Assembly (NCBI GenBank): GCA_951406725.2
Contig: OX597834.1
Span: forward strand, 37,138,001-37,202,000
Direction: 5' to 3'
DNA length: 64,000 nucleotides
Source: Octopus vulgaris
Lineage: Eukaryota
Shown: positions 1 through 64,000 of the stretch, in pieces
Numbering within the stretch: position 1 is the stretch's first letter
How the letters are laid out: each line of letters begins with the position of its first letter
The notes under the pieces: generated by a model
The model's database searches: none
What the model was told of the DNA's origin: nothing
What the model saw: only the letters and a program-made list of their open reading frames with translations
Program-made: the position numbers and the translations under genes

Positions 1-231
1 TCTTTCTAGCTGTCTATCTCCATTGTCATGGAACCTCACCTCTAAACACCCACCCACAAAAAAAACACCTGTTTCATATAAATATACAAGCTGTTTGTAC
101 ATTCACAAAATTTTATTTGACAAGTTCGAGAACCGAACGAAAGCGTTAGTTATAATGAATAAATGAAAAGATTTATTTTCAAAAATTCTGGCGACCTTTT
201 TTCTCAATATTCAATATCTGTACACCACACC

Positions 232-320
<89 letters not shown>

Positions 321-751
321 CTCTCTCTTTCTCTCTCTCTAACTCAAAATCACATGCACACAAGCATGTATTTGTGTGTCGGATCTTTCCAGAGACCAGG
401 ATTGGTGAATTGATAGTTTAATTATCAATAATTATATTCAATTTAGACTAATTCAAAACGAGAGGCATTAATTACGACACGCTAATTATGGAGGTAGTTT
501 CTCATTGTTGTTCATACCATGTCTTATTAGTACACTTCATACTAACGAGACCGATTCAACGTGATTACCTGAATTGCTAAAATTAGGAGCCAAATCTCGA
601 CCGAATAACATGATATTGTGTCGAAAAGGTCCTATTCTGATAGTTTGTCAAGCATTATGCTTAAAAAAATATAATTGGAAAGCCTTTGATTATAGGTCAG
701 TTGAACCTGAGCTAATTCCAGATAAACGCAAAGTTAACTGGACTCATTATA

Positions 752-806
<55 letters not shown>

Positions 807-809
<3 letters not shown>

Positions 810-1119
810 TCTTTTACTCTTTTACTTGTTTCAGTCATTTGACTGCGGCCATGCTGGAGCACCGCCTTTAGTCGAACAAATCGACCCCGGGACTTATTCT
901 TGTAAGCCCAGTACTTATTCTATCGGTCTCTTTTGCCTAACCGCTAAGTGACAGGGATGTAAACACACCAGCATCGGTTGTCAAGCAATGTTTTCGTTTC
1001 TCATTGTGTTCGACGTTTTTTTTTTGGTGTCCTGTACCCATATATGCATGTATATATACATGTAGAGGTAGGTACGTACATATATGTATGTATATAAGCA
1101 TATGTTTTATTTATTAATT

Positions 1120-1158
<39 letters not shown>

Positions 1159-1319
1159 CGACAGGCTTCTTTCAGTTTCCGTCTACCAAATCCACTCACA
1201 AGGCATTGGTCGGCCCGGGGCTATAGCAGAAGACACTTGCCCAAGATGCCACGCAGTGGGACTGAACCCGGAACCATGTGGTTGGTTAGCAAGCTACTTG
1301 CCACACAGCCACTCCTGCG

Positions 1320-1320
<1 letters not shown>
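807..1320 (-). mobile_element. SINE of the same family, interrupted by another repeat (~991-1125)
   Basis: Tail at 807-990 and head at 1155-1320 are reverse complements of the SINE consensus seen elsewhere in the window. Confidence 0.8.
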
Positions 1321-1356
<36 letters not shown>

Positions 1357-1357
<1 letters not shown>

Positions 1358-1612
1358 ACAATTGTAGCGTGGAAGGTGTTTGTAAGCCATTTAAGAAACA
1401 CACAAAAGCCGTTCGATTCGACCTTTTGTCAGTGAACAGGTCGCGGTCTTAAAGCGACGAAAATATTTTGTCAAATTAAATTTAAATGTTGAAGTGAATC
1501 GAACGGTTTTGTGTGTTTCTTAAATAGCTTACAAACACCTTCCACGCTGCAATTGTTTTTGTTTCGGCACACGATCTCAGATCAAATCACTTGCTATGCA
1601 AGTACATCTCCT
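1357..1612. mobile_element. Small element with an internal inverted duplication (pLTR-like); second copy at 55435-55628
   Basis: 1357-1420 is inverted at 1496-1557, and 1424-1612 matches the reverse complement of 55437-55626. Confidence 0.65.
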
Positions 1613-1888
1613 ATATATATTTAGTAAATAAGAAATAAGCCGCCAACACCACCACTACAACCCGCTGAACGCATTTTATTTCTTCGCTGCCAGTTCACCT
1701 TACATTTCAAATCAATTCAGTACTGCACCAAAATATACTGACGTCTTCCGTACGCGTACACAAACATAGGGATGCATACACCCGTACGCGAGAGCAATTT
1801 GCAGATATTGCACCTACAGTTAGATACGCAAAAAAACAAAAACATGGTTATGTAATGTTTCGGAAAATGTTCAGATGTGATGGCAGTG

Positions 1889-1959
<71 letters not shown>

Positions 1960-1963
<4 letters not shown>

Positions 1964-2363
1964 TAGTAAAAAGTGAAAAAACTACAGAAGGCTTGTTTTA
2001 AAAGGTTAAAAAATATATATTTGGGTCATTAGGTCTAAAGAATGTTATAAATTTTTTTCATACAATGACATAGTTTTTGAAGAAATGACCGGTTTCGCGT
2101 TCAGCTTTTCAAATTTATTACATCGTTATGTTTACGTTGAGAAGTGTGAAGGGGAGTGAAGGAGTGTTCTAGATAAGGGGAGGTAATAAGTGATTTCTTC
2201 CGGTGTAAGGGAGATAATCGCTTAATATTTCTTGCCTTTTTTTGGAGTGAGTTTCTCTGTATAAGAATGTTGGAATGGTTAAGTTTGGGCTTGTATTTTT
2301 CAATGAAGAATGTTTCCTTGTTTAGTCTAATTTGTGTTGGTGTTCCGATAGCACATTGGTAAA

Positions 2364-2365
<2 letters not shown>
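1960..2365 (-). mobile_element. PLE 3' end remnant
   Basis: Minus frame FYQC..QIRLNKETFFIEKYKPKLN (GIY-YIG C-terminus). Decayed hammerhead-like ..cgc-GAAA-ccgg-TC-att at ~2084-2115. Confidence 0.5.
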
Positions 2366-2399
<34 letters not shown>

Positions 2400-2694
2400 T
2401 ATAAGCGAGGGCTAAAGAAGATTATTCTAAAGCCAATATACTGATTATCCACTTATAATCCACTTGTTACAGGAAAATTGAACTGACGGTTAGTAAGGAG
2501 AGACACAAATAAGAAAGAAGAAAACAAAAAACAAAGGACCACTGATGCGGTCACAGGAGTGTGACGAAAGAACTCTGGCCGAAATAAGATTAAGGTTAAT
2601 GTAAAAAATAAATAACACTGAAGCAAAGTAACACCAAATATATAGTGCGTGTGATTTTATTGGCTAAACTGGCAAAATGACCATTCCGAAATAT

Positions 2695-2742
<48 letters not shown>

Positions 2743-2799
2743 CAATCTTACTTAGAAATGGATGCGTGCGTTCCGTCATATAATAAATTAATAAATAAA

Positions 2800-3145
2800 A
2801 CATATGCTTACATACATACATATATGTACGTACCTACCTCCACATGTATATATACATGCATATATGAGTACAGGACACCAAAAAAACGCCGAACACAATG
2901 AGAAACGAAAACATAAACACAAAACCAGGGAACTGGACATTTCGAAACGCAGAGTAGATGAAACCATGGCGACTGAAGAAGGGGAATTTTCCTTGTGTTA
3001 TTTGTCCTGTACTCTGTTTTTTCGTTGTTTAAGAAAAATGTCCATTTCCTTGGTTTTGTGTTTATGTTTTCGTTTCTCATTGTGTTCGGCGTTATTTTGG
3101 TGTCCTGTAACCATATATGCATGTATATATACATGTAGATGTAGG
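2800..3145. repeat. Inverted-repeat element; related copies at ~991-1125 and ~30000-30250
   Basis: ~2835-2940 is the reverse complement of ~3038-3145. Confidence 0.7.
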
Positions 3146-3147
3146 TA

Positions 3148-3553
3148 CAGGAGTGGCTGTGTGGTAAGTAGCTTGTTTACCAACCACACGGTTCCGGGTT
3201 CAGTCCCACTGCGTGGCACCTTGGGCAAGTGTCTTCTACTATAGCCTCGGGCCGACCAAAGCCTTGTGAGTGGATTTGGTGGACGGAAAACTGAAAGAAG
3301 CCCGTCGTATATATGCGTATATATATATGCGTGTTTGTGTGTTTGCGTGTCTGTGTCTGTTCCCTTAGCATTGCTTGACAACCGATGCTGGTGTGTTTAT
3401 GTCCCCGTTACTTAGCGGTTCGGCAAAAGAGACCGATAGAGTAAGTACTGGGCTTACAAAAGAATAAGTCCCGGGGTCGATTTGCTCGATTAAAAAAGGC
3501 GGTGCTCCAGCATGGCCGTAGTCATATGACTGAAACAAGTAAAAGAGTAAAGA

Positions 3554-3555
<2 letters not shown>
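3148..3555 (+). mobile_element. tRNA-derived SINE, full length
   Basis: Head ggagtggctgtgtggtaag..gggttcagtccc, CORE-like ccttgggcaagt, and shared tail ggcggtgctccagcatggcc. Many copies in the window. Confidence 0.85.
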
Positions 3556-3585
<30 letters not shown>

Positions 3586-3640
3586 TCTTTATTCTTTTAC
3601 TTGTTTCAGTCATATGACTGCGGCCATGCTGGAGCACCGC

Positions 3641-3681
<41 letters not shown>

Positions 3682-4520
3682 CAACCAATACGGGTGAGAA
3701 ATTTTTATACTAATTTAATAGTACATCCATTTAACACCTAGTGGCTTAGTGCATATAAGAAACCCGGATTTTCATACATTTTATATATAAATATAAGAGA
3801 GCGACCACTATGTGGTCTACTCTAGCACTAGAAATAGATCCATTGGGTTTCAGCCACATGAAAAATGTCTCCGGATGCATGTATAGGCATGTGTTTCAAA
3901 AGCTGCTGTTTCTAGATTTCCCCTTCCTTCTGTAAACGACCGAAAATGAAAGTAATCCCCCATTATAATAACAACGAGGACAGATTTCTAAAGTTAACAC
4001 ACCCACGAGCGTACACAAGCACAAACACATGCATACCCTTATATATACTAATAATACATAATAGTGCGTAATGTCTTTTTTTTTTCAAATTAATCCTCAA
4101 GTTTTTGGTATTATCAGCCCTTCCCACTTTTTGCTCGCCTCATTCAGAGCCTCTGCTGATAGCAATCCACGAAAAGGTGCATTGCTATGTATTAAGAATA
4201 TATATACATACATACATACATACATACATACATACATACATACATACATACATACGTACATAAGTACATACATACATACATACATACATACATACATACA
4301 AACATACATACATACATACATACATACATACATGCATGCATACATATATACATACATACATGCATACATACATACATACATACATACATACATACATACA
4401 TACATACATACATACATACATACATACAAACATACATACATACATACATACATACAAACATACATACATACATACATACATACATACATACATACATACA
4501 AACATTCATACATACATACA

Positions 4521-4591
<71 letters not shown>

Positions 4592-4713
4592 ATGCACGTA
4601 TGTGTGGCTGTATGTTTGTGTTTGTTTACATCGACCGATACGTGGACAGAAGGTAAGACATAATATTCTTCTTCTCCTTCATCTCCTTCTTCTCCTTCTT
4701 CTTCTTTTTTTAT

Positions 4714-4752
<39 letters not shown>

Positions 4753-5115
4753 CTCTTCCTCCTCCTCCTCCTCCTCTTCTTCTTCTTCTTCTTCTTCTTC
4801 TACTACTACTTCTTCTTCTCCTTCTTCTTCTTCTACTACTACTTCTTCTTCTCCTTCTTCTTCTACTACTACTTCTTCTTCTTTTTCTTTTTCTTCTTCT
4901 CCTCCTCCTTCTTCTTGCATAATTGCTTTATTTATTTATTTATTTATTTATTTATGTATTACTTGTGTTATACAGAGTTTCGACCTCCCCCCGGTCCACG
5001 GTCTCGTTTTCCAATCTCACCAGGCTTAAATTGAGATTTCATCTGTCCGTGGGTCACCCAAACTAAATAACAGTGAGTTATCTGGGGTTGATATAAACCC
5101 TACCAGATATTCCCC

Positions 5116-5150
<35 letters not shown>

Positions 5151-5600
5151 CCTCTCTCTTGCACAAATAAATCAGAGTTGTAACTTATAGTGTTGGCTCT
5201 AGCTTCTATAAAAAAAACCCTGTTGAGATAAACTTTCGAAAGTGACAGAAGACCACTATCAACACAGGTAAAACATAGTATTAATTTACAAGCCTTTAAT
5301 ACAGGCTTTTTTCTCTCCTTATTTTTACAAAATATTTTATATTCTATATACGTTCATACGTTTGTGAAATATGTTTACACGTGTTTGTGCGCTCCTGTGT
5401 GTGTATTTCGATACTTTAATTTTTTAAAGATGTATTCTTCCTATACCTGAGATAAGGCAGAAGGTGAAACTAATAGTTGTAGTGTTACTAAAAGATAATC
5501 CAGTTGTTTAATAAAAATATTAGTTTCTACAATTTAATAACCAAATGTTTTTTGCTAAAACTACATTAATTCCTTGTATGCACTTACATTCATACCGTGT

Positions 5601-5719
<119 letters not shown>

Positions 5720-5729
5720 CAACAACAAC

Positions 5730-5790
<61 letters not shown>

Positions 5791-5810
5791 TTAATAATAA
5801 TAATAATAAT

Positions 5811-6025
5811 AAGTGCAAAAGATTGTCTTAACTGGTACATCACACGTATTGAGAAGAGCATTGTCGATGTGAGAACTGTTGCTGCTCATGTATTTTAATT
5901 TAAAATGAACGAAGTATTGAGTTTGGTTTAATGGCCTACCAATGTATACTATGAGTTTCTTTGCCCTAGGAGTCGGGAAGACACTCGGCAAGAAATGGAA
6001 GCAAATTCGAAAGAAGAAGAAAAAA
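5811..6025 (+). mobile_element. 5'-truncated 3' end of the same Dong-like family, inside an (AAT)n/(AAC)n array
   Basis: Near-identical to the reverse complement of 55730-55966 (VQKIVLTGTSHVLRRALSM plus 3' UTR). Confidence 0.85.
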
Positions 6026-6124
6026 TAATAATAATAATAATAATAATAAATATATATATATGTACATATGTGTATATGAATATATATAAATATGTATGTA
6101 TGTATAGGTATATATAAATATGTT

Positions 6125-6162
<38 letters not shown>

Positions 6163-8327
6163 CAGGTGGTTATGCAGATATTTACATAAAGTGGATATAT
6201 ATGTAAATATATTAATATGCTCATGTATGTATGTGTATATACTTATATATATATACGTTAAAATATATTTTGTATATATATATAGTTGCATACAAACGCA
6301 CACATGTATGCACATACGATTATATTAATATTTATGATATAAAAAAATCAAAGAAAATAAAGGAACTTATATTGATTATGTTGCAGACGTACACAAACAC
6401 TCATACAAATATTTACACATATACATACATACACATATATAGACAGACCCATCTACAGAAAAAGATCTTGTGCGATGGTCAGTGTTTTCAAATAGAAAAA
6501 GGAAATAAGCAACAAAAGAAAAAGCAAAAGTTCTTCTCTATAACTAGGTGTTTAGCCAGAAGACAGAGGATTGAATATCGGGTTTTCACGTGAAAAAAAA
6601 ATCTAACTATTCTATAACATCAATAGAAAACATTATATCTCGCGTCGTGTGTCATACTATCTCCTACCCCTGCCAATATAGTAAATATTTGGTCATACAG
6701 ATATTCTATTATGAATATATGAATATAGCGATATTTCGATTCAATATTTTGATATCTGACCACCAAAAACAAGATGGAAGACATCTCAGTTTGTTTATTT
6801 TATTTTATTTTAATTAAATAGTAAAAGGAACAGAGAAACGTATTTGTAACCTCTTTGCTACCTCATCTAGATTCGTGATATTGATGTTGTTGATTTACAG
6901 GCTGTTTGAGGGTCTGCGAGTTAAGGAATGGTAATTCCACAGAAAGGAATTAACGGAAATATTGCTGTTCAGGCGTGCAAATTCTAGGTTACGTTTGGAT
7001 AACTTTCTTCTTTAATCTGTCAAACACGCCATTGTGGTTGCTACATGAAAGGAGTAGTGATTGATCGTTTCATCAGCGTAGGAGTATATTGTTAGTTCTG
7101 TTGCTGTTGTTGTTGATGCTGATGTTGTGAGGCCCCAGGTCATCCTTAATCAAGAAGATATATTACCAAAGACACTAAATTCCATTCGCAATGTCGACCT
7201 AAAAGGATACAATAAAACACGTTTGACAAAGTGCCGTGCAGCGGAATTGAAACCACAGACATGGAGTTGCAAAGTGAGCTTCACTATACAATCTGAGTCC
7301 GTGCCTTTGGACGTTGAAAATGTGTGTGTGGTGTGTGTGTCTGTGTGTATTTGCGTGTGTGGTGTGTGTGTCTGTGTGTGTGTGTATTTGTGTGTGCGTT
7401 GTGTATGTGGTGTGTGTTTGTGCTTGTGTGTGTGTGTGTGTTTGTCCCTCATCATCGCTTGACAACCGATGCTGGTGTGTTAACATCCTCGTAACATAGC
7501 GGTTCGGCAAAAGGGACCAACAGAATAAGTACTAGGCTTACAAAAAATAAGTCGCTAGGGTCGATTTGCTCGACTAAAGGCGGTGCTCCAGCATGGCCGC
7601 AGCCAAATGACTGAAACAAGTAAAAGAATAAAAGAATGTATGTATATGTATATATTTGTAACTACGTATATATGTATGTGTTCATATGTATGTATGTGTG
7701 TATTTGTGTAATATATGTATGTACATATGTATGTGTGTGTATATGTATGTATTTGTGTATGTATGCATGTATGTGTGTATATATGTATGAATATATGTAT
7801 GCACGCATATATGCATCTATGTATGAGTGTTATGTATGTATGTGGGTATATATGTATGTATGTATGTATGTATGTGTGTATATATGTATTTATGTGCGTA
7901 TATATGTATGTGTGTATGTGTGTGTGTGTATGTATGTATGTGCGTATGTATGTGTGTGTATGTTTGTATATGTGTATGTATATGCATCTCTGGTTGAGTG
8001 CTTCCAGATCAATGTCAATTCTTGCTTATTATATTTGAATGAAATATGTTTTATTTATTTAATATTTATACTTTATATTCATTTTATATTTTGTTTATTT
8101 TATATGTATTTATTCATCAATTTATATCGTTAAAGGTATTTTTAAAAAAAATTATTTCTCTATTTTTTTTTTTCTTAATTAGATGGCTTTAGATTCTGTT
8201 TCACAATCACGCTTTTGCTTTTGTTTCCAATAGTTTAAATTAAATTTATCTTTATTTTTATTTTTTTTATTCCTGTTGTTTAATTGGATTTAGTATATAT
8301 TCTCTTTTTGTCTCACCGTCTCATACA

Positions 8328-8368
<41 letters not shown>

Positions 8369-8405
8369 TTAAATGCATGCAACAAATTCATATGTATAAT
8401 AGATG

Positions 8406-8469
<64 letters not shown>

Positions 8470-8519
8470 TACATATACACATATAATCATGTATACGTAA
8501 ATACATTTATACATACATA

Positions 8520-8636
<117 letters not shown>

Positions 8637-8641
8637 AATAC

Positions 8642-8685
<44 letters not shown>

Positions 8686-8690
8686 AATAC

Positions 8691-8744
<54 letters not shown>

Positions 8745-8983
8745 ATATAATATGATATAATATAATATGATATAATATAATATCTATATGTGTGTTTATC
8801 TGAAAAATATAGTTTAAAAAAAATTTTTTTAATAGTTTTAAATATCACCACTAACCTCAAAAATATTAACTCAGCCCAATTAATAACTAGGCAGCGTATA
8901 ATATGTTTATTTCTAAAAGCTGAATATAAAAATTGATTATTCGACTACCAAAGATTTCGTTTTGTAATGTTTCAAAGTAACAC

Positions 8984-9014
<31 letters not shown>

Positions 9015-9163
9015 TGTATGTATGTATCTATGTATGTATGTATGTACGTGTGTGTCTGTGTGTATGTGTGTGTGTGTATGTATGTACGTATGTATACAGG
9101 TGTGTATGTTCTTTTCTAATTTCAATTACTAGAATTTTTCCTCCGAAGAAGGAGTTAGTTTCT

Positions 9164-9545
9164 GGAGGCGCAATGGCCCAGTGGTTAGGGCAGCGGGCTC
9201 GCGGTCGTAGGATCGCTGTTTCGATTCCCAGACCGGGCGTTGTGAGTGTTTATTGAGCGAAAACACCTAAAGCTCCACGAGGCTCCGGCAGGGGACGGTG
9301 GTGATCCCTGCTGTACTCTTTCACCACAACTTTCTCTCACTCTTACTTCCTGTTTCTGTTGTACCTGTATTTCAAAGGACCGGCCTTGTCACTCTCTGTG
9401 TCACGCTGAATATCCCCGAGAACTGCGTTAAGGGTACACGTGTCTGTGGAGTGCTCAGCCACTTACACGTTAATTTCATGAGCAGGCTGTTCCGTTGATC
9501 GGATCAACCGGAACCCTCGTCGTCATAACCGACGGAGTGCTTCCA
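9164..9545 (+). mobile_element. Second tRNA-derived SINE family (also 14968-15270 +; related tail at 49085-49395 -)
   Basis: A box tggcccagtgg, B box gtttcgattcc, and shared body gagcgaaaacacctaaagctccacg..ctttcNccacaactttctctcactctt. Confidence 0.75.
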
Positions 9546-10217
9546 GTTTCTGATACAAACCTAGATCGTCGGAGTGTACGAGATAAAAATTTAAAAAGAA
9601 AAATCAGAATGAAATTCTTACTTAAGAAAAGTTTTTTTTCATATTTTTACATTTCCGCTTACAGATTATATTTAATACATAAATAAAACATATGTATGTA
9701 TGATGTGTATATGAATATGCATTTATGTGTGAATGATGTGCGTGTGTATGATATGTGTATGTATATGTGTGTGTGTGTTTCGTAGAATTTAAATCTGGTG
9801 GAGAATGAACCTCGACTCTAATTAGTTTACAGGTTATACATAATGCGTACATGTGTGTCTGTGTGTTTGTATGTGTGTGTTTGTGTGTGTATCTGTGGTG
9901 GTGATGGTGGTGGTGGTGGTGGTGGTTGTAGTGGTGATGGTAGTAGTGGTGATGATAGTGTTGGTGGTGGTGGGGATGGTGGTGGTGGTGGTGGTGGTGA
10001 TGGTGGAACGTTTGAGTATATGCACATGTGTAAGGAGATATGGAGCTTATATATATATATATATAGATATATAGATATATATGTACATATATCACGTGAT
10101 CACGTGACCGACCAGGCTATCAGATGTTGCTATACATCGCTGGTCACAATGCGCTCCGCGTTGTTTTAGCCTTCAAATGACGCCACCTCGCTGGCTAAGC
10201 GAGCAGGCCAATATATA

Positions 10218-10265
<48 letters not shown>

Positions 10266-10669
10266 TTCATACATATGCTACGTGTTTGTATATAAATATA
10301 CACACGTATGTTCCTCGATATTGGGCTAAAATTACTCATTATCTTTACAAAGAAGACTAAACTGTTTTGGTGTATACAGATGTGTTTATTGTTTTCTTTT
10401 ATAGCACAAAGGATGCTTCTTCATAATCCAGAGATTAGCTTCATGCAGGACTGGTTATGCCCAGAAGAGATTTATTTACTAACGGGAGCCATTCGCTTGT
10501 TTTCTCGAAGAAATTCTCCCATACGATAAGACAGACTGTCTTGTCTTTTCACATATTCAACAATCCTCAATTTCCTGCGCGCGCACTCGCAGACACATAA
10601 ACATACACGCATATCACACACAAACGCACACACATACAGACACATACACAAACGCACACACACGCAAAC

Positions 10670-10700
<31 letters not shown>

Positions 10701-11884
10701 AACACACAGACACACACACAAACACACACAAACACACACAAAAACACACACACTCACACACAAGCACACAAACACACACATACACGCACACAAACACACA
10801 CAAACACACACAAAAACACACACACACACTCACACACAAGCACACAAACACACACATACACGCACACAAACACACACACACACATAAACACACACACACA
10901 CGCACAAACACACACACACAGAGGCGTTTTTTTTTCTCACAATGTCAAATCTAAATAGTGTCGATGATGATGACGATGATGATGATGATGCTGGTGGTAA
11001 TGTTTTTTTTACTTGTCATAGGGGCACAGATGAGGTGACATTACAGGGACAGTTTAGGTATTTTGAGAGGAAAATGATGGAAAGATGAGAGAGAAGAAGG
11101 TGGGGAAAATGGTGACATGAGATAAAAATATACGTGTTATACAGAGTATGTATACACATGAATGTTGCAATCGTCCTGATACAAGAGAAACTCCAGCTAG
11201 GACCAGTCAATGAACCCCACAAATCCAGGATTAACCTGACCCCCAGAAACACGAGTCCTCGCCTTTTGTTGTTACCCAATCTACAGGCGCATACATAGAG
11301 CAGGTTCATTCACTCTAACCATTTTTTATTTGTCACAGTCACCCGCTGTTTACGAATTTACTGAGAGAAATCAGTTCTTCTTAGGCAGAAGCTTTTGAAA
11401 GTTGATGAGTGGAACTTGTATACTTGCATCGGCATGGTCACTACACGAAATAGCCGAAAGCAAATAACATCTCAAAAGCTGGAAATAAAATTCCGCAAGA
11501 AAAAGATGTTTTAAAGAAAATCAACACAAAGATTATTGTTAGATAAGGTGTATTTTCTTTAGGTACGATATCTCAGCGGAATATGCGCGTTAAATGAGGT
11601 CAGCACAATGTCTAATAAAGACGAATAAAGCAGCATAGTTAACTGAATGTTAATTACGTGTACGTTTTAATGTTTATAATAGCTACACATAATGTTTATA
11701 CAACAAATACACTCAAAAATGTTACAGAAACAAAAAACAAAACGATATTCTTAACATGAAGAAAAACAGAAAAACCCGAATAATTTCGATGTAAGTTTTA
11801 AAACATCTGCCTGCTCTCTCCTAAAGCGAAAAAGAAATCAACCAGTTATGCCCAGAGATTAGACTATGACCAGACAGACAGAAC

Positions 11885-12467
<583 letters not shown>

Positions 12468-12469
<2 letters not shown>

Positions 12470-12665
12470 GTCCGGCAAGTATGGCGTTTCCCATTTAAAT
12501 TACTCCAGCCTTTCGAATGTCATCCTCGCTTTATGTGGCCGAGCATTATCCTGTTGGAAGAACACCTTTCGTCTTGAAAGCAAAGATGGTCGTTTTTCTT
12601 CAAGCATTGACTTCAGCTGCTCAAGCTGTTTGCAGTACATCTCCTTTGTTATTGTCTCAGAAACC
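12468..12665 (-). pseudogene. mariner transposase fragment
   Basis: ETITKEMYCKQLEQL..KRP..VFFQQDNARPH..W..PYLPD (DNARPH and YSPD-like motifs). Confidence 0.8.
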
Positions 12666-12975
12666 AGAAAACAGGGCCGATAGTTCAATATGACTCGGGG
12701 AATGAGCTTTATTTGTTTCTTTAATATCAAGTTTTGTTATAATTCATTTTCCTTTACTTTACTCTCTCTCTCTCTCTCTTTCTGTTTCTCTTTCCAGTAT
12801 CTGACGACACCAAAGCTAAGGCGGATATTTTCACATAAAACTCACAATCCGCTATTAGAGAAGAAGAAAAAGACGTTAAGCAGTTTGTTCTTTTTTGCCT
12901 TTCATTTCCTACAAATTTCCTCGTTGTCTTTCTTCGTTTCTCTTTAAACCACTTTCTGCATCACTTCCACTCTCT
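12655..12975 (+). promoter_or_regulatory. Non-coding block conserved upstream of both GPCR paralogs (candidate promoter/5' UTR)
   Basis: Clear similarity to the reverse complement of ~47115-47420, e.g. ttccagtatctgaNgacaccaaagctNaggcgga and tttcttcgtttctctttaaaccactttctgcatc. Confidence 0.55.
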
Positions 12976-13399
12976 CTCTCTCTCTTTCTCTCTCTTTCTT
13001 TCTCTCTCTCTCTTTCACATTCCCAGTCTGTGCCTCTATTTTCCTCTTCTTCTCTCTCTTTTTCACATATCTTGTCTGTGTCTCTATTTCTATATTCCTC
13101 TCTTCCTCTCCCTCTCTCTCTGTCTTTGTATCTCTATCTCACAATTCGTCATTCTCTTTCCCTCCCATAAACTAAGTGTCTTTCTCTCACACTGTCTGCA
13201 CTCTTTCTCTCCTCTCCAACTAACACTACCTTTGTCTCACTCATACCCCATCATTCTTTCCCTTTCATTCACACATCTCTGCAACACTGTCTGATTATTC
13301 CTCACCCTTTCTCTCTCAAAAATAAAATTCTAAAGCTTACGAAAAAAAAAAAAGAAAAAAAGAGACAGTGATAATTCTCCTACTTTTCCCACCGCCAAG

Positions 13400-14167
13400 A
13401 TGAACGACAGCGAGTTAAGCGATTTTGGAGGACTTGACTCTAACTCAACCGCCACACGTAATTTGGTAAGCCTAAATGAATGGCACAAGACTGTTATATC
13501 TCAATTGTCCCCAGAAGCCCAGACTTTTCTGATGGTTCTTTACAGTTTGACAACATTCACTTCAGTACTTGGTAATATATTATCAATAATAGTCTTCGCC
13601 AAAGGCAAGAAATGTAAAACGGACATCAAACCTTTTCTTCTCAATTTGGCCGTTTCTGATCTTATCATGGCATTATTCTGTATTCCATTCACCTTAATGG
13701 TGGTGCTTTTTCACATATGGTTTTTATCCCCGGCCATGTGCACCCTGGTTTTGTTCCTTCAGGTATTTTCTGTAACCATGAGTTCCTTCACGAATATGGC
13801 GATTGGTGTCGATCGACTTATCGCTGTTTTGTTCCCGCTTAAAATTCGCATAACGTCGTCTCGATCCAGCTGCATGATCGCCCTCATCTGGTTGTTCTCG
13901 GTGGCACTAGCTTCCGCAGAGTTATTTGTGGCCAGAGTTGCGGAAGCTTACCTCGAAGGAGACATCGTTCTGGTATGCGGCGAGATCTGGGAAAAAGCGT
14001 CACATGGTTCGATTTACTGGTGGATGAACATCGTTTTTGTTTGTTTCATTCCTTTTATTGTTTTAATGGTGACTTACTCAATACTTGCTAATGTCTTGTG
14101 GAAGAGGAGAGCACCAGGAAATGCAGACACGAGCAGAGACCAGCTGGCCTTAAGAGCCAAAAGAAAG
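13400..14167 (+). CDS. GPCR A exon 1 (TM1-TM5), rhodopsin-class neuropeptide receptor-like (tachykinin/RYamide/NPY-receptor-like)
   Basis: ORF with GN in TM1, NLAVSD in TM2, TM3 Cys and AIGVDRL (DRY-like), W in TM4, ECL2 Cys and FIPF..M..Y in TM5. It ends KRK followed by the donor GTGAGA at 14168 (phase 0). Confidence 0.93.
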
Positions 14168-15439
14168 GTGAGAATACCATTACTTCAATGTTATATATCT
14201 TATGTTTGTTAATATTATTTTGTCTGTTTTACGGCTGTCGCTCTGAAAATTGTACATGTTTTATGGCAATCGGTTAATTTACTATATTCATTTTGTTATT
14301 GGGATTAATATAAGTATTTTCTTAGAATCACCTTCCTTTCTTCTATAGGCACAAGGCCTCGAATTTGTGGGGAGGGGATAATCAACCCCAGTACTTAACT
14401 GGTACTTAATTTATTGACCCCGAAATGATGAAAGACAAAGTCAAACTAAGCGGAATTTGAACTCACAACGTAGCGGCAGACGAAATACCGCTAAGTATTT
14501 CGCCCGACTGCCAGCTCACCGCCTTCTTACAATCACTTCATCGACTGTACCTATCACGAATATGCGCAATCTTGAGTGGGAACCTGGTTCGAGAATTTCA
14601 GGGTCTTGGAGAGTGTGGTAGAATTTTTGAGTCACCATTGTTCCGAGGTCTACTGTGTCCCGGTGTAATATCACTCTTCAGGGTCCCATTTATGGTTTGA
14701 ATCGCATGTATCCACCCAAGACAGGGAATGCTGAAATAATGGGATGCAGCATGGTGAATGGGAACAATTTTGTCAGATGAACTTATTGAGTCAATGGTTA
14801 ATTAATGGTTAAATATTGACTGGGTGAACAGACATTAAACTGATAATGGCACGGATCATCTAGTCGAGTTAGAGAACTACTGTTATCATCAAGATAGCGT
14901 TCGAAGATGAGACATTTTAGTAAGAGAAACATCAATGTGACTAAAACCCAAACCAGACATCCATGGTGGAAGCACATGACCTAGTAGTTAGAGCAGCGGA
15001 CTCACGGTCGAGGGATCGTGGGTTCGAATCTCAGACCGGGCGATGTGTGTGTTTATGAGCGAAACACCTAAGCTCCACGCGGCTCCCGCAGAAGGCAATG
15101 GCAAACTTCTGCTGACTCTTTCGCCACAACTTTCTCTCACTCTTTCCTCCTGCATCTTGCAACTCCCCTGCGAGGGACCGGCGTCCCGTCCAGGTGGGAA
15201 ACCTATACGCCAAGGAAACCGGGAAACCGGCCCTTATGAGTCAGGCGTGGTTCGAGAAGGAACAAACAACATCAGACATCCATGTCTCGTCGCTCGATTC
15301 GGGTCGCTTGGCGTGGATGAGTTAAAAGTGATCCAGGCAAGTCATCCGACCAATTTGATTGCATCATACTTAAATGTGACTGATTGTTCGAGATAACACC
15401 ATCTATAAACGTATTGTGTTTAAAAGTGTAAAAGGCGAA

Positions 15440-15820
15440 GGAGTGGCTGTGTGGTAAGTAGCTTGCTAACCAACCACATGGTTCCGGGTTCAGTCCCACT
15501 GCGTGGCATCTTGGGCAAGTGTCTTCTGCTAGAGCCCCGGGCCGACCAATGCCTTGTGAGTGGATTTGGTAGATGGAAACTGAAAGAAGCCTGTCGTATA
15601 TATGTATATATATGTATGTGTGTTTGTGTTTGTCCCCCTAGCATTGCTTGACAACCGATGCTGGTGTGTTTACGTCTCCGTCACTTAGCGGTTCGGCAAA
15701 AAGAGAGACCGATAGAATAAGTACTTGTCTTACAAAGAATAAGTCTCGGGGTCGATTTGCTCGACTAAAGGCGGTGCTCCAGCATGGCCGCAGCCAAATG
15801 ACTGAAACAACTAAAAGAGT
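15440..15820 (+). mobile_element. tRNA-derived SINE (same family)
   Basis: Near-identical to 3148-3555 and 23347-23745. Confidence 0.85.
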
Positions 15821-16179
15821 ATATACTAGAAATTCTTTCCTGACAGCGGCTAGCTGGGGCGTCAGATACATTTCAGCCTTTTTAGGCCTTGTCAGCGATG
15901 TTTACTCGCAGCAACCCCAATGCTTAAACGAGATTTGTCCCCTCCAATATATCGATATATAGGGAACAGTGAATAATACATCTATCCATATCACCAGTAG
16001 CTACTGGGCTGAATGAATAAAATCACTTATATGAGCTAAAGGTATGTTTCTGCCAGTGCTTACATTTGACGTCGAATCTACTAACGGTTTTTAAAAAAAT
16101 ACTTAATAGCGTTCTGTTTATCATTTATGCAGTCATCAAAATTATTATAATGTCTTGTTGTTGAGATAGGTTCTCTTTC

Positions 16180-16262
16180 ATTCGCGATGAGAAGATTGCA
16201 TTTTACACCGTTTATTCCTTTGGAATAAAACCAATGTTGTCTTCGAAACATATGTCGGAAGT
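16180..16262 (+). ncRNA. Degenerate hammerhead in a pLTR remnant
   Basis: GCGATGA-gaaga...tcttc-GAAA-catatg-TC-ggaa; core position 3 is mutated. Confidence 0.5.
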
Positions 16263-16559
16263 AAAAGAATTTAAATAACATCTGCGTTCAACTCCATTTA
16301 TTTACTTATACATATATGTATATATGAGAACTTACTGTGGATAAGGCTGTGTAGTGTTCGATTATAAATAAATAAAAAATATACAATCAATAAGTTTAAA
16401 GCTCGAAATAGGGGTAATAAATAGTCGACAACTGAGGAGGAGTTAGACTTCTTTTCATGTTTTGTCCTGTACTTTTCTCTCGTTATATGTTTACGTATTT
16501 TTCGCTAGTGGTGTCCTGAGCTTAATGTGTATTTATATATACATTTCTTCTATTTTCAG

Positions 16560-16769
16560 GTTGTAAAAATGCTACTGACCATTGTAGTCATGTTCGGTGT
16601 ATGTTGGATGCCTTTCAGTATATTAATCTTGTTCCTCGAGTACCATTATGAACTAGCTTTGAAGCCCGGTTCCAAATTAATATCTATATATATTTCCCTA
16701 CACTGGTTAGCCATGGCCCACTCTTTTGTGAACCCTATCATCTATGGCTTCATGAATGATAATTTCAGA
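16560..16769 (+). CDS. GPCR A exon 2 (TM6-TM7)
   Basis: Acceptor ttttcag; 70 codons [30 protein letters not shown]; donor GTAAGC. Confidence 0.93.
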
Positions 16770-17246
16770 GTAAGCTAATCTTGTTCTTTTCTTGTTTTAT
16801 CCTCAGGTAAGCCGCCTGGTCCAGTAGATATAAGGCTAAAAAAATTCCTTCCGTAACCATCTATTCATATTAAGAAATTGTATTTTCATACAGTAGTTGT
16901 TTACCCCTACCACAGCCACAATTGAGGAGACATCATCAAAGGCTTTCTAAGAGTGACCATACATACATACATAGACACACACACATATGTATGTATGTTT
17001 GTATGTAAGTATGTAATTATGCATACATGTATATATGTATGTACACGTATGTATGCACGTATGTGTTTATGTATATATGCATGTATATATACAAGTAATA
17101 AGAGAGGGACCACATGTGGTCACTCTAACGCTAGAAATAGATCCGCAAAGGGAATCCACCACTAAAGAATTGTTCTCAAGCATTAATTCAACACGCCAAG
17201 AATGTAAGTGGGCAGGACAAATGAAAAATAACGAAAAAATGGATTA

Positions 17247-17321
17247 ACTCTATACAATCGTTTCATCGTTAATAGATTGTGTAATTTTACTTACAAATCA
17301 TTTTCGAATCATCGGTAGAGT
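17247..17321 (-). ncRNA. Hammerhead ribozyme, inverted copy of 17849-17923
   Basis: Reverse complement reads actcta-CCGATGA...GAAA-cgattg-TA-tagagt. Confidence 0.7.
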
Positions 17322-17848
17322 ATATCAAAAATATAATTTGCTGAACCGAACGCCAAAATCCATACAAAGCCGAGCAAAGGCGAACGGCACAGCCGATTAT
17401 ACTTGCAGTTACGTTCAAATATGCTCATTTTTGGCGCGTTGAATTCTTGGCGTGTTGAATTAATGCTTGAGAACAATTCTTTAGTGGTGGATTCCCTTTG
17501 CGGATCTATTTCTAGCGTTAGAGTGACCACATGTGGTCCCACTCTTATTACTTGTATTAATAATTTTTACTGTATCACAGTTTTTTTACGCTAGGCCACT
17601 TGGTGTTTTAAATTGATGTTATTAATTAATATTCAATTTTTTCCACCCTTATTATGATTTTAATTATAAATTAATATGTTCTCAAACCGGCAGTAAATTA
17701 CTGGGGTAGTATTTACATCCGGTATTTTCAACGCGCCAAGAATGAGGATATTTGAACGTAACTGCAAGTATAATCGGCTGTGCCGTTCGCCTTTGCTCGG
17801 CTTCGTATGGATTTTGGCGTTCGGTTCAGCAAATTATATTTTTGCTAT

Positions 17849-17923
17849 ACTCTACCGATGATTCGAAAATGATTTGTAAGTAAAATTACACAATCTATTA
17901 ACGATGAAACAATTGTATAGAGT
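17849..17923 (+). ncRNA. Hammerhead ribozyme, CCGATGA core variant
   Basis: actcta-CCGATGA-ttcg...cgat-GAAA-caattg-TA-tagagt (6-bp stem I). Confidence 0.75.
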
Positions 17924-18193
17924 TAATCCATTTTTTCGTTATTTTTCATTTGTCCTGCCCCCTTACATTCTTGGCATGTTGAATTAATGCTTGAGAACAA
18001 TTCTTTAGTGGTGGATTCCCTTTGCGGATCTATTTCTAGCGTTAGAGTGACCACATGTGGTCCCTCTCTTATTACTTGTATTAATAATTTTTACTGAATC
18101 ACAGTTTTTTACGCTAGGCCACTTAGTGTTTTAAATTGATGTTGTTAATTAATATTCAATTTTTTTTCACCCTTATTGTGATTTTAATTATGC

Positions 18194-18236
<43 letters not shown>

Positions 18237-18327
18237 CATATGTATGTATATATATATGCATGTATGTATATATATGTTTATATATTCATATAGAGAGTTT
18301 TTGAATTGACTACCTTATTATTCTCTT

Positions 18328-18381
<54 letters not shown>

Positions 18382-18420
18382 TAAAAAATGGAGTTAACGC
18401 AGGTTTAAACAAGTAGTTTT

Positions 18421-18506
18421 ACTTTCTACATATGTTTCGAAAATTCCACTGATACTATTCGAAAGAATATAAGGTATAAACAATGCAATCTTCTCTTCGG
18501 GAAAGT
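18421..18506 (-). ncRNA. Hammerhead ribozyme, inverted copy of 19288-19372
   Basis: Reverse-complement match with intact stem I and GAAA-catatg-TA. Confidence 0.72.
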
Positions 18507-19287
18507 GAAAAAACGAAACTCGTCAATACGACATTTTAGCAAAAAAATGATGGATTCGTATAGCGATAGACAGAACGCTATTAATATTGTTTAAAAAAAC
18601 GTTATATGATATAACGTCATAAGTAGCTAACAGAAAGAGTAGGGATATTAATAGTGAATGTTAAATATAAAGGAAATTAAAGTTTAAACTATATATAATG
18701 ATAGAGACTACTTATATGCACTAAAAGTATGTTTCTGCCAATGCTTACATCTGTATGCTCGTTCTATAACCGTGTTTACTAGAGTATTTTTAGAAAAAAT
18801 AATGAAAAATAGCTCAGAATTGCAGAGAAGACAGAATTTCTTGCCTTTGTCATAAGGTATCGAAATTGAGAGGATCAACCATTCTAAATGAAATTGTTCA
18901 TTGTGGTCTTTTAAATCCCAAATCAGTTTGCTGAGACCGGTACTATTCCGTTTATTTCTATCCCTAAATGTTGAGTAATGGATAGAAATTCTTTTAGATA
19001 ACTCTAACGATGTGCTTCCAATGTAAAATCGTACTTTATTACGAGTACTGATTACACACTGGTATATAGAATTTTTAATCTTAGAGTTACTTGACATAAA
19101 TTTAATTCTATTGGAATTGACTTCAGATACAATAACCTTGTTATTAATATTTCTAGAGGGTTGGATGGTATTAGCTAAATTAATGTTAGTATTAGTAAAT
19201 GCAATAATATTTAATAGCGTTCTGTCTATCGCTATACGAATCCATCATTTTTTGCTAAAATGTCGTATTGACGAGTTTCGTTTTTTC

Positions 19288-19372
19288 ACTTTCCCGAAGA
19301 GAAGATTGCATTGTTTATACCTTTTATTCTTTTGAATAGTATCAGTGGATTTTCGAAACATATGTAGAAAGT
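19288..19372 (+). ncRNA. Hammerhead ribozyme, CCGAAGA core variant
   Basis: actttc-CCGAAGA-gaagat...attttc-GAAA-catatg-TA-gaaagt. Confidence 0.75.
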
Positions 19373-19602
19373 AAAACTACTTGTTTAAACCTGCGTTAAC
19401 TCCATTTTTTATTCATATTATTCAAAATATTCAACGTAAACACGAAGTTTCAACCTTTATAAACAAGGAGTTGCAACATCTTTACTTGTGAGATTTTTGC
19501 CTCCCTGGTAACTATCTATTTATTTTTCCGTGTTAATTGTTAACAAGGTAAAATACACTCATCTATTTATATATATATATATATATATATTTATATACAT
19601 GC

Positions 19603-19659
<57 letters not shown>

Positions 19660-19732
19660 TGTTTCTGTCAGTCAATCTATATATCTATCTATATATATAT
19701 ATATTATATTGTATTATATTATATATACATGT

Positions 19733-19794
<62 letters not shown>

Positions 19795-20680
19795 TTTGAT
19801 GTAAAGACTCTATTATTCATTGCCCGTGGGGATAGAGTAACGAAGCTTCTGTTTGTGTCCACGAGTAGCTTGGAGCCGAGCATGAAAAGTGGTGGCGATA
19901 GAGAAGCACTGAAGTTTGTCTCTTTCGTTCAGGATATGTGAAACCTATGCTCTAAGTTTCGGGACCTCGCCCATTGAGTAAAATTGACATCAAACGATCA
20001 TGACTATAAAATAAAATAAAATAATAAAATAATAATAATAATAAAGAAAAAAATAATAATGTAATAATAATAAAAAAATAAAATAATAAAATAATAATAA
20101 AATAATAAAATAATAATAAAAAATAATAATAAAATAATAATAATTAAAAAAATGAAATAAAATAAAATAATAAAATAATAATTAAAAAAAATAAAATAAA
20201 ATCATAAAATAATAATAATAAAATAAAATAAAATAAAATAATAAAATAATAATAATAAAAAAATAAAATAAAAAAATAATTATAATAAAAAAATAAAATA
20301 AAATAAACTAAAATAATAAAATAATAATAATAATAAAAATATATATATATATTTAAAATTTATAAGTTTAAATTATTTAAATAATTTCAAAAATTTTAAT
20401 TTGGAATTTTATATTTTATATTTTTTAATTAATTTTTTTCTATGTATTGGCTTATGATTTTCACTGTTTGATTTGCCTAATAGTGGTTTTATCTCTAAGC
20501 ATGTAAAAAATCCACATGGTGGTGTTCTCTCCGTGTATATTTCATACTTTATTTTGTACGTACGTATGTATATATGTATGTGTGTATGTATGCATGTATG
20601 TATGCATGTGTGTATGTATATGTGTGTATATCTACGTATGTATGCATGTATGTACGTTTAAATATATATGTATGCATCCA

Positions 20681-20711
<31 letters not shown>

Positions 20712-20769
20712 TTATAAACATCCATGTATGCGTATCTGTGTCGATCTGTATGTTTAATTCTACTTGCAG

Positions 20770-20847
20770 GATGATTTAAAAAATCTCTTCAAGAAATTAC
20801 GACTCTTATCGTCCGTAAGATCAGCATCAACAACATATACGTCATAG
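20770..20847 (+). CDS. GPCR A exon 3 (helix 8 and C-tail), not in the ORF track; total protein about 351 aa
   Basis: Acceptor ttgcag, then DDLKNLFKKLRLLSSVRSASTTYTS-TAG. Homologous to exon 3 of paralog B (DDLKELLK). Confidence 0.85.
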   Translation, partial: DDLKNLFKKLRLLSSVRSASTTYTS

Positions 20848-21929
20848 GATTCAGCTTCGGTGAAGAAAATTACTTTCGAAGAATTTAAGTTAAAGAAAAT
20901 TAATCTTCAGACTTCGAGGAAAAAAAATTCTTGTCCTGACTGACTGCAATGGCCAAGTTGTTCTACAGGAAAGACAGGTCAATCAGTATCCAAAGGACAG
21001 AAGTCATTTCGTGTAAAAAATTTAGGACTACAAATGAAACATTCTACAATTCCTTTTAAGCTTCCCATAAAACACGCTGGTGCACACACATACATGCATA
21101 CAAACGTACATACATATATACATACATAATATACATGTATAAATGTATTTATTATACATGCCGTGAACAGGAATTAATCTTCTCTCTTCGCTCTTTTACG
21201 CCATTTGGTCTCAACTCCCCCTTCTCATCTAACCCCCCCCCGACTCCTACTTCTCTTCAGTCCTTCATCTTTTCACCCCACTCTCTTTCCCTCCTCTTCT
21301 TTCCTCTTTCTTCTTCCCTCTTCGCCTGCTCTCTTTCTCTCTGATCCCTCACTCCCCTTCTCTCCCCTCCTTTCCCATCCCCACCTCCTCTTCCCTCCTT
21401 TCCCATCTCCCTCCTCTTCTCCTCTCCTTCCTTCTCCCTTCCCCCTCTTTCCCTCCCCTTCCCTCTCCTCTCCTTCCTTCTTCCCCCCTCCCTTCCCTCT
21501 CTCCTCTCCTCTCCTTCCTTTTCCCCCCTCACCCCCACATCTAATCTCTCCTCCCTCCCCCTCCCCTCTCCCCCTCATCTCCACTCTCCCCTCTCCCTCC
21601 CGCTCATCTCCTCTCTTCCCTCCCCCTCATCTCTCTTCCCTCCTCCACTCCTCCCTCTCTCTTCTCTCCCCCTTTCACTCTACCCACAACCCCCACTCTA
21701 CCCCAACACCCATCCAGACCTTTCATACGCACATACATACTCTCTCATACACACACGCACCCTTATGTTGGGGCGAGGTCATTTGACCTTGTTATCTCCC
21801 CTACTATCCCTCTTGCGTCTAACGTCTGATCTCTGACTTCTGGCCGAAATCAGACCGCCATGTTGATTCGTTAGCTCCTCCACGCATTTTTTTCTCTCCT
21901 TGTTTCTCTACGTGTTTCTTTTCTGTGTA

Positions 21930-21967
21930 TCTTTCTGTTGAAGAGCGTAGGCTCGAAACGTAAAAGA
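21930..21967 (+). ncRNA. Minimal hammerhead-like motif (CTGTTGA core)
   Basis: tcttt-CTGTTGA-agagc(gtag)gctc-GAAA-cg-TA-aaaga. A related decayed copy lies on the minus strand at ~30550-30585. Confidence 0.55.
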
Positions 21968-22094
21968 CTTGTTTTATTTCTATTCCTGAGCGCCATACTA
22001 ATACAATTGATTGTTTGTACTCCACCTGCCTTCGTCTTTTGTTTATTTTCGTAAATCTTCCTGTTATATATATATATATATGTATGTATCTCTT

Positions 22095-22440
22095 CTCTCC
22101 TCATGTGACCAGTGTTCAGCCAGGCCTGACCTTTCTTTCTTGGTTGGACTACTGTCCGTGCAACATCTATATTCCCTCCTGTGCTTCTTAAATCTTATGT
22201 CCTTGCTATAAGGCTTTACTTCAACACACGTCAGCTTAATTTAATTCGTCTTTAGTCGAAAGACACCTATTGTTATGTCCTGTTATTTGTATTTGTGTAA
22301 CATTTCTCTGTTTTTTTTTCCCGTCCTTGTTTTCGTATACATATGGTGCTTTCTTCCACGGAATGTAATGCTCTGAGCTTATTGTTTTCCTTTGGACTGG
22401 CCACATTGGAGCAATCTCGAGTATAACCAGCCGAAATTCG
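22095..22440 (+). repeat. Dispersed ~350 bp repeat, second copy at ~47845-48190
   Basis: Colinear similarity, e.g. gtccgtgcaaca, ttagtcgaaagacNcct, cccgtccttgttttcgtatacat. Confidence 0.75.
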
Positions 22441-23346
22441 CTTTTTGTGACAAGTTTTACTATGAATAATTATCGTAAAAATTTATTATGTAGAACTGCC
22501 CGCGCTCATTCTTAAGAAAACACGAAATTCATATAGCAGCTATCATCTATTTTATTTAATACACACCTTGTCGTCTTACTTATCTTACACCGTGTAAACA
22601 AAGAAGGGATATGTTTCAACATGTTCAATGGGAGTGAACTAGTGCTAATGGATAGCATCATTCTTCCACAGAACAACAAACAATAAGTATCTATAACATT
22701 TTTAGGTATTCAATTATATATTATTAATTAAAGTCAAGTTTCAGTATTTATTACACTTGACCAAAAACGAGAGAGAAAACACAGCGGAATACATCATTAG
22801 GTGAGACAAGCTGACTGATAGGTGACGGTCGTTTAGAAAAAGCGCGGGCTAAAACTACGCGCCTTCACTAGTCAGTTAAGGTGAGACAGTGTCACGTGAC
22901 AACTTGCTGGGGCTGCCTGCTGGAGCCTATGTGGCAGGTATTTAAAGGAAAAAATTTGACAAGACAGTCAGTCACCGGCTGACACTCGCTGACGATACAT
23001 CGAAGAGGCCAGGGAACAGAAGAAAGAAGAAGAAAGGAGACATGCACTCAACACCTGAGCTGAAGACACCTCTGAAAGGGGGGGGGGCCGCCACGTCAAA
23101 ACGGTAGAGGAGTAGGGGCCGAAACCGGACGTGGTTCCTCCTGATGATATCTTGAGCTAACTGGATCCTATAAAGGAGCTGTTGTGGTAGCAGACCACGA
23201 AACACGGTTGTAATTCCTAATCTATTCAAATCCCTCTTTTCTAACTGACTTATAACATATTCAATGGAGAAAAGCTTTTATGAGAATTTCCCGAGTGACT
23301 GCCACTTGAACATTCACTAGTATATTTTTACGAAAATGAACGGCGC

Positions 23347-23506
23347 AGGAGTGGCTGTATGGTAAGTAGCGTGCTAACCAGCCACATGGTTCCAGTTTCA
23401 GTCCCACTGCGTGGCATCTTGGGCAAGTGTCTTCTGCTATATCCCCGGGCCGACCAATGCCTTGTGAGTGGATTTGGTAGACGGAAACTGAAAGAAGCCT
23501 GTCGTA

Positions 23507-23539
<33 letters not shown>

Positions 23540-23745
23540 GCGTGTGTGTGTTTGTTCCCCTAGCATTGCTTGACAACCGATGCTGGTGTGTTTACGTCCC
23601 CGTCACTTAGCGGTTCGGCAAAAAGAGACCGATAGAATAAGTACTAGGCTTACAAAGAATAAGTCCCGGGGTCGATTTTCTCGACTAAAGGCGGTGCTCC
23701 AGCATGGCCGCAGTCAAATGACTGAAACAAATAAAAGAGAAAAAG
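23347..23745 (+). mobile_element. tRNA-derived SINE (same family)
   Basis: Near-identical to 15440-15820. Confidence 0.85.
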
Positions 23746-24074
23746 AGAGCGTTCGGAGCCACATTCTATAAATTAAATACAAATTAGTTTTATAATAACC
23801 GCCAGAGAAACAAGACAGCATGCATCAAACAGTTTCATACAATTTTGAAAATCTACTACGAAACCAGTTATATGCATTCCTGTTCCCATATTTTAAAATC
23901 TAACTACATTCTAATTAATTTGAATATATGTGCATTCTTAATCTCATTGCTGCTATATTTACACTTGTTTGGATTAATAACACCAAAGACTTTTCCATTC
24001 TTCTCGAGTGTTAAACTAATAAAGCTGCTTGTTGTTGATTCCCCTGTTTTCGTCTTATGTTTTCTGTACATTTG

Positions 24075-24120
<46 letters not shown>

Positions 24121-24795
24121 TTTATTTAAAAGCAGCAGAAATATAACAAAAGCTGTTACTCGTAGTTTCACGAACGGTAACGTGAAACTCTGGCAAAAGA
24201 GACTGATAGAATAAGTAGTAGAATCCAAGAAATATGTATTTTGTCTCTCTTTACGTTCAGAGTTCAAATTCCGCCGAGGTCGACTTTACCTTTCATCCTT
24301 TCCGAGTTGATGAATTAAGGACCAGTTGCGTACTGGAGTCGATCTAATCGACGGCCTCCCTCCCCCAAAATTCCGGACCTTGTGCCTAGAGTAGGAAAGA
24401 AAATAATTTCAGATTCAAATATCTGTTACCTAGTAGCTTAGTAGTTAGGGTTTTGGCCTCACGATCGTAAAATCGTCGGCTAGATTCCCCCCCCCCCCCC
24501 CCACAGGTTGTCGCGCTGTGTTCTTGAGCAAGCCACTTCATTTGCCGCTGCTCCAGTCCATGCAGTTGTAAATGATCGCCTTCCGGTCAAGGGAAAATGT
24601 TGGCTTGTACGCCTAGCCAGAGGAGTAGCATCTATTCGTAAGCTTTAAAAGTATGCGAAGCGCATTGTGACTGGCAGTGTATATAAACACCCGATAGACT
24701 GAGTGACACTGTGATACTGCGATATCTGCTACTGCTACCACATACACCCAAACATCCAAGGACCATATTAGCCTACTACACACATATATTGCTGA

Positions 24796-24877
<82 letters not shown>

Positions 24878-25040
24878 AGAATATATGTGTGTGTGCGTGT
24901 GTGTGTATCAATTGTACTTCAGGATGGTCATTTATTCTAAATAAAAACACGCACTATTTGTCAAAAAAAAAAAATCTCTCGAAATACAACAATATCTGCT
25001 TCAAAACACCATTCCACATCAGGAATCTTGCAAAACGAAT

Positions 25041-25102
<62 letters not shown>

Positions 25103-26079
25103 ATATCTATATATATATATACATGTATATATCTATATATATGTATGTATGTTTGTTTGTATGTATGTATATATGATACTAGACAAATTTACGAAACCAT
25201 CAATATTTGAATAGTATTTAGGAAGGAATTATAAAGTCAAAAAAGTTTAAAAGAATCTCAAAGCAAAAAGGAAAATCGAAAGAAGTTTGAAGACATTTCC
25301 ACCCAAACGGCAAAGCGGTTAACAAAGATATCAACTTTATTTTACTGTGTTCTGATGAAGACAAAACAAGAGAAACGGTGCGCGCAGCCTAAAGCTATTG
25401 TAACTATTACACGTTTGACTAAACAACGCAACAAAGACTTCCTTCGTAGAAAGAACAATGCTACTGAAAACAATACTGTGTCTCTGCTTCTGAAGGTTTG
25501 GTACCAAAGGAAGCAACATCTAACATGTTGAAGCATTACTCTTTGTATTTACACCGTTTTGTGGTTGTTTTTGTTGCTGTAGTTGTAGCTAGTGTTTTGC
25601 TCCTAGTTAGCTCTGTTTAAACAGACCTATGATTAATGGAAGCTTTCCAACCGTGATCATCCTGTCATTTATTCTGGCATATTCTATCTAGGACTACATT
25701 ATTTATTATGTCCTTTATTTCTTCTTTTTTAAGGCAGTAGATTGCGATTAGAAGGAGAATTCGCTGCTGACTCTTGCACATTTAGCGAACACACGAACAG
25801 TTTTTTTAGAGGCTTTATCCTTCTTACTGTTTCGTACGCGACCTAATCATTTCTTTCTTATCTAGGAATTGCAAGAATGTCGAACAAAATAACCCGTAGT
25901 GTTTGATTGTGTGTCTATGCGCTCTGTGTTCAAATCTTACCCATGTTAACTTTGCTTTTTTTTTATTTAGTTTACAATAACGGCCTTCAATGCAAGTCTC
26001 CTTTCACTGCGCTACCAAATGTTTATGTACGGGAAAGAGGATAGCCAGGTGATGGAAAAAATTTCCAATACGGTGGAAT

Positions 26080-26400
26080 TTAATGTCCTGGGGAATCGTT
26101 CTGACGATCTTGTTTTTAATGTTTAAACACTTCATCAAATTCTTTACTTTAGGTAAGATGTGTGTTCTTTCCGCTCTGAAAAGCCTGCATTTTCTTGCTC
26201 CGTTTCTGTATGATTGCCATCATTCAAACACCATTCACTTGGAACTAACATTAATGCTATGGTTTCTTAGTTTCTCGATGTGGTTGGTTAATGCTGACAA
26301 TTTTCTCTTGTCAACATGTCAGAAAGATCAGGTGTGGTTGTGAAATCTTCCTTTGAATTGCTCTTCAGTCATACTTATGTAATTATTCTTTCGTGTTGTA
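26080..26400 (-). pseudogene. Decayed PLE GIY-YIG fragment
   Basis: Minus frame: NYISMTEEQFKGRFHNHT*SF..LSALTNHI..YRNGARKCRL..E..HIL..LN. Confidence 0.6.
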
Positions 26401-26842
26401 TATTTTGAAATTATTGAGGTAATTTCATCTTCGTACCTAATCGATATATTTGTTACACGCTTAATTTAAATAACAAGGGTCTGTATTTCTGCATGATCAA
26501 CCGGGTTGCTGTGTTTTATAGGCTTAACTTTGGATACGCGACGCAGCTGTAATTTATTATCACGAAGCGCTTATTGAAATATTTTGTGAACCTTTGATTT
26601 GTCAGGAAATGCTTCTGAAGAAAATCCGGGAATTATTACCCAGAATAATATTAACATTTATTTAGATACCGTATTAGTTTACACTGACGCTATGCCTGGA
26701 CTGAGAGGGAAGATCCAGTAAGGTGTATAAAACTTTCTTCTTGAACCATTTATATCCTACGGTTTGCTGGTAGTAAGGGGCTACTCTATCGAAAATTTCC
26801 TAAGAAGAGGGAAAGATCAAAGGTTCTACTACGTATAGGCCG

Positions 26843-27150
26843 TGGCATGGCTGTGTCGTTAAGACACTCACTTTACAACTACGTGATTTCAGGTTTAATA
26901 CCCCTGACTTCCTCCATGGACCCGTGACTTCTGTTATCGCCTTGTGGGTGGATTTGGCTAGCAGAAACTATGGAAGCCCTTCGCATGTGGGGGCGTATGC
27001 GTGTTTTCGTGCTTACGTCCCAGTAACTAAGCGGTTCGGCAGAAGAGACCTATAGAATAAGCACCAGGCTTACAAAGGGTCGATTTCTTCGACTAAAAAG
27101 TCATTGCTCCAGCATGGCCACAGCCAAACGACTGGAACAAGTAAAAAAAT
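26843..27150 (+). mobile_element. Older diverged SINE copy
   Basis: Degenerate head ggcatggctgtgtcgttaag and tail gcggttcggc..gctccagcatggcc. Confidence 0.65.
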
Positions 27151-27286
27151 ACTACATATATATACACATACACACATATATATGCATAAAGATATAAATA
27201 CATATATAAGCATATAGAAATACATACATATAGATATGCATAAACATACATAAACATACACACACACACACACACACACATATACA

Positions 27287-27341
<55 letters not shown>

Positions 27342-27409
27342 CATAAAAACACACACACATACACACACATATATATATATACACTCACACGCACAACACA
27401 CAAATGGTA

Positions 27410-27725
27410 AATGAAAGGCGGAAGATGGAATATACGAGAATTTATTATAGATTACATTTGTTTCGACACATCTAGCATCGATCCCTCACGGGTGGCACAC
27501 TCAACAACAGGTTCTGGAGAACCTGGCGGTGCAGATGTATCTCGCCAGGTGATAAATAGTCACAACTCGTTAAAATTACAATTCTGCAATATAGAGTAAA
27601 AGATAGAGTAAAGGAAACACTTTGAGATTTGAGGTTGTGTATATAAGTTGATAAGGATATAGAAGATTTAGAATTTGGATTGGAGAAAGAGTTCATATGT
27701 GCACGGTAATATTAAATTGTAATCG
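27410..27725 (-). mobile_element. PLE fragment: GIY-YIG piece plus degenerate hammerhead (27449-27553)
   Basis: HMNSFSNPNSKSSISLSTYIHNLK matches the Naiad EN. Reverse complement: CTGGCGA-gatacatct...agatgtgtc-GAAA-caaatg-TA. Confidence 0.65.
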
Positions 27726-27892
27726 TGCTATGGATGCGGATTATAGTCAAAAGCAACATGTTACATTAGGAAATAAGCGTAGTGATGCATTTAATAAATT
27801 CCATCTTTGAGTTATTATTAGTATATACGTGTTTAGTATATACTTGTTTCAGTCATTTAACAGCGACCATCCTGGAGCACCGCCTTAATATT

Positions 27893-27984
<92 letters not shown>

Positions 27985-28190
27985 TGCGCGCACGTATTTT
28001 AAGGTTGGTGCTGAACGAAATGTATAATGTTTCACTTAATCTTTGCCCGAAATTACTTCTGTTCCTGAGATATTAACAGAATTATCTCTCCTCTGGAATC
28101 ACGTTTCCTTTGCGATCAATCAGCTAGGACGATCATTTTTTTCCCTTCTAAGTACAAAGATCGGGTTCCTTAAACTTCAATTCACCTAAA

Positions 28191-28286
28191 TTATATCTCT
28201 TCGGTTAGTTCAAGCTCCGACGATTCATTTGTTGATCTTATGCATGGAAAGAACCGTGACTCCTTCAGCAGCTCTTTTAAATCATC
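28191..28286 (-). CDS. GPCR B exon 3 (helix 8 and C-tail); total protein about 323 aa
   Basis: Acceptor ttccag, then DDLKELLKESRFFPCIRSTNESSELELTEEI-TAA. Aligns with exon 3 of A. Confidence 0.85.
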   Translation of the reverse strand, partial: DDLKELLKESRFFPCIRSTNESSELELTEEI

Positions 28287-29377
28287 CTGGAATTAGAAAT
28301 AAATAGAGACAGATAGAGTCTTGCGCTTACAAGTATGTTGATATATATACGCGTGTGTGTGTGTGTCTGTATATACATACGTACATAAATACATACTTAG
28401 AAGCCGCACTGCGTGAAGCTCGGTGTTGAAGAGAGGAAAATCGTATGACTAGAATAAGTCCAATATGACTATATGCCCCAGTGGTGTTTGATCAGAAGTG
28501 AAGAACGTATGAGAATTAATTCTGTAATGCAATCATTCTATTGTTCCAGTCCCAAGATCAATTCCAACTGACGGTCAATTTGTCCCACAATCTCCCTTGT
28601 TTTCTGAGAAAGAAATTTCAAAAATGTAGACCGGAATATGGGGAGCCTACACAGACAGAATTTTCAATTATTATTATTATTATTATTATTATTATGAATG
28701 ATAGAAGAAAGGGGAATATTGTGTGGATCTACCGTCCCATAGCACGCCTAGACATAATCTGGAAGATACTGGAGTATGTATGTATGTATGTATGTATGTA
28801 TGTATGTATGTATGTATGTATGTATGTATGTATGTATGTATGTATGTATGTATGTATGTATGTATGTATGTATGTATGTATGTATGTATGAATCTATGTA
28901 TGTGTATTTATGTATATTGGGCAGGGAGATAAATACGTTCGTTTCTTTCCAATATTATTTGAACGAATGCGTTAAATATTATTATCGTAGGGTCCAATGA
29001 CTCTTTCTTTTGAATCTTGTAGCTCTAATCGTCCTCTACATCTTTAGTTTGTTGTTTGCAAATTGTGCCTAAAGTTTACCTCTTTCCAGGCAATGGTGTG
29101 CCAAATAGACACAAATGAACATTTCCCACACTTACAGCCATAATTCGATGTCAAGCAGACGTCAACCAGGTGTTAATGGTTTCCTGGCTGTCTGATGGTC
29201 TACCTTTAAATCGTAACGTGTTTTTGTTTCATTCTTATTCTTTACAAGCGTTCCTTCTTTGCTCAAAAGACAACTCACAAAGTGTCTTGCTTCAAATTGA
29301 TCAATGGCAGGATAAATTATCATTTCGACCAGGAATGGCAAGATTGGTGGTTTTGAAGGTAAGACATATATACATAC

Positions 29378-29457
<80 letters not shown>

Positions 29458-29510
29458 ATATATATATATATATGAATGGAATTTAACGCAGGTATAATTC
29501 AATTACCTTT

Positions 29511-29597
29511 ACTTCGGACACATGTTTCCAAGATTTCACTGATATTATTCAAAAGAATAAATAGTATAATGTATTGTAATCTTGTCATCAGTTAAGT
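29511..29597 (-). ncRNA. Hammerhead ribozyme in a solo pLTR (29475-29745), related to the 18378-19565 family
   Basis: Reverse complement: acttaa-CTGATGA-caagatt...aatcttg-GAAA-catgtg-TC-cgaagt; stem I partly mismatched. Confidence 0.65.
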
Positions 29598-29752
29598 GAA
29601 GAAATGAAACTCGTCAATAAGACATTTTAACAGAAAATGATGGATTTGTATAGTGATTTACTGAACGCTTTGGAAACCATAAACATGTAGTAACTATCTA
29701 TCTATTTTTCCGTGTTAATTGTTAAAAAGGGATAAATACACTCCCATATATA

Positions 29753-29974
<222 letters not shown>

Positions 29975-30678
29975 ATATATATATATGTTTATATATATCG
30001 TGGAGTAGATGAAACAAAGGCGACTGAAGAAGGGGAATTTTCCTTGTTTTGTATGTCCTGTGCTCTATTTTTTCGTTGTTTAGGAAGAATGTCCTTTTCC
30101 TTGGTGTTGTGTTTATCTTTTCGTTTCTCATTCTGTTCAACGTTTTTTTTTTTGTGTCCTGTACCCATATATGCATGTATATATGCGTGTAGAGGTAGGT
30201 ATGTACGTATATGTATGTATATATGCTTATGTTTTATTTATTTATTAATTATATATATATATATATATTAAAAAATGGATAAAATCTTTATAAGAATTTA
30301 TTTAGTAGTTAGCGTGAAAAACCACAAAAGACAAAAATATTCCATCAATGTTTTTCTTTACATGTATTCATTTTTATGTTATTGAGGGCATTCTTACACA
30401 TAAATGCCACACGCTAGGAGAGACTCTTAAAGTCAAAACTTCTATATATATATATATAGGGAGAATTCACAAAAAGTAAAACAAAGGACGAAGAAAGGTG
30501 GTGTAGACATCAAACAGATGTATTAGCTTAACGCTCGGGAAGTGAAAAAGTCTTTAACGTTTTAAGCCTACGCCCCTCCACAGAACACACAAATAGTTAG
30601 GGAGAGAAAATAAAGGTTTAGTTGCTAGCGACCTATCATAGCGAATATATATACACACAGACACACATACATACACAC

Positions 30679-30807
<129 letters not shown>

Positions 30808-30824
30808 CAGAGAGATAGAGAGAT

Positions 30825-30911
<87 letters not shown>

Positions 30912-30928
30912 TAGATAGACAGACAGAC

Positions 30929-30973
<45 letters not shown>

Positions 30974-30984
30974 TATAGATAGAC

Positions 30985-31054
<70 letters not shown>

Positions 31055-31271
31055 TCTGACAGACAGACAGATAGATAGGTGGTTATACTTAGAATGTCTT
31101 TCATCTTATGTCTCCTCAATCAAAGCTGTCCTAGAGTTAAACAACAAAGGTGATAAATACACATTCTTAATACGAACAGACGGTCACTGATGGAACGGCT
31201 TTGATCGTACTTTTGCTGGACCAGACGGCTCACCTCGTTTTAAATGAACAAAAATAACAAGATGAACTTAC

Positions 31272-31481
31272 TCTGAAGTTTTCATTCATGAAGCCATAGA
31301 TGATGGGGTTCACACAGGTGTGGGCAAGAGCTAACCATTGCAGGAAAAGCCATGTAAGAGTTGAACGGACATAAGAAAAACTTAAGTATTCACCTTCGTG
31401 TATGAGGAACAGTTGAAATATAGTGAAAGGTATCCAACATAAACCGAAAAGGACAACAATTACAAACAGCATGCTTACAAC
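31272..31481 (-). CDS. GPCR B exon 2 (TM6-TM7)
   Basis: Acceptor ttttcag; 210 nt, the same length as in A; CWIPF and [13 protein letters not shown]; donor GTAAGT. Confidence 0.92.
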
Positions 31482-31494
31482 CTGAAAATAGAAG

Positions 31495-31542
<48 letters not shown>

Positions 31543-31706
31543 TGTGCGTGTACGTGTGTGTGTATGTGTGTGTCTGTGTGTGTGTGTGTGTATAGATAGA
31601 TAGATAGGTATATATATGTATATATATATATTTATATATATATACATATGTATATATATATATATGTACATATGTGTATATATATATGTATATACATTTG
31701 TATATA

Positions 31707-31737
<31 letters not shown>

Positions 31738-34700
31738 ATTAGAGACAAAACCACTATTTTGCAAAACAAACAAGGAAAGACTTAATCGTATAGTTTGTTT
31801 ATCTGTATGAGTGTGGGTGTGTAAATATTGTTGTATATATCGAGTTTAGTGAGTATGTATATGCGTATATGTGAGGGAGTATATGTATATGTTGTGTGTG
31901 TGTGTTTTGCGTATGTGTGTTTGTGTGTGAATGTGTATATGGGTTTGTTATATAGGTTTGGGGATGTATGTGTTAATTTGTCTGTGTGGGGAGGGAGTGG
32001 GTTTTTGGTGTATATTGAGGTTTATACGTTAGTATAGGTATGTGTGAGTGAGGTGGGTATTTGTATAAGTCGTGGGTCTGTGGTTTACGTGTGTGTATTT
32101 GTGTGTGAATGTTTAGGTTAGGGGGATTGCTATATAGGTTTGTTATAGAGTTTAGCAAAGGGAGATTTTATCATTATATGTTTTCGTGAGTTTTGGTTTA
32201 TCATGGTAGTTTTGTTAAAGAATTCGTAGTAATTTGTCTATTTGCGATGTTTGTTGTTTTGTTGCATTGTTTCATTCATAATTTTTGAGTGGTGTTCGTC
32301 TTACCACGTGAATATTATTTTTAATTCCATTTTTCCATTTCTCCATTCATAATTTTAAAAGATGTTCGTTTCCAGAGCGGGAATACTTTTTATACATATG
32401 TTAGGTTCCTTGGTAACGTATTTTTGTTTGGTGTATATGTTGAGGCTTATATGTACTTGTGGGTGTGTGTGAGTGGGGTGGGTGTTTGTATTTGTTATGG
32501 GTGTGTGGTTTACGTGTGTGTATTTGTGTGTGAATGTATAGGTTAAAGGGATTGCTATATAAGTCTGTTATAGGGTTTAGTAAAGGGAGGTTTTATCATT
32601 TATGTTTTTATGTACAAACGTGCATAGTAAAGGGAGCCCCATCACTACACTCAATGCATACTCTCACCTATCCGCACGGATGTGGAAGCGAATCACCGGT
32701 GTATATATTGAGGCTCATACGTAGCACTATGGAAGCGAACGTCATTGAAATTATGAATGGAATAAATGGAATTGGGAATTGTAACCGGGTGGTGGGCTAG
32801 CGTTGCTTAGGATTGGGAGTGGAATAGTGTAGTGAAATGGCAGACGTCGGGAATAGACGTGGATTGCTGCGAGTTATTTATTGAAACTGCCAGGATAAGC
32901 TAGAGCTCATAAATACATATAATAATTTATCATGGTAGTTTTATTAAAGAATCCATTCATAATTTTTTTGAGTAGTGTTGGTTTGCCGCGTGAATATAGT
33001 TTTTAGTTCCATTTATTCTATTTCTCCATTCATAATTTTAAGTGACGTTTGCTTCCATGGCGCGTATTCTTTTTATACATAAGTTATGTTCCTATGGTAA
33101 CGTAATTTGGTTTGGTTTTTTTAACGGCTTAGAATTTAATTTCACTTCATAATTTGAAACTGACTTGTAAGTATGTATATTATTTCTCCTTATGTCATAT
33201 TGTTATTTTTGATATTATGGTTAATTACGATGTATTTTATATATCGTTTTATGTGTAATAATGTTGTTTTTCTTTGGAGTGTTTATGTATGTGAGATTGT
33301 GTGTGAGTGTGTGCGTATTTTGGTTGTATAGTTTGTTTATCTGTATGAGTGTGGGTGTGTAAATATTGTTGTATATATCGAGTTTAGTGAGTATGTATAT
33401 GCGTATATGTGAGGGAGTATATGTATATGTTGTGTGTGTGTGTTTTGCGTATGTGTGTTTGTGTGTGAATGTGTATATGGGTTTGTTATATAGGTTTGGG
33501 GATGTATGTGTTAATTTGTCTGTGTGGGGAGGGAGTGGGTTTTTGGTGTATATTGAGGTTTATACGTTAGTATAGGTATGTGTGAGTGAGGTGGGTATTT
33601 GTATAAGTCGTGGGTCTGTGGTTTACGTGTGTGTATTTGTGTGTGAATGTTTAGGTTAGGGGGATTGCTATATAGGTTTGTTATAGAGTTTAGCAAAGGG
33701 AGATTTTATCATTATATGTTTTTATGAGTTTTGGTTTATCATGGTAGTTTTGTTAAAGAATTCGTAGTAATTTGTCTATTTGCGGTGTTTGTTGTTTTAT
33801 TGCATTATTTCATTCATAATTTTTGAGTGGTGTTCGTTTTACCACGTGAATATTATTTTTAATTCCATTTTTCCATTTCTCCATTCATAATTTTAAAAGA
33901 TGTTCGTTTCCAGAGCGGGAATACTTTTTATACATATGTTAGGTTCCTTGGTAACGTAATTTTGTTTGGTGGATATGTTGAGGCTTATATGTACTTGTGG
34001 GTGTGTGTGAGTGGGTGTTTGTATTTGTTATGGGTGTGTGGTTTACGTGTGTGTATTTGTGTGTGAATGTATAGGTTAAAGGGATTGCTATATAAGTATG
34101 TTATAGGGTTTAGTAAAGGGGGAGGTTTTATCATTTATGTTTTTATGAGTTTTAATTATTCTGGTTACTTACGATGTATTTTATATATCGTATTATGTGT
34201 AATAATGTTGTTTTTCTTTGGAGTGTTTATGTATGTGGGATTGTGTGTGAGTGTGTGCGTATTTTGGTTGTATAATTTGTTTGTCTGTGTGAGTGTGGGT
34301 GTGTTAATATTGTTGTATATATCGAGTTTAGTGAGTATGTATATGTATATGGTGTGTGTTTTACGTATGTATATTTGTGTGTGAATGTGTTTATGGGTTT
34401 GCTATATAGGTTTGGGGATGTATGTGTTTATTTGTCTGTGTGGGGTTGAGTGGGTTTTTGGAGTATATATTGAGGTTTATATGTATGTATAGGTATGTGT
34501 GAGTGAGGTGGGTATTTGTATATGTCGTGGGTGTGTGGTTTACGTGTGTGTATTTGTGTGTGAATGTTTAGGTTAGGGGGATTGCTATATAGGTATGTTA
34601 TAGAGTTTAGTAAAGGGAGATTTTATCATTATATGTTTTTATGAGTTTTGGTTTGTCATGGTAGTTTTGTTAAGGAATTCGTAGTAATTTGTGTCTATTT

Positions 34701-35027
34701 ACGATGTCTGTTGTTTTATTGTATTGTTTCATTCATAATTTTTAAGTAATGTTCGTTTTACCAAGTGAATATAATTTTTAATTCCATTTGTTCCATTTCT
34801 CCATTCATAATTTTAAATGATGTCCGTTTCCAGAGCGGGAATGTGGGTTGTATGTGTGTGTGAGGGAGTATGAATAAGTATTGTGTTGAAGTATTTGGCT
34901 ATTTTATTTATTTATCGTTGCCTAGACGTTTTTATGTGTATGTATAGGGATATATATATAGGTGTGTGATTTAGTGTATGTATTTAGAGATGGTTATATA
35001 TAATTAGTTATATGTGTATGGGTGTAT

Positions 35028-35357
35028 GATTGATTGATTGATTCTAGTTTCAGCTTATGAGCTGTGGCCATGCTGGGGCACTTCCATTTGGTGTTGCTAC
35101 TTGGTTTCACTTCATGGAGGCTTTCTAGCAACTGCTATTTGGTGCATGAGAGAGTTTGATGCAGCTGCCCTCATCTGCCCCTCCTGCCGTGAAGTTGGTT
35201 CATCTGGGACACCTGACAGGAAGAGATCCAGCTTCATTTTAAAGACATCTGTATCCACCCCATGCAGGTCTCTCAGGTTCTTCGGGAGGATATTGAAGAG
35301 CTGTGGGCCTCGGAAGCCCAGGCTATCACAGAATCTTGTCCTACATCTTGATGGCAG
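35028..35357 (-). mobile_element. 5'-truncated CR1-like LINE 3' end, inserted in the left pLTR only
   Basis: Minus frame reads ..GFRGPQLFNILPKNLRDLHGVDTDVFKMKLDLFLSGVPDEP..; (TCAA)n tail; gtat duplicated on both sides; absent from the right pLTR at ~43467. Confidence 0.75.
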
Positions 35358-35581
35358 GTATATATAGTTTATTTTTTGTTTTGTTTTGTTTTATATTTTA
35401 TATTTTATATTTTATATTTAATTGTTGATAGGTTTATTTTAGTTTATATATTGTTTATATATTGATTATATATGGATTATATATAGGTTATATATAGATT
35501 ATATATTTATATTTTTTCATTAATACTTTAATTATTTTAAAATTTTTATATTTTAAAATATTGATATTTTAGATTGGAAGT

Positions 35582-35624
35582 CCACCTGAAGATTGTCGAT
35601 CAGGACAAGAAACAATTGTAGTGG
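35582..35624 (+). ncRNA. Minimal type I hammerhead ribozyme (5' pLTR)
   Basis: ccac-CTGAAGA-ttgtc(gatcag)gacaa-GAAA-caattg-TA-gtgg: intact core, palindromic stem III, GUA cleavage triplet. Confidence 0.9.
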
Positions 35625-35859
35625 CAGTTTTTTTGACTTTTTATTAAAATTTTATGTATTGATTAAGTCTTTCCTTGTTTGTTTTGCAAAATAGTGGTTT
35701 TGTCTCTAATAATATTATATAATATTTTACTATAAAAATGGATTTAATCCTAAATCTGATTTTTTCCCTGTAAATTTGGATTTATTCCCTAATATTTATT
35801 ATTTTTATTTAATATTGATAATTTTGTATATTGAGTGTAATACCTCAATTTTGTAAATT

Positions 35860-38397
35860 ATGGATTTTACAGGTAAGATAGAACCGCCGTTTTGGGATTC
35901 ATCTTTGAAAGATATTCCTATTCCTTCTAGAAAGGAATTTATCTTGAAACTTGTTAATAATGTTAAAGATTTTATTTCTAGAATTAAATGGAAAGCTTTT
36001 TACTATAATTTTTATTTATTTAATGATATTGATAGTAGGAATGATAATTTTACCTCTAAATTTAAATCTAGAAAGGAACCTCCATTTAATAAAGAATTAC
36101 AATTACTTGAAGATAGTATATGGAAGGTGGTAAAAAATATTGAATTCCATAAATACGCAAATAGAAATAATGAATATTTAAGGAACTTAGCAATTAAAAT
36201 TAAAGATATGAGAAATATGGATGGTATTATAGTACAATCTGATAAAACAAGGAACCTATATAAATTAGATGTTAAATTATATGATAAACTATTAGGGAAA
36301 GAAATAATTAAAAAATATAAAATTGTTCCAGATGATATTCTTTATAATATTAATAAGGCCTCTAAATTAGTAATGTTAAAATATGAGTTGGATAATAAAA
36401 CTGAACCTTATGTACCTTTGCACCCCAGAATTACTCTTAAAGACCATAAAGATAATTTTTATTGAGACCCTAAAGTTAGATTAATTTGCCCATGTAAATC
36501 GGACCTAGGTAAATTAAGTAAATTTATTTTAGATAAATATATCGATAAGTTAAATAAACTTAATTATTTAAAATTATGGTTTAGTAATAACAATACATTG
36601 AAATGGTTTAATAATATTAAAGATAAAAATCGTTATAAATTTATTCAAATAGATATAGATAATTATTATTCTTCTATTAATGAAATTGTGTTTAATAAAG
36701 CGCTTATTTTCGCAATGAATAAAGTGGGTATGTCACGGGAAGAAGTTAATGTAATTAAAATGGCTAGGAAATCGCTAATTAAATATAAAAATAAATTATG
36801 GGCTAGGAATGATACTAGAGATTGTTTTGATATACCTATGGGAGCACCAGATTCTGCACAGGCTACTGATTTAGTAGGTATTTTTCTTTTATCTGAACTC
36901 CAATTAGAAAATCTTAAGATAGAGGGTGGCTTATATAGAGACGATCTTCTACTAGTTACAAAGAATTGTACTAATAGGAATCTAGAAGTATATAAGAAAA
37001 AACTATATAGTTTCTTTAAAAGATATGGTTTAAGTGTTACTATATATAAGGAGAATTATAATGTTAATTATTTAGATGTTAATTTTAATCTTATTACTGG
37101 TAAAACACAACCATATCATAAACTTAATGAGAACCTTAGATATATAAATGTTAATAGTAATCACCCATTTTCTATTAAAAAATCGTTGATTAATAATATA
37201 AGTAAACGTATTTCATTACTCTCTTATGATATAGAGATTTTTAATAAACATGCTAATTATTATAATGAGGCCCTTAGAGGGGCAGGTTATAATAGGAATA
37301 TTAAATTTTATAATATTAGTGATAAAGATTTAAATGATAATTTTCGAGATACTTCTAATAATAATTATAATTTTGTTAGGTTTGGTGGTAAAAATAGTAG
37401 ATATTATAAAAATAATAAAAATGATAAAAATATAAATAATAATAATAATAATAATAATAAAAATAATAATAATAATAATAAAAATAATAATAATAATAAT
37501 ACAAATAAGAATAATAAAAATAAAAATAAATTTAATAATTATTATAATAATTATATTGATAAAATTAATAATATTAATAATTCCTTAAATGCTGTACATA
37601 GATATAATTCTGATAATAATTTTAATAAAATAAATAATTATAAATATATTTATAATAATGATAATAATAATAAGGATAATAAGAATAAAATTTGGTTAAT
37701 AGTTCCTTATGGAGATCAAGTAAAAACGAATATTATTAAAGAGATTTTAGATGTTATTGAACTATTTATTAGAGATAATCGTAAATATAGAAACATTTTC
37801 TCTATTAATAATTTTGGAGTAGGTTATTCTACCACTAATAATGTAGGTAACATTATTTCTTCATTTAATAAATATAAACTGAATAATTTTTATAAAAAGA
37901 AATTATTAGGTAATAATATTAATAATGATAAGACTTATATTAATTGTACATGTAGAGTTAAATCTAATTGTATATTAAATAATAAATGTGATATTAACGA
38001 TGTAGTGTATAAATGTATAGTTACATTACATGATAATAACTTTAAGAATAATAATTACCCAAAAGCGGTTTATATAGGTTCTACTTCCTCAAAAATAAAA
38101 TTAAGAATCGCACAACATATGAATTCTTTTAAAAATAAAAACTTAATCAACTCAACCGGACTTAGTAAGTACATTTGGAGTCTTAAATCACTAAATATTA
38201 ATTATAGTTTAATTTGGGAAATAATTTGTAAAACTAAATCATATACTATAGGAGCTAATTGTTGTTATTTATGCTCTAATGAGTTAAAAGAAATTTTATT
38301 TTATAAGTATGATAATTTACTTAATACTGGTGAAGAGCGCAAAATAAAATGCAGACATAAGTTACTTTACCTATATAATAAGTTTCATGATAAATAG
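35860..38397 (+). pseudogene. PLE polyprotein: reverse transcriptase + GIY-YIG endonuclease, 845 codons with one in-frame TGA at 36463-36465
   Basis: ORFs 35860-36465 and 36598-38397 are in the same frame. RT motifs ITLKDHK, MGAPDSA and GLYRDD. Cys knuckle CTCR..C..C, then VVYKC..YIGST, CYLC..E and LN..E..CRH, typical of the Naiad/Chlamys clade. Confidence 0.9.
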
Positions 38398-41300
38398 CTT
38401 TAATAGTTCCCTATTAGGTTACTTTAGTTTAGTTTAATTTAGTTTAGATAATTATATTTATTTGGTTATGCAGTCTAGGCTTTAATTATAGTTAGTCTTT
38501 ATTGATATTTCTTTGTTTTAATTAGTTCATTTTTAATGTATATTAATATAACAGTTTATGGTACGTTAAAACTTTAATAATTTATATTAGATTTTTTTAT
38601 TTTCTTTAATTATATATTTTTTTTATTTTTATTTTATTTTATTATGTATTTTTATTATGTATTTGTTATATGTATATTGGAGGATATATTTATATGGATG
38701 ATGGGTGTTATTTAGTGGTGTATATATTGAGTTTTGTATGTATGTGTGAATGTTTACGATCCCTTTGTTTTTTATTTGGTATGTTGAATTGACAGATTTT
38801 ATTTGGGTATTGTCTGTTATAATAAAGTACACACACCCATAACAAATACAAGTGCCCACCTCATTCGCGCGTACCTGGAATAACGTATGAGCCTCAACAT
38901 ATACACCAAGGGACCACTCCCGCCCCACACGGACAGATAAACACATACATCCCCAAAAATGGGCGCAATCCCACTCACACCAATAATACATGTATACAAT
39001 TACACACACAAGAACAATACATAACTAACCCAAATATACAGAACATACCACAAATCACCAACAAACCACCATCACAAATGAAACCCACACCCATACAATG
39101 ACAAAACTCCCCCCTCCATACCCAATTACACCCACATAGCAATCCCCATATATTCATCCATACACAGGCGCGCATGCGCAGAACACACACACACAACACA
39201 TACGTACAACCCCCCAAACACACTCATATACATACGTATCAGACTCGACATCCACAACAATACGCTCACATCCACTCACACCCAGATAAACAAACTACAC
39301 AACCAAAAAACGCACACACACACGTGTGCGTATTTTAATTGTGCAATTCACCCATCCGCATGAATGCGGGCGCGAACACACCGTTGCACATATCGAGCCC
39401 AACAAGCATGCACATATACATGTGAGGGGTACACGCACATGCCGTGCGTGTATACCCCCCGCACTTATACCCGTGCGCGAATATACATATGGAGACTACA
39501 ACACAGGCACAAACGTGCATAGCAAAGGGAGCCCCATCACTACACTCAATGCATACTCTTACCCATCCGCACGGATGTGGAAGCGAATCACCGGTGCATA
39601 TGTTGAGGCTCATGCGTGGCACTATGGAGGCGAACGTCATTGAAATTGTGAATGGAATAGGTGGAATTGGGAATTGTAACCGGGTGGTGGGCTAGCGTTG
39701 CTTGAGATTGGGAGTGGAATAGTGTAGTGAAATGGCAGACGTCGGGAATAGACGTGGATTGCTGCGAGTTATTTATTGAAACTGCCAGGATAAGCTAGAG
39801 CTCATAAATACATATAATAATTTATCATGGTAGTTTTATTAAAGAATCCATTCATAATTTTTTTGAGTAGTGTTGGTTTGCCGCGTGAATATAGTTTTTA
39901 GTTCCATTTATTCTATTTCTCCATTCATAATTTTAAGTGACGTTTGCTTCCATGGCGCGTATTCTTTTTATACATAAGTTATGTTCCTATGGTAACGTAA
40001 TTTGGTTTGGTTTTTTTAACGGCTTAGAATTTAATTTCACTTCATAATTTGAAACTGACTTGTAAGTATGTATATTATTTCTCCTTATGTCATATTGTTA
40101 TTTTTGATATTATGGTTAATTACGATGTATTTTATATATCGTTTTATGTGTAATAATGTTGTTTTTCTTTGGAGTGTTTATGTATGTGAGATTGTGTGTG
40201 AGTGTGTGCGTATTTTGGTTGTATAGTTTGTTTATCTGTATAGTTTGTTTATCTGTATGAGTGTGGGTGTGTAAATATTGTTGTATATATCGAGTTTAGT
40301 GAGTATGTATATGCGTATATGTGAGGGAGTATATGTATATGTTGTGTGTGTGTGTTTTGCGTATGTGTGTTTGTGTGTGAATGTGTATATGGGTTTGTTA
40401 TATAGGTTTGGGGATGTATGTGTTAATTTGTCTGTGTGGGGAGGGAGTGGGTTTTTGGTGTATATTGAGGTTTATACGTTAGTATAGGTATGTGTGAGTG
40501 AGGTGGGTATTTGTATAAGTCGTGGGTCTGTGGTTTACGTGTGTGTATTTGTGTGTGAATGTTTAGGTTAGGGGGATTGCTATATAGGTTTGTTATAGAG
40601 TTTAGCAAAGGGAGATTTTATCATTATATGTTTTTGTGAGTTTTGGTTTATCATGGTAGTTTTGTTAAAGAATTCGTAGTAGCTTGTCTATTTGCGATGT
40701 TTGTTGTTTTGTTGCATTGTTTCATTCATAATTTTTGAGTGGTGTTCGTCTTACCACGTGAATATTATTTTTAATTCCATTTTTCCATTTCTCCATTCAT
40801 AATTTTAAAAGATGTTCGTTTCCAGAGCGGGAATACTTTTTATACATATGTTAGGTTCCTTGGTAACGTATTTTTGTTTGGTGTATATGTTGAGGCTTAT
40901 ATGTACTTGTGGGTGTGTGTGAGTGGGGTGGGTGTTTGTATTTGTTATGGGTGTGTGGTTTACGTGTGTGTATTTGTGTGTGAATGTATAGGTTAAAGGG
41001 ATTGCTATATAAGTATGTTATAGGGTTTAGTAAAGGGAGGTTTTATCATTTATGTTTTTAGGTACAAACGTGCATAGTAAAGGGAGCCCCATCACTACAC
41101 TCAATGCATACTCTCACCCATCCGCACGGATGTGGAAGCGAATCACCGGTGTATATATTGAGGCTCATACGTAGCACTATGGAAGCGAACGTCATTGAAA
41201 TTATGAATGGAATAAATGGAATTGGGAATTGTAACCGAGTGGTGGGCTAGCGTTGCTTAGGATTGGGAGTGGAATAATGTAGTAAAGTGGCAGACATCGG

Positions 41301-43691
41301 GAATAGACGTGGATTGCTACGAATTGTTTGTTGAAACTGCCAAGATGAGCTAAAGCTCATAAATACATATAATAATTTATCATGGTAGTTTTATTAAAGA
41401 ATCCATTCATAATTTTTTTGAGTAGTGTTGGTTTGCCGCGTGAATATAGTTTTTAGTTCCATTTATTCTATTTCTCCATTCATAATTTTAAATGACGTTT
41501 GCTTCCATGGCGCGTATTCTTTTTATACATAAGTTATGTTCCTATGGTAACGTAATTTTGGTTTGGTTTTTTTAACGGCTTAGAATTTAATTTCACTTCA
41601 TAATTTGAAACTGACTTGTATGTATATTATTTCTCCTTATGTCTTATTGTTATTTTTGATATTCTGGTTAATTACGATGTATTTTATATATCGTTTTATG
41701 TGTAATAATGTTGTTTTTCTTTGGAGTGTTTATGTATGTGAGATTGTGTGTGAGTGTGTGCGTATTTTGGTTGTATAGTTTGTTTATCTGTATGAGTGTG
41801 GGTGTGTAAATATTGTTGTATATATCGAGTTTAGTGAGTATGTATATGCGTATATGTGAGGGAGTATATGTATATGTTGTGTGTGTGTGTTTTGCGTATG
41901 TGTGTTTGTGTGTGAATGTGTATATGGGTTTGTTATATAGGTTTGGGGATGTATGTGTTAATTTGTCTGTGTGGGGAGGGAGTAGGTGTTTGGTGTATAT
42001 TGAGGTTTATACGTTAGTATAGGTATGTGTGAGTGAGGTGGGTATTTGTATAAGTCGTGGGTCTGTGGTTTACGTGTGTGTATTTGTGTGTGAATGTTTA
42101 GGTTAGGGGGATTGCTATATAGGTTTGTTATAGAGTTTAGCAAAGGGAGATTTTATCATTATATGTTTTTATGAGTTTTGGTTTATCATGGTAGTTTTGT
42201 TAAAGAATTCGTAGTAATTTGTCTATTTGCGGTGTTTGTTGTTTTATTGCATTATTTCATTCATAATTTTTGAGTGGTGTTCGTTTTACCACGTGAATAT
42301 TATTTTTAATTCCATTTTTCCATTTCTCCATTCATAATTTTAAAAGATGTTCGTTTCCAGAGCGGGAATACTTTTTATACATATGTTAGGTTCCTTGGTA
42401 ACGTAATTTTGTTTGGTGGATATGTTGAGGCTTATATGTACTTGTGGGTGTGTGTGAGTGGGTGTTTGTATTTGTAATGGGTGTGTGGTTTACGTGTGTG
42501 TATTTGTGTGTGAATGTATAGGTTAAAGGGATTGCTATATAAGTATGTTATAGGGTTTAGTAAAGGGAGGTTTTATCATTTATGTTTTTATGAGTTTTAA
42601 TTATTCTGGTTACTTACGATGTATTTTATATATCGTATTATGTGTAATAATGTTGTTTTTCTTTGGAGTGTTTATGTATGTGGGATTGTGTGTGAGTGTG
42701 TGCGTATTTTGGTTGTATAATTTGTTTGTCTGTGTGAGTGTGGGTGTGTTAATATTGTTGTATATATCGAGTTTAGTGAGTATGTATATGTATATGGTGT
42801 GTGTTTTACGTATGTATATTTGTGTGTGAATGTGTTTATGGGTTTGCTATATAGGTTTGGGGATGTATGTGTTTATTTGTCTGTGTGGGGTTGAGTGGGT
42901 TTTTGGAGTATATATTGAGGTTTATATGTATGTATAGGTATGTGTGAGTGAGGTGGATATTTGTATATGTCGTGGGTGTGTGGTTTACGTGTGTGTATTT
43001 GTGTGTGAATGTTTAGGTTAGGGGGATTGCTATATAGGTATGTTATAGAGTTTAGTAAAGGGAGATTTTATCATTATATGTTTTTATGAGTTTTGGTTTG
43101 TCATGGTAGTTTTGTTAAGGAATTCGTAGTAATTTGTGTCTATTTACGATGTCTGTTGTTTTATTGTATTGTTTCATTCATAATTTTTAAGTAATGTTCG
43201 TTTTACCAAGTGAATATAATTTTTAATTCCATTTGTTCCATTTCTCCATTCATAATTTTAAATGATGTCCGTTTCCAGAGCGGGAATGTGGGTTGTATGT
43301 GTGTGTGAGGGAGTATGAATAAGTATTGTGTTGAAATATTTGGCTATTTTATTTATTTATCGTTGCCTAGACGTTTTATGTGTATGTATAGGGATATATA
43401 TATAGGTGTGTGATTTAGTGTATGTATTTAGAGATGGTTATATATAATTAGTTATATGTGTATGGGTGTATATATAGTTTATTTTTTGTTTTGTTTTGTT
43501 TTATATTTTATATTTTATATTTTATATTTAATTGTTGATAGGTTTATTTTAGTTTATATATTGTTTATATATTGATTATATATGGATTATATATAGGTTA
43601 TATATAGATTATATATTTATATTTTTTCATTAATACTTTAATTATTTAAAAATTTTTATATTTTAAAATATTGATATTTTAGATTGGAAGT

Positions 43692-43734
43692 CCACCTGAA
43701 GATTGTCGATCAGGACAAGAAACAATTGTAGTGG
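43692..43734 (+). ncRNA. Minimal type I hammerhead ribozyme (3' pLTR)
   Basis: Identical to 35582-35624. Confidence 0.9.
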
Positions 43735-43906
43735 CGGTTTTTTTGACTTTTTATTAAAATTTTATGTATTGATTAAGTCTTTCCTTGTTTGTGTTGCAAA
43801 ATAGTGGTTTTGTCTCTAATAATATTATATAATATTTTACTATAAAATTGGATTTAATCCTAAATCTGCTTTTTTCCCTGTAAATTTGGATTTATTCCCT
43901 AATATT

Positions 43907-43981
<75 letters not shown>

Positions 43982-44075
43982 ATCCAAGCATGAAAACACA
44001 AAGAGAAAACACAACAACGTGAGGACGTGGATCAAGTATAGTATTATTGAACGCTCAGGAAAGAAGGAAACGAGG

Positions 44076-44110
44076 GTTTAACATTTCGAGCAGAGCTCTT
44101 CATCAGAAAC
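44076..44110 (-). ncRNA. Minimal hammerhead motif in a PLE-derived repeat (~43980-44180)
   Basis: Reverse complement: gttt-CTGATGA-agagc(tct)gctc-GAAA-tg-tta-aac. Confidence 0.6.
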
Positions 44111-44176
44111 ATAGGAAAAGGAAACATTCAAGAAGGAAAGACGGAGGAAAAAATCGCCAACGGTACACGCGCGGTC

Positions 44177-44221
<45 letters not shown>

Positions 44222-45135
44222 ATGTATAGGTATATATGTATACACACACACAATCAAACGACTCCTGTCCACTCTCCCACCAGACAGATTAAATTTAGAG
44301 GGCGTTAATTATAACTAAGCATGTTCCCTCAACCGCGTCGGCCTCCTCTTTAAACGCCAAATATACTGTCACGTGACTCTAAATCACGAACGTAGCGGGA
44401 AACGTAGAAAAGGTTATAAACTTAATCATTTGTTTATAACACTTCCCACGCTGGGTCATTCTTTACAAACACTTGACAGAAAATATTCAGAGCATTGATT
44501 GTTTGGACACTTTCAGTCAACCGTGTCAACCGTGTCAGCCTCACCTTGAGACGCCAAACATTGTCACGTTATACTAACACACGGGCGTAGCGGGGAACTT
44601 ACAAAAAATTCTCAGACCAGTCTCGTGACTAGCCTCTACCAACCACATCTTATTCAAAACACAATATTAATTTGAACCATGATCTCCCTATATAAATCCC
44701 TATAAGCTTCAAACATTAGTCAGAAGCAAAAAACAGTGTGAGAATTGCAAGCGGAAGCGACTGTTTAAAGATCTGAGAAACCGTAAATTCCCCCCCTTTT
44801 TTACTGTTTCAGTTCTCACACTGTTTTTTTTTTCAGCATGAAATTAATGAACCTTGTACATTCTAACAAATTAATATACAGCTTTAATTTCAAAATTACA
44901 CCTTCTGTTTTGAACATGATAATTTATCAACATTGAAATATTTTTTGTCAACATTGAAACTTATAACGATGTTTTTCTAATTTTTATAATTTTACCATTG
45001 ATAAACAGAAAATATTGTTGAAATCAGTTTGGTATATATGTAAATAAATGTATTTTAAACATTTACGAGTTTTTGAAATTTAAGTAGATTTTCAGCAACA
45101 CATTTTTTTTTCCTGCATGAAAACACAACTCATTT

Positions 45136-45194
<59 letters not shown>

Positions 45195-45422
45195 TATAAG
45201 GATAAAAATCACATTAATGACTTTTATCAAGGAGTCAGAATGCTATAAATATTTATAGGCAATTAATACATTAAATCAATAATGAAATGTACATATCTAT
45301 ACTTAGAAGGAGTTTTGCTTGTTTTCTGAAGTCATCGGCACTTCACGCATGCTGGAGACAGATCGTTTTCACCCTAGCTCCCTTGATGTAATTAGCCGCT
45401 AAAGCTTTTTATTCTTTCCCTG

Positions 45423-45474
<52 letters not shown>

Positions 45475-45483
45475 TATATATAT

Positions 45484-45538
<55 letters not shown>

Positions 45539-45782
45539 TGAATACTGCTTCAGTTGCGTGCATAGGGTTATGTCAATTACAGTTGTTGTCATAAAATAGA
45601 TGCAATTAATAGAACTATTGTAAGAAAACACTTATATTAATCCTATTAACATATAATATAGATATAGTAATCTAACCGATTGCCCTAAAAATATGGACAG
45701 ACTTCAGAGTGACTCTCGTAAAACAGATAGGACAATATTAACAAACACAAGTTATATAATATTAAAATGATAATAATCTCAC

Positions 45783-46448
45783 CTTCATTTTGACTCTTGT
45801 GGCCAGCTGGTCCCTATTCCGGTTCTCATTTTCTGGTGTTATCCTCTTCCACAAGAAGTTAGCAAGTATTGTGTAAGTTACAGTTAGCATAGTAAAAGGC
45901 AGGAAGCAAGTACAAATGCTCATCACCCACTGATAAATCAAATATGACCATTCTCCCCAGGTACCTATGCATGTCACATAGTTTTCTCCACCATAGTTAA
46001 TTTTTTCAATTCTGATGAAAAAAAGGGGTACGGAAGATATTGTTGCCGAGAGCAACCAGATCAGGGCGATTGTAGGCGTAGATCTAGACGTCGATATCCG
46101 ATATTTTAGTGGGAACAATATAGCGAAAAGTCGATCAACACCAATCGCCACATTCGTAGAGGAACTCATGGTTATAGAAAATGACTGAAGAAAATCAACC
46201 AGAGTGCAATAGACCGGGGAAATAAACGATTCGGGAATATAGATAATTATTAAGGTGAATGGGAGACAGAATATTCCCATGATTAGATCAGCAACTGCCA
46301 AATTGAGAAGGTAAGGTTTAAAGTCCGTTTTACATTTCTTACCTTTGGCGAAGACTATTATTGATAATATATTACCAGAAATTGAAGCAAATGTTGATAA
46401 ACTGCAAAGAACTGTTAGAAAATTTAGCGCTAGAGTAGACGAAAACAT
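45783..46448 (-). CDS. GPCR B exon 1 (TM1-TM5), paralog of GPCR A
   Basis: GNILSIIVFAKGKKCKTD is shared with A; also NLAVAD and AIGVDRL. Same phase-0 donor GTGAGA after KMK. First in-frame ATG at 46448 (the ORF track starts at a TTG). Confidence 0.88.
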
Positions 46449-47074
46449 TTCAGCAGATATATGGGTAGAAATCGAATCACCTCGGTTTTCTAAAGATTTT
46501 GCTGTAGGCAAGTTATTTGCGGTGGGAAAAGTAGGAGAATTTTTACTGTTTCTGATTTTAAACTTTCGAATTTGAAAATTAGAGAGAGGATGTGTGAGGA
46601 TAATCAGGCAGAATATAATTAAGATGTGTGAGTGAGAGGGAAAGAAAGAGAGATCGAGTATGAGTGAGACAAAGGCAGTGTTAGTTGCAGTAAGAGGGAA
46701 GAGAGAGATATGCAGAGTATGAGTGAGTGAAAGACACTCAGTTTAAGGGAGTGAAAGACAGAGACAGTGAGAGAGGACGATGGAAATAGAAACACAGAGA
46801 GGGAATGTGAAAAAGAGAGAGGGAACGAGAGGGCGAGAGATCGTGAGTTATGGAAATTAAGAGAAAAAAGGTGGTAGACAGAGTGAGAAAGAAAGTGAGA
46901 GAAAGAGAGAGAAGAAAAAGAGTATGTGTGAAAGGGAAAGATTTGGAAGAGAAAGAGAAACAGTGTACGTGAGAGAGAGAGAAAGAGAGAGAGAGATTGG
47001 GAGAGAAAGAGAGAAAGAGACGGGGAAAATAGACAGACAGACAGTCAGAAAGACCACGTGCAAGTTAGAGTGAA

Positions 47075-47105
<31 letters not shown>

Positions 47106-47569
47106 AAGGGCGAGAGAGAGTGGAAGAGATGCAGAAAGTGGTTTAAAGAGAAACGAAGAAAGTCAACGAGAAAATTTGTAGGAAATGGAAGGCAAAAAGA
47201 ACAAACTGCTAAACGGGTTTTCCCCCTCTAATACCGGATTGTGGATTGTATGTAAAAATTGTCCGCCTCAGCTTTGGTGTCTTCAGATACTGGAACGAGA
47301 AACAGAACGTGAGGGCAATGAATAGGAAGAAAAATTATGCCAAAAATTTGTTTCCAGGTAAAAAAATAAAGTTAAACTCATTCCTCGTGTCATATTAACT
47401 TATCAGCTCTGTTTTCTGAGACGTATATATTCTCCCACTGAACGGGGACACCGGTCCGTTGCAGGGTTGCATATTTTGTTAAGTATATTGGAACAATGTG
47501 AAATAAAATGTTTTTCGCCAGGACGCAGCACATCGCCCGGGAATTGAAACTACTAATCTTATGATTATG

Positions 47570-47735
47570 ATTTCTGTTGGGCGATTTTAATGACAAAATA
47601 GGCAACAAACATAGTATGGTCAAGAGTAATAGGAAAGTATGGAAGAGAGACTATCAATGAAGGTGGTTTACGACTGATCTAACAATCACAAATACAGTGT
47701 TTCAGCAGGAAGATAAATACGAAAACACCTGATCT
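47570..47735 (+). pseudogene. RTE-type LINE APE endonuclease fragment
   Basis: LLGDFNDKIG..VIGKYG..INEGGLRL..LTITNTVFQ, with frameshifts. Confidence 0.6.
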
Positions 47736-48705
47736 GGTAACTGATACATGCTTCACTATTTTTCACTTCACAGCGTCCCTGTCATTTTTTCTCGTTCCTC
47801 CTTTATTATTCTGTCCCTCTGCCTCTACCTCTCTCTCTCTTCTCTTCCCACGTGACCAGCGTTCGGCCAAGCGTGATCTTTCTTTCTTGGCCGGCCGTCG
47901 TCCGTGCAACACCGACATTCATCCCTGTGCCGGTAACATCCTGTATCCCGGCGTAAAGCTTTATTTCCACACACTCCAGCTTAATTTGATTCGTTCTTAG
48001 TCGAAAGACGCCTCTTGTTATGTCATGTTATTATTATTTTTATTGTATTTGTGTAACATACGCCGTTTTCCCGTCCTTGTTTTCGTATACATTCGCTGCT
48101 TTCTTCCAAGGATTCTAATGCTTTTAGCTTAGTTTATCCTTGGAGCTGCCAGATTGGAGCGATCTCAAGTATAATCGGCCGAAACTGCGATGATAATCTC
48201 GTACTCGACTGAGGAAAGAAACTCTCGTCACCGCTACGAAATTTCTTGAACCACCATTGTGCTATACGTTCATTAGTTGATCCTAGTTGATATCGCGAGC
48301 TGTTTCAACAGCTTTTCGGCCTAGCTTGAACTGGAATAAGAAAATTGTGCGATTCTTTTAGTCCATATTGTATTCAACGTTCCAGAAAAGAAAATAAACT
48401 AATTATTCAAACAGAAAAAAGAGTAACGCGATTAGATAGAGCGAAAAACAATTTTGACTCTACAAAATGATAGTAAAATCAAAGTAATTTAACTAAAATT
48501 GATTTGAAAACACATTATTTAAAACCAAAATTAAAAATTCCGCAAGAACTTTATCTAATACATATATATGTATATGTATGTAATGTATGTATGTATGTAT
48601 GTATGTATGTATGTATGTATGTATGTATGTATGTATGTATGTATGTATGTATGTATGTATGTATGTATGTATGTATGTATGTATGTATGTATGTATGTAT
48701 TTATT

Positions 48706-48759
<54 letters not shown>

Positions 48760-48997
48760 TATATATATAATGATACGATCAACGGAACAGGTAGCTGATG
48801 TTACTTGCGTGCAAGTGGTTTGAGCACTTCACAGACATGTGTGCCCTTAACACACATGTATGTATGTATGTATGTATGTGTGTATGTATGCATGTATGTA
48901 TGTATGTGTATATATCTGCTTCCATTTCCTGAGCGCCTATTAATAATAATATTGTAATTGTTCCATTGTTGTTGTTTTTTTGTTTCCCGTTTGGATT

Positions 48998-49079
<82 letters not shown>

Positions 49080-49449
49080 TACCACGGCGATTACCGCAAC
49101 AAGGATTCCAACTGATACGATCAACGGAACAGCCAGCTCATGATATTTGCTTGCAAGTGGTTTGAGCACTCCACAGGCATGTGTGCCTTTAACACAGGTC
49201 TCAGGGAAGTTCAGCGTGACACAGAGTGTAACAAATCTGGCCATTTGAATTACAGGTTCCAATTATCTTTGCCAGCAAAGTGGACTGGAACAACGTGGAA
49301 ATAAAGTGTCTTGCTCAAGGACACAAACCCTTGCCGGGAATAGAACACACGACATTACGATCGTGAGTCAAATATCACAACCACTAAGCGATGCACATTC
49401 ACGCACACACACGCACACACACATACACTCCACGAGTATTCTTCTAAAC

Positions 49450-52400
49450 GCTGTAAAGACGTTTTCCGATTCAAAATTTTAGTTCATTCCAAAACCTCGC
49501 TAATATAAGTATCTATTTATATTTTACATCTTTAAATCGTCAATTTTAATATCTATAAGTCTTTGGTGTAATAATATTTTTCTTATGTAAATATTGTTGT
49601 TTATGTAATGATCTAATTATCGTAATTTTCTATATAATTATTAGATATTAAATTTAAGTTTATTCGTAACATATTACTTAGCGATAGATGTGTTGTTTGA
49701 TAGCAAGATTACGAGTTGTCTAAAGTTAGATTTATGTACATACATGTATTAATAGTATTAATTGTAGTTTTAAATTTCTTATAATTAAAATTAGATAAAC
49801 TTAGATATGCTTCGACCAAAGATTGGTCCAGGCTATGTCTAACTTAATAGCTTAACTTAGTTATTGTCTTTTTAAATTGATATTTGCCATTGATAAATAT
49901 ATTTATAGTATTTTTAGTATTTATTCGATACTATATAACTACGAATTGATTATTTGCATAAGTATTTTAAATAAGATCTCCGAAAGTTCGTTTAAGTTTG
50001 TTTGGTTGTATTTTTGAATTTAGATATTTCATCTTTAAATATGAAATATTAATTTATTAGCTCTTTATTATATGTGCATATATATTTATTTATAGAGATT
50101 ATTTTAGATCTCAATTATAATAATTATATACATATATATATATCCATTGATAATTTTTTATATATAATAGTCATTTTTAAAAAATATTTATGTAATTAGG
50201 TATAGACTTTTACTGACATTAGATTTTCGGTGGGTTTCTTACCTTAAAATTTAAATTAATATTTAACATTATAATCGATTTTGATATAATCATAATTATT
50301 ATGTTTTAAGTTTCTAGTTTGATAATAGAGTTTATTATAAGTAAAATTATTATATTATTTATATCTTTAAAATATTGTTTAAATATTTCTGATTATTTTA
50401 AAAATATTTCAACTAACCTGAAGATTGGCTGTAACCATAGCTCAAATTATTTATTGAATATAAATTATTGTTATTCGAATTGGTACAGCCATGAAACGAT
50501 CGTAGTGTTTTACTCTTTATCTTTTATGAAACTTTTAATACTTTTGATATTTATATATAAAATTTTTTTAAATAAAATAAATGAATAAATAAATAAATAA
50601 AAATAAATGAATTAATTAATTTATAAACAAAATAATATATAAATATAAAAATATACATATATATATATTTGTATATATATATTTAAATTTATGAGTTTAA
50701 ATTATTGTAATAATTTTTAAATTTTTAACTTTTATATTTTAAAATTAATTTTACGTATTGGCTTATGTTTTTCACTGTTTGATTTGCCTAATAATGGTTT
50801 TATCTTTAATTTAATATAATATAATATAATATATTTATACTATAAAATTGGATTTAATCCTGAATCTAATTTTTCCCTGTAAGTTTGGATTTTTTCCCTA
50901 ATATTATTATTATTAATTAATATATTGATAAATTACGTAAATTGAATGTTATTACAGGTAAGATAGAACCGCTATTTTGGAATTCATCTTTGAAGGATAT
51001 TCCAATACCTTCTAGGAAAGAATATATTTTGAAACTTATTAATAATATTAAGGATTTTGTTTCTGGAATTAAATGTAAAGCCTACTATTATAACTATAAT
51101 ATATCTAATTTTAATGATTGTATGAATGATAATTTTACTTCTAATGTTAAATCAAAAATTGAACCCCCATTTAATAGAGAATTACAAATACTAGGAGATA
51201 ATATTTGGAAGGCGGTGAAAAACATTAAATTTCATTAATACACGAACAGAAATAATGAATATTTAAGAAATTTAGCAATTAGAATTAAAGAAATGAGAAA
51301 TATGGATGGTATTATTGTACAATCAGATAAAACTAAGAATCTCTATAAATTGGATGTTAAATTATATGATAACCTTTAAGAGAAAGAAATAATAAAAAAA
51401 ATATAAAATTGTTCCAGATAGTATACTTTATAATATTAATAACTCCTCTAAATTAGTAATGATAAACTATGAGTTGGATAATAAAACTGAACCTTATGTA
51501 CCTATGCACCCTAGAATTACTCTGAAAGACAATAAAGATAATTTTTATTCTGACCCTAAAGTTAGATTAATTTGTCCATGTAAATTTGACCTTGTTAAAT
51601 TGAGTAAACTTATTTTAGATAAATATTTAAGTAAATTAAATAAACTTAATTACTTAAAATTATGGTTTAGTAATAATAATACTTTAAATTGGTTTAATAA
51701 TATTAAAGATAAAAATCGATATAAATTTATTCTAATAGATATAGATAATTACTATTCTTCTATTAATGAAATTGTGTTTAATAAGGCCCTTATTTTTGCA
51801 ATGAATAAAATGGGAATGACTTTTGAAGAGGTTAATGTAATTAAAATGGCTAGGAAATCGTTTATAAAGTACAAAAATAAATTATGGGCTTGGAAAGATA
51901 CTAGGGACTTTTTTGATATACCTATGGGAGCACCTGATTCTGCACAAGCTACGGATTTTGAAGGTATTTATCTTTTATCTGAACTCCAGTTAGTAAATTT
52001 AAAAATAGAGGGTGGTTTATATAGGGATGACCTTCTACTTATTACTAAGAACTGCACTAATAGGAACATAGAAGTATATAAGAAAACACTTTATAGTTTC
52101 TTTAAAAGATATGTTTTAAGTATTACTATACATGATGAGAATTTTAATGTTAATTATTTAGATGTTAATTTTAATCTAATTACGGGTAAAACACAACCAT
52201 ATCATAAACTTAATGAGAACCTAGATATATAATTATTAATAGTAATCACCCACCATCAATTAAAAAATCGTTGATTAATAATATAAGTAAACGTATATCA
52301 TTACTTTCTTATGATTTAGAGATTTTTAATAAACATGCACATTATTACAACGAGGCCCTCAGAGAGGCAGGTTATTATAGTAATATTAAATGTTTTATAA

Positions 52401-53720
52401 AAATTAAGATAAAACTATTAATAATAGACATAAAAATATTAGTAATATTTATAATGATTTTATTAGTAATACTGGTAATCTTAGTAATTATAAAAATAAA
52501 AATAATATAAATAAAAATATGAATAAAAATAAAAATAATAACTTTAATAATTCTTTAAATGTTAATTATAATTATAAATTTAAATCTAATAATGATAATA
52601 ATAATATGATAAAGAAATATAATAATAATAATGGTAACAATAATAATGATAGTTTTAATAATAATAAGATGCAAAATAAGAATAAAATTTGGTTAATATT
52701 TCCTTATGGTGCTCAAGTTAAAACGAACATTATAAAAGAGATTTTAGGTATTATTTAACTATTTATTCGAGATAATCTTAAATATAAAAACATTTTCCCT
52801 GGTAATAATTTTGGAGTGGGTTATTCCACCACTAATAGTGTAGGTAACATTATTTCTTCTTTTAACAAATTTAAACTGAATAATATTTATAAAAAAGATA
52901 AGACACTTATTAATTGTACATGTCGAGATAAAACTAAATGGAAGTTAAATAATAAATGTGATATTAACGATGTAGTGTTTAAATGTATAGTAACATTACA
53001 TAATGAGAATAGTCAGAATAATTACAATTCAAACGTGATATATATAGGGTCCACTTCCTCTAAAACAAAATTAAGAATCGCACAGTATATGCATTCATTT
53101 AAAAATAAAAACTTAATTAACTCCACTGGACTTAGTAAGTACATTTGGAGACATACATCCCAAAATGTTTATTATGTTTTATCATGGGAAATAATTAGTA
53201 AGGCTAAATCATATAGTATATGAGGGAATTTTTGTTATTTATGTTCAAATGAGTTTAATGAAATTTTATTTTATAGGCATGATAATTTAGTGAATCACTG
53301 GGATGAGCGCAAAATAAAATGCAGACACAAGTTACTTTACTTGTATAATAAATTTCTTGATAAATAACGAATATTTCTTATCCTTAATTAGCTCCTTATT
53401 TGTTGATTTATGTAATAGTATTCTAGATTAGTAAGATAAAATATTTAGATTAAACTTAATGTTTACCTCTATTTTTGTATTAAAGTATGAATATAGAAAT
53501 TTATATACGTATTTATTTATATGATATATGAGTTTGTGTGTGTATGTATATATATGTATAGGTTGATGTTCGTGTATATATATGTATATATATATACATT
53601 TATTTGTGGGTGTGTGTGGGTGGGTGTGTGTGGGTGGGTGTGTGTATATAAGTGTATGTGTATTTATTGAGCATTGTATGTATGTACATGTATGTATGTG
53701 TATGTGTGTATTTGAGTGCA

Positions 53721-53775
<55 letters not shown>

Positions 53776-54335
53776 ATGTGTGTATATTCATATATATATA
53801 TGTATACGTATGTATAGCTATACCGCAAATTTTGATAAGTATTTTAGAGATTTTGGTTATGATCACTAATTTTAGCTTATTTTAAGTGTATGGGAAAGAC
53901 TTTATAATACGTTGAGGGGTTTGTATAATAAAATTTTTTATATATGCATTAATCATATAAGATTTTTAGAGTATATTTTATAATTAGTGGTTTTTTATCA
54001 TTTAAATTATTTAATTTATTTTGTATTAACTATTATTTATCATAGTTATTAATAAGTCTTATAGTATAGAGTGATTTTATTCTTTGATATTTATATATAA
54101 AATAAACAAATGAAACAAATAAAAAAAAAATTAATTAATTAATTAATAAACAAAATAATATATAAATATAAAAATATACATACATGTATATATATATAAA
54201 TTTATAAGTTTAAATTATTTTTATAATTTTTTACTTATTAACTTTTATATTTTTAAATTGATTTTATGTATTGACTTAGGTTTTTCACTGTTTGATTTGT
54301 CTAGTAGTGGTTTTATCTCTAATTTAATATAATAT
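49450..54335 (+). mobile_element. Second, decayed Naiad-type PLE (RT + GIY-YIG pseudogene ~50950-53366)
   Basis: Fragmented ORFs are highly similar to 35860-38397 (GLYRDD, YIGST). The pLTR terminus is repeated at ~50520-50900 and ~54075-54335. The left boundary is approximate. Confidence 0.85.
50415..50509 (+). ncRNA. Hammerhead ribozyme with extended stem II
   Basis: CTGAAGA-ttggctgtaacca...tggtacagccat-GAAA-cgatcg-TA; stem I is weak. Confidence 0.7.
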
Positions 54336-54416
54336 ATATATATATATGCTCCAACATGACCTAGCCTAGTGGCTGAGACGAATAAAAGAGTGTACGTTTA
54401 TCTGTATGTGTGTATG

Positions 54417-54453
<37 letters not shown>

Positions 54454-55647
54454 ATACATACATACATATATACGTATATATATATATATATATATATATA
54501 CCTACATTATTTATATATATCTATATCTATATCTATATATATTTATATATATATATACGTATATAATGCAGGTTTAAATGTTGGGGTTTTCTCATTATAA
54601 GAATTGTATTCATAGATTAATCATGTTTGAATAAATATAAATAATAAATGATATCACTAAATGATGATAAATAACGTCAAAATCACAAATAATGCAAATG
54701 CATATACTCTCACACACATACAAACACACACAGGCTTACACACACGCGCGTGCAAACACACACACACACACACACATAATCACTTAAGGTTCACTTATAT
54801 TCTTTTTCTCTTTTTATTAGTGGCTGTGGTTATCGATCTTCGTTATTGCTTAAGAACCATCTTCAAAGACATAAATAATGGTTTTAAATATTGGCAGAAG
54901 GTGAGTAGTTTCGTCGTCGGAGGAAGCAAGTCGACTCCATCAACTCTGGTGCTTCACTGCTATTTATTTTATCGTTCTCAATTTGGTGGAAGGCAATGTC
55001 GACCCCGGTGGCATTTGAACGCAGGACATAAAAACGGACGAAATAGTGTTAAGCATTTTGTCCAGCGTGAGAAAGATTCTGCCAGCTCGCTGTCTTAATT
55101 AGGCTTAATATTATTAATGAAAACTGCGACAATAAATCTATCAAATTTGACATTGCCAAATAAATACCGTCTTGATATGTTGGAAAATATATTCTAAAAC
55201 CGCTATTTCAACCGTATTCCTTTGTTCCAAATAATAGAGAAGAGAAATGAAAAATTATCTCATTAGGAGTGATAATTCGAAGAACATGGTTACTGAATTC
55301 AATGCCAGCAAAAGCTGGAGATCATGGGGGAACGGAACAAAAATTTAGCATAATACAGTTCTATATTGGAGAGTTGTGGAATTATGTACATAATTTATAT
55401 TATTTACAATTGATGGATATTTGTCCTCATCTTTACGGAGATGTACTTGCATAGCAAGTGATCTGATGTGAGATCGTGTGCTGGAACGAAAACAATTCTA
55501 GCTTGGAAGGTGTTTATAAGCCATTTAAGAAACACACAAAAACTGTTAAATTCACTTCAACATTTAAATTTAATTTGCGAAAATATTTTCATCGCTTTGA
55601 GACCGTGACCTGTTCACTGACAAAATTCAATCGTCTTGTTTATTGTT

Positions 55648-55691
55648 AATACAACATTTCGGCTGATATACCCACCAGACTTCATCAGGTG
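55648..55691 (-). ncRNA. Partly decayed hammerhead
   Basis: Reverse complement: cac-CTGATGA-agtctgg...tcagcc-GAAA-tgttgta. Confidence 0.55.
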
Positions 55692-55725
55692 CTTTTCGAT
55701 ATTATCATTATTATTATTATTATTA

Positions 55726-58700
55726 CTTTTTTTTTCTTCTTTCAAATTTGCTTCCATTTCTTGCCGAGTGTCTTCCCGACTCCTAGGGCAAAGAAACTCA
55801 TAGAATACATTGGTAAGCCATTAAACCAAACTCAGTAGTTCCTTTATTTTTTTATATTATTTTTTTTTTTAAAGTTAAATTAAAATACATGAGCAGCAAC
55901 AGTTCTCACATCGACAATGCTCTTCTTAATACGTGTGATGTACCAGTTAAGACAATCTTTTGCACTTCTTGCAGGGATGGTAAGCCAGGGATCATTCTCA
56001 TATAATTTTCGGTTCCCTTCTTGATCATTCCTAGTGCTCCTACGATCACTGGTATTGTAACCGCCTTGAGATGCCACATTTTCTCAATTTCAATGAGTAG
56101 GTCTTTATATTTTCTGAGCTTGTCAAACTCTTTCGCTGAGATATTATGATCACAGTGGATGCTCATGTCGATCAATAAGCAAACTTTATTGTTTTGGTCT
56201 TTCACAACAATATCTGGTTTATTGGCCTTGATGATTCGGTCTGTATGTACTGGAAAGTCCCACAGAATGGTTACATTTTCTCCTTCAGTTACAGCCTCAG
56301 GGTGGTGATTATACCACTTGTCGGCAGTTTTGATATTGTAATGCCGACTTATTAGCCAGTGGAGATATTGGCCAACTCTGTCATGTCTTAATTTATACTC
56401 CACTGGTGCTAAGACTTTACATCCAGAGATTAGGTGGTCCACTGTTTCAATCATGTCTTTGCAGAATCGGCATTTTGGGTCTGCTCCATTTTTCATCACA
56501 TTGGCCGGGTAGTTCCGGGTTAATAGGCTTTGATCTTGAGCAGCCAGGATGAAACCTTCGCTTTCTGCTTTTAGCCCTGAGCTCCGTAGCCACTGATGGG
56601 TTTGCTTCTGGTCAACATCAGCTTGTTTGCTGCGGGTCACATGTTTGCCGTGCAGAGGTTTCTCCTCCCACCTATCAGCCAATTGCTCGTGCGCTTTTTT
56701 CATTGCCATCATTTTCACCTTCTTTGCAACAATAGTTGCCGTACTTCCCTCGGGTTGTTCAGTTTGGGTATCCTGCACGAGATCAATAGCAACTTTTTGC
56801 TTTCCTTTATGATAGAATGAAGCTTCTTTCGTCTCTCGTGATTTTCCACGAGCTTTAGCATCCAGTCATTCGATATTTCGAGATATTTGGCCAGTCCAAT
56901 TGTGGTTGTTTTGTAAGCTAGTTCAAATTGGATCAGGCCTCGACCTCCTTGGGCTCTGGGAAGGTAAAGGCGATCTACGTCTGCCTTTGGGTGGTGCATC
57001 CTATTACAACTCAGCAGCTTGCGTATTTTCCTATCTATATTCTTTACTTCACTCATATTCCAGTTCAACACATTGTAGCTATAAGTAACAACTGGAACTG
57101 CTAAGGAATTTATAGCTAACACCTTGTTACGTGCATTTAGTTCAGATTTTAGGACTGCACGAACTCTCCTATAACATTCCTTCCTGATTTTCTCTTTCAT
57201 GCTTGCATGCTGAATACCAGAGCCTTCATTTATCCCTAAATATTTGTATGTTTGTTCTTGCTCAAGCTCTCTTATGACTGTGTCAACATCTAACACGACT
57301 GAATTTGTGGTCTTCACTTTCCCTTTCTGGAAAGTGGCCTTGGCACACTTCTCAAGTCCAAACTCCATCCCGATGTCATCGCTGAATGCTTTCACGGTAT
57401 GCAATAGGCCTTCAAGTTCATTATTGTCTTTACCATAAAGTTTTAAGTCATCCATATGAAATAGATGGCTTATTTTTTTATTGGCAATTTTATACCCATA
57501 CCCTGTTCTGTTTAATTCACTTGTAAGGGGTATTAGGGCTATGCAGAATATTAAAGGTGAAAGTGAGTCACCTTGAAAAATTCCACAGTTGATGTTTATA
57601 TTTTCTGAGGCAAGTACTCCATTAGAGTGGTATAATTGGAGATTCGTATTCCACAACGACTTATTGTGCTTCAGGAAGTTTGAAACCACAGGGGAAATTT
57701 TGAAGATGTCCAGCGATCTCAAGATCCATGGATGCGGTATACTGTCGAAGGCCTTTTTATAGTCAATCCATGCGGTGCTGAGATTTCTGCGCTTGTTGTG
57801 ACAGTTCTCAAGGATCATACGATTGATTAGCAGTTGGTCTTTGCATCCGTAAGAGCCTCGGCGGCACCCTTTTTGTTCAATGGGGAAAATATCGTTCTTC
57901 TCCATGAATGCATATGTTTTCTCCGCCAGGATAGATGTTAGGATTTTATACGTGGTGGATAGACAGGTTATAGGCCGATAGTTTTTTGGAAGGTTGGTTT
58001 CGTTATTCTTTGGGAGTAGGTAAGTAATGCCACTTGCTAACCATTCAGGTGTTTTCTTTGGGTCTCCCATAATTCCATTGAGCAGCTGAACTAGCTTACC
58101 GTGTGCGCATGGGAGCGATGCGAGCCAGAAATTCGGCACCCTATCTTTACCGGGGGATTTCCAATTATGGGCCTTCGTGAGTGCCTTTCTTAGGTCTGCT
58201 ATTGTGATGTCTTCCCATGCTTGTTGTTGTAAATTTTGGTAGGATCCTTCAGTTTGTATATTCCAGTCTGCATTTATGTTGTACGTCTTCTTATCACTCC
58301 AAATCCTTTTCCAAAAGTTTTGAACTTCTTCCATGGGAGGGGGTCTTTAACGGTTACTTTCTCCTTCCCTATTTCTCTGTAGAATTTTTTGGCATTGGAT
58401 GTGAACAGCTTATTTTGCTTGTAAAACTTGTTTCTCTTCTCAAATCTTCGTATTCTTTGGGCTTTTGCTTGGAGTTTTTGTTTCAGCGTTTCTTTTATTG
58501 ATATCAGTTCTTCTCTTGGTGAGGATCCAAATTTTCTCTTCATCTTTCTTCCTGTTCTGGATCTTACATCATTTCCACATATTAGTTCATTTAATATTGA
58601 TATTTCCCCTCTCATAAATTCAATCTCTTTTTCAATTTTACTTCTCCGGGTTTGATTTCTTCCCAGGTTTTGTTTTCTTTGTTTTTTCGGGGGCATACAG

Positions 58701-59780
58701 CTGGTTTCAATTGCTGTTCTGTATTGTTTGTGAATAGAGAAGTTGTGTTCGACCAGAGAGAATCTTAGCATCATCATTTTTTTTTTCCATGTGCGTTTGT
58801 GTTATTGCAATAAAAAGTGTTTGTATATTTCCTGTAAGGTAATATTGTGGAGGTTGAAGTTGACTTTTCTAGAGATGTTTGTATGTCCAGTTAGAAGAAC
58901 AGGTGTGTTTTTACAATAAAAAGTATATGTTTACATTTATATTTGAATATTCAGGGAGGAAGCAAAGAAAAGTCAGATTTTCATAGAAAGTTTTAGGGTT
59001 TTGTAAGTCCACAAAAAGAAAAGCGTGATGTTTTTAGAGAGAAGAAAAAAAAGGGGGGGATGTTTACAGAGGCAATTGTGGGTATCAAAGTTTTTAAAGC
59101 TGGTCGAATGTATGATTGAAAACTGTAGATATGTAAATTTGTAAATTTTCTTAACTTATTTTGAAGGGCTGTTCTGTATTATTTCTGAATAGAGAAGCTG
59201 TGTTCGACCAGAGAGAATCTTAGCATCATTATTTTTTCCATGTGCGTTTGTGTTATTGCAATAAAAAGTGTTTGTATATTTCGTGCAAGGTAATATTGTG
59301 GAGGTTGAAGTTGACCCCTCTAGAGATGTTTGTATGTCCAGTTAGAAGAACAGGTGTGTTTTTGCAATAAAGTGTATATGTTTACATTTATATTTGAATA
59401 TTCTGGGAGGAAGCAAAGAAAAGTCAGATTTTCATAGAAAGTTTTAGGGTTTGCAAGTCCACAAAAAGAAAAGCGTGATGTTTTTAGAGAGAAGAAAAAA
59501 AAAAGGTGCTTACAGAGGCAGTTGTAGGTATTAAAGTTTTTAAAGCCGATCGGATGTATGTTTGAAAGCTGCAGATATGTAAATTTGTAAATTTCTTAAC
59601 CCACTTTGAAGAAAATTTCAAATACTCACGAGGTATTGTAGATGTTCCAGTCTTTGAGAGTTATTTTTCCCCGTTGCTAAACTGGCCCATATTAGTGTTT
59701 CTATGGCTTTCAGCCACCGAACTGTCAGAGCAGTGAGGAACACGTCCAGCCGCTGTCAAGGCTGGCGCTCTTCTTCCATA
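55726..59780 (-). mobile_element. R4/Dong-like non-LTR retrotransposon (RT + CCHC + restriction-like endonuclease), frameshifted
   Basis: Three overlapping ORFs at 58274-58777, 56715-58334 and 55906-56778. Motifs NYRPITCL, DYKKAFDS, FQGDSLSP, HMDDLK, CRFC..H..GC, RHD, KPDIV..ID. Flanked by (TAA)n. Assigning 58780-59780 to this element is tentative. Confidence 0.88.
58713..59610. repeat. Two tandem copies of a ~455 bp unit
   Basis: gctgttctgtatt..gaatagagaag..tgtgttcgaccagagagaatcttagcatc occurs at ~58713 and ~59168, and the copies stay colinear. Confidence 0.85.
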
Positions 59781-59835
<55 letters not shown>

Positions 59836-59839
<4 letters not shown>

Positions 59840-59910
59840 TCATTACCTGGAATCCAACTAGTAATCTTGGCGTTAGAAGCCCGCGCTCTTAACCACTACA
59901 CCATATGCCC
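59836..59910 (-). other. tRNA-derived Pol III promoter-like segment within the PLE pLTR
   Basis: Reverse complement has an A box TGGTGTAGTGG and a degenerate B box GTTGGATTCC, followed by (AAT)n. Confidence 0.6.
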
Positions 59911-60522
59911 GCGGGCAATTATGGAGTGAATTTTAGGGCCTATACATCTAATATTTTCCTATCCTTCCTTGATACCGGTTCCCATATGCTATTCATATCT
60001 GCACTCGGTCTGCTTAGAGGATGGTTGTGTTCTAGCATATGTGCTGCTTCTTTTAGCTTTCGTATTTTCCAGTGGTGCTCTCTGTCTATTATTTTAACTT
60101 CATCCCACAGGGAGAAGTGTTCTCCATTTCTCCATACATGATCAGCTATCCCGATTTTTTAATATCTCCTCGTGTCACAGCTTTGCGATGTTCCTCTACA
60201 CTTATTCTGAGGGCGCGGCATGCCCCGCCTTTGTATAACCTACCACAGCTGCATGGGATGGAGTACACGCAGTCTTTGGTCATATTCTCTTCTATTAGTG
60301 GTTTTACCCGAAGAAGATATTTGCGAAGTGCTGTATTACTCTTGAATACTGTCCTGGTATCATATGGGCCGCATATCTCTTGTGTCTTTTCGGAGAGGCA
60401 TTTCACATAGGGTAAACAGACCGTATCCGTCAAAAGTAAATAATGTACATAATTCATCATCTCTTAAATATAGAACTGAAACAGAATGCTTGTTCTCTAA
60501 TCAATGATTTTATGTGCATATA

Positions 60523-60555
<33 letters not shown>

Positions 60556-60623
60556 AAAACCATCCAGATTTCTGAGTACCTCATTTCTTCGAAAAAAAAA
60601 ATATATATATATACTTATATATA

Positions 60624-60689
<66 letters not shown>

Positions 60690-60696
<7 letters not shown>

Positions 60697-61442
60697 GTGT
60701 TTCACTGGAATTTGTTTTATTGACCTTCAAACGATGGAAAACAAAAGCCGAATCCGGTGGCATTTGAACGCAGAATATAAAATGGACGAAATGTTGCTAA
60801 GCATTTGTCCAGCATAGAAAACGTTCTAAGAGCTCTTTCCCTTAAGCAGCTTTAGTAATATTAGTGATAATTACGACATTAAGTCTATACGTTCTGATAT
60901 TCTCGAATAGATTCTATGTTGGCATGCTGGAAAATATATTCTAATACCGCTATTTCAACCGTATTTCTTTGTTCAAAAATGTAGAGGAGAACAAGAATGA
61001 AAAAGCATCCACTTAGGAGTGAAAATATGAAGAACCTGGTTACTGCATTCGATATTAGCAAAAGTTCCGGACCATACAGGAACGGAACAAATATTTATGA
61101 GTTTGCATTGATGAAAATTGCCACTTACCTTAATAAATTCGTCAACCTTAATAAATTGTGAAACTAGAGATGTGTAACATATGTCATCACTTAGATAAAT
61201 GCCGACTGAAATACTGGAAGATTATACATTCAAATGAGTGCATGGATCAATACTTTTCCGAATGCTGTATATTGTGGTTCCTTTCTTGGTCTAAACTCAC
61301 TGTTAATCATTTCATGTCGCCAGTTGCCGTCCTCATATAACGGATTCTTATAAAAACTCTTTTGCATCTCATGATTTATGACTCATAGTAAAACGTCGTA
61401 TAGCGTTTTTGTGTTAATTAAATTTAATACCCAAGAAATAAC

Positions 61443-61481
<39 letters not shown>

Positions 61482-61747
61482 CAGCAGTTATTCTTATTTA
61501 TCACTGACGTTCGAGTAAATAGCTGAACATTTTCATCATTTAAGGATTGTCGTTCAACCGGATGTGAAAATTTAAGTCAGATTGTATTACTATTAACTAC
61601 ATCATCATAACACATGTAATCAATTTATCATCTTAATTTTATTTAATTTCTATAAATTTTTTTATGTATTGGATTAATTCTTTCTTTGTTTGATTTGCAT
61701 AATAGTGGTTTTGTCTCTAATTAATATTATATATATATATACATACA

Positions 61748-61786
<39 letters not shown>

Positions 61787-62532
61787 GTGTTTCACTGGAA
61801 TTTGTTTTATTGACCTTCAAACGATGGAAAACAAAAGCCGAATCCGGTGGCATTTGAACGCAGAATATAAAATGGACGAAATGTTGCTAAGCATTTGTCC
61901 AGCATAGAAAACGTTCTAAGAGCTCCTTCCCTTAAGCAGCTTTAGTAATATTAGTGATAATTACGACATTAAGTCTATACGTTCAGATATTCTCGAATAG
62001 ATTCTATGTTGGCATGCTGGAAAATATATTCTAATACCGCTATTTCAACCGTATTTCTTTGTTCAAAAATGTAGAGGAGAACAAGAATGAAAAAGCATCC
62101 ACTTAGGAGTGAAAATATGAAGAACCTGGTTACTGCATTCGATATTAGCAAAAGTTCCGGACCATACAGGAACGGAACAAATATTTATGAGTTTGCATTG
62201 ATGAAAATTGCCACTTACCTTAATAAATTCGTCAACCTTAATAAATTGTGAAACTAGAGATGTGTAACAAATGTCATCACTTAGATAAATGCCGACTGAA
62301 ATACTGGAAGATTATACATTCAAATGAGTGCATGGATCAATACTTTTCCGAATGCTGTATATTGTGGTTCCTTTCTTGGTCTAAACTCACTGTTAATCAT
62401 TTCATGTCGCCAGTTGCCGTCCTCATATAACGGATTCTTATAAAAACTCTTTTGCATCTCATGATTTATGACTCATAGTAAAACGTCGTATAGCGTTTTT
62501 GTGTTAATTAAATTTAATACCCAAGAAATAAC

Positions 62533-62571
<39 letters not shown>

Positions 62572-62837
62572 CAGCAGTTATTCTTATTTATCACTGACGT
62601 TCGAGTAAATAGCTGAACATTTTCATCATTTAAGGATTGTCGTTCAACCGGATGTGAAAATTTAAGTCAGATTGTATTACTACTAACTACATCATCATAA
62701 CACATGTATTCACTTTATCATCTTAATTTTATTTAATTTCTATAAATTTTTTTATGTATTGGATTAATTCTTTCTTTGTTTGATTTGCATAATAGTGGTT
62801 TTGTCTCTAATTAATATTATATATATATATACATACA

Positions 62838-62890
<53 letters not shown>

Positions 62891-63580
62891 GTGTTTCACT
62901 GGAATTTGTTTTATTGACCTTCAAAGGATGGAAAACAAAGCCGAATCCGGTGGCATTTGAACGCAGAATATAAAATGGGCGAAATGTTGCTAAGCATTTG
63001 TCCAGCATGGGAAACGTTCCACGAGCTCCTTCCCTTAAGCAGCTTTAATAATATTAGTGATAATTACGACATTATGTCTATACGTTCTGACATTCTCGAA
63101 CAGATTCTATGTTGGCATGTTGGAAAATATATTCTAAGACCGCTATTTCAACCGTATTTCTTTGTTCAAAAATGTAGAAGAGAACAAGAATGAAAAAGCA
63201 TCCACTTAGGAGTGAAAATACGAAGAACCTGGTTACTGCATTCGATGTTAGCAAAAGATGAAGACCATACAGAAACGGAACAAATATTTATGAGTTTGCA
63301 TTGATGAAAATTGCCACTTACCTTAATAAATTCGTCAACCTTAATAAATTGTCACACTAGTGATGTGTAACAAATGTCATCATTTAGAAATAATTAATAA
63401 TGTGTAATTCATAGTAGCAGCAGTAGCAGCAGTTATTCTTATTTATCACTGACATTCTAGTAAAGAGCTGAACATTTTTATCATTTAAGGATTGTCAAGT
63501 ATCCTGAATTTGAAAATTTAAGTCAGATTGTATTACTACTAACTACATCATCATAACACATATAATCACTTTAGCATCAT
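60690..63580. repeat. Tandem array of a ~1090 bp composite unit (two near-identical copies plus one diverged)
   Basis: Identical-phase ORFs at 61158 and 62248 (offset 1090). Units start at ~60692, ~61782 and ~62888. A further diverged partial copy lies at ~55000-55345. Confidence 0.92.
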
Positions 63581-63599
63581 TTATATATATATATTTATA

Positions 63600-64000
63600 T
63601 ATCTATACAATATGTTACATTACTCGGTAGTCAAGATAAAACTCTGAGTTTCAGATGCCGAAGTGGAAATCCACAACACCATCTCTTCGGTTATCTGGCT
63701 ATTTGAAAACGTTATGAAAAAATACCGTTAAAAATGAAGGGAAATTACTCTGTTATAACTCTGCTTTGCCTGCGTACTTATACATCGCTCGCATTTTTCG
63801 TCATAAAAATTATATAAAAATACATAAAAATATATAAAAATATATAAAAATATATAAAATCTTCTTGGGACATAACACAGAAAGCATGTTCTATCCGTTT
63901 TCTTTAGGGGACCAAAAACGTAACAGAAATTTAGTCACATGTGGGCATGATCCGAAAAGCTCTGTCCTTGTATTTAGACATGTGGTAGGGTCTAAGCTGC
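63600..64000 (-). mobile_element. PLE 3' end with a hammerhead at 63635-63695
   Basis: Minus frame ..TTCLNTRTELFGSCPHVTKFLL (Naiad EN C-terminus). Reverse complement: gataa-CCGAAGA-gatg...catct-GAAA-ctcagag-TT-ttatc. Confidence 0.7.

Follow-up and report, generated by a model that had tools for sequence, protein, structure and literature searches.

Which process makes a long inverted repeat lose its palindrome at the DNA level while its RNA can still pair? The question is raised by a hairpin that occurs three times in a stretch of 64,000 nucleotides from Octopus vulgaris (contig OX597834.1; this whole stretch is called the window, and positions given without a copy name refer to it). A preliminary description of this DNA had reported that the mismatches of the hairpin are mostly G:U on the plus strand and that each arm has several possible partners, and had interpreted the pattern as pairing that is kept in RNA and lost in DNA, as in precursors of endogenous hairpin RNAs (hpRNAs) and siRNAs, which implies preservation by selection.

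Pairing alignments were scored with G:U and A:C treated alike. The arm and its near partner (32700-32837 with 32939-33081) form 90 Watson-Crick, 30 G:U and 3 A:C pairs, besides 8 other pairs and 19 gap columns; the near partner, the shorter of the two, is paired in two pieces. With the far partners at 32190-32379, 33725-33917 and 34645-34837, the arm at 32725-32909 makes 121-124 Watson-Crick pairs together with 45, 45 and 47 G:U and 2, 2 and 3 A:C pairs, respectively. The modules at 39619-39958 and 41150-41531 have G:U to A:C ratios of 31:2 and 29:3, and the third arm gives 43:3, 42:2 and 44:3 with 40640-40829, 42175-42364 and 43090-43282. Against an equal split these excesses have p values from 1e-6 to 2e-11; base composition of the arms alone predicts 76-78% G:U, and the observed share is higher (p 0.03 for the near partner, 0.0007-0.002 for the far ones). 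The two kinds of mismatch are strongly unequal and the wobble-rich plus-strand hairpin is confirmed; its recurrences, and the six longer partners listed in the preliminary description, all lie where they had been placed.

Folding of both strands of 32720-33070 gives a far more stable structure on the plus strand (-142.1 kcal/mol, z -11.4) than on the minus strand (-79.5 kcal/mol, z -6.4). The longest stacked helix has 22 bp and the longest pure Watson-Crick run 14 bp. In its context the arm is predicted to pair with the near partner, and the far partner is the stronger one when folded alone (-180 vs -124 kcal/mol). Rfam returned 36 weak matches over 31000-56000, all below the gathering score and none within the hairpins.

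The hairpins are located in the 5-kb non-coding 3' region and in the pseudo-LTR of a Penelope-like retroelement of Hydra type, whose parts are collected in Table 1. The ORF is flanked by a direct repeat, in which 31788-35027 plus 35358-35831 match 40238-43942, and both ends of the element adjoin (TA)n.

Table 1. Positions of the element, its hairpin arms and their partners in the window.
Feature	Position	Strand	Basis or remark
(TA)n tract before the 5' pseudo-LTR	31497-31736		
5' pseudo-LTR, upstream partial copy of the element 3' region	31788..35027	+	98.95% identical to 40238-43471
U-rich far partner, upstream	32190..32379	+	121 Watson-Crick, 45 G:U, 2 A:C with arm
G-rich arm, inverted copy of the U-rich segment	32725..32906	+	38/89 A to G
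Near partner across the inversion junction	32927..33060	+	9/39 A to G
U-rich far partner, tandem duplicate	33725..33917	+	9/54 A to G
U-rich far partner, tandem duplicate	34645..34837	+	pairing alignment
Inserted foreign repeat (330 bp) of the 5' pseudo-LTR, missing from the 3' one	35028..35357		gap between self-matches
End of 5' pseudo-LTR / leader of full unit	35358..35831	+	96.6% identical to 43468-43942
Minimal type I hammerhead motif	35582..35624	+	read from sequence and motif scan; stem I CCAC/GTGG, core CTGAAGA, stem II, GAAA, palindromic stem III, GUA site
ORF with RT and C-terminal GIY-YIG	35860..38397	+	in-frame TGA at 36463-36465
Captured inversion: C/A-rich arms, re-inverted edited arm, G-rich arm	38842..39821	+	reverse match to L045 5967-4852
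Older edited hairpin, now reversed	39139..39499	-	A:C on plus strand, G:U on minus strand
Two tandem 1.55-kb units multiplying arm and partners	39505..42590	+	39505-41060 vs 41060-42590, 95.7%
Hairpin module 2, arm and near partner	39619..39958	+	pairing alignment
U-rich far partner	40640..40829	+	pairing alignment
Hairpin module 3	41175..41510	+	pairing alignment
U-rich far partner	42175..42364	+	pairing alignment
U-rich far partner	43090..43282	+	pairing alignment
Second hammerhead motif	43692..43734	+	8110 nt after the first
Terminal (TA)n of element	43912-43977		

The assignment to the Hydra clade is made on motifs. In copy L023 the ORF has 840 amino acids and, aligned with six relatives, conserved YRDD and MG motifs and YIG..T near the C-terminus; KWK (RWK or RWR in relatives), DKT, the linker CTCRDKSNC, CYLC and CRH are also present, and a Pfam search with the element ORF gave no match. 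The Hydra clade is composed of EN+ Penelope-like elements and includes a listed family from Octopus bimaculoides (Craig et al. 2021, PMC8557442). As described there for the clade, a single ORF joins the RT to a C-terminal GIY-YIG domain (recognized here by motif only), with RWK and DKT, a CxCX5C linker, CxxC and CxH around conserved E and N, and no CCHH; partial tandems forming a pseudo-LTR, inverted copies at junctions, (TA)n targets and a hammerhead in the pseudo-LTR are likewise shared (PMC8557442). The length differs, being typically below 3 kb in the clade, with consensus lengths of 1.1-3.0 kb in that account, and 8.1 kb for the unit here (about 3.0 kb in the relative L052), with tails from 225 nt to 5.3 kb; also unlike the clade as described in PMC8557442, the tail is built by duplication and inversion and is heavily altered from A to G. 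The hammerhead motif, found in 35 of the 40 fetched copies with the same layout as Hydra hammerheads (PMC8557442, file S2), marks a putative ribozyme in the pseudo-LTR; it is absent from the Rfam matches, and its fold alone is not above shuffled sequences. The Naiad clade was rejected, as Naiads have an N-terminal endonuclease. Two protein relatives are named, one from Octopus bimaculoides and one from Argonauta. Because other copies carry a sense codon at the position of the in-frame TGA, the idea that it encodes selenocysteine was dropped. Between RT and endonuclease (37275-37700) lies an Asn-rich (AAT)n expansion, whose length differs among copies and across which the frame is still open in L023.

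A search for the hairpin over the 2.8-Gb genome gave 641 candidates, 40 of which were scored. In the RT search, 20 matches at 98-100% identity head the 143 listed, and copies with 99-100% RT identity and long open frames exist; the family is young.

Comparison of 40 copies, fetched and mapped, indicates how the arm arose. From stop codon to hammerhead the tail measures 225 nt in L052, 2.1-3.1 kb in L050, L051, L044 and L055, 3.5-4.1 kb in L022, L023, L040 and L045, and 5.3 kb in the window copy. L041, L051 and L044, which branch outside the group of the window copy, possess the U-rich segment and lack the inverted arm. In the window, 38842-39821 is a single reverse copy of L045 5967-4852, an inversion of about 980 nt; the G-rich arm is the junction end of the inversion and the near partner the forward sequence across the junction. 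A 1.55-kb tandem unit is common to the window copy and L057, and tandem duplication, including that of this unit, accounts for the many partners. The set of alternative partners goes back to duplication in tandem within the tail of a retroelement and is no designed switch; the earlier statement that each arm can pair upstream or downstream does not hold for the arm at 39621, which has no upstream partner within its own hammerhead-to-hammerhead unit (35586-43696).

The direction of change was established against the reverse complement of three hairpin-free relatives. In the arm, A-to-G changes affect 38/89, 34/84 and 31/76 sites with the three relatives in turn, and C-to-T changes 0/24, 0/26 and 2/19; in the partner, A-to-G changes number 9/54, 8/58 and 9/49. 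Because arm and partner both gained A-to-G changes, the G:U and the U:G wobbles both represent sense-strand A-to-G. A separate hairpin in L045 behaves in the same way, with 87/146 A-to-G and 6/78 C-to-T in its arm and 51/101 A-to-G in its partner. A count of 59/159 C-to-T in the L045 arm was discarded, because the ancestor behind it was the edited partner of that arm; the figure of 6/78 is against a hairpin-free copy.

Rates were obtained by parsimony on a 26-copy tree, from an alignment of the window copy with the 25 of the 40 copies that have a long colinear block. In the RT region 0-10 of 825 bases differ from the column majority, and in the structured tail several per cent do. A-to-G change affects 45 of 122 A sites in this hairpin, 30/200 in the C/A arms and 7/169 in the unpaired tail (p 3e-13), and synonymous A sites of the ORF record 3 events at 208 sites. 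The changes come in bursts: single branches carry 18, 13 and 12 of them in the arms, against 3-4 changes in the whole ORF. When the module is compared across 20 copies, A:U and G:U alternate at 46 of 128 pairs, G:C and G:U at 6, and one pair has changed on both sides; A:C occupies 2 cells of that matrix. Different lineages carry different subsets of the G changes.

The tail also holds an edited hairpin that was turned around. The neighbouring hairpin formed by 39139-39341 with 39300-39499 has the opposite bias on the plus strand (4 G:U, 68 A:C), because an edited hairpin of L045 type was re-inverted in the lineage of the window copy: 39012-39330 has 42 T-to-C changes, and 39331-39500 has minus-strand A-to-G at 42/78. 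It has since gained 11 A-to-G changes on its new sense strand.

Fresh inversions provide the negative control. In 12 junction inversions of up to 1477 nt, some spanning the same arms, there are 10791 Watson-Crick, 26 G:U and 27 A:C pairs; one of the 12, L060, is mis-aligned, and without it the counts are 11 G:U and 17 A:C in 10530 Watson-Crick. The junction inversions are unbiased and, therefore, a DNA palindrome alone gains no wobble pairs; these inversions presumably never passed through RNA as hairpins.

The nucleotide 5' of the changed A was counted without redundancy in two independent arms: change reaches 55/75 after U, 28/55 after C, 40/86 after A and 2/17 after G, so that an upstream G is depleted (2/17 vs 123/216, p 5e-4). 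Recent variants lack this depletion (9/36 after G vs 94/289, p 0.45) and are enriched after U (47/105, p 6e-4), and it is absent from the L045 partner (7/14). ADAR-type deaminase domains (PF02137) are encoded at four loci of the genome; PF02137 also covers tRNA deaminases, so that the four loci are not necessarily all ADAR. In four runs guessed to be RNA, contigs span 25-29 of 30 bins; they are uninformative on editing, strand and level, since in assembled contigs an edit looks the same as a difference between two of the hundreds of copies. In one contig, from run X3, 106 nt are missing across the module 2 loop (39728-39835), which could be a jump of reverse transcriptase across the hairpin or another subfamily.

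We consider it highly probable, reasoning from comparison of copies, that the arm is an inverted duplicate and that its G:U pairs derive from sense-strand A-to-G changes, likely ADAR A-to-I edits fixed repeatedly by the RT of the element. These elements leave inverted pieces at insertion junctions, and one inversion, of about 980 nt, joined the transposing unit; with this the cycle would start. The transcript is predicted to fold into long duplexes, in which ADAR would deaminate many adenosines of both arms; by known chemistry the RT would read inosine as G and daughter insertions would carry G, turning A:U into G:U and never into A:C. The lineage-specific subsets of G, and the edited hairpin that was inverted and then hit again on its new strand, argue that the cycle ran more than once. 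ADAR is the likely enzyme and the element RT the likely writer: A-to-G change is found on one strand, in both arms of the duplex, and is confined to double-stranded regions, as in a retrocopy of edited RNA. G:U is the end state of such a process because G and U cannot be deaminated further, and the G/U-saturated hairpins of L055 and L079 fit it. The pointer of the preliminary description to A-to-I clusters was in the right direction, and its claim that RNA pairing outlasted the DNA palindrome stands, with a cause at the RNA level; what finds no support is the implied selection of hpRNA type as that cause.

Some observations strain this explanation. Parsimony places 48 G-to-A events in the hairpin, nearly all at a G opposite U, and in the pooled arms G-to-A affects 35/67 sites opposite U vs 3/49 opposite C; we read this apparent reversal as parallel edits or recombination. 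In the sense hairpins, an A that faces C is hit no more often than one that faces U (2/8 vs 64/256). A weaker sense-strand bias of C-to-T runs across the tail and adds some G:U pairs (25/62 vs 36/295 for G-to-A, p 1e-6); it is no higher in the arms than outside (103/331 vs 17/45, p 0.40) and is a second bias, which ADAR does not explain. Transversions in this hairpin are not depleted relative to the unpaired tail (53/493 vs 90/699, p 0.28) and are slightly fewer in the C/A and G/T arms (100/1060 vs 90/699, p 0.03), where weak selection on the fold may act.

Selection could be the main cause if the element needed the RNA duplex, for example for packaging, circularisation or docking of the RT, so that G:U pairs survived as the palindrome eroded. 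The better folding of the plus strand over the whole tail (-997 vs -615 kcal/mol in L023), the near absence of A:C across the 128 pairs of 20 copies and the slight transversion deficit of the C/A and G/T arms all favour it. Purifying selection, however, cannot lift A-to-G above the neutral rate (45/122 against 3/208), and almost all G:U pairs arose from that change; a fold under selection is also hard to reconcile with the rarity of G:C/G:U variation (6 vs 46 pairs), the single two-sided change, the undepleted transversions of this hairpin, C-to-T changes showing no preference for sites that restore pairing (p 0.34), and the existence of hairpin-free relatives, one with a tail of 225 nt. We regard this reading as improbable. 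The more specific claim of the preliminary description, a hairpin precursor yielding siRNAs, has a model in the hpRNA and endo-siRNA loci of Drosophila, where long imperfect stems are rich in G:U; those are stand-alone host non-coding genes with phased siRNAs and targets, and their structure is kept by compensatory change. The long imperfect fold-back with its many G:U pairs and its 22-bp longest helix resembles them, and contigs from runs guessed to be RNA cover the module. It differs from them in being the tail of a transposon, internal to a multi-copy retroelement rather than a stand-alone host locus, and in lacking covariation (one pair in 128); it is young and hypervariable at the wobble sites, has no Watson-Crick run beyond 14 bp, and has no evident target or conserved small-RNA register. 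Incidental siRNA output is conceivable and would leave the origin of the G:U pairs unexplained, and we give this claim very little credence.

Two mutational explanations dispense with RNA editing. If the exposed sense strand were deaminated non-enzymatically, or by an enzyme other than ADAR, through an asymmetry of transcription or replication, A-to-G and C-to-T would rise together; the tail is indeed strongly skewed to G/T, and C-to-T exceeds G-to-A on the sense strand throughout it. Damage of this kind is expected to strike C more than A, and single-stranded stretches more than paired ones. The arm, with 38/89 A-to-G and 0/24 C-to-T, shows the reverse; A-to-G is confined to duplexes and C-to-T is not, and the host gene is transcribed from the opposite strand. 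As a cause of the A-to-G changes this process is contradicted and very doubtful, and it is the leading account for the C-to-T component only. Errors of fold-back DNA synthesis, in which G:T wobbles would place G opposite T in the new arm, are extremely unlikely: fresh inversions are near-perfect (1477/1477, 1121/1121 and 1317/1318), the template partner gained A-to-G as well, and T opposite G is not raised, which refutes them unless the error mode is rare and episodic.

Copies can also be compared within one insertion. The two pseudo-LTRs of the window copy have 17 A/G among their 26 differences; independent editing of two RNAs was rejected as the reason, since module 1 (32614-34145) is, by eye, a mosaic of modules 3 and 2, which suggests template switching between tandem units or conversion during pseudo-LTR formation. 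Where another insertion has an upstream piece that matches, its direct and inverted pieces have no A/G excess. Within single insertions of L021-L060 and L081-L091, direct pieces agree with inverted ones in their A/G state for as much as 7 kb, which fits either a single RNA molecule as template for both or a small number of edits in each round.

Avian retroviruses provide a precedent for ADAR-type A-to-G hypermutation (Hajjar and Linial 1995; Felder et al. 1994; as reviewed in PMC12925331). As in the cases reviewed there, about half of the A in an inverted repeat became G and the change was recorded in DNA after reverse transcription; those, as summarized in PMC12925331, are isolated viral clones, and here we have a large germ-line family with changes that accumulate across lineages and on both strands after re-inversion. 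APOBEC is likewise known to scar the copies of retroelements (PMC2873906), and Knisbacher and Levanon described this 'DNA editing' in LTR retrotransposons (PMC4866542). Here, too, the scars would be those of a host deaminase, fixed in retroelement copies and read by comparing copies; the APOBEC kind, as reported in PMC4866542, is sense-strand G-to-A from editing of cDNA and absent from 19 invertebrates, whereas the octopus element is of non-LTR type and its changes are A-to-G on the sense strand, within RNA duplexes only. Porath et al. (PMC5625713) report that Penelope transcripts of a lizard are hyper-edited, that octopus has a very high level of editing and that upstream G is depleted at ADAR sites across animals. 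Penelope RNA is thereby known as a heavy ADAR substrate, and the upstream-G depletion of that study is matched by the two independent arms here and not by the recent variants; editing is treated in the cited passages of PMC5625713 in RNA only, with no description of genomic fixation. According to a 2026 preprint, in the part cited here, retrozymes are linked to Penelope pseudo-LTRs.

In the open-access literature, by titles and abstract openings, nothing was found on ADAR edits fixed in Penelope copies. The chemistry is already known; this locus adds a family that is both autonomous and active, several rounds of change recorded on the two strands, estimates of rate and a negative control. If the explanation is right, transient A-to-I editing is written routinely and cumulatively into a germ-line genome by an active transposon, and dated copies make up a fossil record of ADAR in the germ line, of its activity as well as its specificity. 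Moreover, the edits can serve as molecular barcodes for the way in which Penelope-like elements build tandem and inverted ends, called uncharacterised in the account of PMC8557442. A caution also follows: a strong bias of G:U over A:C, often taken to prove a selected RNA structure, arises here without covariation. More speculatively, the system might work as an editing ratchet, a possibility we hold only tentatively: inversions would be captured, ADAR would turn the duplex toward G:U, the RT would fix the change, and the dulled hairpin would permit further transposition, the G/U-rich tail being the end state of many cycles and a host enzyme of dsRNA tolerance acting as both heritable mutator and shield.

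Distant Penelope-type ORFs (54-80% RT identity) are also accompanied by one-strand wobble-biased inverted repeats, at L062 6340-8639, L068 7416-9501 and L075 6802-7159. Their G:U lies on the strand opposite the ORF and their G follows U or C and almost never G; they are not counted as support.

The window holds two two-exon genes of rhodopsin-family receptors (7tm_1) placed tail to tail, one on the minus strand (45765-46742 plus 31233-31499) and one on the plus strand (13334-14209 plus 16509-16775). The intron of the minus-strand gene, 14 kb long, contains the element in antisense orientation, so that the re-inverted hairpin would be present in host pre-mRNA in its G:U form. The repeat at 35028-35357 is 96% identical to a piece of L062 upstream of another Penelope-type ORF; its minus-strand frame has no Pfam match and is presumably similar to the C-terminus of LINE ORF2. 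Of the words sampled from the stretch, 15-36% also occur under three other organism labels (runs X12 and X16-X19). Other repeats in the window comprise an older, broken copy of the same Penelope-like family (50722-53366, plus strand, 78-83% identical), a GIY-YIG-like fragment of another relative (18708-19244, minus strand), a frameshifted non-LTR retrotransposon with RVT_1 (55906-58801, minus strand) and an array of tandem repeats of about 1.1 kb (60633-63388).

Follow-up and report, generated by a model that had tools for sequence, protein, structure and literature searches.

According to the available part of Craig et al. (2021; PMC8557442), members of the Hydra clade of C-terminal EN+ Penelope-like elements (PLEs) carry a single RT-EN ORF with an R-x-x-WK motif, a DKT motif and a CxCx5C linker, have no CCHH motif, show CxxC and CxH motifs near the end, target (TA)n and insert as partial tandems with an inverted 5' piece. 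Their hammerheads are of type I; the core is followed by an additional U, and stem III is palindromic. The length of the pLTR in PLEs is presented there as no fixed feature, being set by the truncation point of the upstream tandem copy. For PLE minimal hammerheads, Cervera and De la Pena (2014; PMC4209133) described a palindromic stem III, dimer dependence and tandem spacing, and a circle was proposed as the template. In the sole PLE that has been tested together with its protein, hammerhead cleavage was protein-dependent and dispensable for insertion, and the cut site was not seen as the end of any read, as stated in the available part of that report (PMC11167929).

The element analyzed here lies in a window of 64,000 nt and is a Hydra-clade Penelope-like retrotransposon in an octopod genome. 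It shares with the clade all traits listed above, whereby the hammerhead traits were compared by eye with File S2 of Craig et al. Likewise, it shares those described for PLE minimal hammerheads, dimer dependence being predicted by folding. Hammerhead type, dimer-favouring palindrome and circle idea are already published, and the hammerheads themselves are ordinary. The insertion and a related copy within the window are organized as follows:

31722..31787, minus strand: inverted 66-nt piece of the element 3' end, joining (TA)n at its left (98.5% reverse-complement match to 35661-35725)
31788..35801, plus strand: 5'-truncated upstream tandem copy ('pLTR'), 3684 nt without a later insertion (98.95% to 40238-43471, 96.6% to 43468-43942)
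35028..35357, minus strand: later insertion with a LINE-type 3' end (presumably CR1/L2), a short-repeat tail and a 4-bp duplication GTAT, recognized by its translation and its lack in the downstream copy
35582..35624, plus strand: hammerhead 1, type I with palindromic stem III, predicted cut after A35620
35860..38397, plus strand: Hydra-clade ORF coding for RT and a C-terminal endonuclease of GIY-YIG type, the linker of which contains an Asn-rich insertion
43692..43734, plus strand: hammerhead 2, core identical to hammerhead 1, predicted cut after A43730
43735..43911, plus strand: insertion 3' end, then (TA)n
50416..54347, plus strand: older degenerate sibling family copy with the same ORF (83%, 78% DNA identity) and a short 3' region without G-U helices

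An inverted piece, a truncated copy and a full copy thus follow each other within (TA)n, which is present on both sides of the insertion, and this layout is a normal partial tandem. A sequence-only reading of the locus had named it a PLE, and the RT and GIY-YIG-type endonuclease ORF, the clade motifs and the partial tandem with its inverted 5' piece bear this out, as does the distance of the two predicted cuts for the proposed unit length of 8110 nt; the non-coding share, put at about two-thirds, amounts to 68.7% of the unit. The duplication of at least 3.7 kb also stands, at 3674-3684 nt without the 330-bp later insertion, but the long pLTR that was seen as a peculiarity is the truncated upstream tandem copy. 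As pLTR length is the truncation point of that copy, the odd feature is the 5333-nt 3' region instead. The upstream copy represents a patchwork of both internal repeat blocks, as seen at 18 of 18 tested sites. With a length of 1.45 units, the insertion begins 181 nt beyond cut 2 and continues 3.5 kb beyond cut 1. Since it crosses both cut sites, a cleaved linear monomer is excluded as template by geometry, which leaves an uncut multimer or a circle. Next to the insertion lies a receptor gene with 76% identity to an Octopus protein. Searches of sequencing runs yielded no RNA run among those listed, and DNA-like runs under three organism labels share 0.28-0.52 of the words with some part of the sequence searched.

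The ORF has 60 homologs at 34-43% and contains RIKWK at 41-45 (RWK-type motif), DKT at 128, YRDD at 359, the CxCx5C linker CTCRVKSNC at 696, VVY...YIG at 713-740, CYLC (CxxC) at 802 and CRH (CxH) at 831, while the stretch that separates the halves of the GIY-YIG motif lacks a Cys pair, i.e., there is no CCHH. Searches of PDB and Pfam with the element sequence gave no match. In a quick unfinished tree of 106 rows, from which the named Hydra references and an outgroup are absent, the element sits on a long branch among the homologs. The unit does carry the RT-EN ORF, as had been read, but in this copy it is interrupted by an in-frame TGA (36463-36465, codon 202), and because of this stop codon the copy is dead in cis. 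Reading of the TGA as selenocysteine, as in some Naiads, was rejected, since none of the 60 homologs has Cys in this column (N 31, S 7, T 6, Cys 0) and the sibling copy has a Ser codon. Recoding of the stop by editing was rejected as well, as no helix was found in the ORF.

The two minimal hammerheads with palindromic stem III are indeed identical, the 43 nt from 35582 matching the 43 nt from 43692, with 5 mismatches in the ~440 nt around them. Each consists of a stem I of 4 bp, the CUGAAGA core, a stem II of 5 bp, GAA and the 8-nt palindrome ACAATTGT; stem II opens with U-A, U-A, in contrast to G-C in usual PLE hammerheads. A loose hammerhead pattern is unspecific in the window (19 matches versus 4.9 expected), while the full descriptor finds only these two on the plus strand and one non-palindromic match on the minus strand. 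Rfam at gathering score gave no match anywhere in the 64 kb. The view that they act as dimers is supported by folding for the bare 43-nt cores, where the double hammerhead is the cofold lowest in energy (-22.2 kcal/mol) and the active monomer has a probability of 1.3% in folding, but not with natural flanks, where an inactive hairpin is predicted (-14.9) and the cofold is not a double hammerhead.

The unusual part of the element is not the hammerheads but the 5.3 kb tail with its G-U helices, which corresponds to an about three-fold growth of the RNA tail. It comprises the following segments:

38820..39320, plus strand: PA, A/C-rich, partner of the R repeats (sense RNA) and of PB (antisense RNA)
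39323..39620, plus strand: PB, related to the R repeats in the same sense, with a C content of 29%; it provides the other arm of an antisense G-U rod
39602..39825, plus strand: S1, purine-rich helix strand with 21 A/G differences from S2
39830..43290, plus strand: G/T-rich R and T repeats, with S2 at 41194-41380

An internal duplication of 1.55 kb (39505-41060 and 41060-42590) carries S2. The earlier description of the unit as highly base-paired is right as far as long stems are concerned, since 42% of bases are predicted in stems of at least 30 bp compared to 19-24% in shuffled sequence, but overall pairing is 71% compared to 66-67% in shuffles (two block shuffles for the whole-tail fold). 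The long helices contain 20-40% G-U pairs and almost no A-C. Predicted folding gives z values of -11.3 on the plus and -3.5 on the minus strand for 39600-39980 and of -24.5 for 40600-41400, whereas 39200-39500 gives -11.1 on the minus and -5.8 on the plus strand. Pairing of one rod is thus predicted for the antisense strand. As modeled, the long tail helices thus exceed shuffles and are strand-specific. Folding windows of 200 nt miss the sense helices (z < -2 in 1 of 27 on the plus strand). The S1 and T5 arms differ by 49 G-U-type and 3 A-C-type changes, and PB and reversed PA by 110 and 8, respectively, while ratios of 26:34, 34:22 and 3:1 were obtained for three further inverted pairs of the window that were taken as control. 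A G-U scan found no match in the ORF or the sibling copy and 31 matches outside the element, 29 of them in 1-16000, where they pair simple-repeat tracts. As C makes up 36% of PA and 29% of PB compared to 2-9% of the unpaired flanks, C was gained there.

The recent cluster is found between S1 and S2, which differ at 21 sites over 197 nt, each time by A/G, while the remainder of the same duplication has 15 mixed differences in ~1230 nt (p 3e-10). The 5' neighbour is U or A at 19 of the 21 variable sites but at 46 of the 89 A that are unchanged (p 0.001); taken by itself, the shortage of 5' G does not reach significance in this cluster (p 0.07). Eighteen of the 21 sites face U, and none of 29 wobble-tolerant pyrimidine sites has changed (p 0.003). 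In the partner strand, variation affects 10 of the 45 purines that face U but 3 of the 52 pyrimidines that face G (p 0.033). The 21 sites are unpolarised, and at 16 of them S1 has G and S2 has A. With R as outgroup, 41 changes in PB and 14 in reversed PA read as A-to-G on the antisense strand, with 2 and 2 in the opposite direction. For older G-U pairs, the test of U/A versus C/G neighbours gave p 0.045 in one of 12 comparisons and 0.056-1 in the others, and in the R repeats purines opposite U did not vary in excess (4/11 versus 2/10; 1/18 versus 1/13). A 5' G is disfavoured by ADAR, and in a comparison of species the hyper-editing signal of octopus was one of the two strongest (PMC5625713); in a retroviral precedent about half of the A in an inverted repeat were turned to G (PMC12925331).

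In order to account for these data, we suggest that the 3' region, which has expanded to 5.3 kb via inverted and tandem duplication, would yield long RNA duplexes, in which host ADAR would edit A to I. The RT of the element would copy I as G, and thus every round would fix further G-U pairs in the DNA. The simplest origin of the antisense rod would be editing of a sense-oriented hairpin followed by its inversion. Tandem read-through RNA would bear one hammerhead per unit boundary, and judging from folding and from other PLEs two hammerheads would have to form a dimer in order to cut, with cleavage being probably slow or protein-assisted. By the geometry above, the RNA used for insertion was uncut or recircularised. 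From its neighbours and its A/G-only character, the 21-site cluster probably represents ADAR edits fixed by reverse transcription. That the same process is the main source of all G-U pairs in the tail is a claim to which we give somewhat better than even chances, and a Hydra-clade PLE with a grown G-U helix tail shaped by host ADAR edits copied into DNA is, taken as a whole, a likely description of the locus.

Related loci show how far these features are spread. The descriptor finds a hammerhead in 35 of 77 loci; units with two flanking hammerheads (5 of 77) measure 2397-2847 nt and 3' regions 102-804 nt (22 loci). The sibling copy has a hammerhead-like motif with the palindrome ACGATCGT, which fails the full descriptor because stem I has just 2 contiguous pairs. 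A collection of viral contigs contained 18 pattern matches with no relative among them, and 14 loci from a genome contig collection had no long G-U helix, with a single 52-nt match in one of them (L080). L024, a Hydra-clade element from a metagenome, resembles our element in its long 3' region, sense-strand G-U-rich hairpin, long linker insertion, hammerhead-like end and (TA)n. It differs in having a single unbranched 385-bp hairpin and an intact ORF; the tails lack DNA similarity, and the two are not sisters in the quick tree. Common ancestry of their G-U tails was considered and found no support in that tree, with the element on its long branch. The L024 hairpin gave no ADAR neighbour signal (p 0.2-0.7), and its base composition fits C-to-U and A-to-G equally.

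It could also be that selection alone has shaped the helices, because they matter for packaging, stability, RT binding or silencing escape, so that mismatches are purged and G-U drifts to about one third, which would also erase perfect inverted repeats from the DNA. The rarity of A-C and other mismatches in every helix is in agreement with this, as are the equal G-U share of L024 without ADAR context and the presence of the trait on two branches that the quick tree does not place as sisters, and a G-U share near one third would also be expected from long pairing selection with neutral wobbles. However, selection can give neither an 8-fold rise of divergence in S nor changes restricted to A/G (0 of 21 at pyrimidines), and the partner strand speaks against it, too. 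As sole cause it is therefore unlikely, though selection and editing may both act. An artefact of assembly or polishing, which could arise in such closely similar repeats and concern the stop codon, the 1.55-kb duplication or the patchwork upstream copy, is the least credible explanation. The upstream copy, composed of two internal blocks, would fit it, but polishing can yield neither differences that are limited to A/G and biased in context nor G-U helices that are specific to one strand, and the same kind of helix occurs in L024, which comes from other data.

The antisense rod raises the question of whether both RNA polarities are copied, the 8.1-kb circle passing through an RNA-to-RNA or antisense-templated step and ADAR edits of either strand being fixed. 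The changes in both arms of the rod, which read A-to-G on the antisense strand, and four differences at the duplicated end of PB, all C/T and each before A, are consistent with this, and RNA-to-RNA steps have been proposed for PLE hammerheads (PMC4209133). Yet a single inversion suffices for the rod, PLEs invert routinely, one of the four C/T sites is at the duplication junction, the minus strand of the window is without a palindromic-stem hammerhead and the L024 hairpin is sense-only, which makes copying of both polarities improbable. Equally improbable is its extended form, in which the hammerhead-bounded unit is partly a viroid-like circular RNA with inherited sense and antisense ADAR edits, whose G-U helices, recurrent and selected in some Hydra-clade elements, keep RNA structure and hide inverted repeats from DNA-level silencing. 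Deamination on DNA intermediates, be it by a cytidine deaminase on cDNA, spontaneously in single strands or by ADAR on the DNA of RNA:DNA hybrids, is slightly less probable still, although the 16 sites with G in S1 and A in S2 can be read as G-to-A and dA in hybrids is editable by ADAR in vitro (PMC12925331). The changes are located opposite U in strands of predicted RNA duplexes, and CpG accounts for only 15 of 65 C/T differences of PB. The 3' neighbours of the sites read as G (T 9, G 7, A 3, C 2) do not show a GG/GA pattern.

If ADAR editing with reverse transcription is true, host RNA editing would be a heritable mutagen of a germ-line retrotransposon that remakes its RNA into G-U helices and leaves a dated editing record in the DNA. 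The G-U direction would tell which strand was RNA and offer a handle on the role of PLE hammerheads and on the use of circular RNA or of RNA of both polarities by PLEs. With L024, a G-U hairpin is present in another, unrelated element, which suggests a recurrent feature that is under-reported by ordinary inverted-repeat searches. The literature searched, in which subscription papers were mostly beyond reach, yielded no description of PLE tails with G-U pairs fixed by ADAR. The unit of 8110 nt compares with 1080-3045 bp in 27 Hydra families listed in the available part of PMC8557442, where the clade is typically <3 kb without this being defining and where G-U helices are not mentioned; Hydra-1_Obim from Octopus bimaculoides, at 2507 bp, is by eye a different family. 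The Asn-rich linker is ~120 aa longer than in Hydra-clade relatives. A retrozyme was dismissed, since retrozymes are short and non-coding (bioRxiv 2026.07.22.740005) and the element has 8.1 kb with an RT-EN ORF. For PAc Poseidon, Frangieh et al. (2024; PMC11167929) reported an internal start of RT on the RNA, downstream of the hammerhead, and the element has a short 'tail', too, bracketed by the end points 35725/43835 and 43911; PAc Poseidon belongs to another clade, and a long structured 3' region is unreported in the available part of that paper. The closest likeness in mutation pattern is ADAR hypermutation of avian retroviruses, where A-to-G clusters in an inverted repeat are likewise copied by RT (PMC12925331), but there they are single viral events, whereas in the germ-line retrotransposon described here the changes seem to have accumulated over several rounds.

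A type I hammerhead core of 43 nt occurs in identical form at 35582-35624 and 43692-43734, as the sequence-only reading had claimed, and the predicted cut sites, after A35620 and after A43730, lie 8110 nt apart, which bears out the proposed unit. A search of the window's + strand with a descriptor that demands all three stems (I, II and III) matched only these two sites, and Rfam at the gathering score gave no match in the window. Hammerhead-core-like motifs without a palindromic stem III are also found in other repeats (44072-44106 and 55647-55688, both on the - strand). In folding predictions, the bare core alone adopts the active monomer with a probability of 1.3%, two bare cores cofold into a double hammerhead (-22.2 kcal/mol), and with the flanks included an inactive hairpin is favoured over the hammerhead. 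This predicted behaviour fits published accounts of hammerheads from Penelope-like elements (PLEs), whose monomers are described as inactive and whose dimers show low activity (PMC4209133); PMC11167929 describes cutting only with protein, insertion without need of cutting and no reads ending at the site. In an older, degenerate family copy (the sibling, 50416-54347, +), the stem III palindrome of a hammerhead-like motif is altered on both sides yet perfect, suggesting that the palindrome was once under selection. With the descriptor used for the window, hammerheads like those of the element were detected in 35 of 77 related loci.

The insertion is bordered on the left by (TA)n, which is followed by an inverted piece of 66 nt, a truncated upstream copy and the full unit; a further 181 nt extend beyond the second cut and lead into (TA)n. 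The truncated copy and the neighbouring features of the window are:

31788-35801, truncated upstream copy, into which a LINE fragment of 330 bp was later inserted with a 4-bp duplication
13334-14212, + strand, rhodopsin-family receptor ORF, 75% alike to 45762-46742
45762-46742, - strand, rhodopsin-family receptor ORF, opposite in orientation to its relative at 13334-14212
55906-58801, - strand, frameshifted non-LTR retrotransposon that matches RVT_1 and, weakly, zf-RVT
17084-17443 and 17727-18086, inverted repeat with arms of 360 nt that are 98% complementary and separated by 283 nt, possibly a small DNA transposon

We take the LINE fragment to be CR1/L2. The receptor gene 2 kb downstream of the element shows 76% and 64% identity to two Octopus proteins, which makes an octopod host probable. 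Among named proteins, both receptor ORFs come closest to tachykinin-type receptors of Octopus. The arrangement of the insertion is described as the standard PLE partial tandem (PMC8557442). The 3.7-kb "pLTR", whose length had been regarded as a special feature, therefore merely marks the point where copying stopped. The copied length of 11,794 nt (1.45 units) traverses both cut sites, so that either a circle or an uncut multimer served as its template. At 18 of 18 sites tested, the upstream copy proved to be pieced together from the two internal repeat blocks; this patchwork arose either by template switching or by assembly and has no power to separate a circle from a multimer.

The unit carries, as expected, an ORF (35860-38397) for a reverse transcriptase (RT) with YRDD and a C-terminal endonuclease (EN), but it is interrupted by an in-frame TGA at codon 202, where the 60 long homologs (34-43% identity) mostly have N, S or T and none has Cys. 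The closest short match reaches 57% identity. The non-coding share of the unit is 68.7%, close to the two-thirds that had been estimated. RIKWK, DKT, CxCx5C, CxxC and CxH are present and CCHH is absent, a combination given as the mark of the Hydra clade (PMC8557442). By five motif and structure tests, the element is a member of this clade; identity as a retrozyme was rejected. Around the start codon (35860-35885; in the sibling 50946-50975, where there is no in-frame ATG), acceptor-like and donor-like motifs are conserved, and the 5' region may contain an intron.

The 5333-nt 3' region, here called the tail, folds at -1602 kcal/mol compared to -1241 and -1233 kcal/mol in two block shuffles. 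High base pairing, as had been suggested, holds for long stems, with 42% of the bases in stems of at least 30 bp (19-24% in the shuffles), but not for total pairing, which is hardly raised (71% vs. 66-67%). Three helix systems were identified. In the sense RNA, the S strands pair with the T repeats (z -11.3 on + and -3.5 on -; z -24.5 for a second S-T pair), with 49 G-U-type vs. 3 A-C-type differences, and segment PA pairs with the R repeats. The third system, PA with the adjacent PB, belongs to the antisense strand, where it forms a G-U rod (z -11.1 on - vs. -5.8 on +; 110 G-U-type vs. 8 A-C-type differences). Symmetric differences were seen in three inverted pairs elsewhere in the window, and the two ORFs differed by 85 transitions and 87 transversions. 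Between 39323-39530 and 39091-39320, the sense-RNA G of PA faces C of PB at 11 sites and U at 2, as if A-C mismatches had been repaired to G-C or the rod had been maintained.

A 1.55-kb internal duplication bears on the source of the G-U pairs. Its 40 differences comprise 4 C/T at the end of PB, 21 A/G in 39602-39798 and 15 mixed ones in the other 1230 nt (p 3e-10). U or A precedes 19 of the 21 A/G sites compared to 46 of the 89 A that are unchanged (p 0.001), 18 of the 21 are opposite U, none of the 21 lies at the 29 wobble-tolerant pyrimidine sites (p 0.003), and the partner strand has the same lean (10/45 vs. 3/52, p 0.033). The 21-site cluster shows the pattern that ADAR produces on duplex RNA. 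RT reads I as G, whereby duplex RNA edited by ADAR would be copied with I as G and the changes would become fixed in DNA. A retroviral precedent for such copying is reported (PMC12925331), as are the avoidance of a 5' G by ADAR, its high activity in octopus (PMC5625713) and repeat-directed editing (PMC9068888). Against editing count the 5'-G depletion in the cluster, which taken alone gives p 0.07, the weak or absent neighbour context of older differences, the R repeats, which show no excess of such variation, and the polarity of change, which has no outgroup. No paper on such G-U tails was found in a search of the literature, mostly non-subscription journals, rather than of Repbase or Dfam. 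In both arms of the antisense rod, with R as outgroup, the changes correspond to A-to-G when the antisense strand is read (41 in PB and 14 in reversed PA), and the C content of PA and PB is far above that of the unpaired flanks. The simple reading is the inversion of an edited hairpin; a bolder one is the copying of both RNA polarities.

A G-U-aware scan of 77 metagenome and 14 genome loci matched 2 and 1 of them, respectively, with a long helix only in the metagenome locus L024; this 1 of 91 is a minimum, since short contigs make up many of the loci. In L024, the Hydra ORF is intact, the end is (TA)n and the 3' region forms an unbranched hairpin of 385 bp (z -22.2 on + and -4.5 on -); the two scanned segments of this hairpin contain 159 Watson-Crick, 87 G-U and 4 A-C pairs. 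L024 shares no DNA similarity with the tail of the element, and a quick tree (106 rows) does not place the two as sisters. Because L024 shows no ADAR context signal and its base composition is compatible with either direction of change, selection for pairing may contribute alongside editing. By eye, a hammerhead-like end missed by the descriptor was seen at L024:4047-4084, with the core GUGAUCA, a natural C3G/G8C double change, and a palindromic stem III of 4+1+4. A low-complexity stretch is inserted into the RT-EN linker of both long-tailed elements (37330-37690 in the window, L024:1500-1990), with YRDD-to-CxC distances of 337 and 371 aa vs. about 212-231 aa in most relatives; the relatives P0056, P0057, P0059 and P0060 have 361-367 aa. 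Contigs filed as bacterial genomes also contain Hydra-type PLEs that carry hammerheads (among L078-L091), the bins having probably taken in host DNA; in L080, two hammerheads lie 2487 nt apart.

Compared to the 27 published Hydra families, which measure 1080-3045 bp (PMC8557442), the unit of 8110 nt is large. It also exceeds the related loci in which two hammerheads flank the ORF (5 of 77), where the spacing is 2397-2847 nt. In 22 related loci, the first hammerhead lies 102-804 nt 3' of the stop, some of these stops being premature, whereas the 3' region of the element extends over 5333 nt. Since the relatives share the hammerheads but have small units and short 3' regions, the ribozymes of the element are ordinary and its 3' region is out of the ordinary. 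The element departs from the known Hydra clade in unit size and in G-U helices with an editing signature.

Follow-up and report, generated by a model that had tools for sequence, protein, structure and literature searches.

The stretch analyzed here (the window) comprises 64,000 nucleotides of the Octopus vulgaris genome (contig OX597834.1, positions 37,138,001 to 37,202,000 of the forward strand). The region considered within it belongs to a young Penelope-like element (PLE) with Hydra-clade motifs, of which it forms the 3′ tail. The open reading frame (ORF) of this element, at 35860..38397 on the plus strand, encodes a reverse transcriptase (RT), an Asn-rich linker and, at the C terminus, a GIY-YIG-like endonuclease. 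It contains one in-frame TGA (36463-36465) in the window; sibling copies have open frames of 838-862 aa, and 11 homologues were found, among them the full-length P0003. A Pfam profile search with the ORF gave no significant match, and the class was assigned from motifs, which fit a Hydra-clade PLE. RT motifs are combined with a C-terminal VYIG..T..K.R...H domain, and SDKTRN, CTCRVKSNC, CYLC and CRH agree with the DKT, CxCX5C linker, CxxC and CxH of that clade; the position of the N-terminal RWK reads RIKWK. Hydra-clade PLEs have been described as having a C-terminal GIY-YIG domain, these four motifs, a hammerhead motif and a (TA)n target (PMC8557442). A Naiad PLE, which would have an N-terminal endonuclease and no canonical hammerhead, was ruled out by the C-terminal position of the endonuclease and the presence of a hammerhead-like motif. 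In addition to the ORF, the following features are distinguished:

31497-31736: TA-rich array
31703..31787, minus strand: short inverted piece duplicating 35661-35746; it forms the 5′ end of the insertion and adjoins TA-rich repeats
31788..35831, plus strand: pseudo-LTR, an upstream partial tandem copy of the tail, broken by an unrelated insertion at 35028-35357
35582..35624, plus strand: minimal type I hammerhead-like motif, upstream copy, with a CUGAAGA...GAAA core read from the sequence
38398..38825, plus strand: U1, AT-rich tail segment outside the inverted block, used as an internal control
38826..39322, plus strand: L, inverted former right arm of an old hairpin, with predicted sense pairing to G1/G2, gaining new A>G changes
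38829..39821, no strand: the whole inverted block, in which type A and type B copies differ
39323..39632, plus strand: M, inverted former left arm, its extra Cs being A>G changes on the then-sense strand
39633..39821, plus strand: S1, inverted copy of the G-block tail, predicted partner S2 or the G tail
39822..40170, plus strand: S2, partner arm of S1
40171..41058, plus strand: G1, G1 tail and G2, GT-rich blocks, partners of L
41060..42590, plus strand: recent duplication of 39505-41060
43692..43734, plus strand: minimal type I hammerhead-like motif, close to the 3′ end, from its sequence pattern
43912..43977, no strand: (TA)n target at the 3′ end

The unit measures ~8.1 kb in the window and ~6.5-7.3 kb in full siblings with the same tail arrangement (type B, see below). 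Its tail runs from the end of the ORF to 43911 and is followed by (TA)n; TA repeats are found at both ends of the element, in a host genome of 2.8 Gb that is rich in microsatellites. The pseudo-LTR matches the tail at 99% identity from 31788 to 35027 (40238-43471) and at 97% from 35358 to 35831 (43468-43942). The 330 bp in between (35028-35357) are an unrelated insertion, which resembles another repeat and is not found in the downstream copy. The hammerhead-like motif, a putative ribozyme, folds with stems I and II recovered at a z of ~0, and its regular expression matched in 11 of the 29 loci scanned; an Rfam scan of 30000-56000 gave 39 weak matches, all below the gathering score and none within 31788-43911, and did not detect the motif. 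Hammerheads and retrozymes are dealt with in a preprint (bioRxiv 10.64898/2026.07.22.740005).

The element lies antisense within an intron of a rhodopsin-type GPCR gene, two exons of which (45765-46622 and 31233-31487, both minus strand) correspond to positions 1-197 and 200-260 of the 7tm_1 profile. Because of this antisense position, the GPCR pre-mRNA would carry the minus-strand L-M hairpin at the window locus. The first exon of a second, similar GPCR (7tm_1) lies in the opposite orientation at 13400-14209 (plus strand). Other repeats in the window are an older, broken relative of the PLE with 77-83% identity and a short GT-rich tail (50730-53400, plus strand), a separate endonuclease-like fragment (18708-19244, minus strand), and a frameshifted non-LTR retrotransposon with an RVT_1 domain (55906-58801, minus strand).

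A preliminary description of this DNA recognized in the tail one motif of ~500 nt in three versions, namely M, an inverted copy L and the GT-rich G, and held that nearly all differences, going from M through the reverse complement of L, revcomp(L), to G, were C>T or A>G. The three versions are indeed homologous, but they align over about 300-450 nt; L adjoins M as an inverted copy, as described, with the junction at 39322/39323. With all four transitions weighted equally in the alignment scoring, the M>revcomp(L) comparison (295 columns) gave 63 C>T, 44 A>G, 2 T>C, 4 G>A and 27 transversions, and the M>G comparison (274 columns) gave 67 C>T, 28 A>G, 5 G>A, no T>C and 14 transversions. In these two comparisons the skew is real and the spectrum is not symmetric. 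It does not extend to revcomp(L)>G (348 columns), where G>A (24) exceeds A>G (14) and C>T (13), with 3 T>C and as many as 41 transversions. S1 (39633-39821), overlooked in the preliminary description, is a second inverted, A>G-converted arm.

The predicted folds, all of them single minimum free energy (MFE) structures, bear out a difference between the strands. On the minus strand, 39010-39640 folds into one long L:M hairpin of -296.7 kcal/mol (z -15.6, 20 shuffles), and on the plus strand the same interval reaches -139 kcal/mol (z -4.8) with no long L:M stem. The proposal that L pairs with M on the minus strand only thus holds for the local fold, but not for the whole minus-strand tail (38398-41058, folded without shuffles), where L pairs with the G blocks and L:M is outside the 12 largest pair classes. 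On the plus strand, pairing of L with G is predicted, though mostly through Watson-Crick pairs and not, as had been thought, through wobbles: G:U makes up 22/278 of the pairs with G1 and 14/78 of those with G2 (36/356 together). The predicted S1:S2 duplex on the same strand has 102 pairs, 29 of them G:U.

The history of these segments becomes readable when other copies in the genome are considered. Loci were chosen by similarity: the best 40 of 593 candidates from a query with L and M joined (87-100% identity) and 139 of 13478 RT candidates were scored, and the top 20 RT matches share 99-100% identity at the protein level. The family has three tail arrangements. Old copies (L041, L043, L051, L057) lack an inverted arm, and in them the GT-rich blocks follow directly on position 38824. 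On the sense strand of seven type A copies, revcomp(M) is followed by revcomp(L); in L102 the sequence 39821>38829 is reversed after the end of the ORF, which places the far end of the block at 39821, and L044, L096, L098, L100, L101 and L081 have most of the 38829..39821 block reversed. In type B copies, including that of the window, the block is inverted relative to type A. Trees of ORF plus U1 and of the tail show, by eye, the same ladder from old copies to type A to type B, with the window copy near the base of type B (the ORF parts of L005 and L016 were left out, and L103 and L105 were unused). Derived copies diverge by 1.1-1.9% in the ORF, 11-13% in L and 12-15% in M, the tail thus evolving ~10x faster. 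G1 and G2 blocks are GT-rich also in older subfamilies without any inverted arm. The older subfamilies L048-L050 and L053 have different, internally duplicated GT-rich tails, and the architecture of the tail has a much higher turnover than the ORF. A young sister family of the PLE (L061-L066), ~55% identical in the RT, has many near-identical copies and a tail of ~60% G+T. No comparable edited hairpin was seen in the older subfamilies and this sister family (29 loci; 16 for direct repeats), several of whose repeat matches look like microsatellites.

The type A copies preserve the polarity of the changes. The sense-strand hairpin of L044 comprises 431 columns: 253 Watson-Crick, 110 with G of a G:U pair on the left, 59 with U on the left (169 G:U in all), one A.C and 8 transversion-type. 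Those of L096, L101 and L098 resemble it; L102 and L081 were included with noisy alignments (41 and 50 transversion-type columns), and L100, whose centre motif was unmatched, was left out. With the hairpin-free L043 as outgroup for the right arm's first 330 nt, A>G on the left arm accounts for 80 of 81 C/T differences between the arms, and A>G on the right arm for 41 of 42 A/G differences. Analogously, L051 gives 76/77 and 38/41, and L057 gives 78/83 and 33/43. Since A>G is thereby placed on both sense arms, the apparent C>T is A>G seen on the other strand, and the skew has one main cause, A>G on the sense strand, not two. In the window itself, with L043 and L051 as outgroups, it is revcomp(L) that agrees with the outgroup at 49 of 49 C/T differences between M and revcomp(L), and A/G differences likewise polarize as A>G in 24/33 and the opposite way in 9/33. 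The suggested direction from M through L to G must therefore be abandoned, because M holds the derived state for the C/T class. Polarized by copies from elsewhere in the genome, as had been proposed, both classes of difference are A>G on the sense strand, one per arm.

About half of the As of the old hairpin were affected: 165/294, 169/314 and 161/295 (54-56%) in three type A copies, which are not independent. Nearly all old-hairpin A>G changes are common to the type A copies. The changes are spread fairly evenly along the old stem. In L044, 80/127 of the As that follow U, 45/74 of those after A, 29/67 after C and 11/26 after G are changed (chi-square p = 0.022, 0.004 and 0.077 in the three non-independent copies), and among 3′ neighbours G is highest and U lowest. 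Depletion after a 5′ G is weak (p 0.03-0.15), and in the right arm of L044 10/18 such As are changed. On the branch leading to the clade that has the hairpin, covered in part, 1 change falls in the ORF and 2 in U1. A hairpin centre free of edits was searched for by its pattern with 0 matches, which does not show absence, and no partly edited early hairpin was found.

New A>G changes followed the inversion. Unambiguous parsimony events were counted in 47 type B rows, with ambiguous states uncounted. On internal branches, A>G events per exposure number 0/6071 at synonymous sites of the ORF and 0/3126 within U1, 40/8883 within L and 48/2597 within S1; for T>C the values are 1/3644 (L) and 0/2472, and the excess of A>G has a p of 4e-13. 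M had 9/3621 and the G1 tail 14/2274, and T>C amounted to 0-1 events in each tail region. The excess persists on terminal branches (39/8894 in L vs 3/5286 at ORF synonymous sites, p = 2e-5). S1 is the segment most strongly converted since the inversion: from L102 to the window it shows 43 A>G among 100 As and one other change, and in L the same comparison yields 22 A>G and 3 C>T beside 6 further changes. The changes came in bursts, with branches of 10/0/0, 14/0/0, 9/0/0, 25/1/2 and 29/9/9 (A>G/C>T/transversions). Per branch, A>G is poorly correlated with transversions (rho 0.17, p = 0.12), and the corresponding value for C>T is 0.72. The 5′ neighbour again matters (A/U vs C/G, p = 1e-6; 5′ G alone, p = 0.30). 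Spatial clustering was given no weight, because transversions also cluster (44 vs 26.8).

The relation of the new changes to pairing is less sharp. Within L, 71/13104 paired As and 3/2939 unpaired As changed, a ~5x difference (p = 4e-4). Over the whole tail the contrast is small, with 63/11058 paired vs 19/5514 unpaired on internal branches and 53/10938 vs 29/5504 on terminal ones, and in S1 pairing, as given by the single MFE folds, makes little difference to A>G. In the L:M register no preference for A.C mismatches was observed (23/3667 vs 19/3557). The ORF and U1 have no A>G on internal branches and paired As are in excess in L, but unpaired As of the tail also gain G.

The two M2+S1 copies that result from the 41060..42590 duplication differ at 25 sites, 21 of them A/G and none transversions. 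The upstream S1 copy (32614-32925) combines parts of both downstream S1 copies as a mosaic, its 3′ half having 2 differences from the first copy vs 12 from the duplicate, and, on these sequences, points to a probable template switch during insertion. This mosaic rules out the idea that the 17 A/G among 26 differences between the tandem units of the window represent editing in the last round.

In our opinion, it is highly probable that the skew among L, M and G arose by A-to-G change on both arms of successive hairpins, a host ADAR editing the RNA and the RT of the element fixing the edits in DNA. What the copies show is the order of the arrangements, the two-arm A>G polarity, its restriction to certain regions, the bursts, the decay and the want of covariation; that the enzyme was ADAR, that it acted on RNA, that the PLE RT fixed the edits and that this took place in the germline is what we infer from the pattern. 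An inverted duplication of a GT-rich tail block would first have produced a perfect stem of ~440 bp in the sense RNA; its end state is seen in type A copies, and PLE insertions routinely produce perfect inverted copies. Some 56% of the As on both arms (~169 sites) then became G, presumably by ADAR, on a branch with almost no other change. Because inosine is read as G, G:U pairs would follow from the chemistry alone. A block of ~990 bp was next inverted to give L, M and S1, which leaves the old wobble hairpin decaying on the minus strand. Finally, the new predicted sense duplexes L:G and S1:S2, products of this inversion, took A>G bursts in successive master copies, probably from the same enzyme. 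The element remained active throughout, and no function of the duplexes is needed.

Several properties of the data match this ADAR reading. A>G is found on one strand only and on both arms of a long duplex, and the affected fraction in the long perfect duplex, 54-56%, is about half of the As. ADARs acting in vitro reach a plateau at 50-60% of As. The host genome has four loci with an A_deamin domain (ADAR or ADAT). Metazoan ADARs prefer a 5′ U or A and disfavour a 5′ G, and favour a 3′ G and disfavour a 3′ U (PMC9989829); the order observed here is the same, with 5′ U/A above C/G and 3′ G at the top and U at the bottom, the 5′-G depletion being weak. Contigs from two presumed-RNA and two presumed-DNA runs show the same variant classes, a comparison that cannot separate editing from differences between copies.

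An inverted repeat in DNA is not sufficient for the skew, because fresh inverted flanks lack it: all 9/9 such flanks, which are products of insertion, match their direct partner at 98-100% identity and are unskewed, their differences adding up to 4 of the wobble type, 8 of the A.C type and 7 transversions. Passage through the transposition cycle thus appears to be needed for A>G. The changes might have arisen in that cycle at the level of DNA or of the RT, by wobble misincorporation or by deamination of adenine in a folded plus-strand DNA intermediate, and not by ADAR on RNA. Such a cause would suit the modest neighbour preference and a general sense bias of the element, with more A>T than T>A and more C>T than G>A, its replication being strand-asymmetric. 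We consider it improbable, however, as errors of fold-back copying would strike the new arm only and would give C>T as well, and here both arms are affected and nearly only by A>G; spontaneous deamination of single-stranded DNA favours C, and neither the ORF nor U1 acquired A>G on internal branches.

The bias itself deserves comment. Sense C>T is in excess in L (33/7581) and M (31/3587) relative to G>A (0/2080 and 2/3391). After the inversion, C>T prefers a 3′ purine (CpA/CpG context, p = 7e-7), is independent of pairing (79/10827 vs 16/2419, p = 0.79) and clock-like, and is weakly commoner than at synonymous sites of the ORF (p 0.01-0.02 on few sites). In the ORF too, whose third positions are T-rich, A>T exceeds T>A. 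We read the residual C>T as a general replication bias of the element that is not explained by ADAR. The suggestion that reverse transcription fixed past deaminations as a fossil record, accompanied by block inversions, gains support from the two-arm A>G polarity, but loses its C-to-U part. Transversions, A>T foremost among them, outnumber transitions in the ORF, and on the sense strand A>T, C>T and C>A are each in excess over their complements; such a spectrum of replication errors is unusual.

The fate of the old hairpin bears on another reading, according to which selection holds long RNA duplexes on both strands, as in a viroid- or retrozyme-like or a self-regulating hairpin RNA, and wobble changes are merely tolerated. 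Because the block was inverted, the minus-strand hairpin of type B copies is the old sense hairpin. The strength of its fold in the window (z -15.6) and the spread of two successive inversions through the family would be in keeping with selection. The folds of L and M on that strand nevertheless range from -279 to -291 in L044, L096 and L101, through -219 to -256 in early type B copies and -231 in the window, to about -195 in late type B copies; the weakening is not monotonic across copies, but the hairpin decays after the inversion. Two-sided changes were observed in 2/267, 4/372, 1/93 and 1/100 pairs, against 0-6 such pairs in slid controls, and compensatory change is thus no commoner than in these controls. 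Neither the compensatory covariation nor the conserved fold expected of a selected structured RNA was found. Moreover, purifying selection cannot lift A>G far over the synonymous rate and would also admit C:G>U:G, of which the old hairpin shows about one case, and the older subfamilies L043, L051 and L057 have no inverted arm. On internal branches A>T is rarer at long-range paired sites (6/11058 vs 31/15753, p = 0.002), which hints at weak selection on the sense duplex. For the minus strand, selection on both strands is largely refuted, and we regard it as very unlikely to explain the skew.

That two deaminases (A-to-I and C-to-U) turned M into G, or that G is a bisulfite-like or assembly artefact, is scarcely credible and, as a reading of the M/L/G skew, already refuted: the unpolarized M>G comparison does resemble C>T plus A>G, and a real C>T excess in CpA/CpG context followed the inversion, but the outgroups reverse the polarity by making M derived, the C/T class being A>G on the then-sense strand of M, post-inversion C>T is pairing-independent and clock-like, and the variants are no artefact, because they are common to congruent ORF and tail trees and to contigs of independent runs.

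Inherited marks of a host deaminase in genomic retroelements are familiar from APOBEC DNA editing, which leaves G>A in genomic copies after acting on minus-strand cDNA. The likeness to the present case lies in deaminase marks that became fixed; the enzyme, the minus-strand cDNA substrate and the G>A change differ, since here the change is A>G and is confined to an inverted-repeat tail. Closer in chemistry are two avian retroviruses for which conversion of almost 50% of the As to G within an inverted repeat or LTR has been reported (PMC12925331). In them, as in this PLE, about half of the As in such a part of a reverse-transcribing element changed at the DNA level; those cases are virus isolates, whereas the present changes are passed on within a retrotransposon family of the host, come back with every new inversion and allow ordering along a tree. 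Where repeats are hyper-edited in RNA (Alu, frog Harbinger, lizard Penelope, octopus), the long intramolecular dsRNA substrate and the change are the same; octopus RNA has among the highest levels and lizard Penelope is heavily edited in RNA, but this editing, as reported there, is RNA-level and not inherited (PMC5625713). A role of ADAR editing in how Alu subfamilies evolve was called logical but undetermined in a 2016 review (PMC4982230). With Hydra-clade PLEs the element shares, besides the motifs given above, partial tandems and inverted 5′ copies; elements of that clade are generally <3 kb, a typical and not a strict trait, whereas the tail alone reaches 3.5-5.5 kb here and has internal inverted blocks, and the part of the description consulted makes no mention of edited hairpins (PMC8557442). 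Thus, the enzyme chemistry is known, but we could not find its setting, an inherited retrotransposon family, described; our search, in which subscription papers were incompletely covered, found no publication that reports a retrotransposon family with ADAR hyper-editing both serial and inherited.

The tail of this element offers a clean, ordered case of RNA edits that were likely turned into inherited DNA via a retrotransposon, and a natural saturation data set for the preferences of the host enzyme. It provides a signature that can be searched for in genomes alone, namely inverted repeats in which C/T and A/G are the only differences between the arms and polarize as two-arm A>G. Such repeats mimic bisulfite conversion or C-to-U editing and, because the tail diverges ~10x faster than the ORF, distort the dating of repeats. 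The finding would imply ADAR activity in the cells where heritable transposition takes place, in an animal group best known for neural editing. More tentatively, and with considerable doubt, one may suppose that ADAR hyper-editing in the cephalopod germline is a routine inherited mutagen of retroelements, with each new inverted duplication in an active PLE tail edited at about half of its As and then returned to DNA. A ratchet of this kind might have built the G-rich tail, the surviving masters perhaps being those whose dsRNA was broken up, so that a host defence would both drive and serve the evolution of the transposon.
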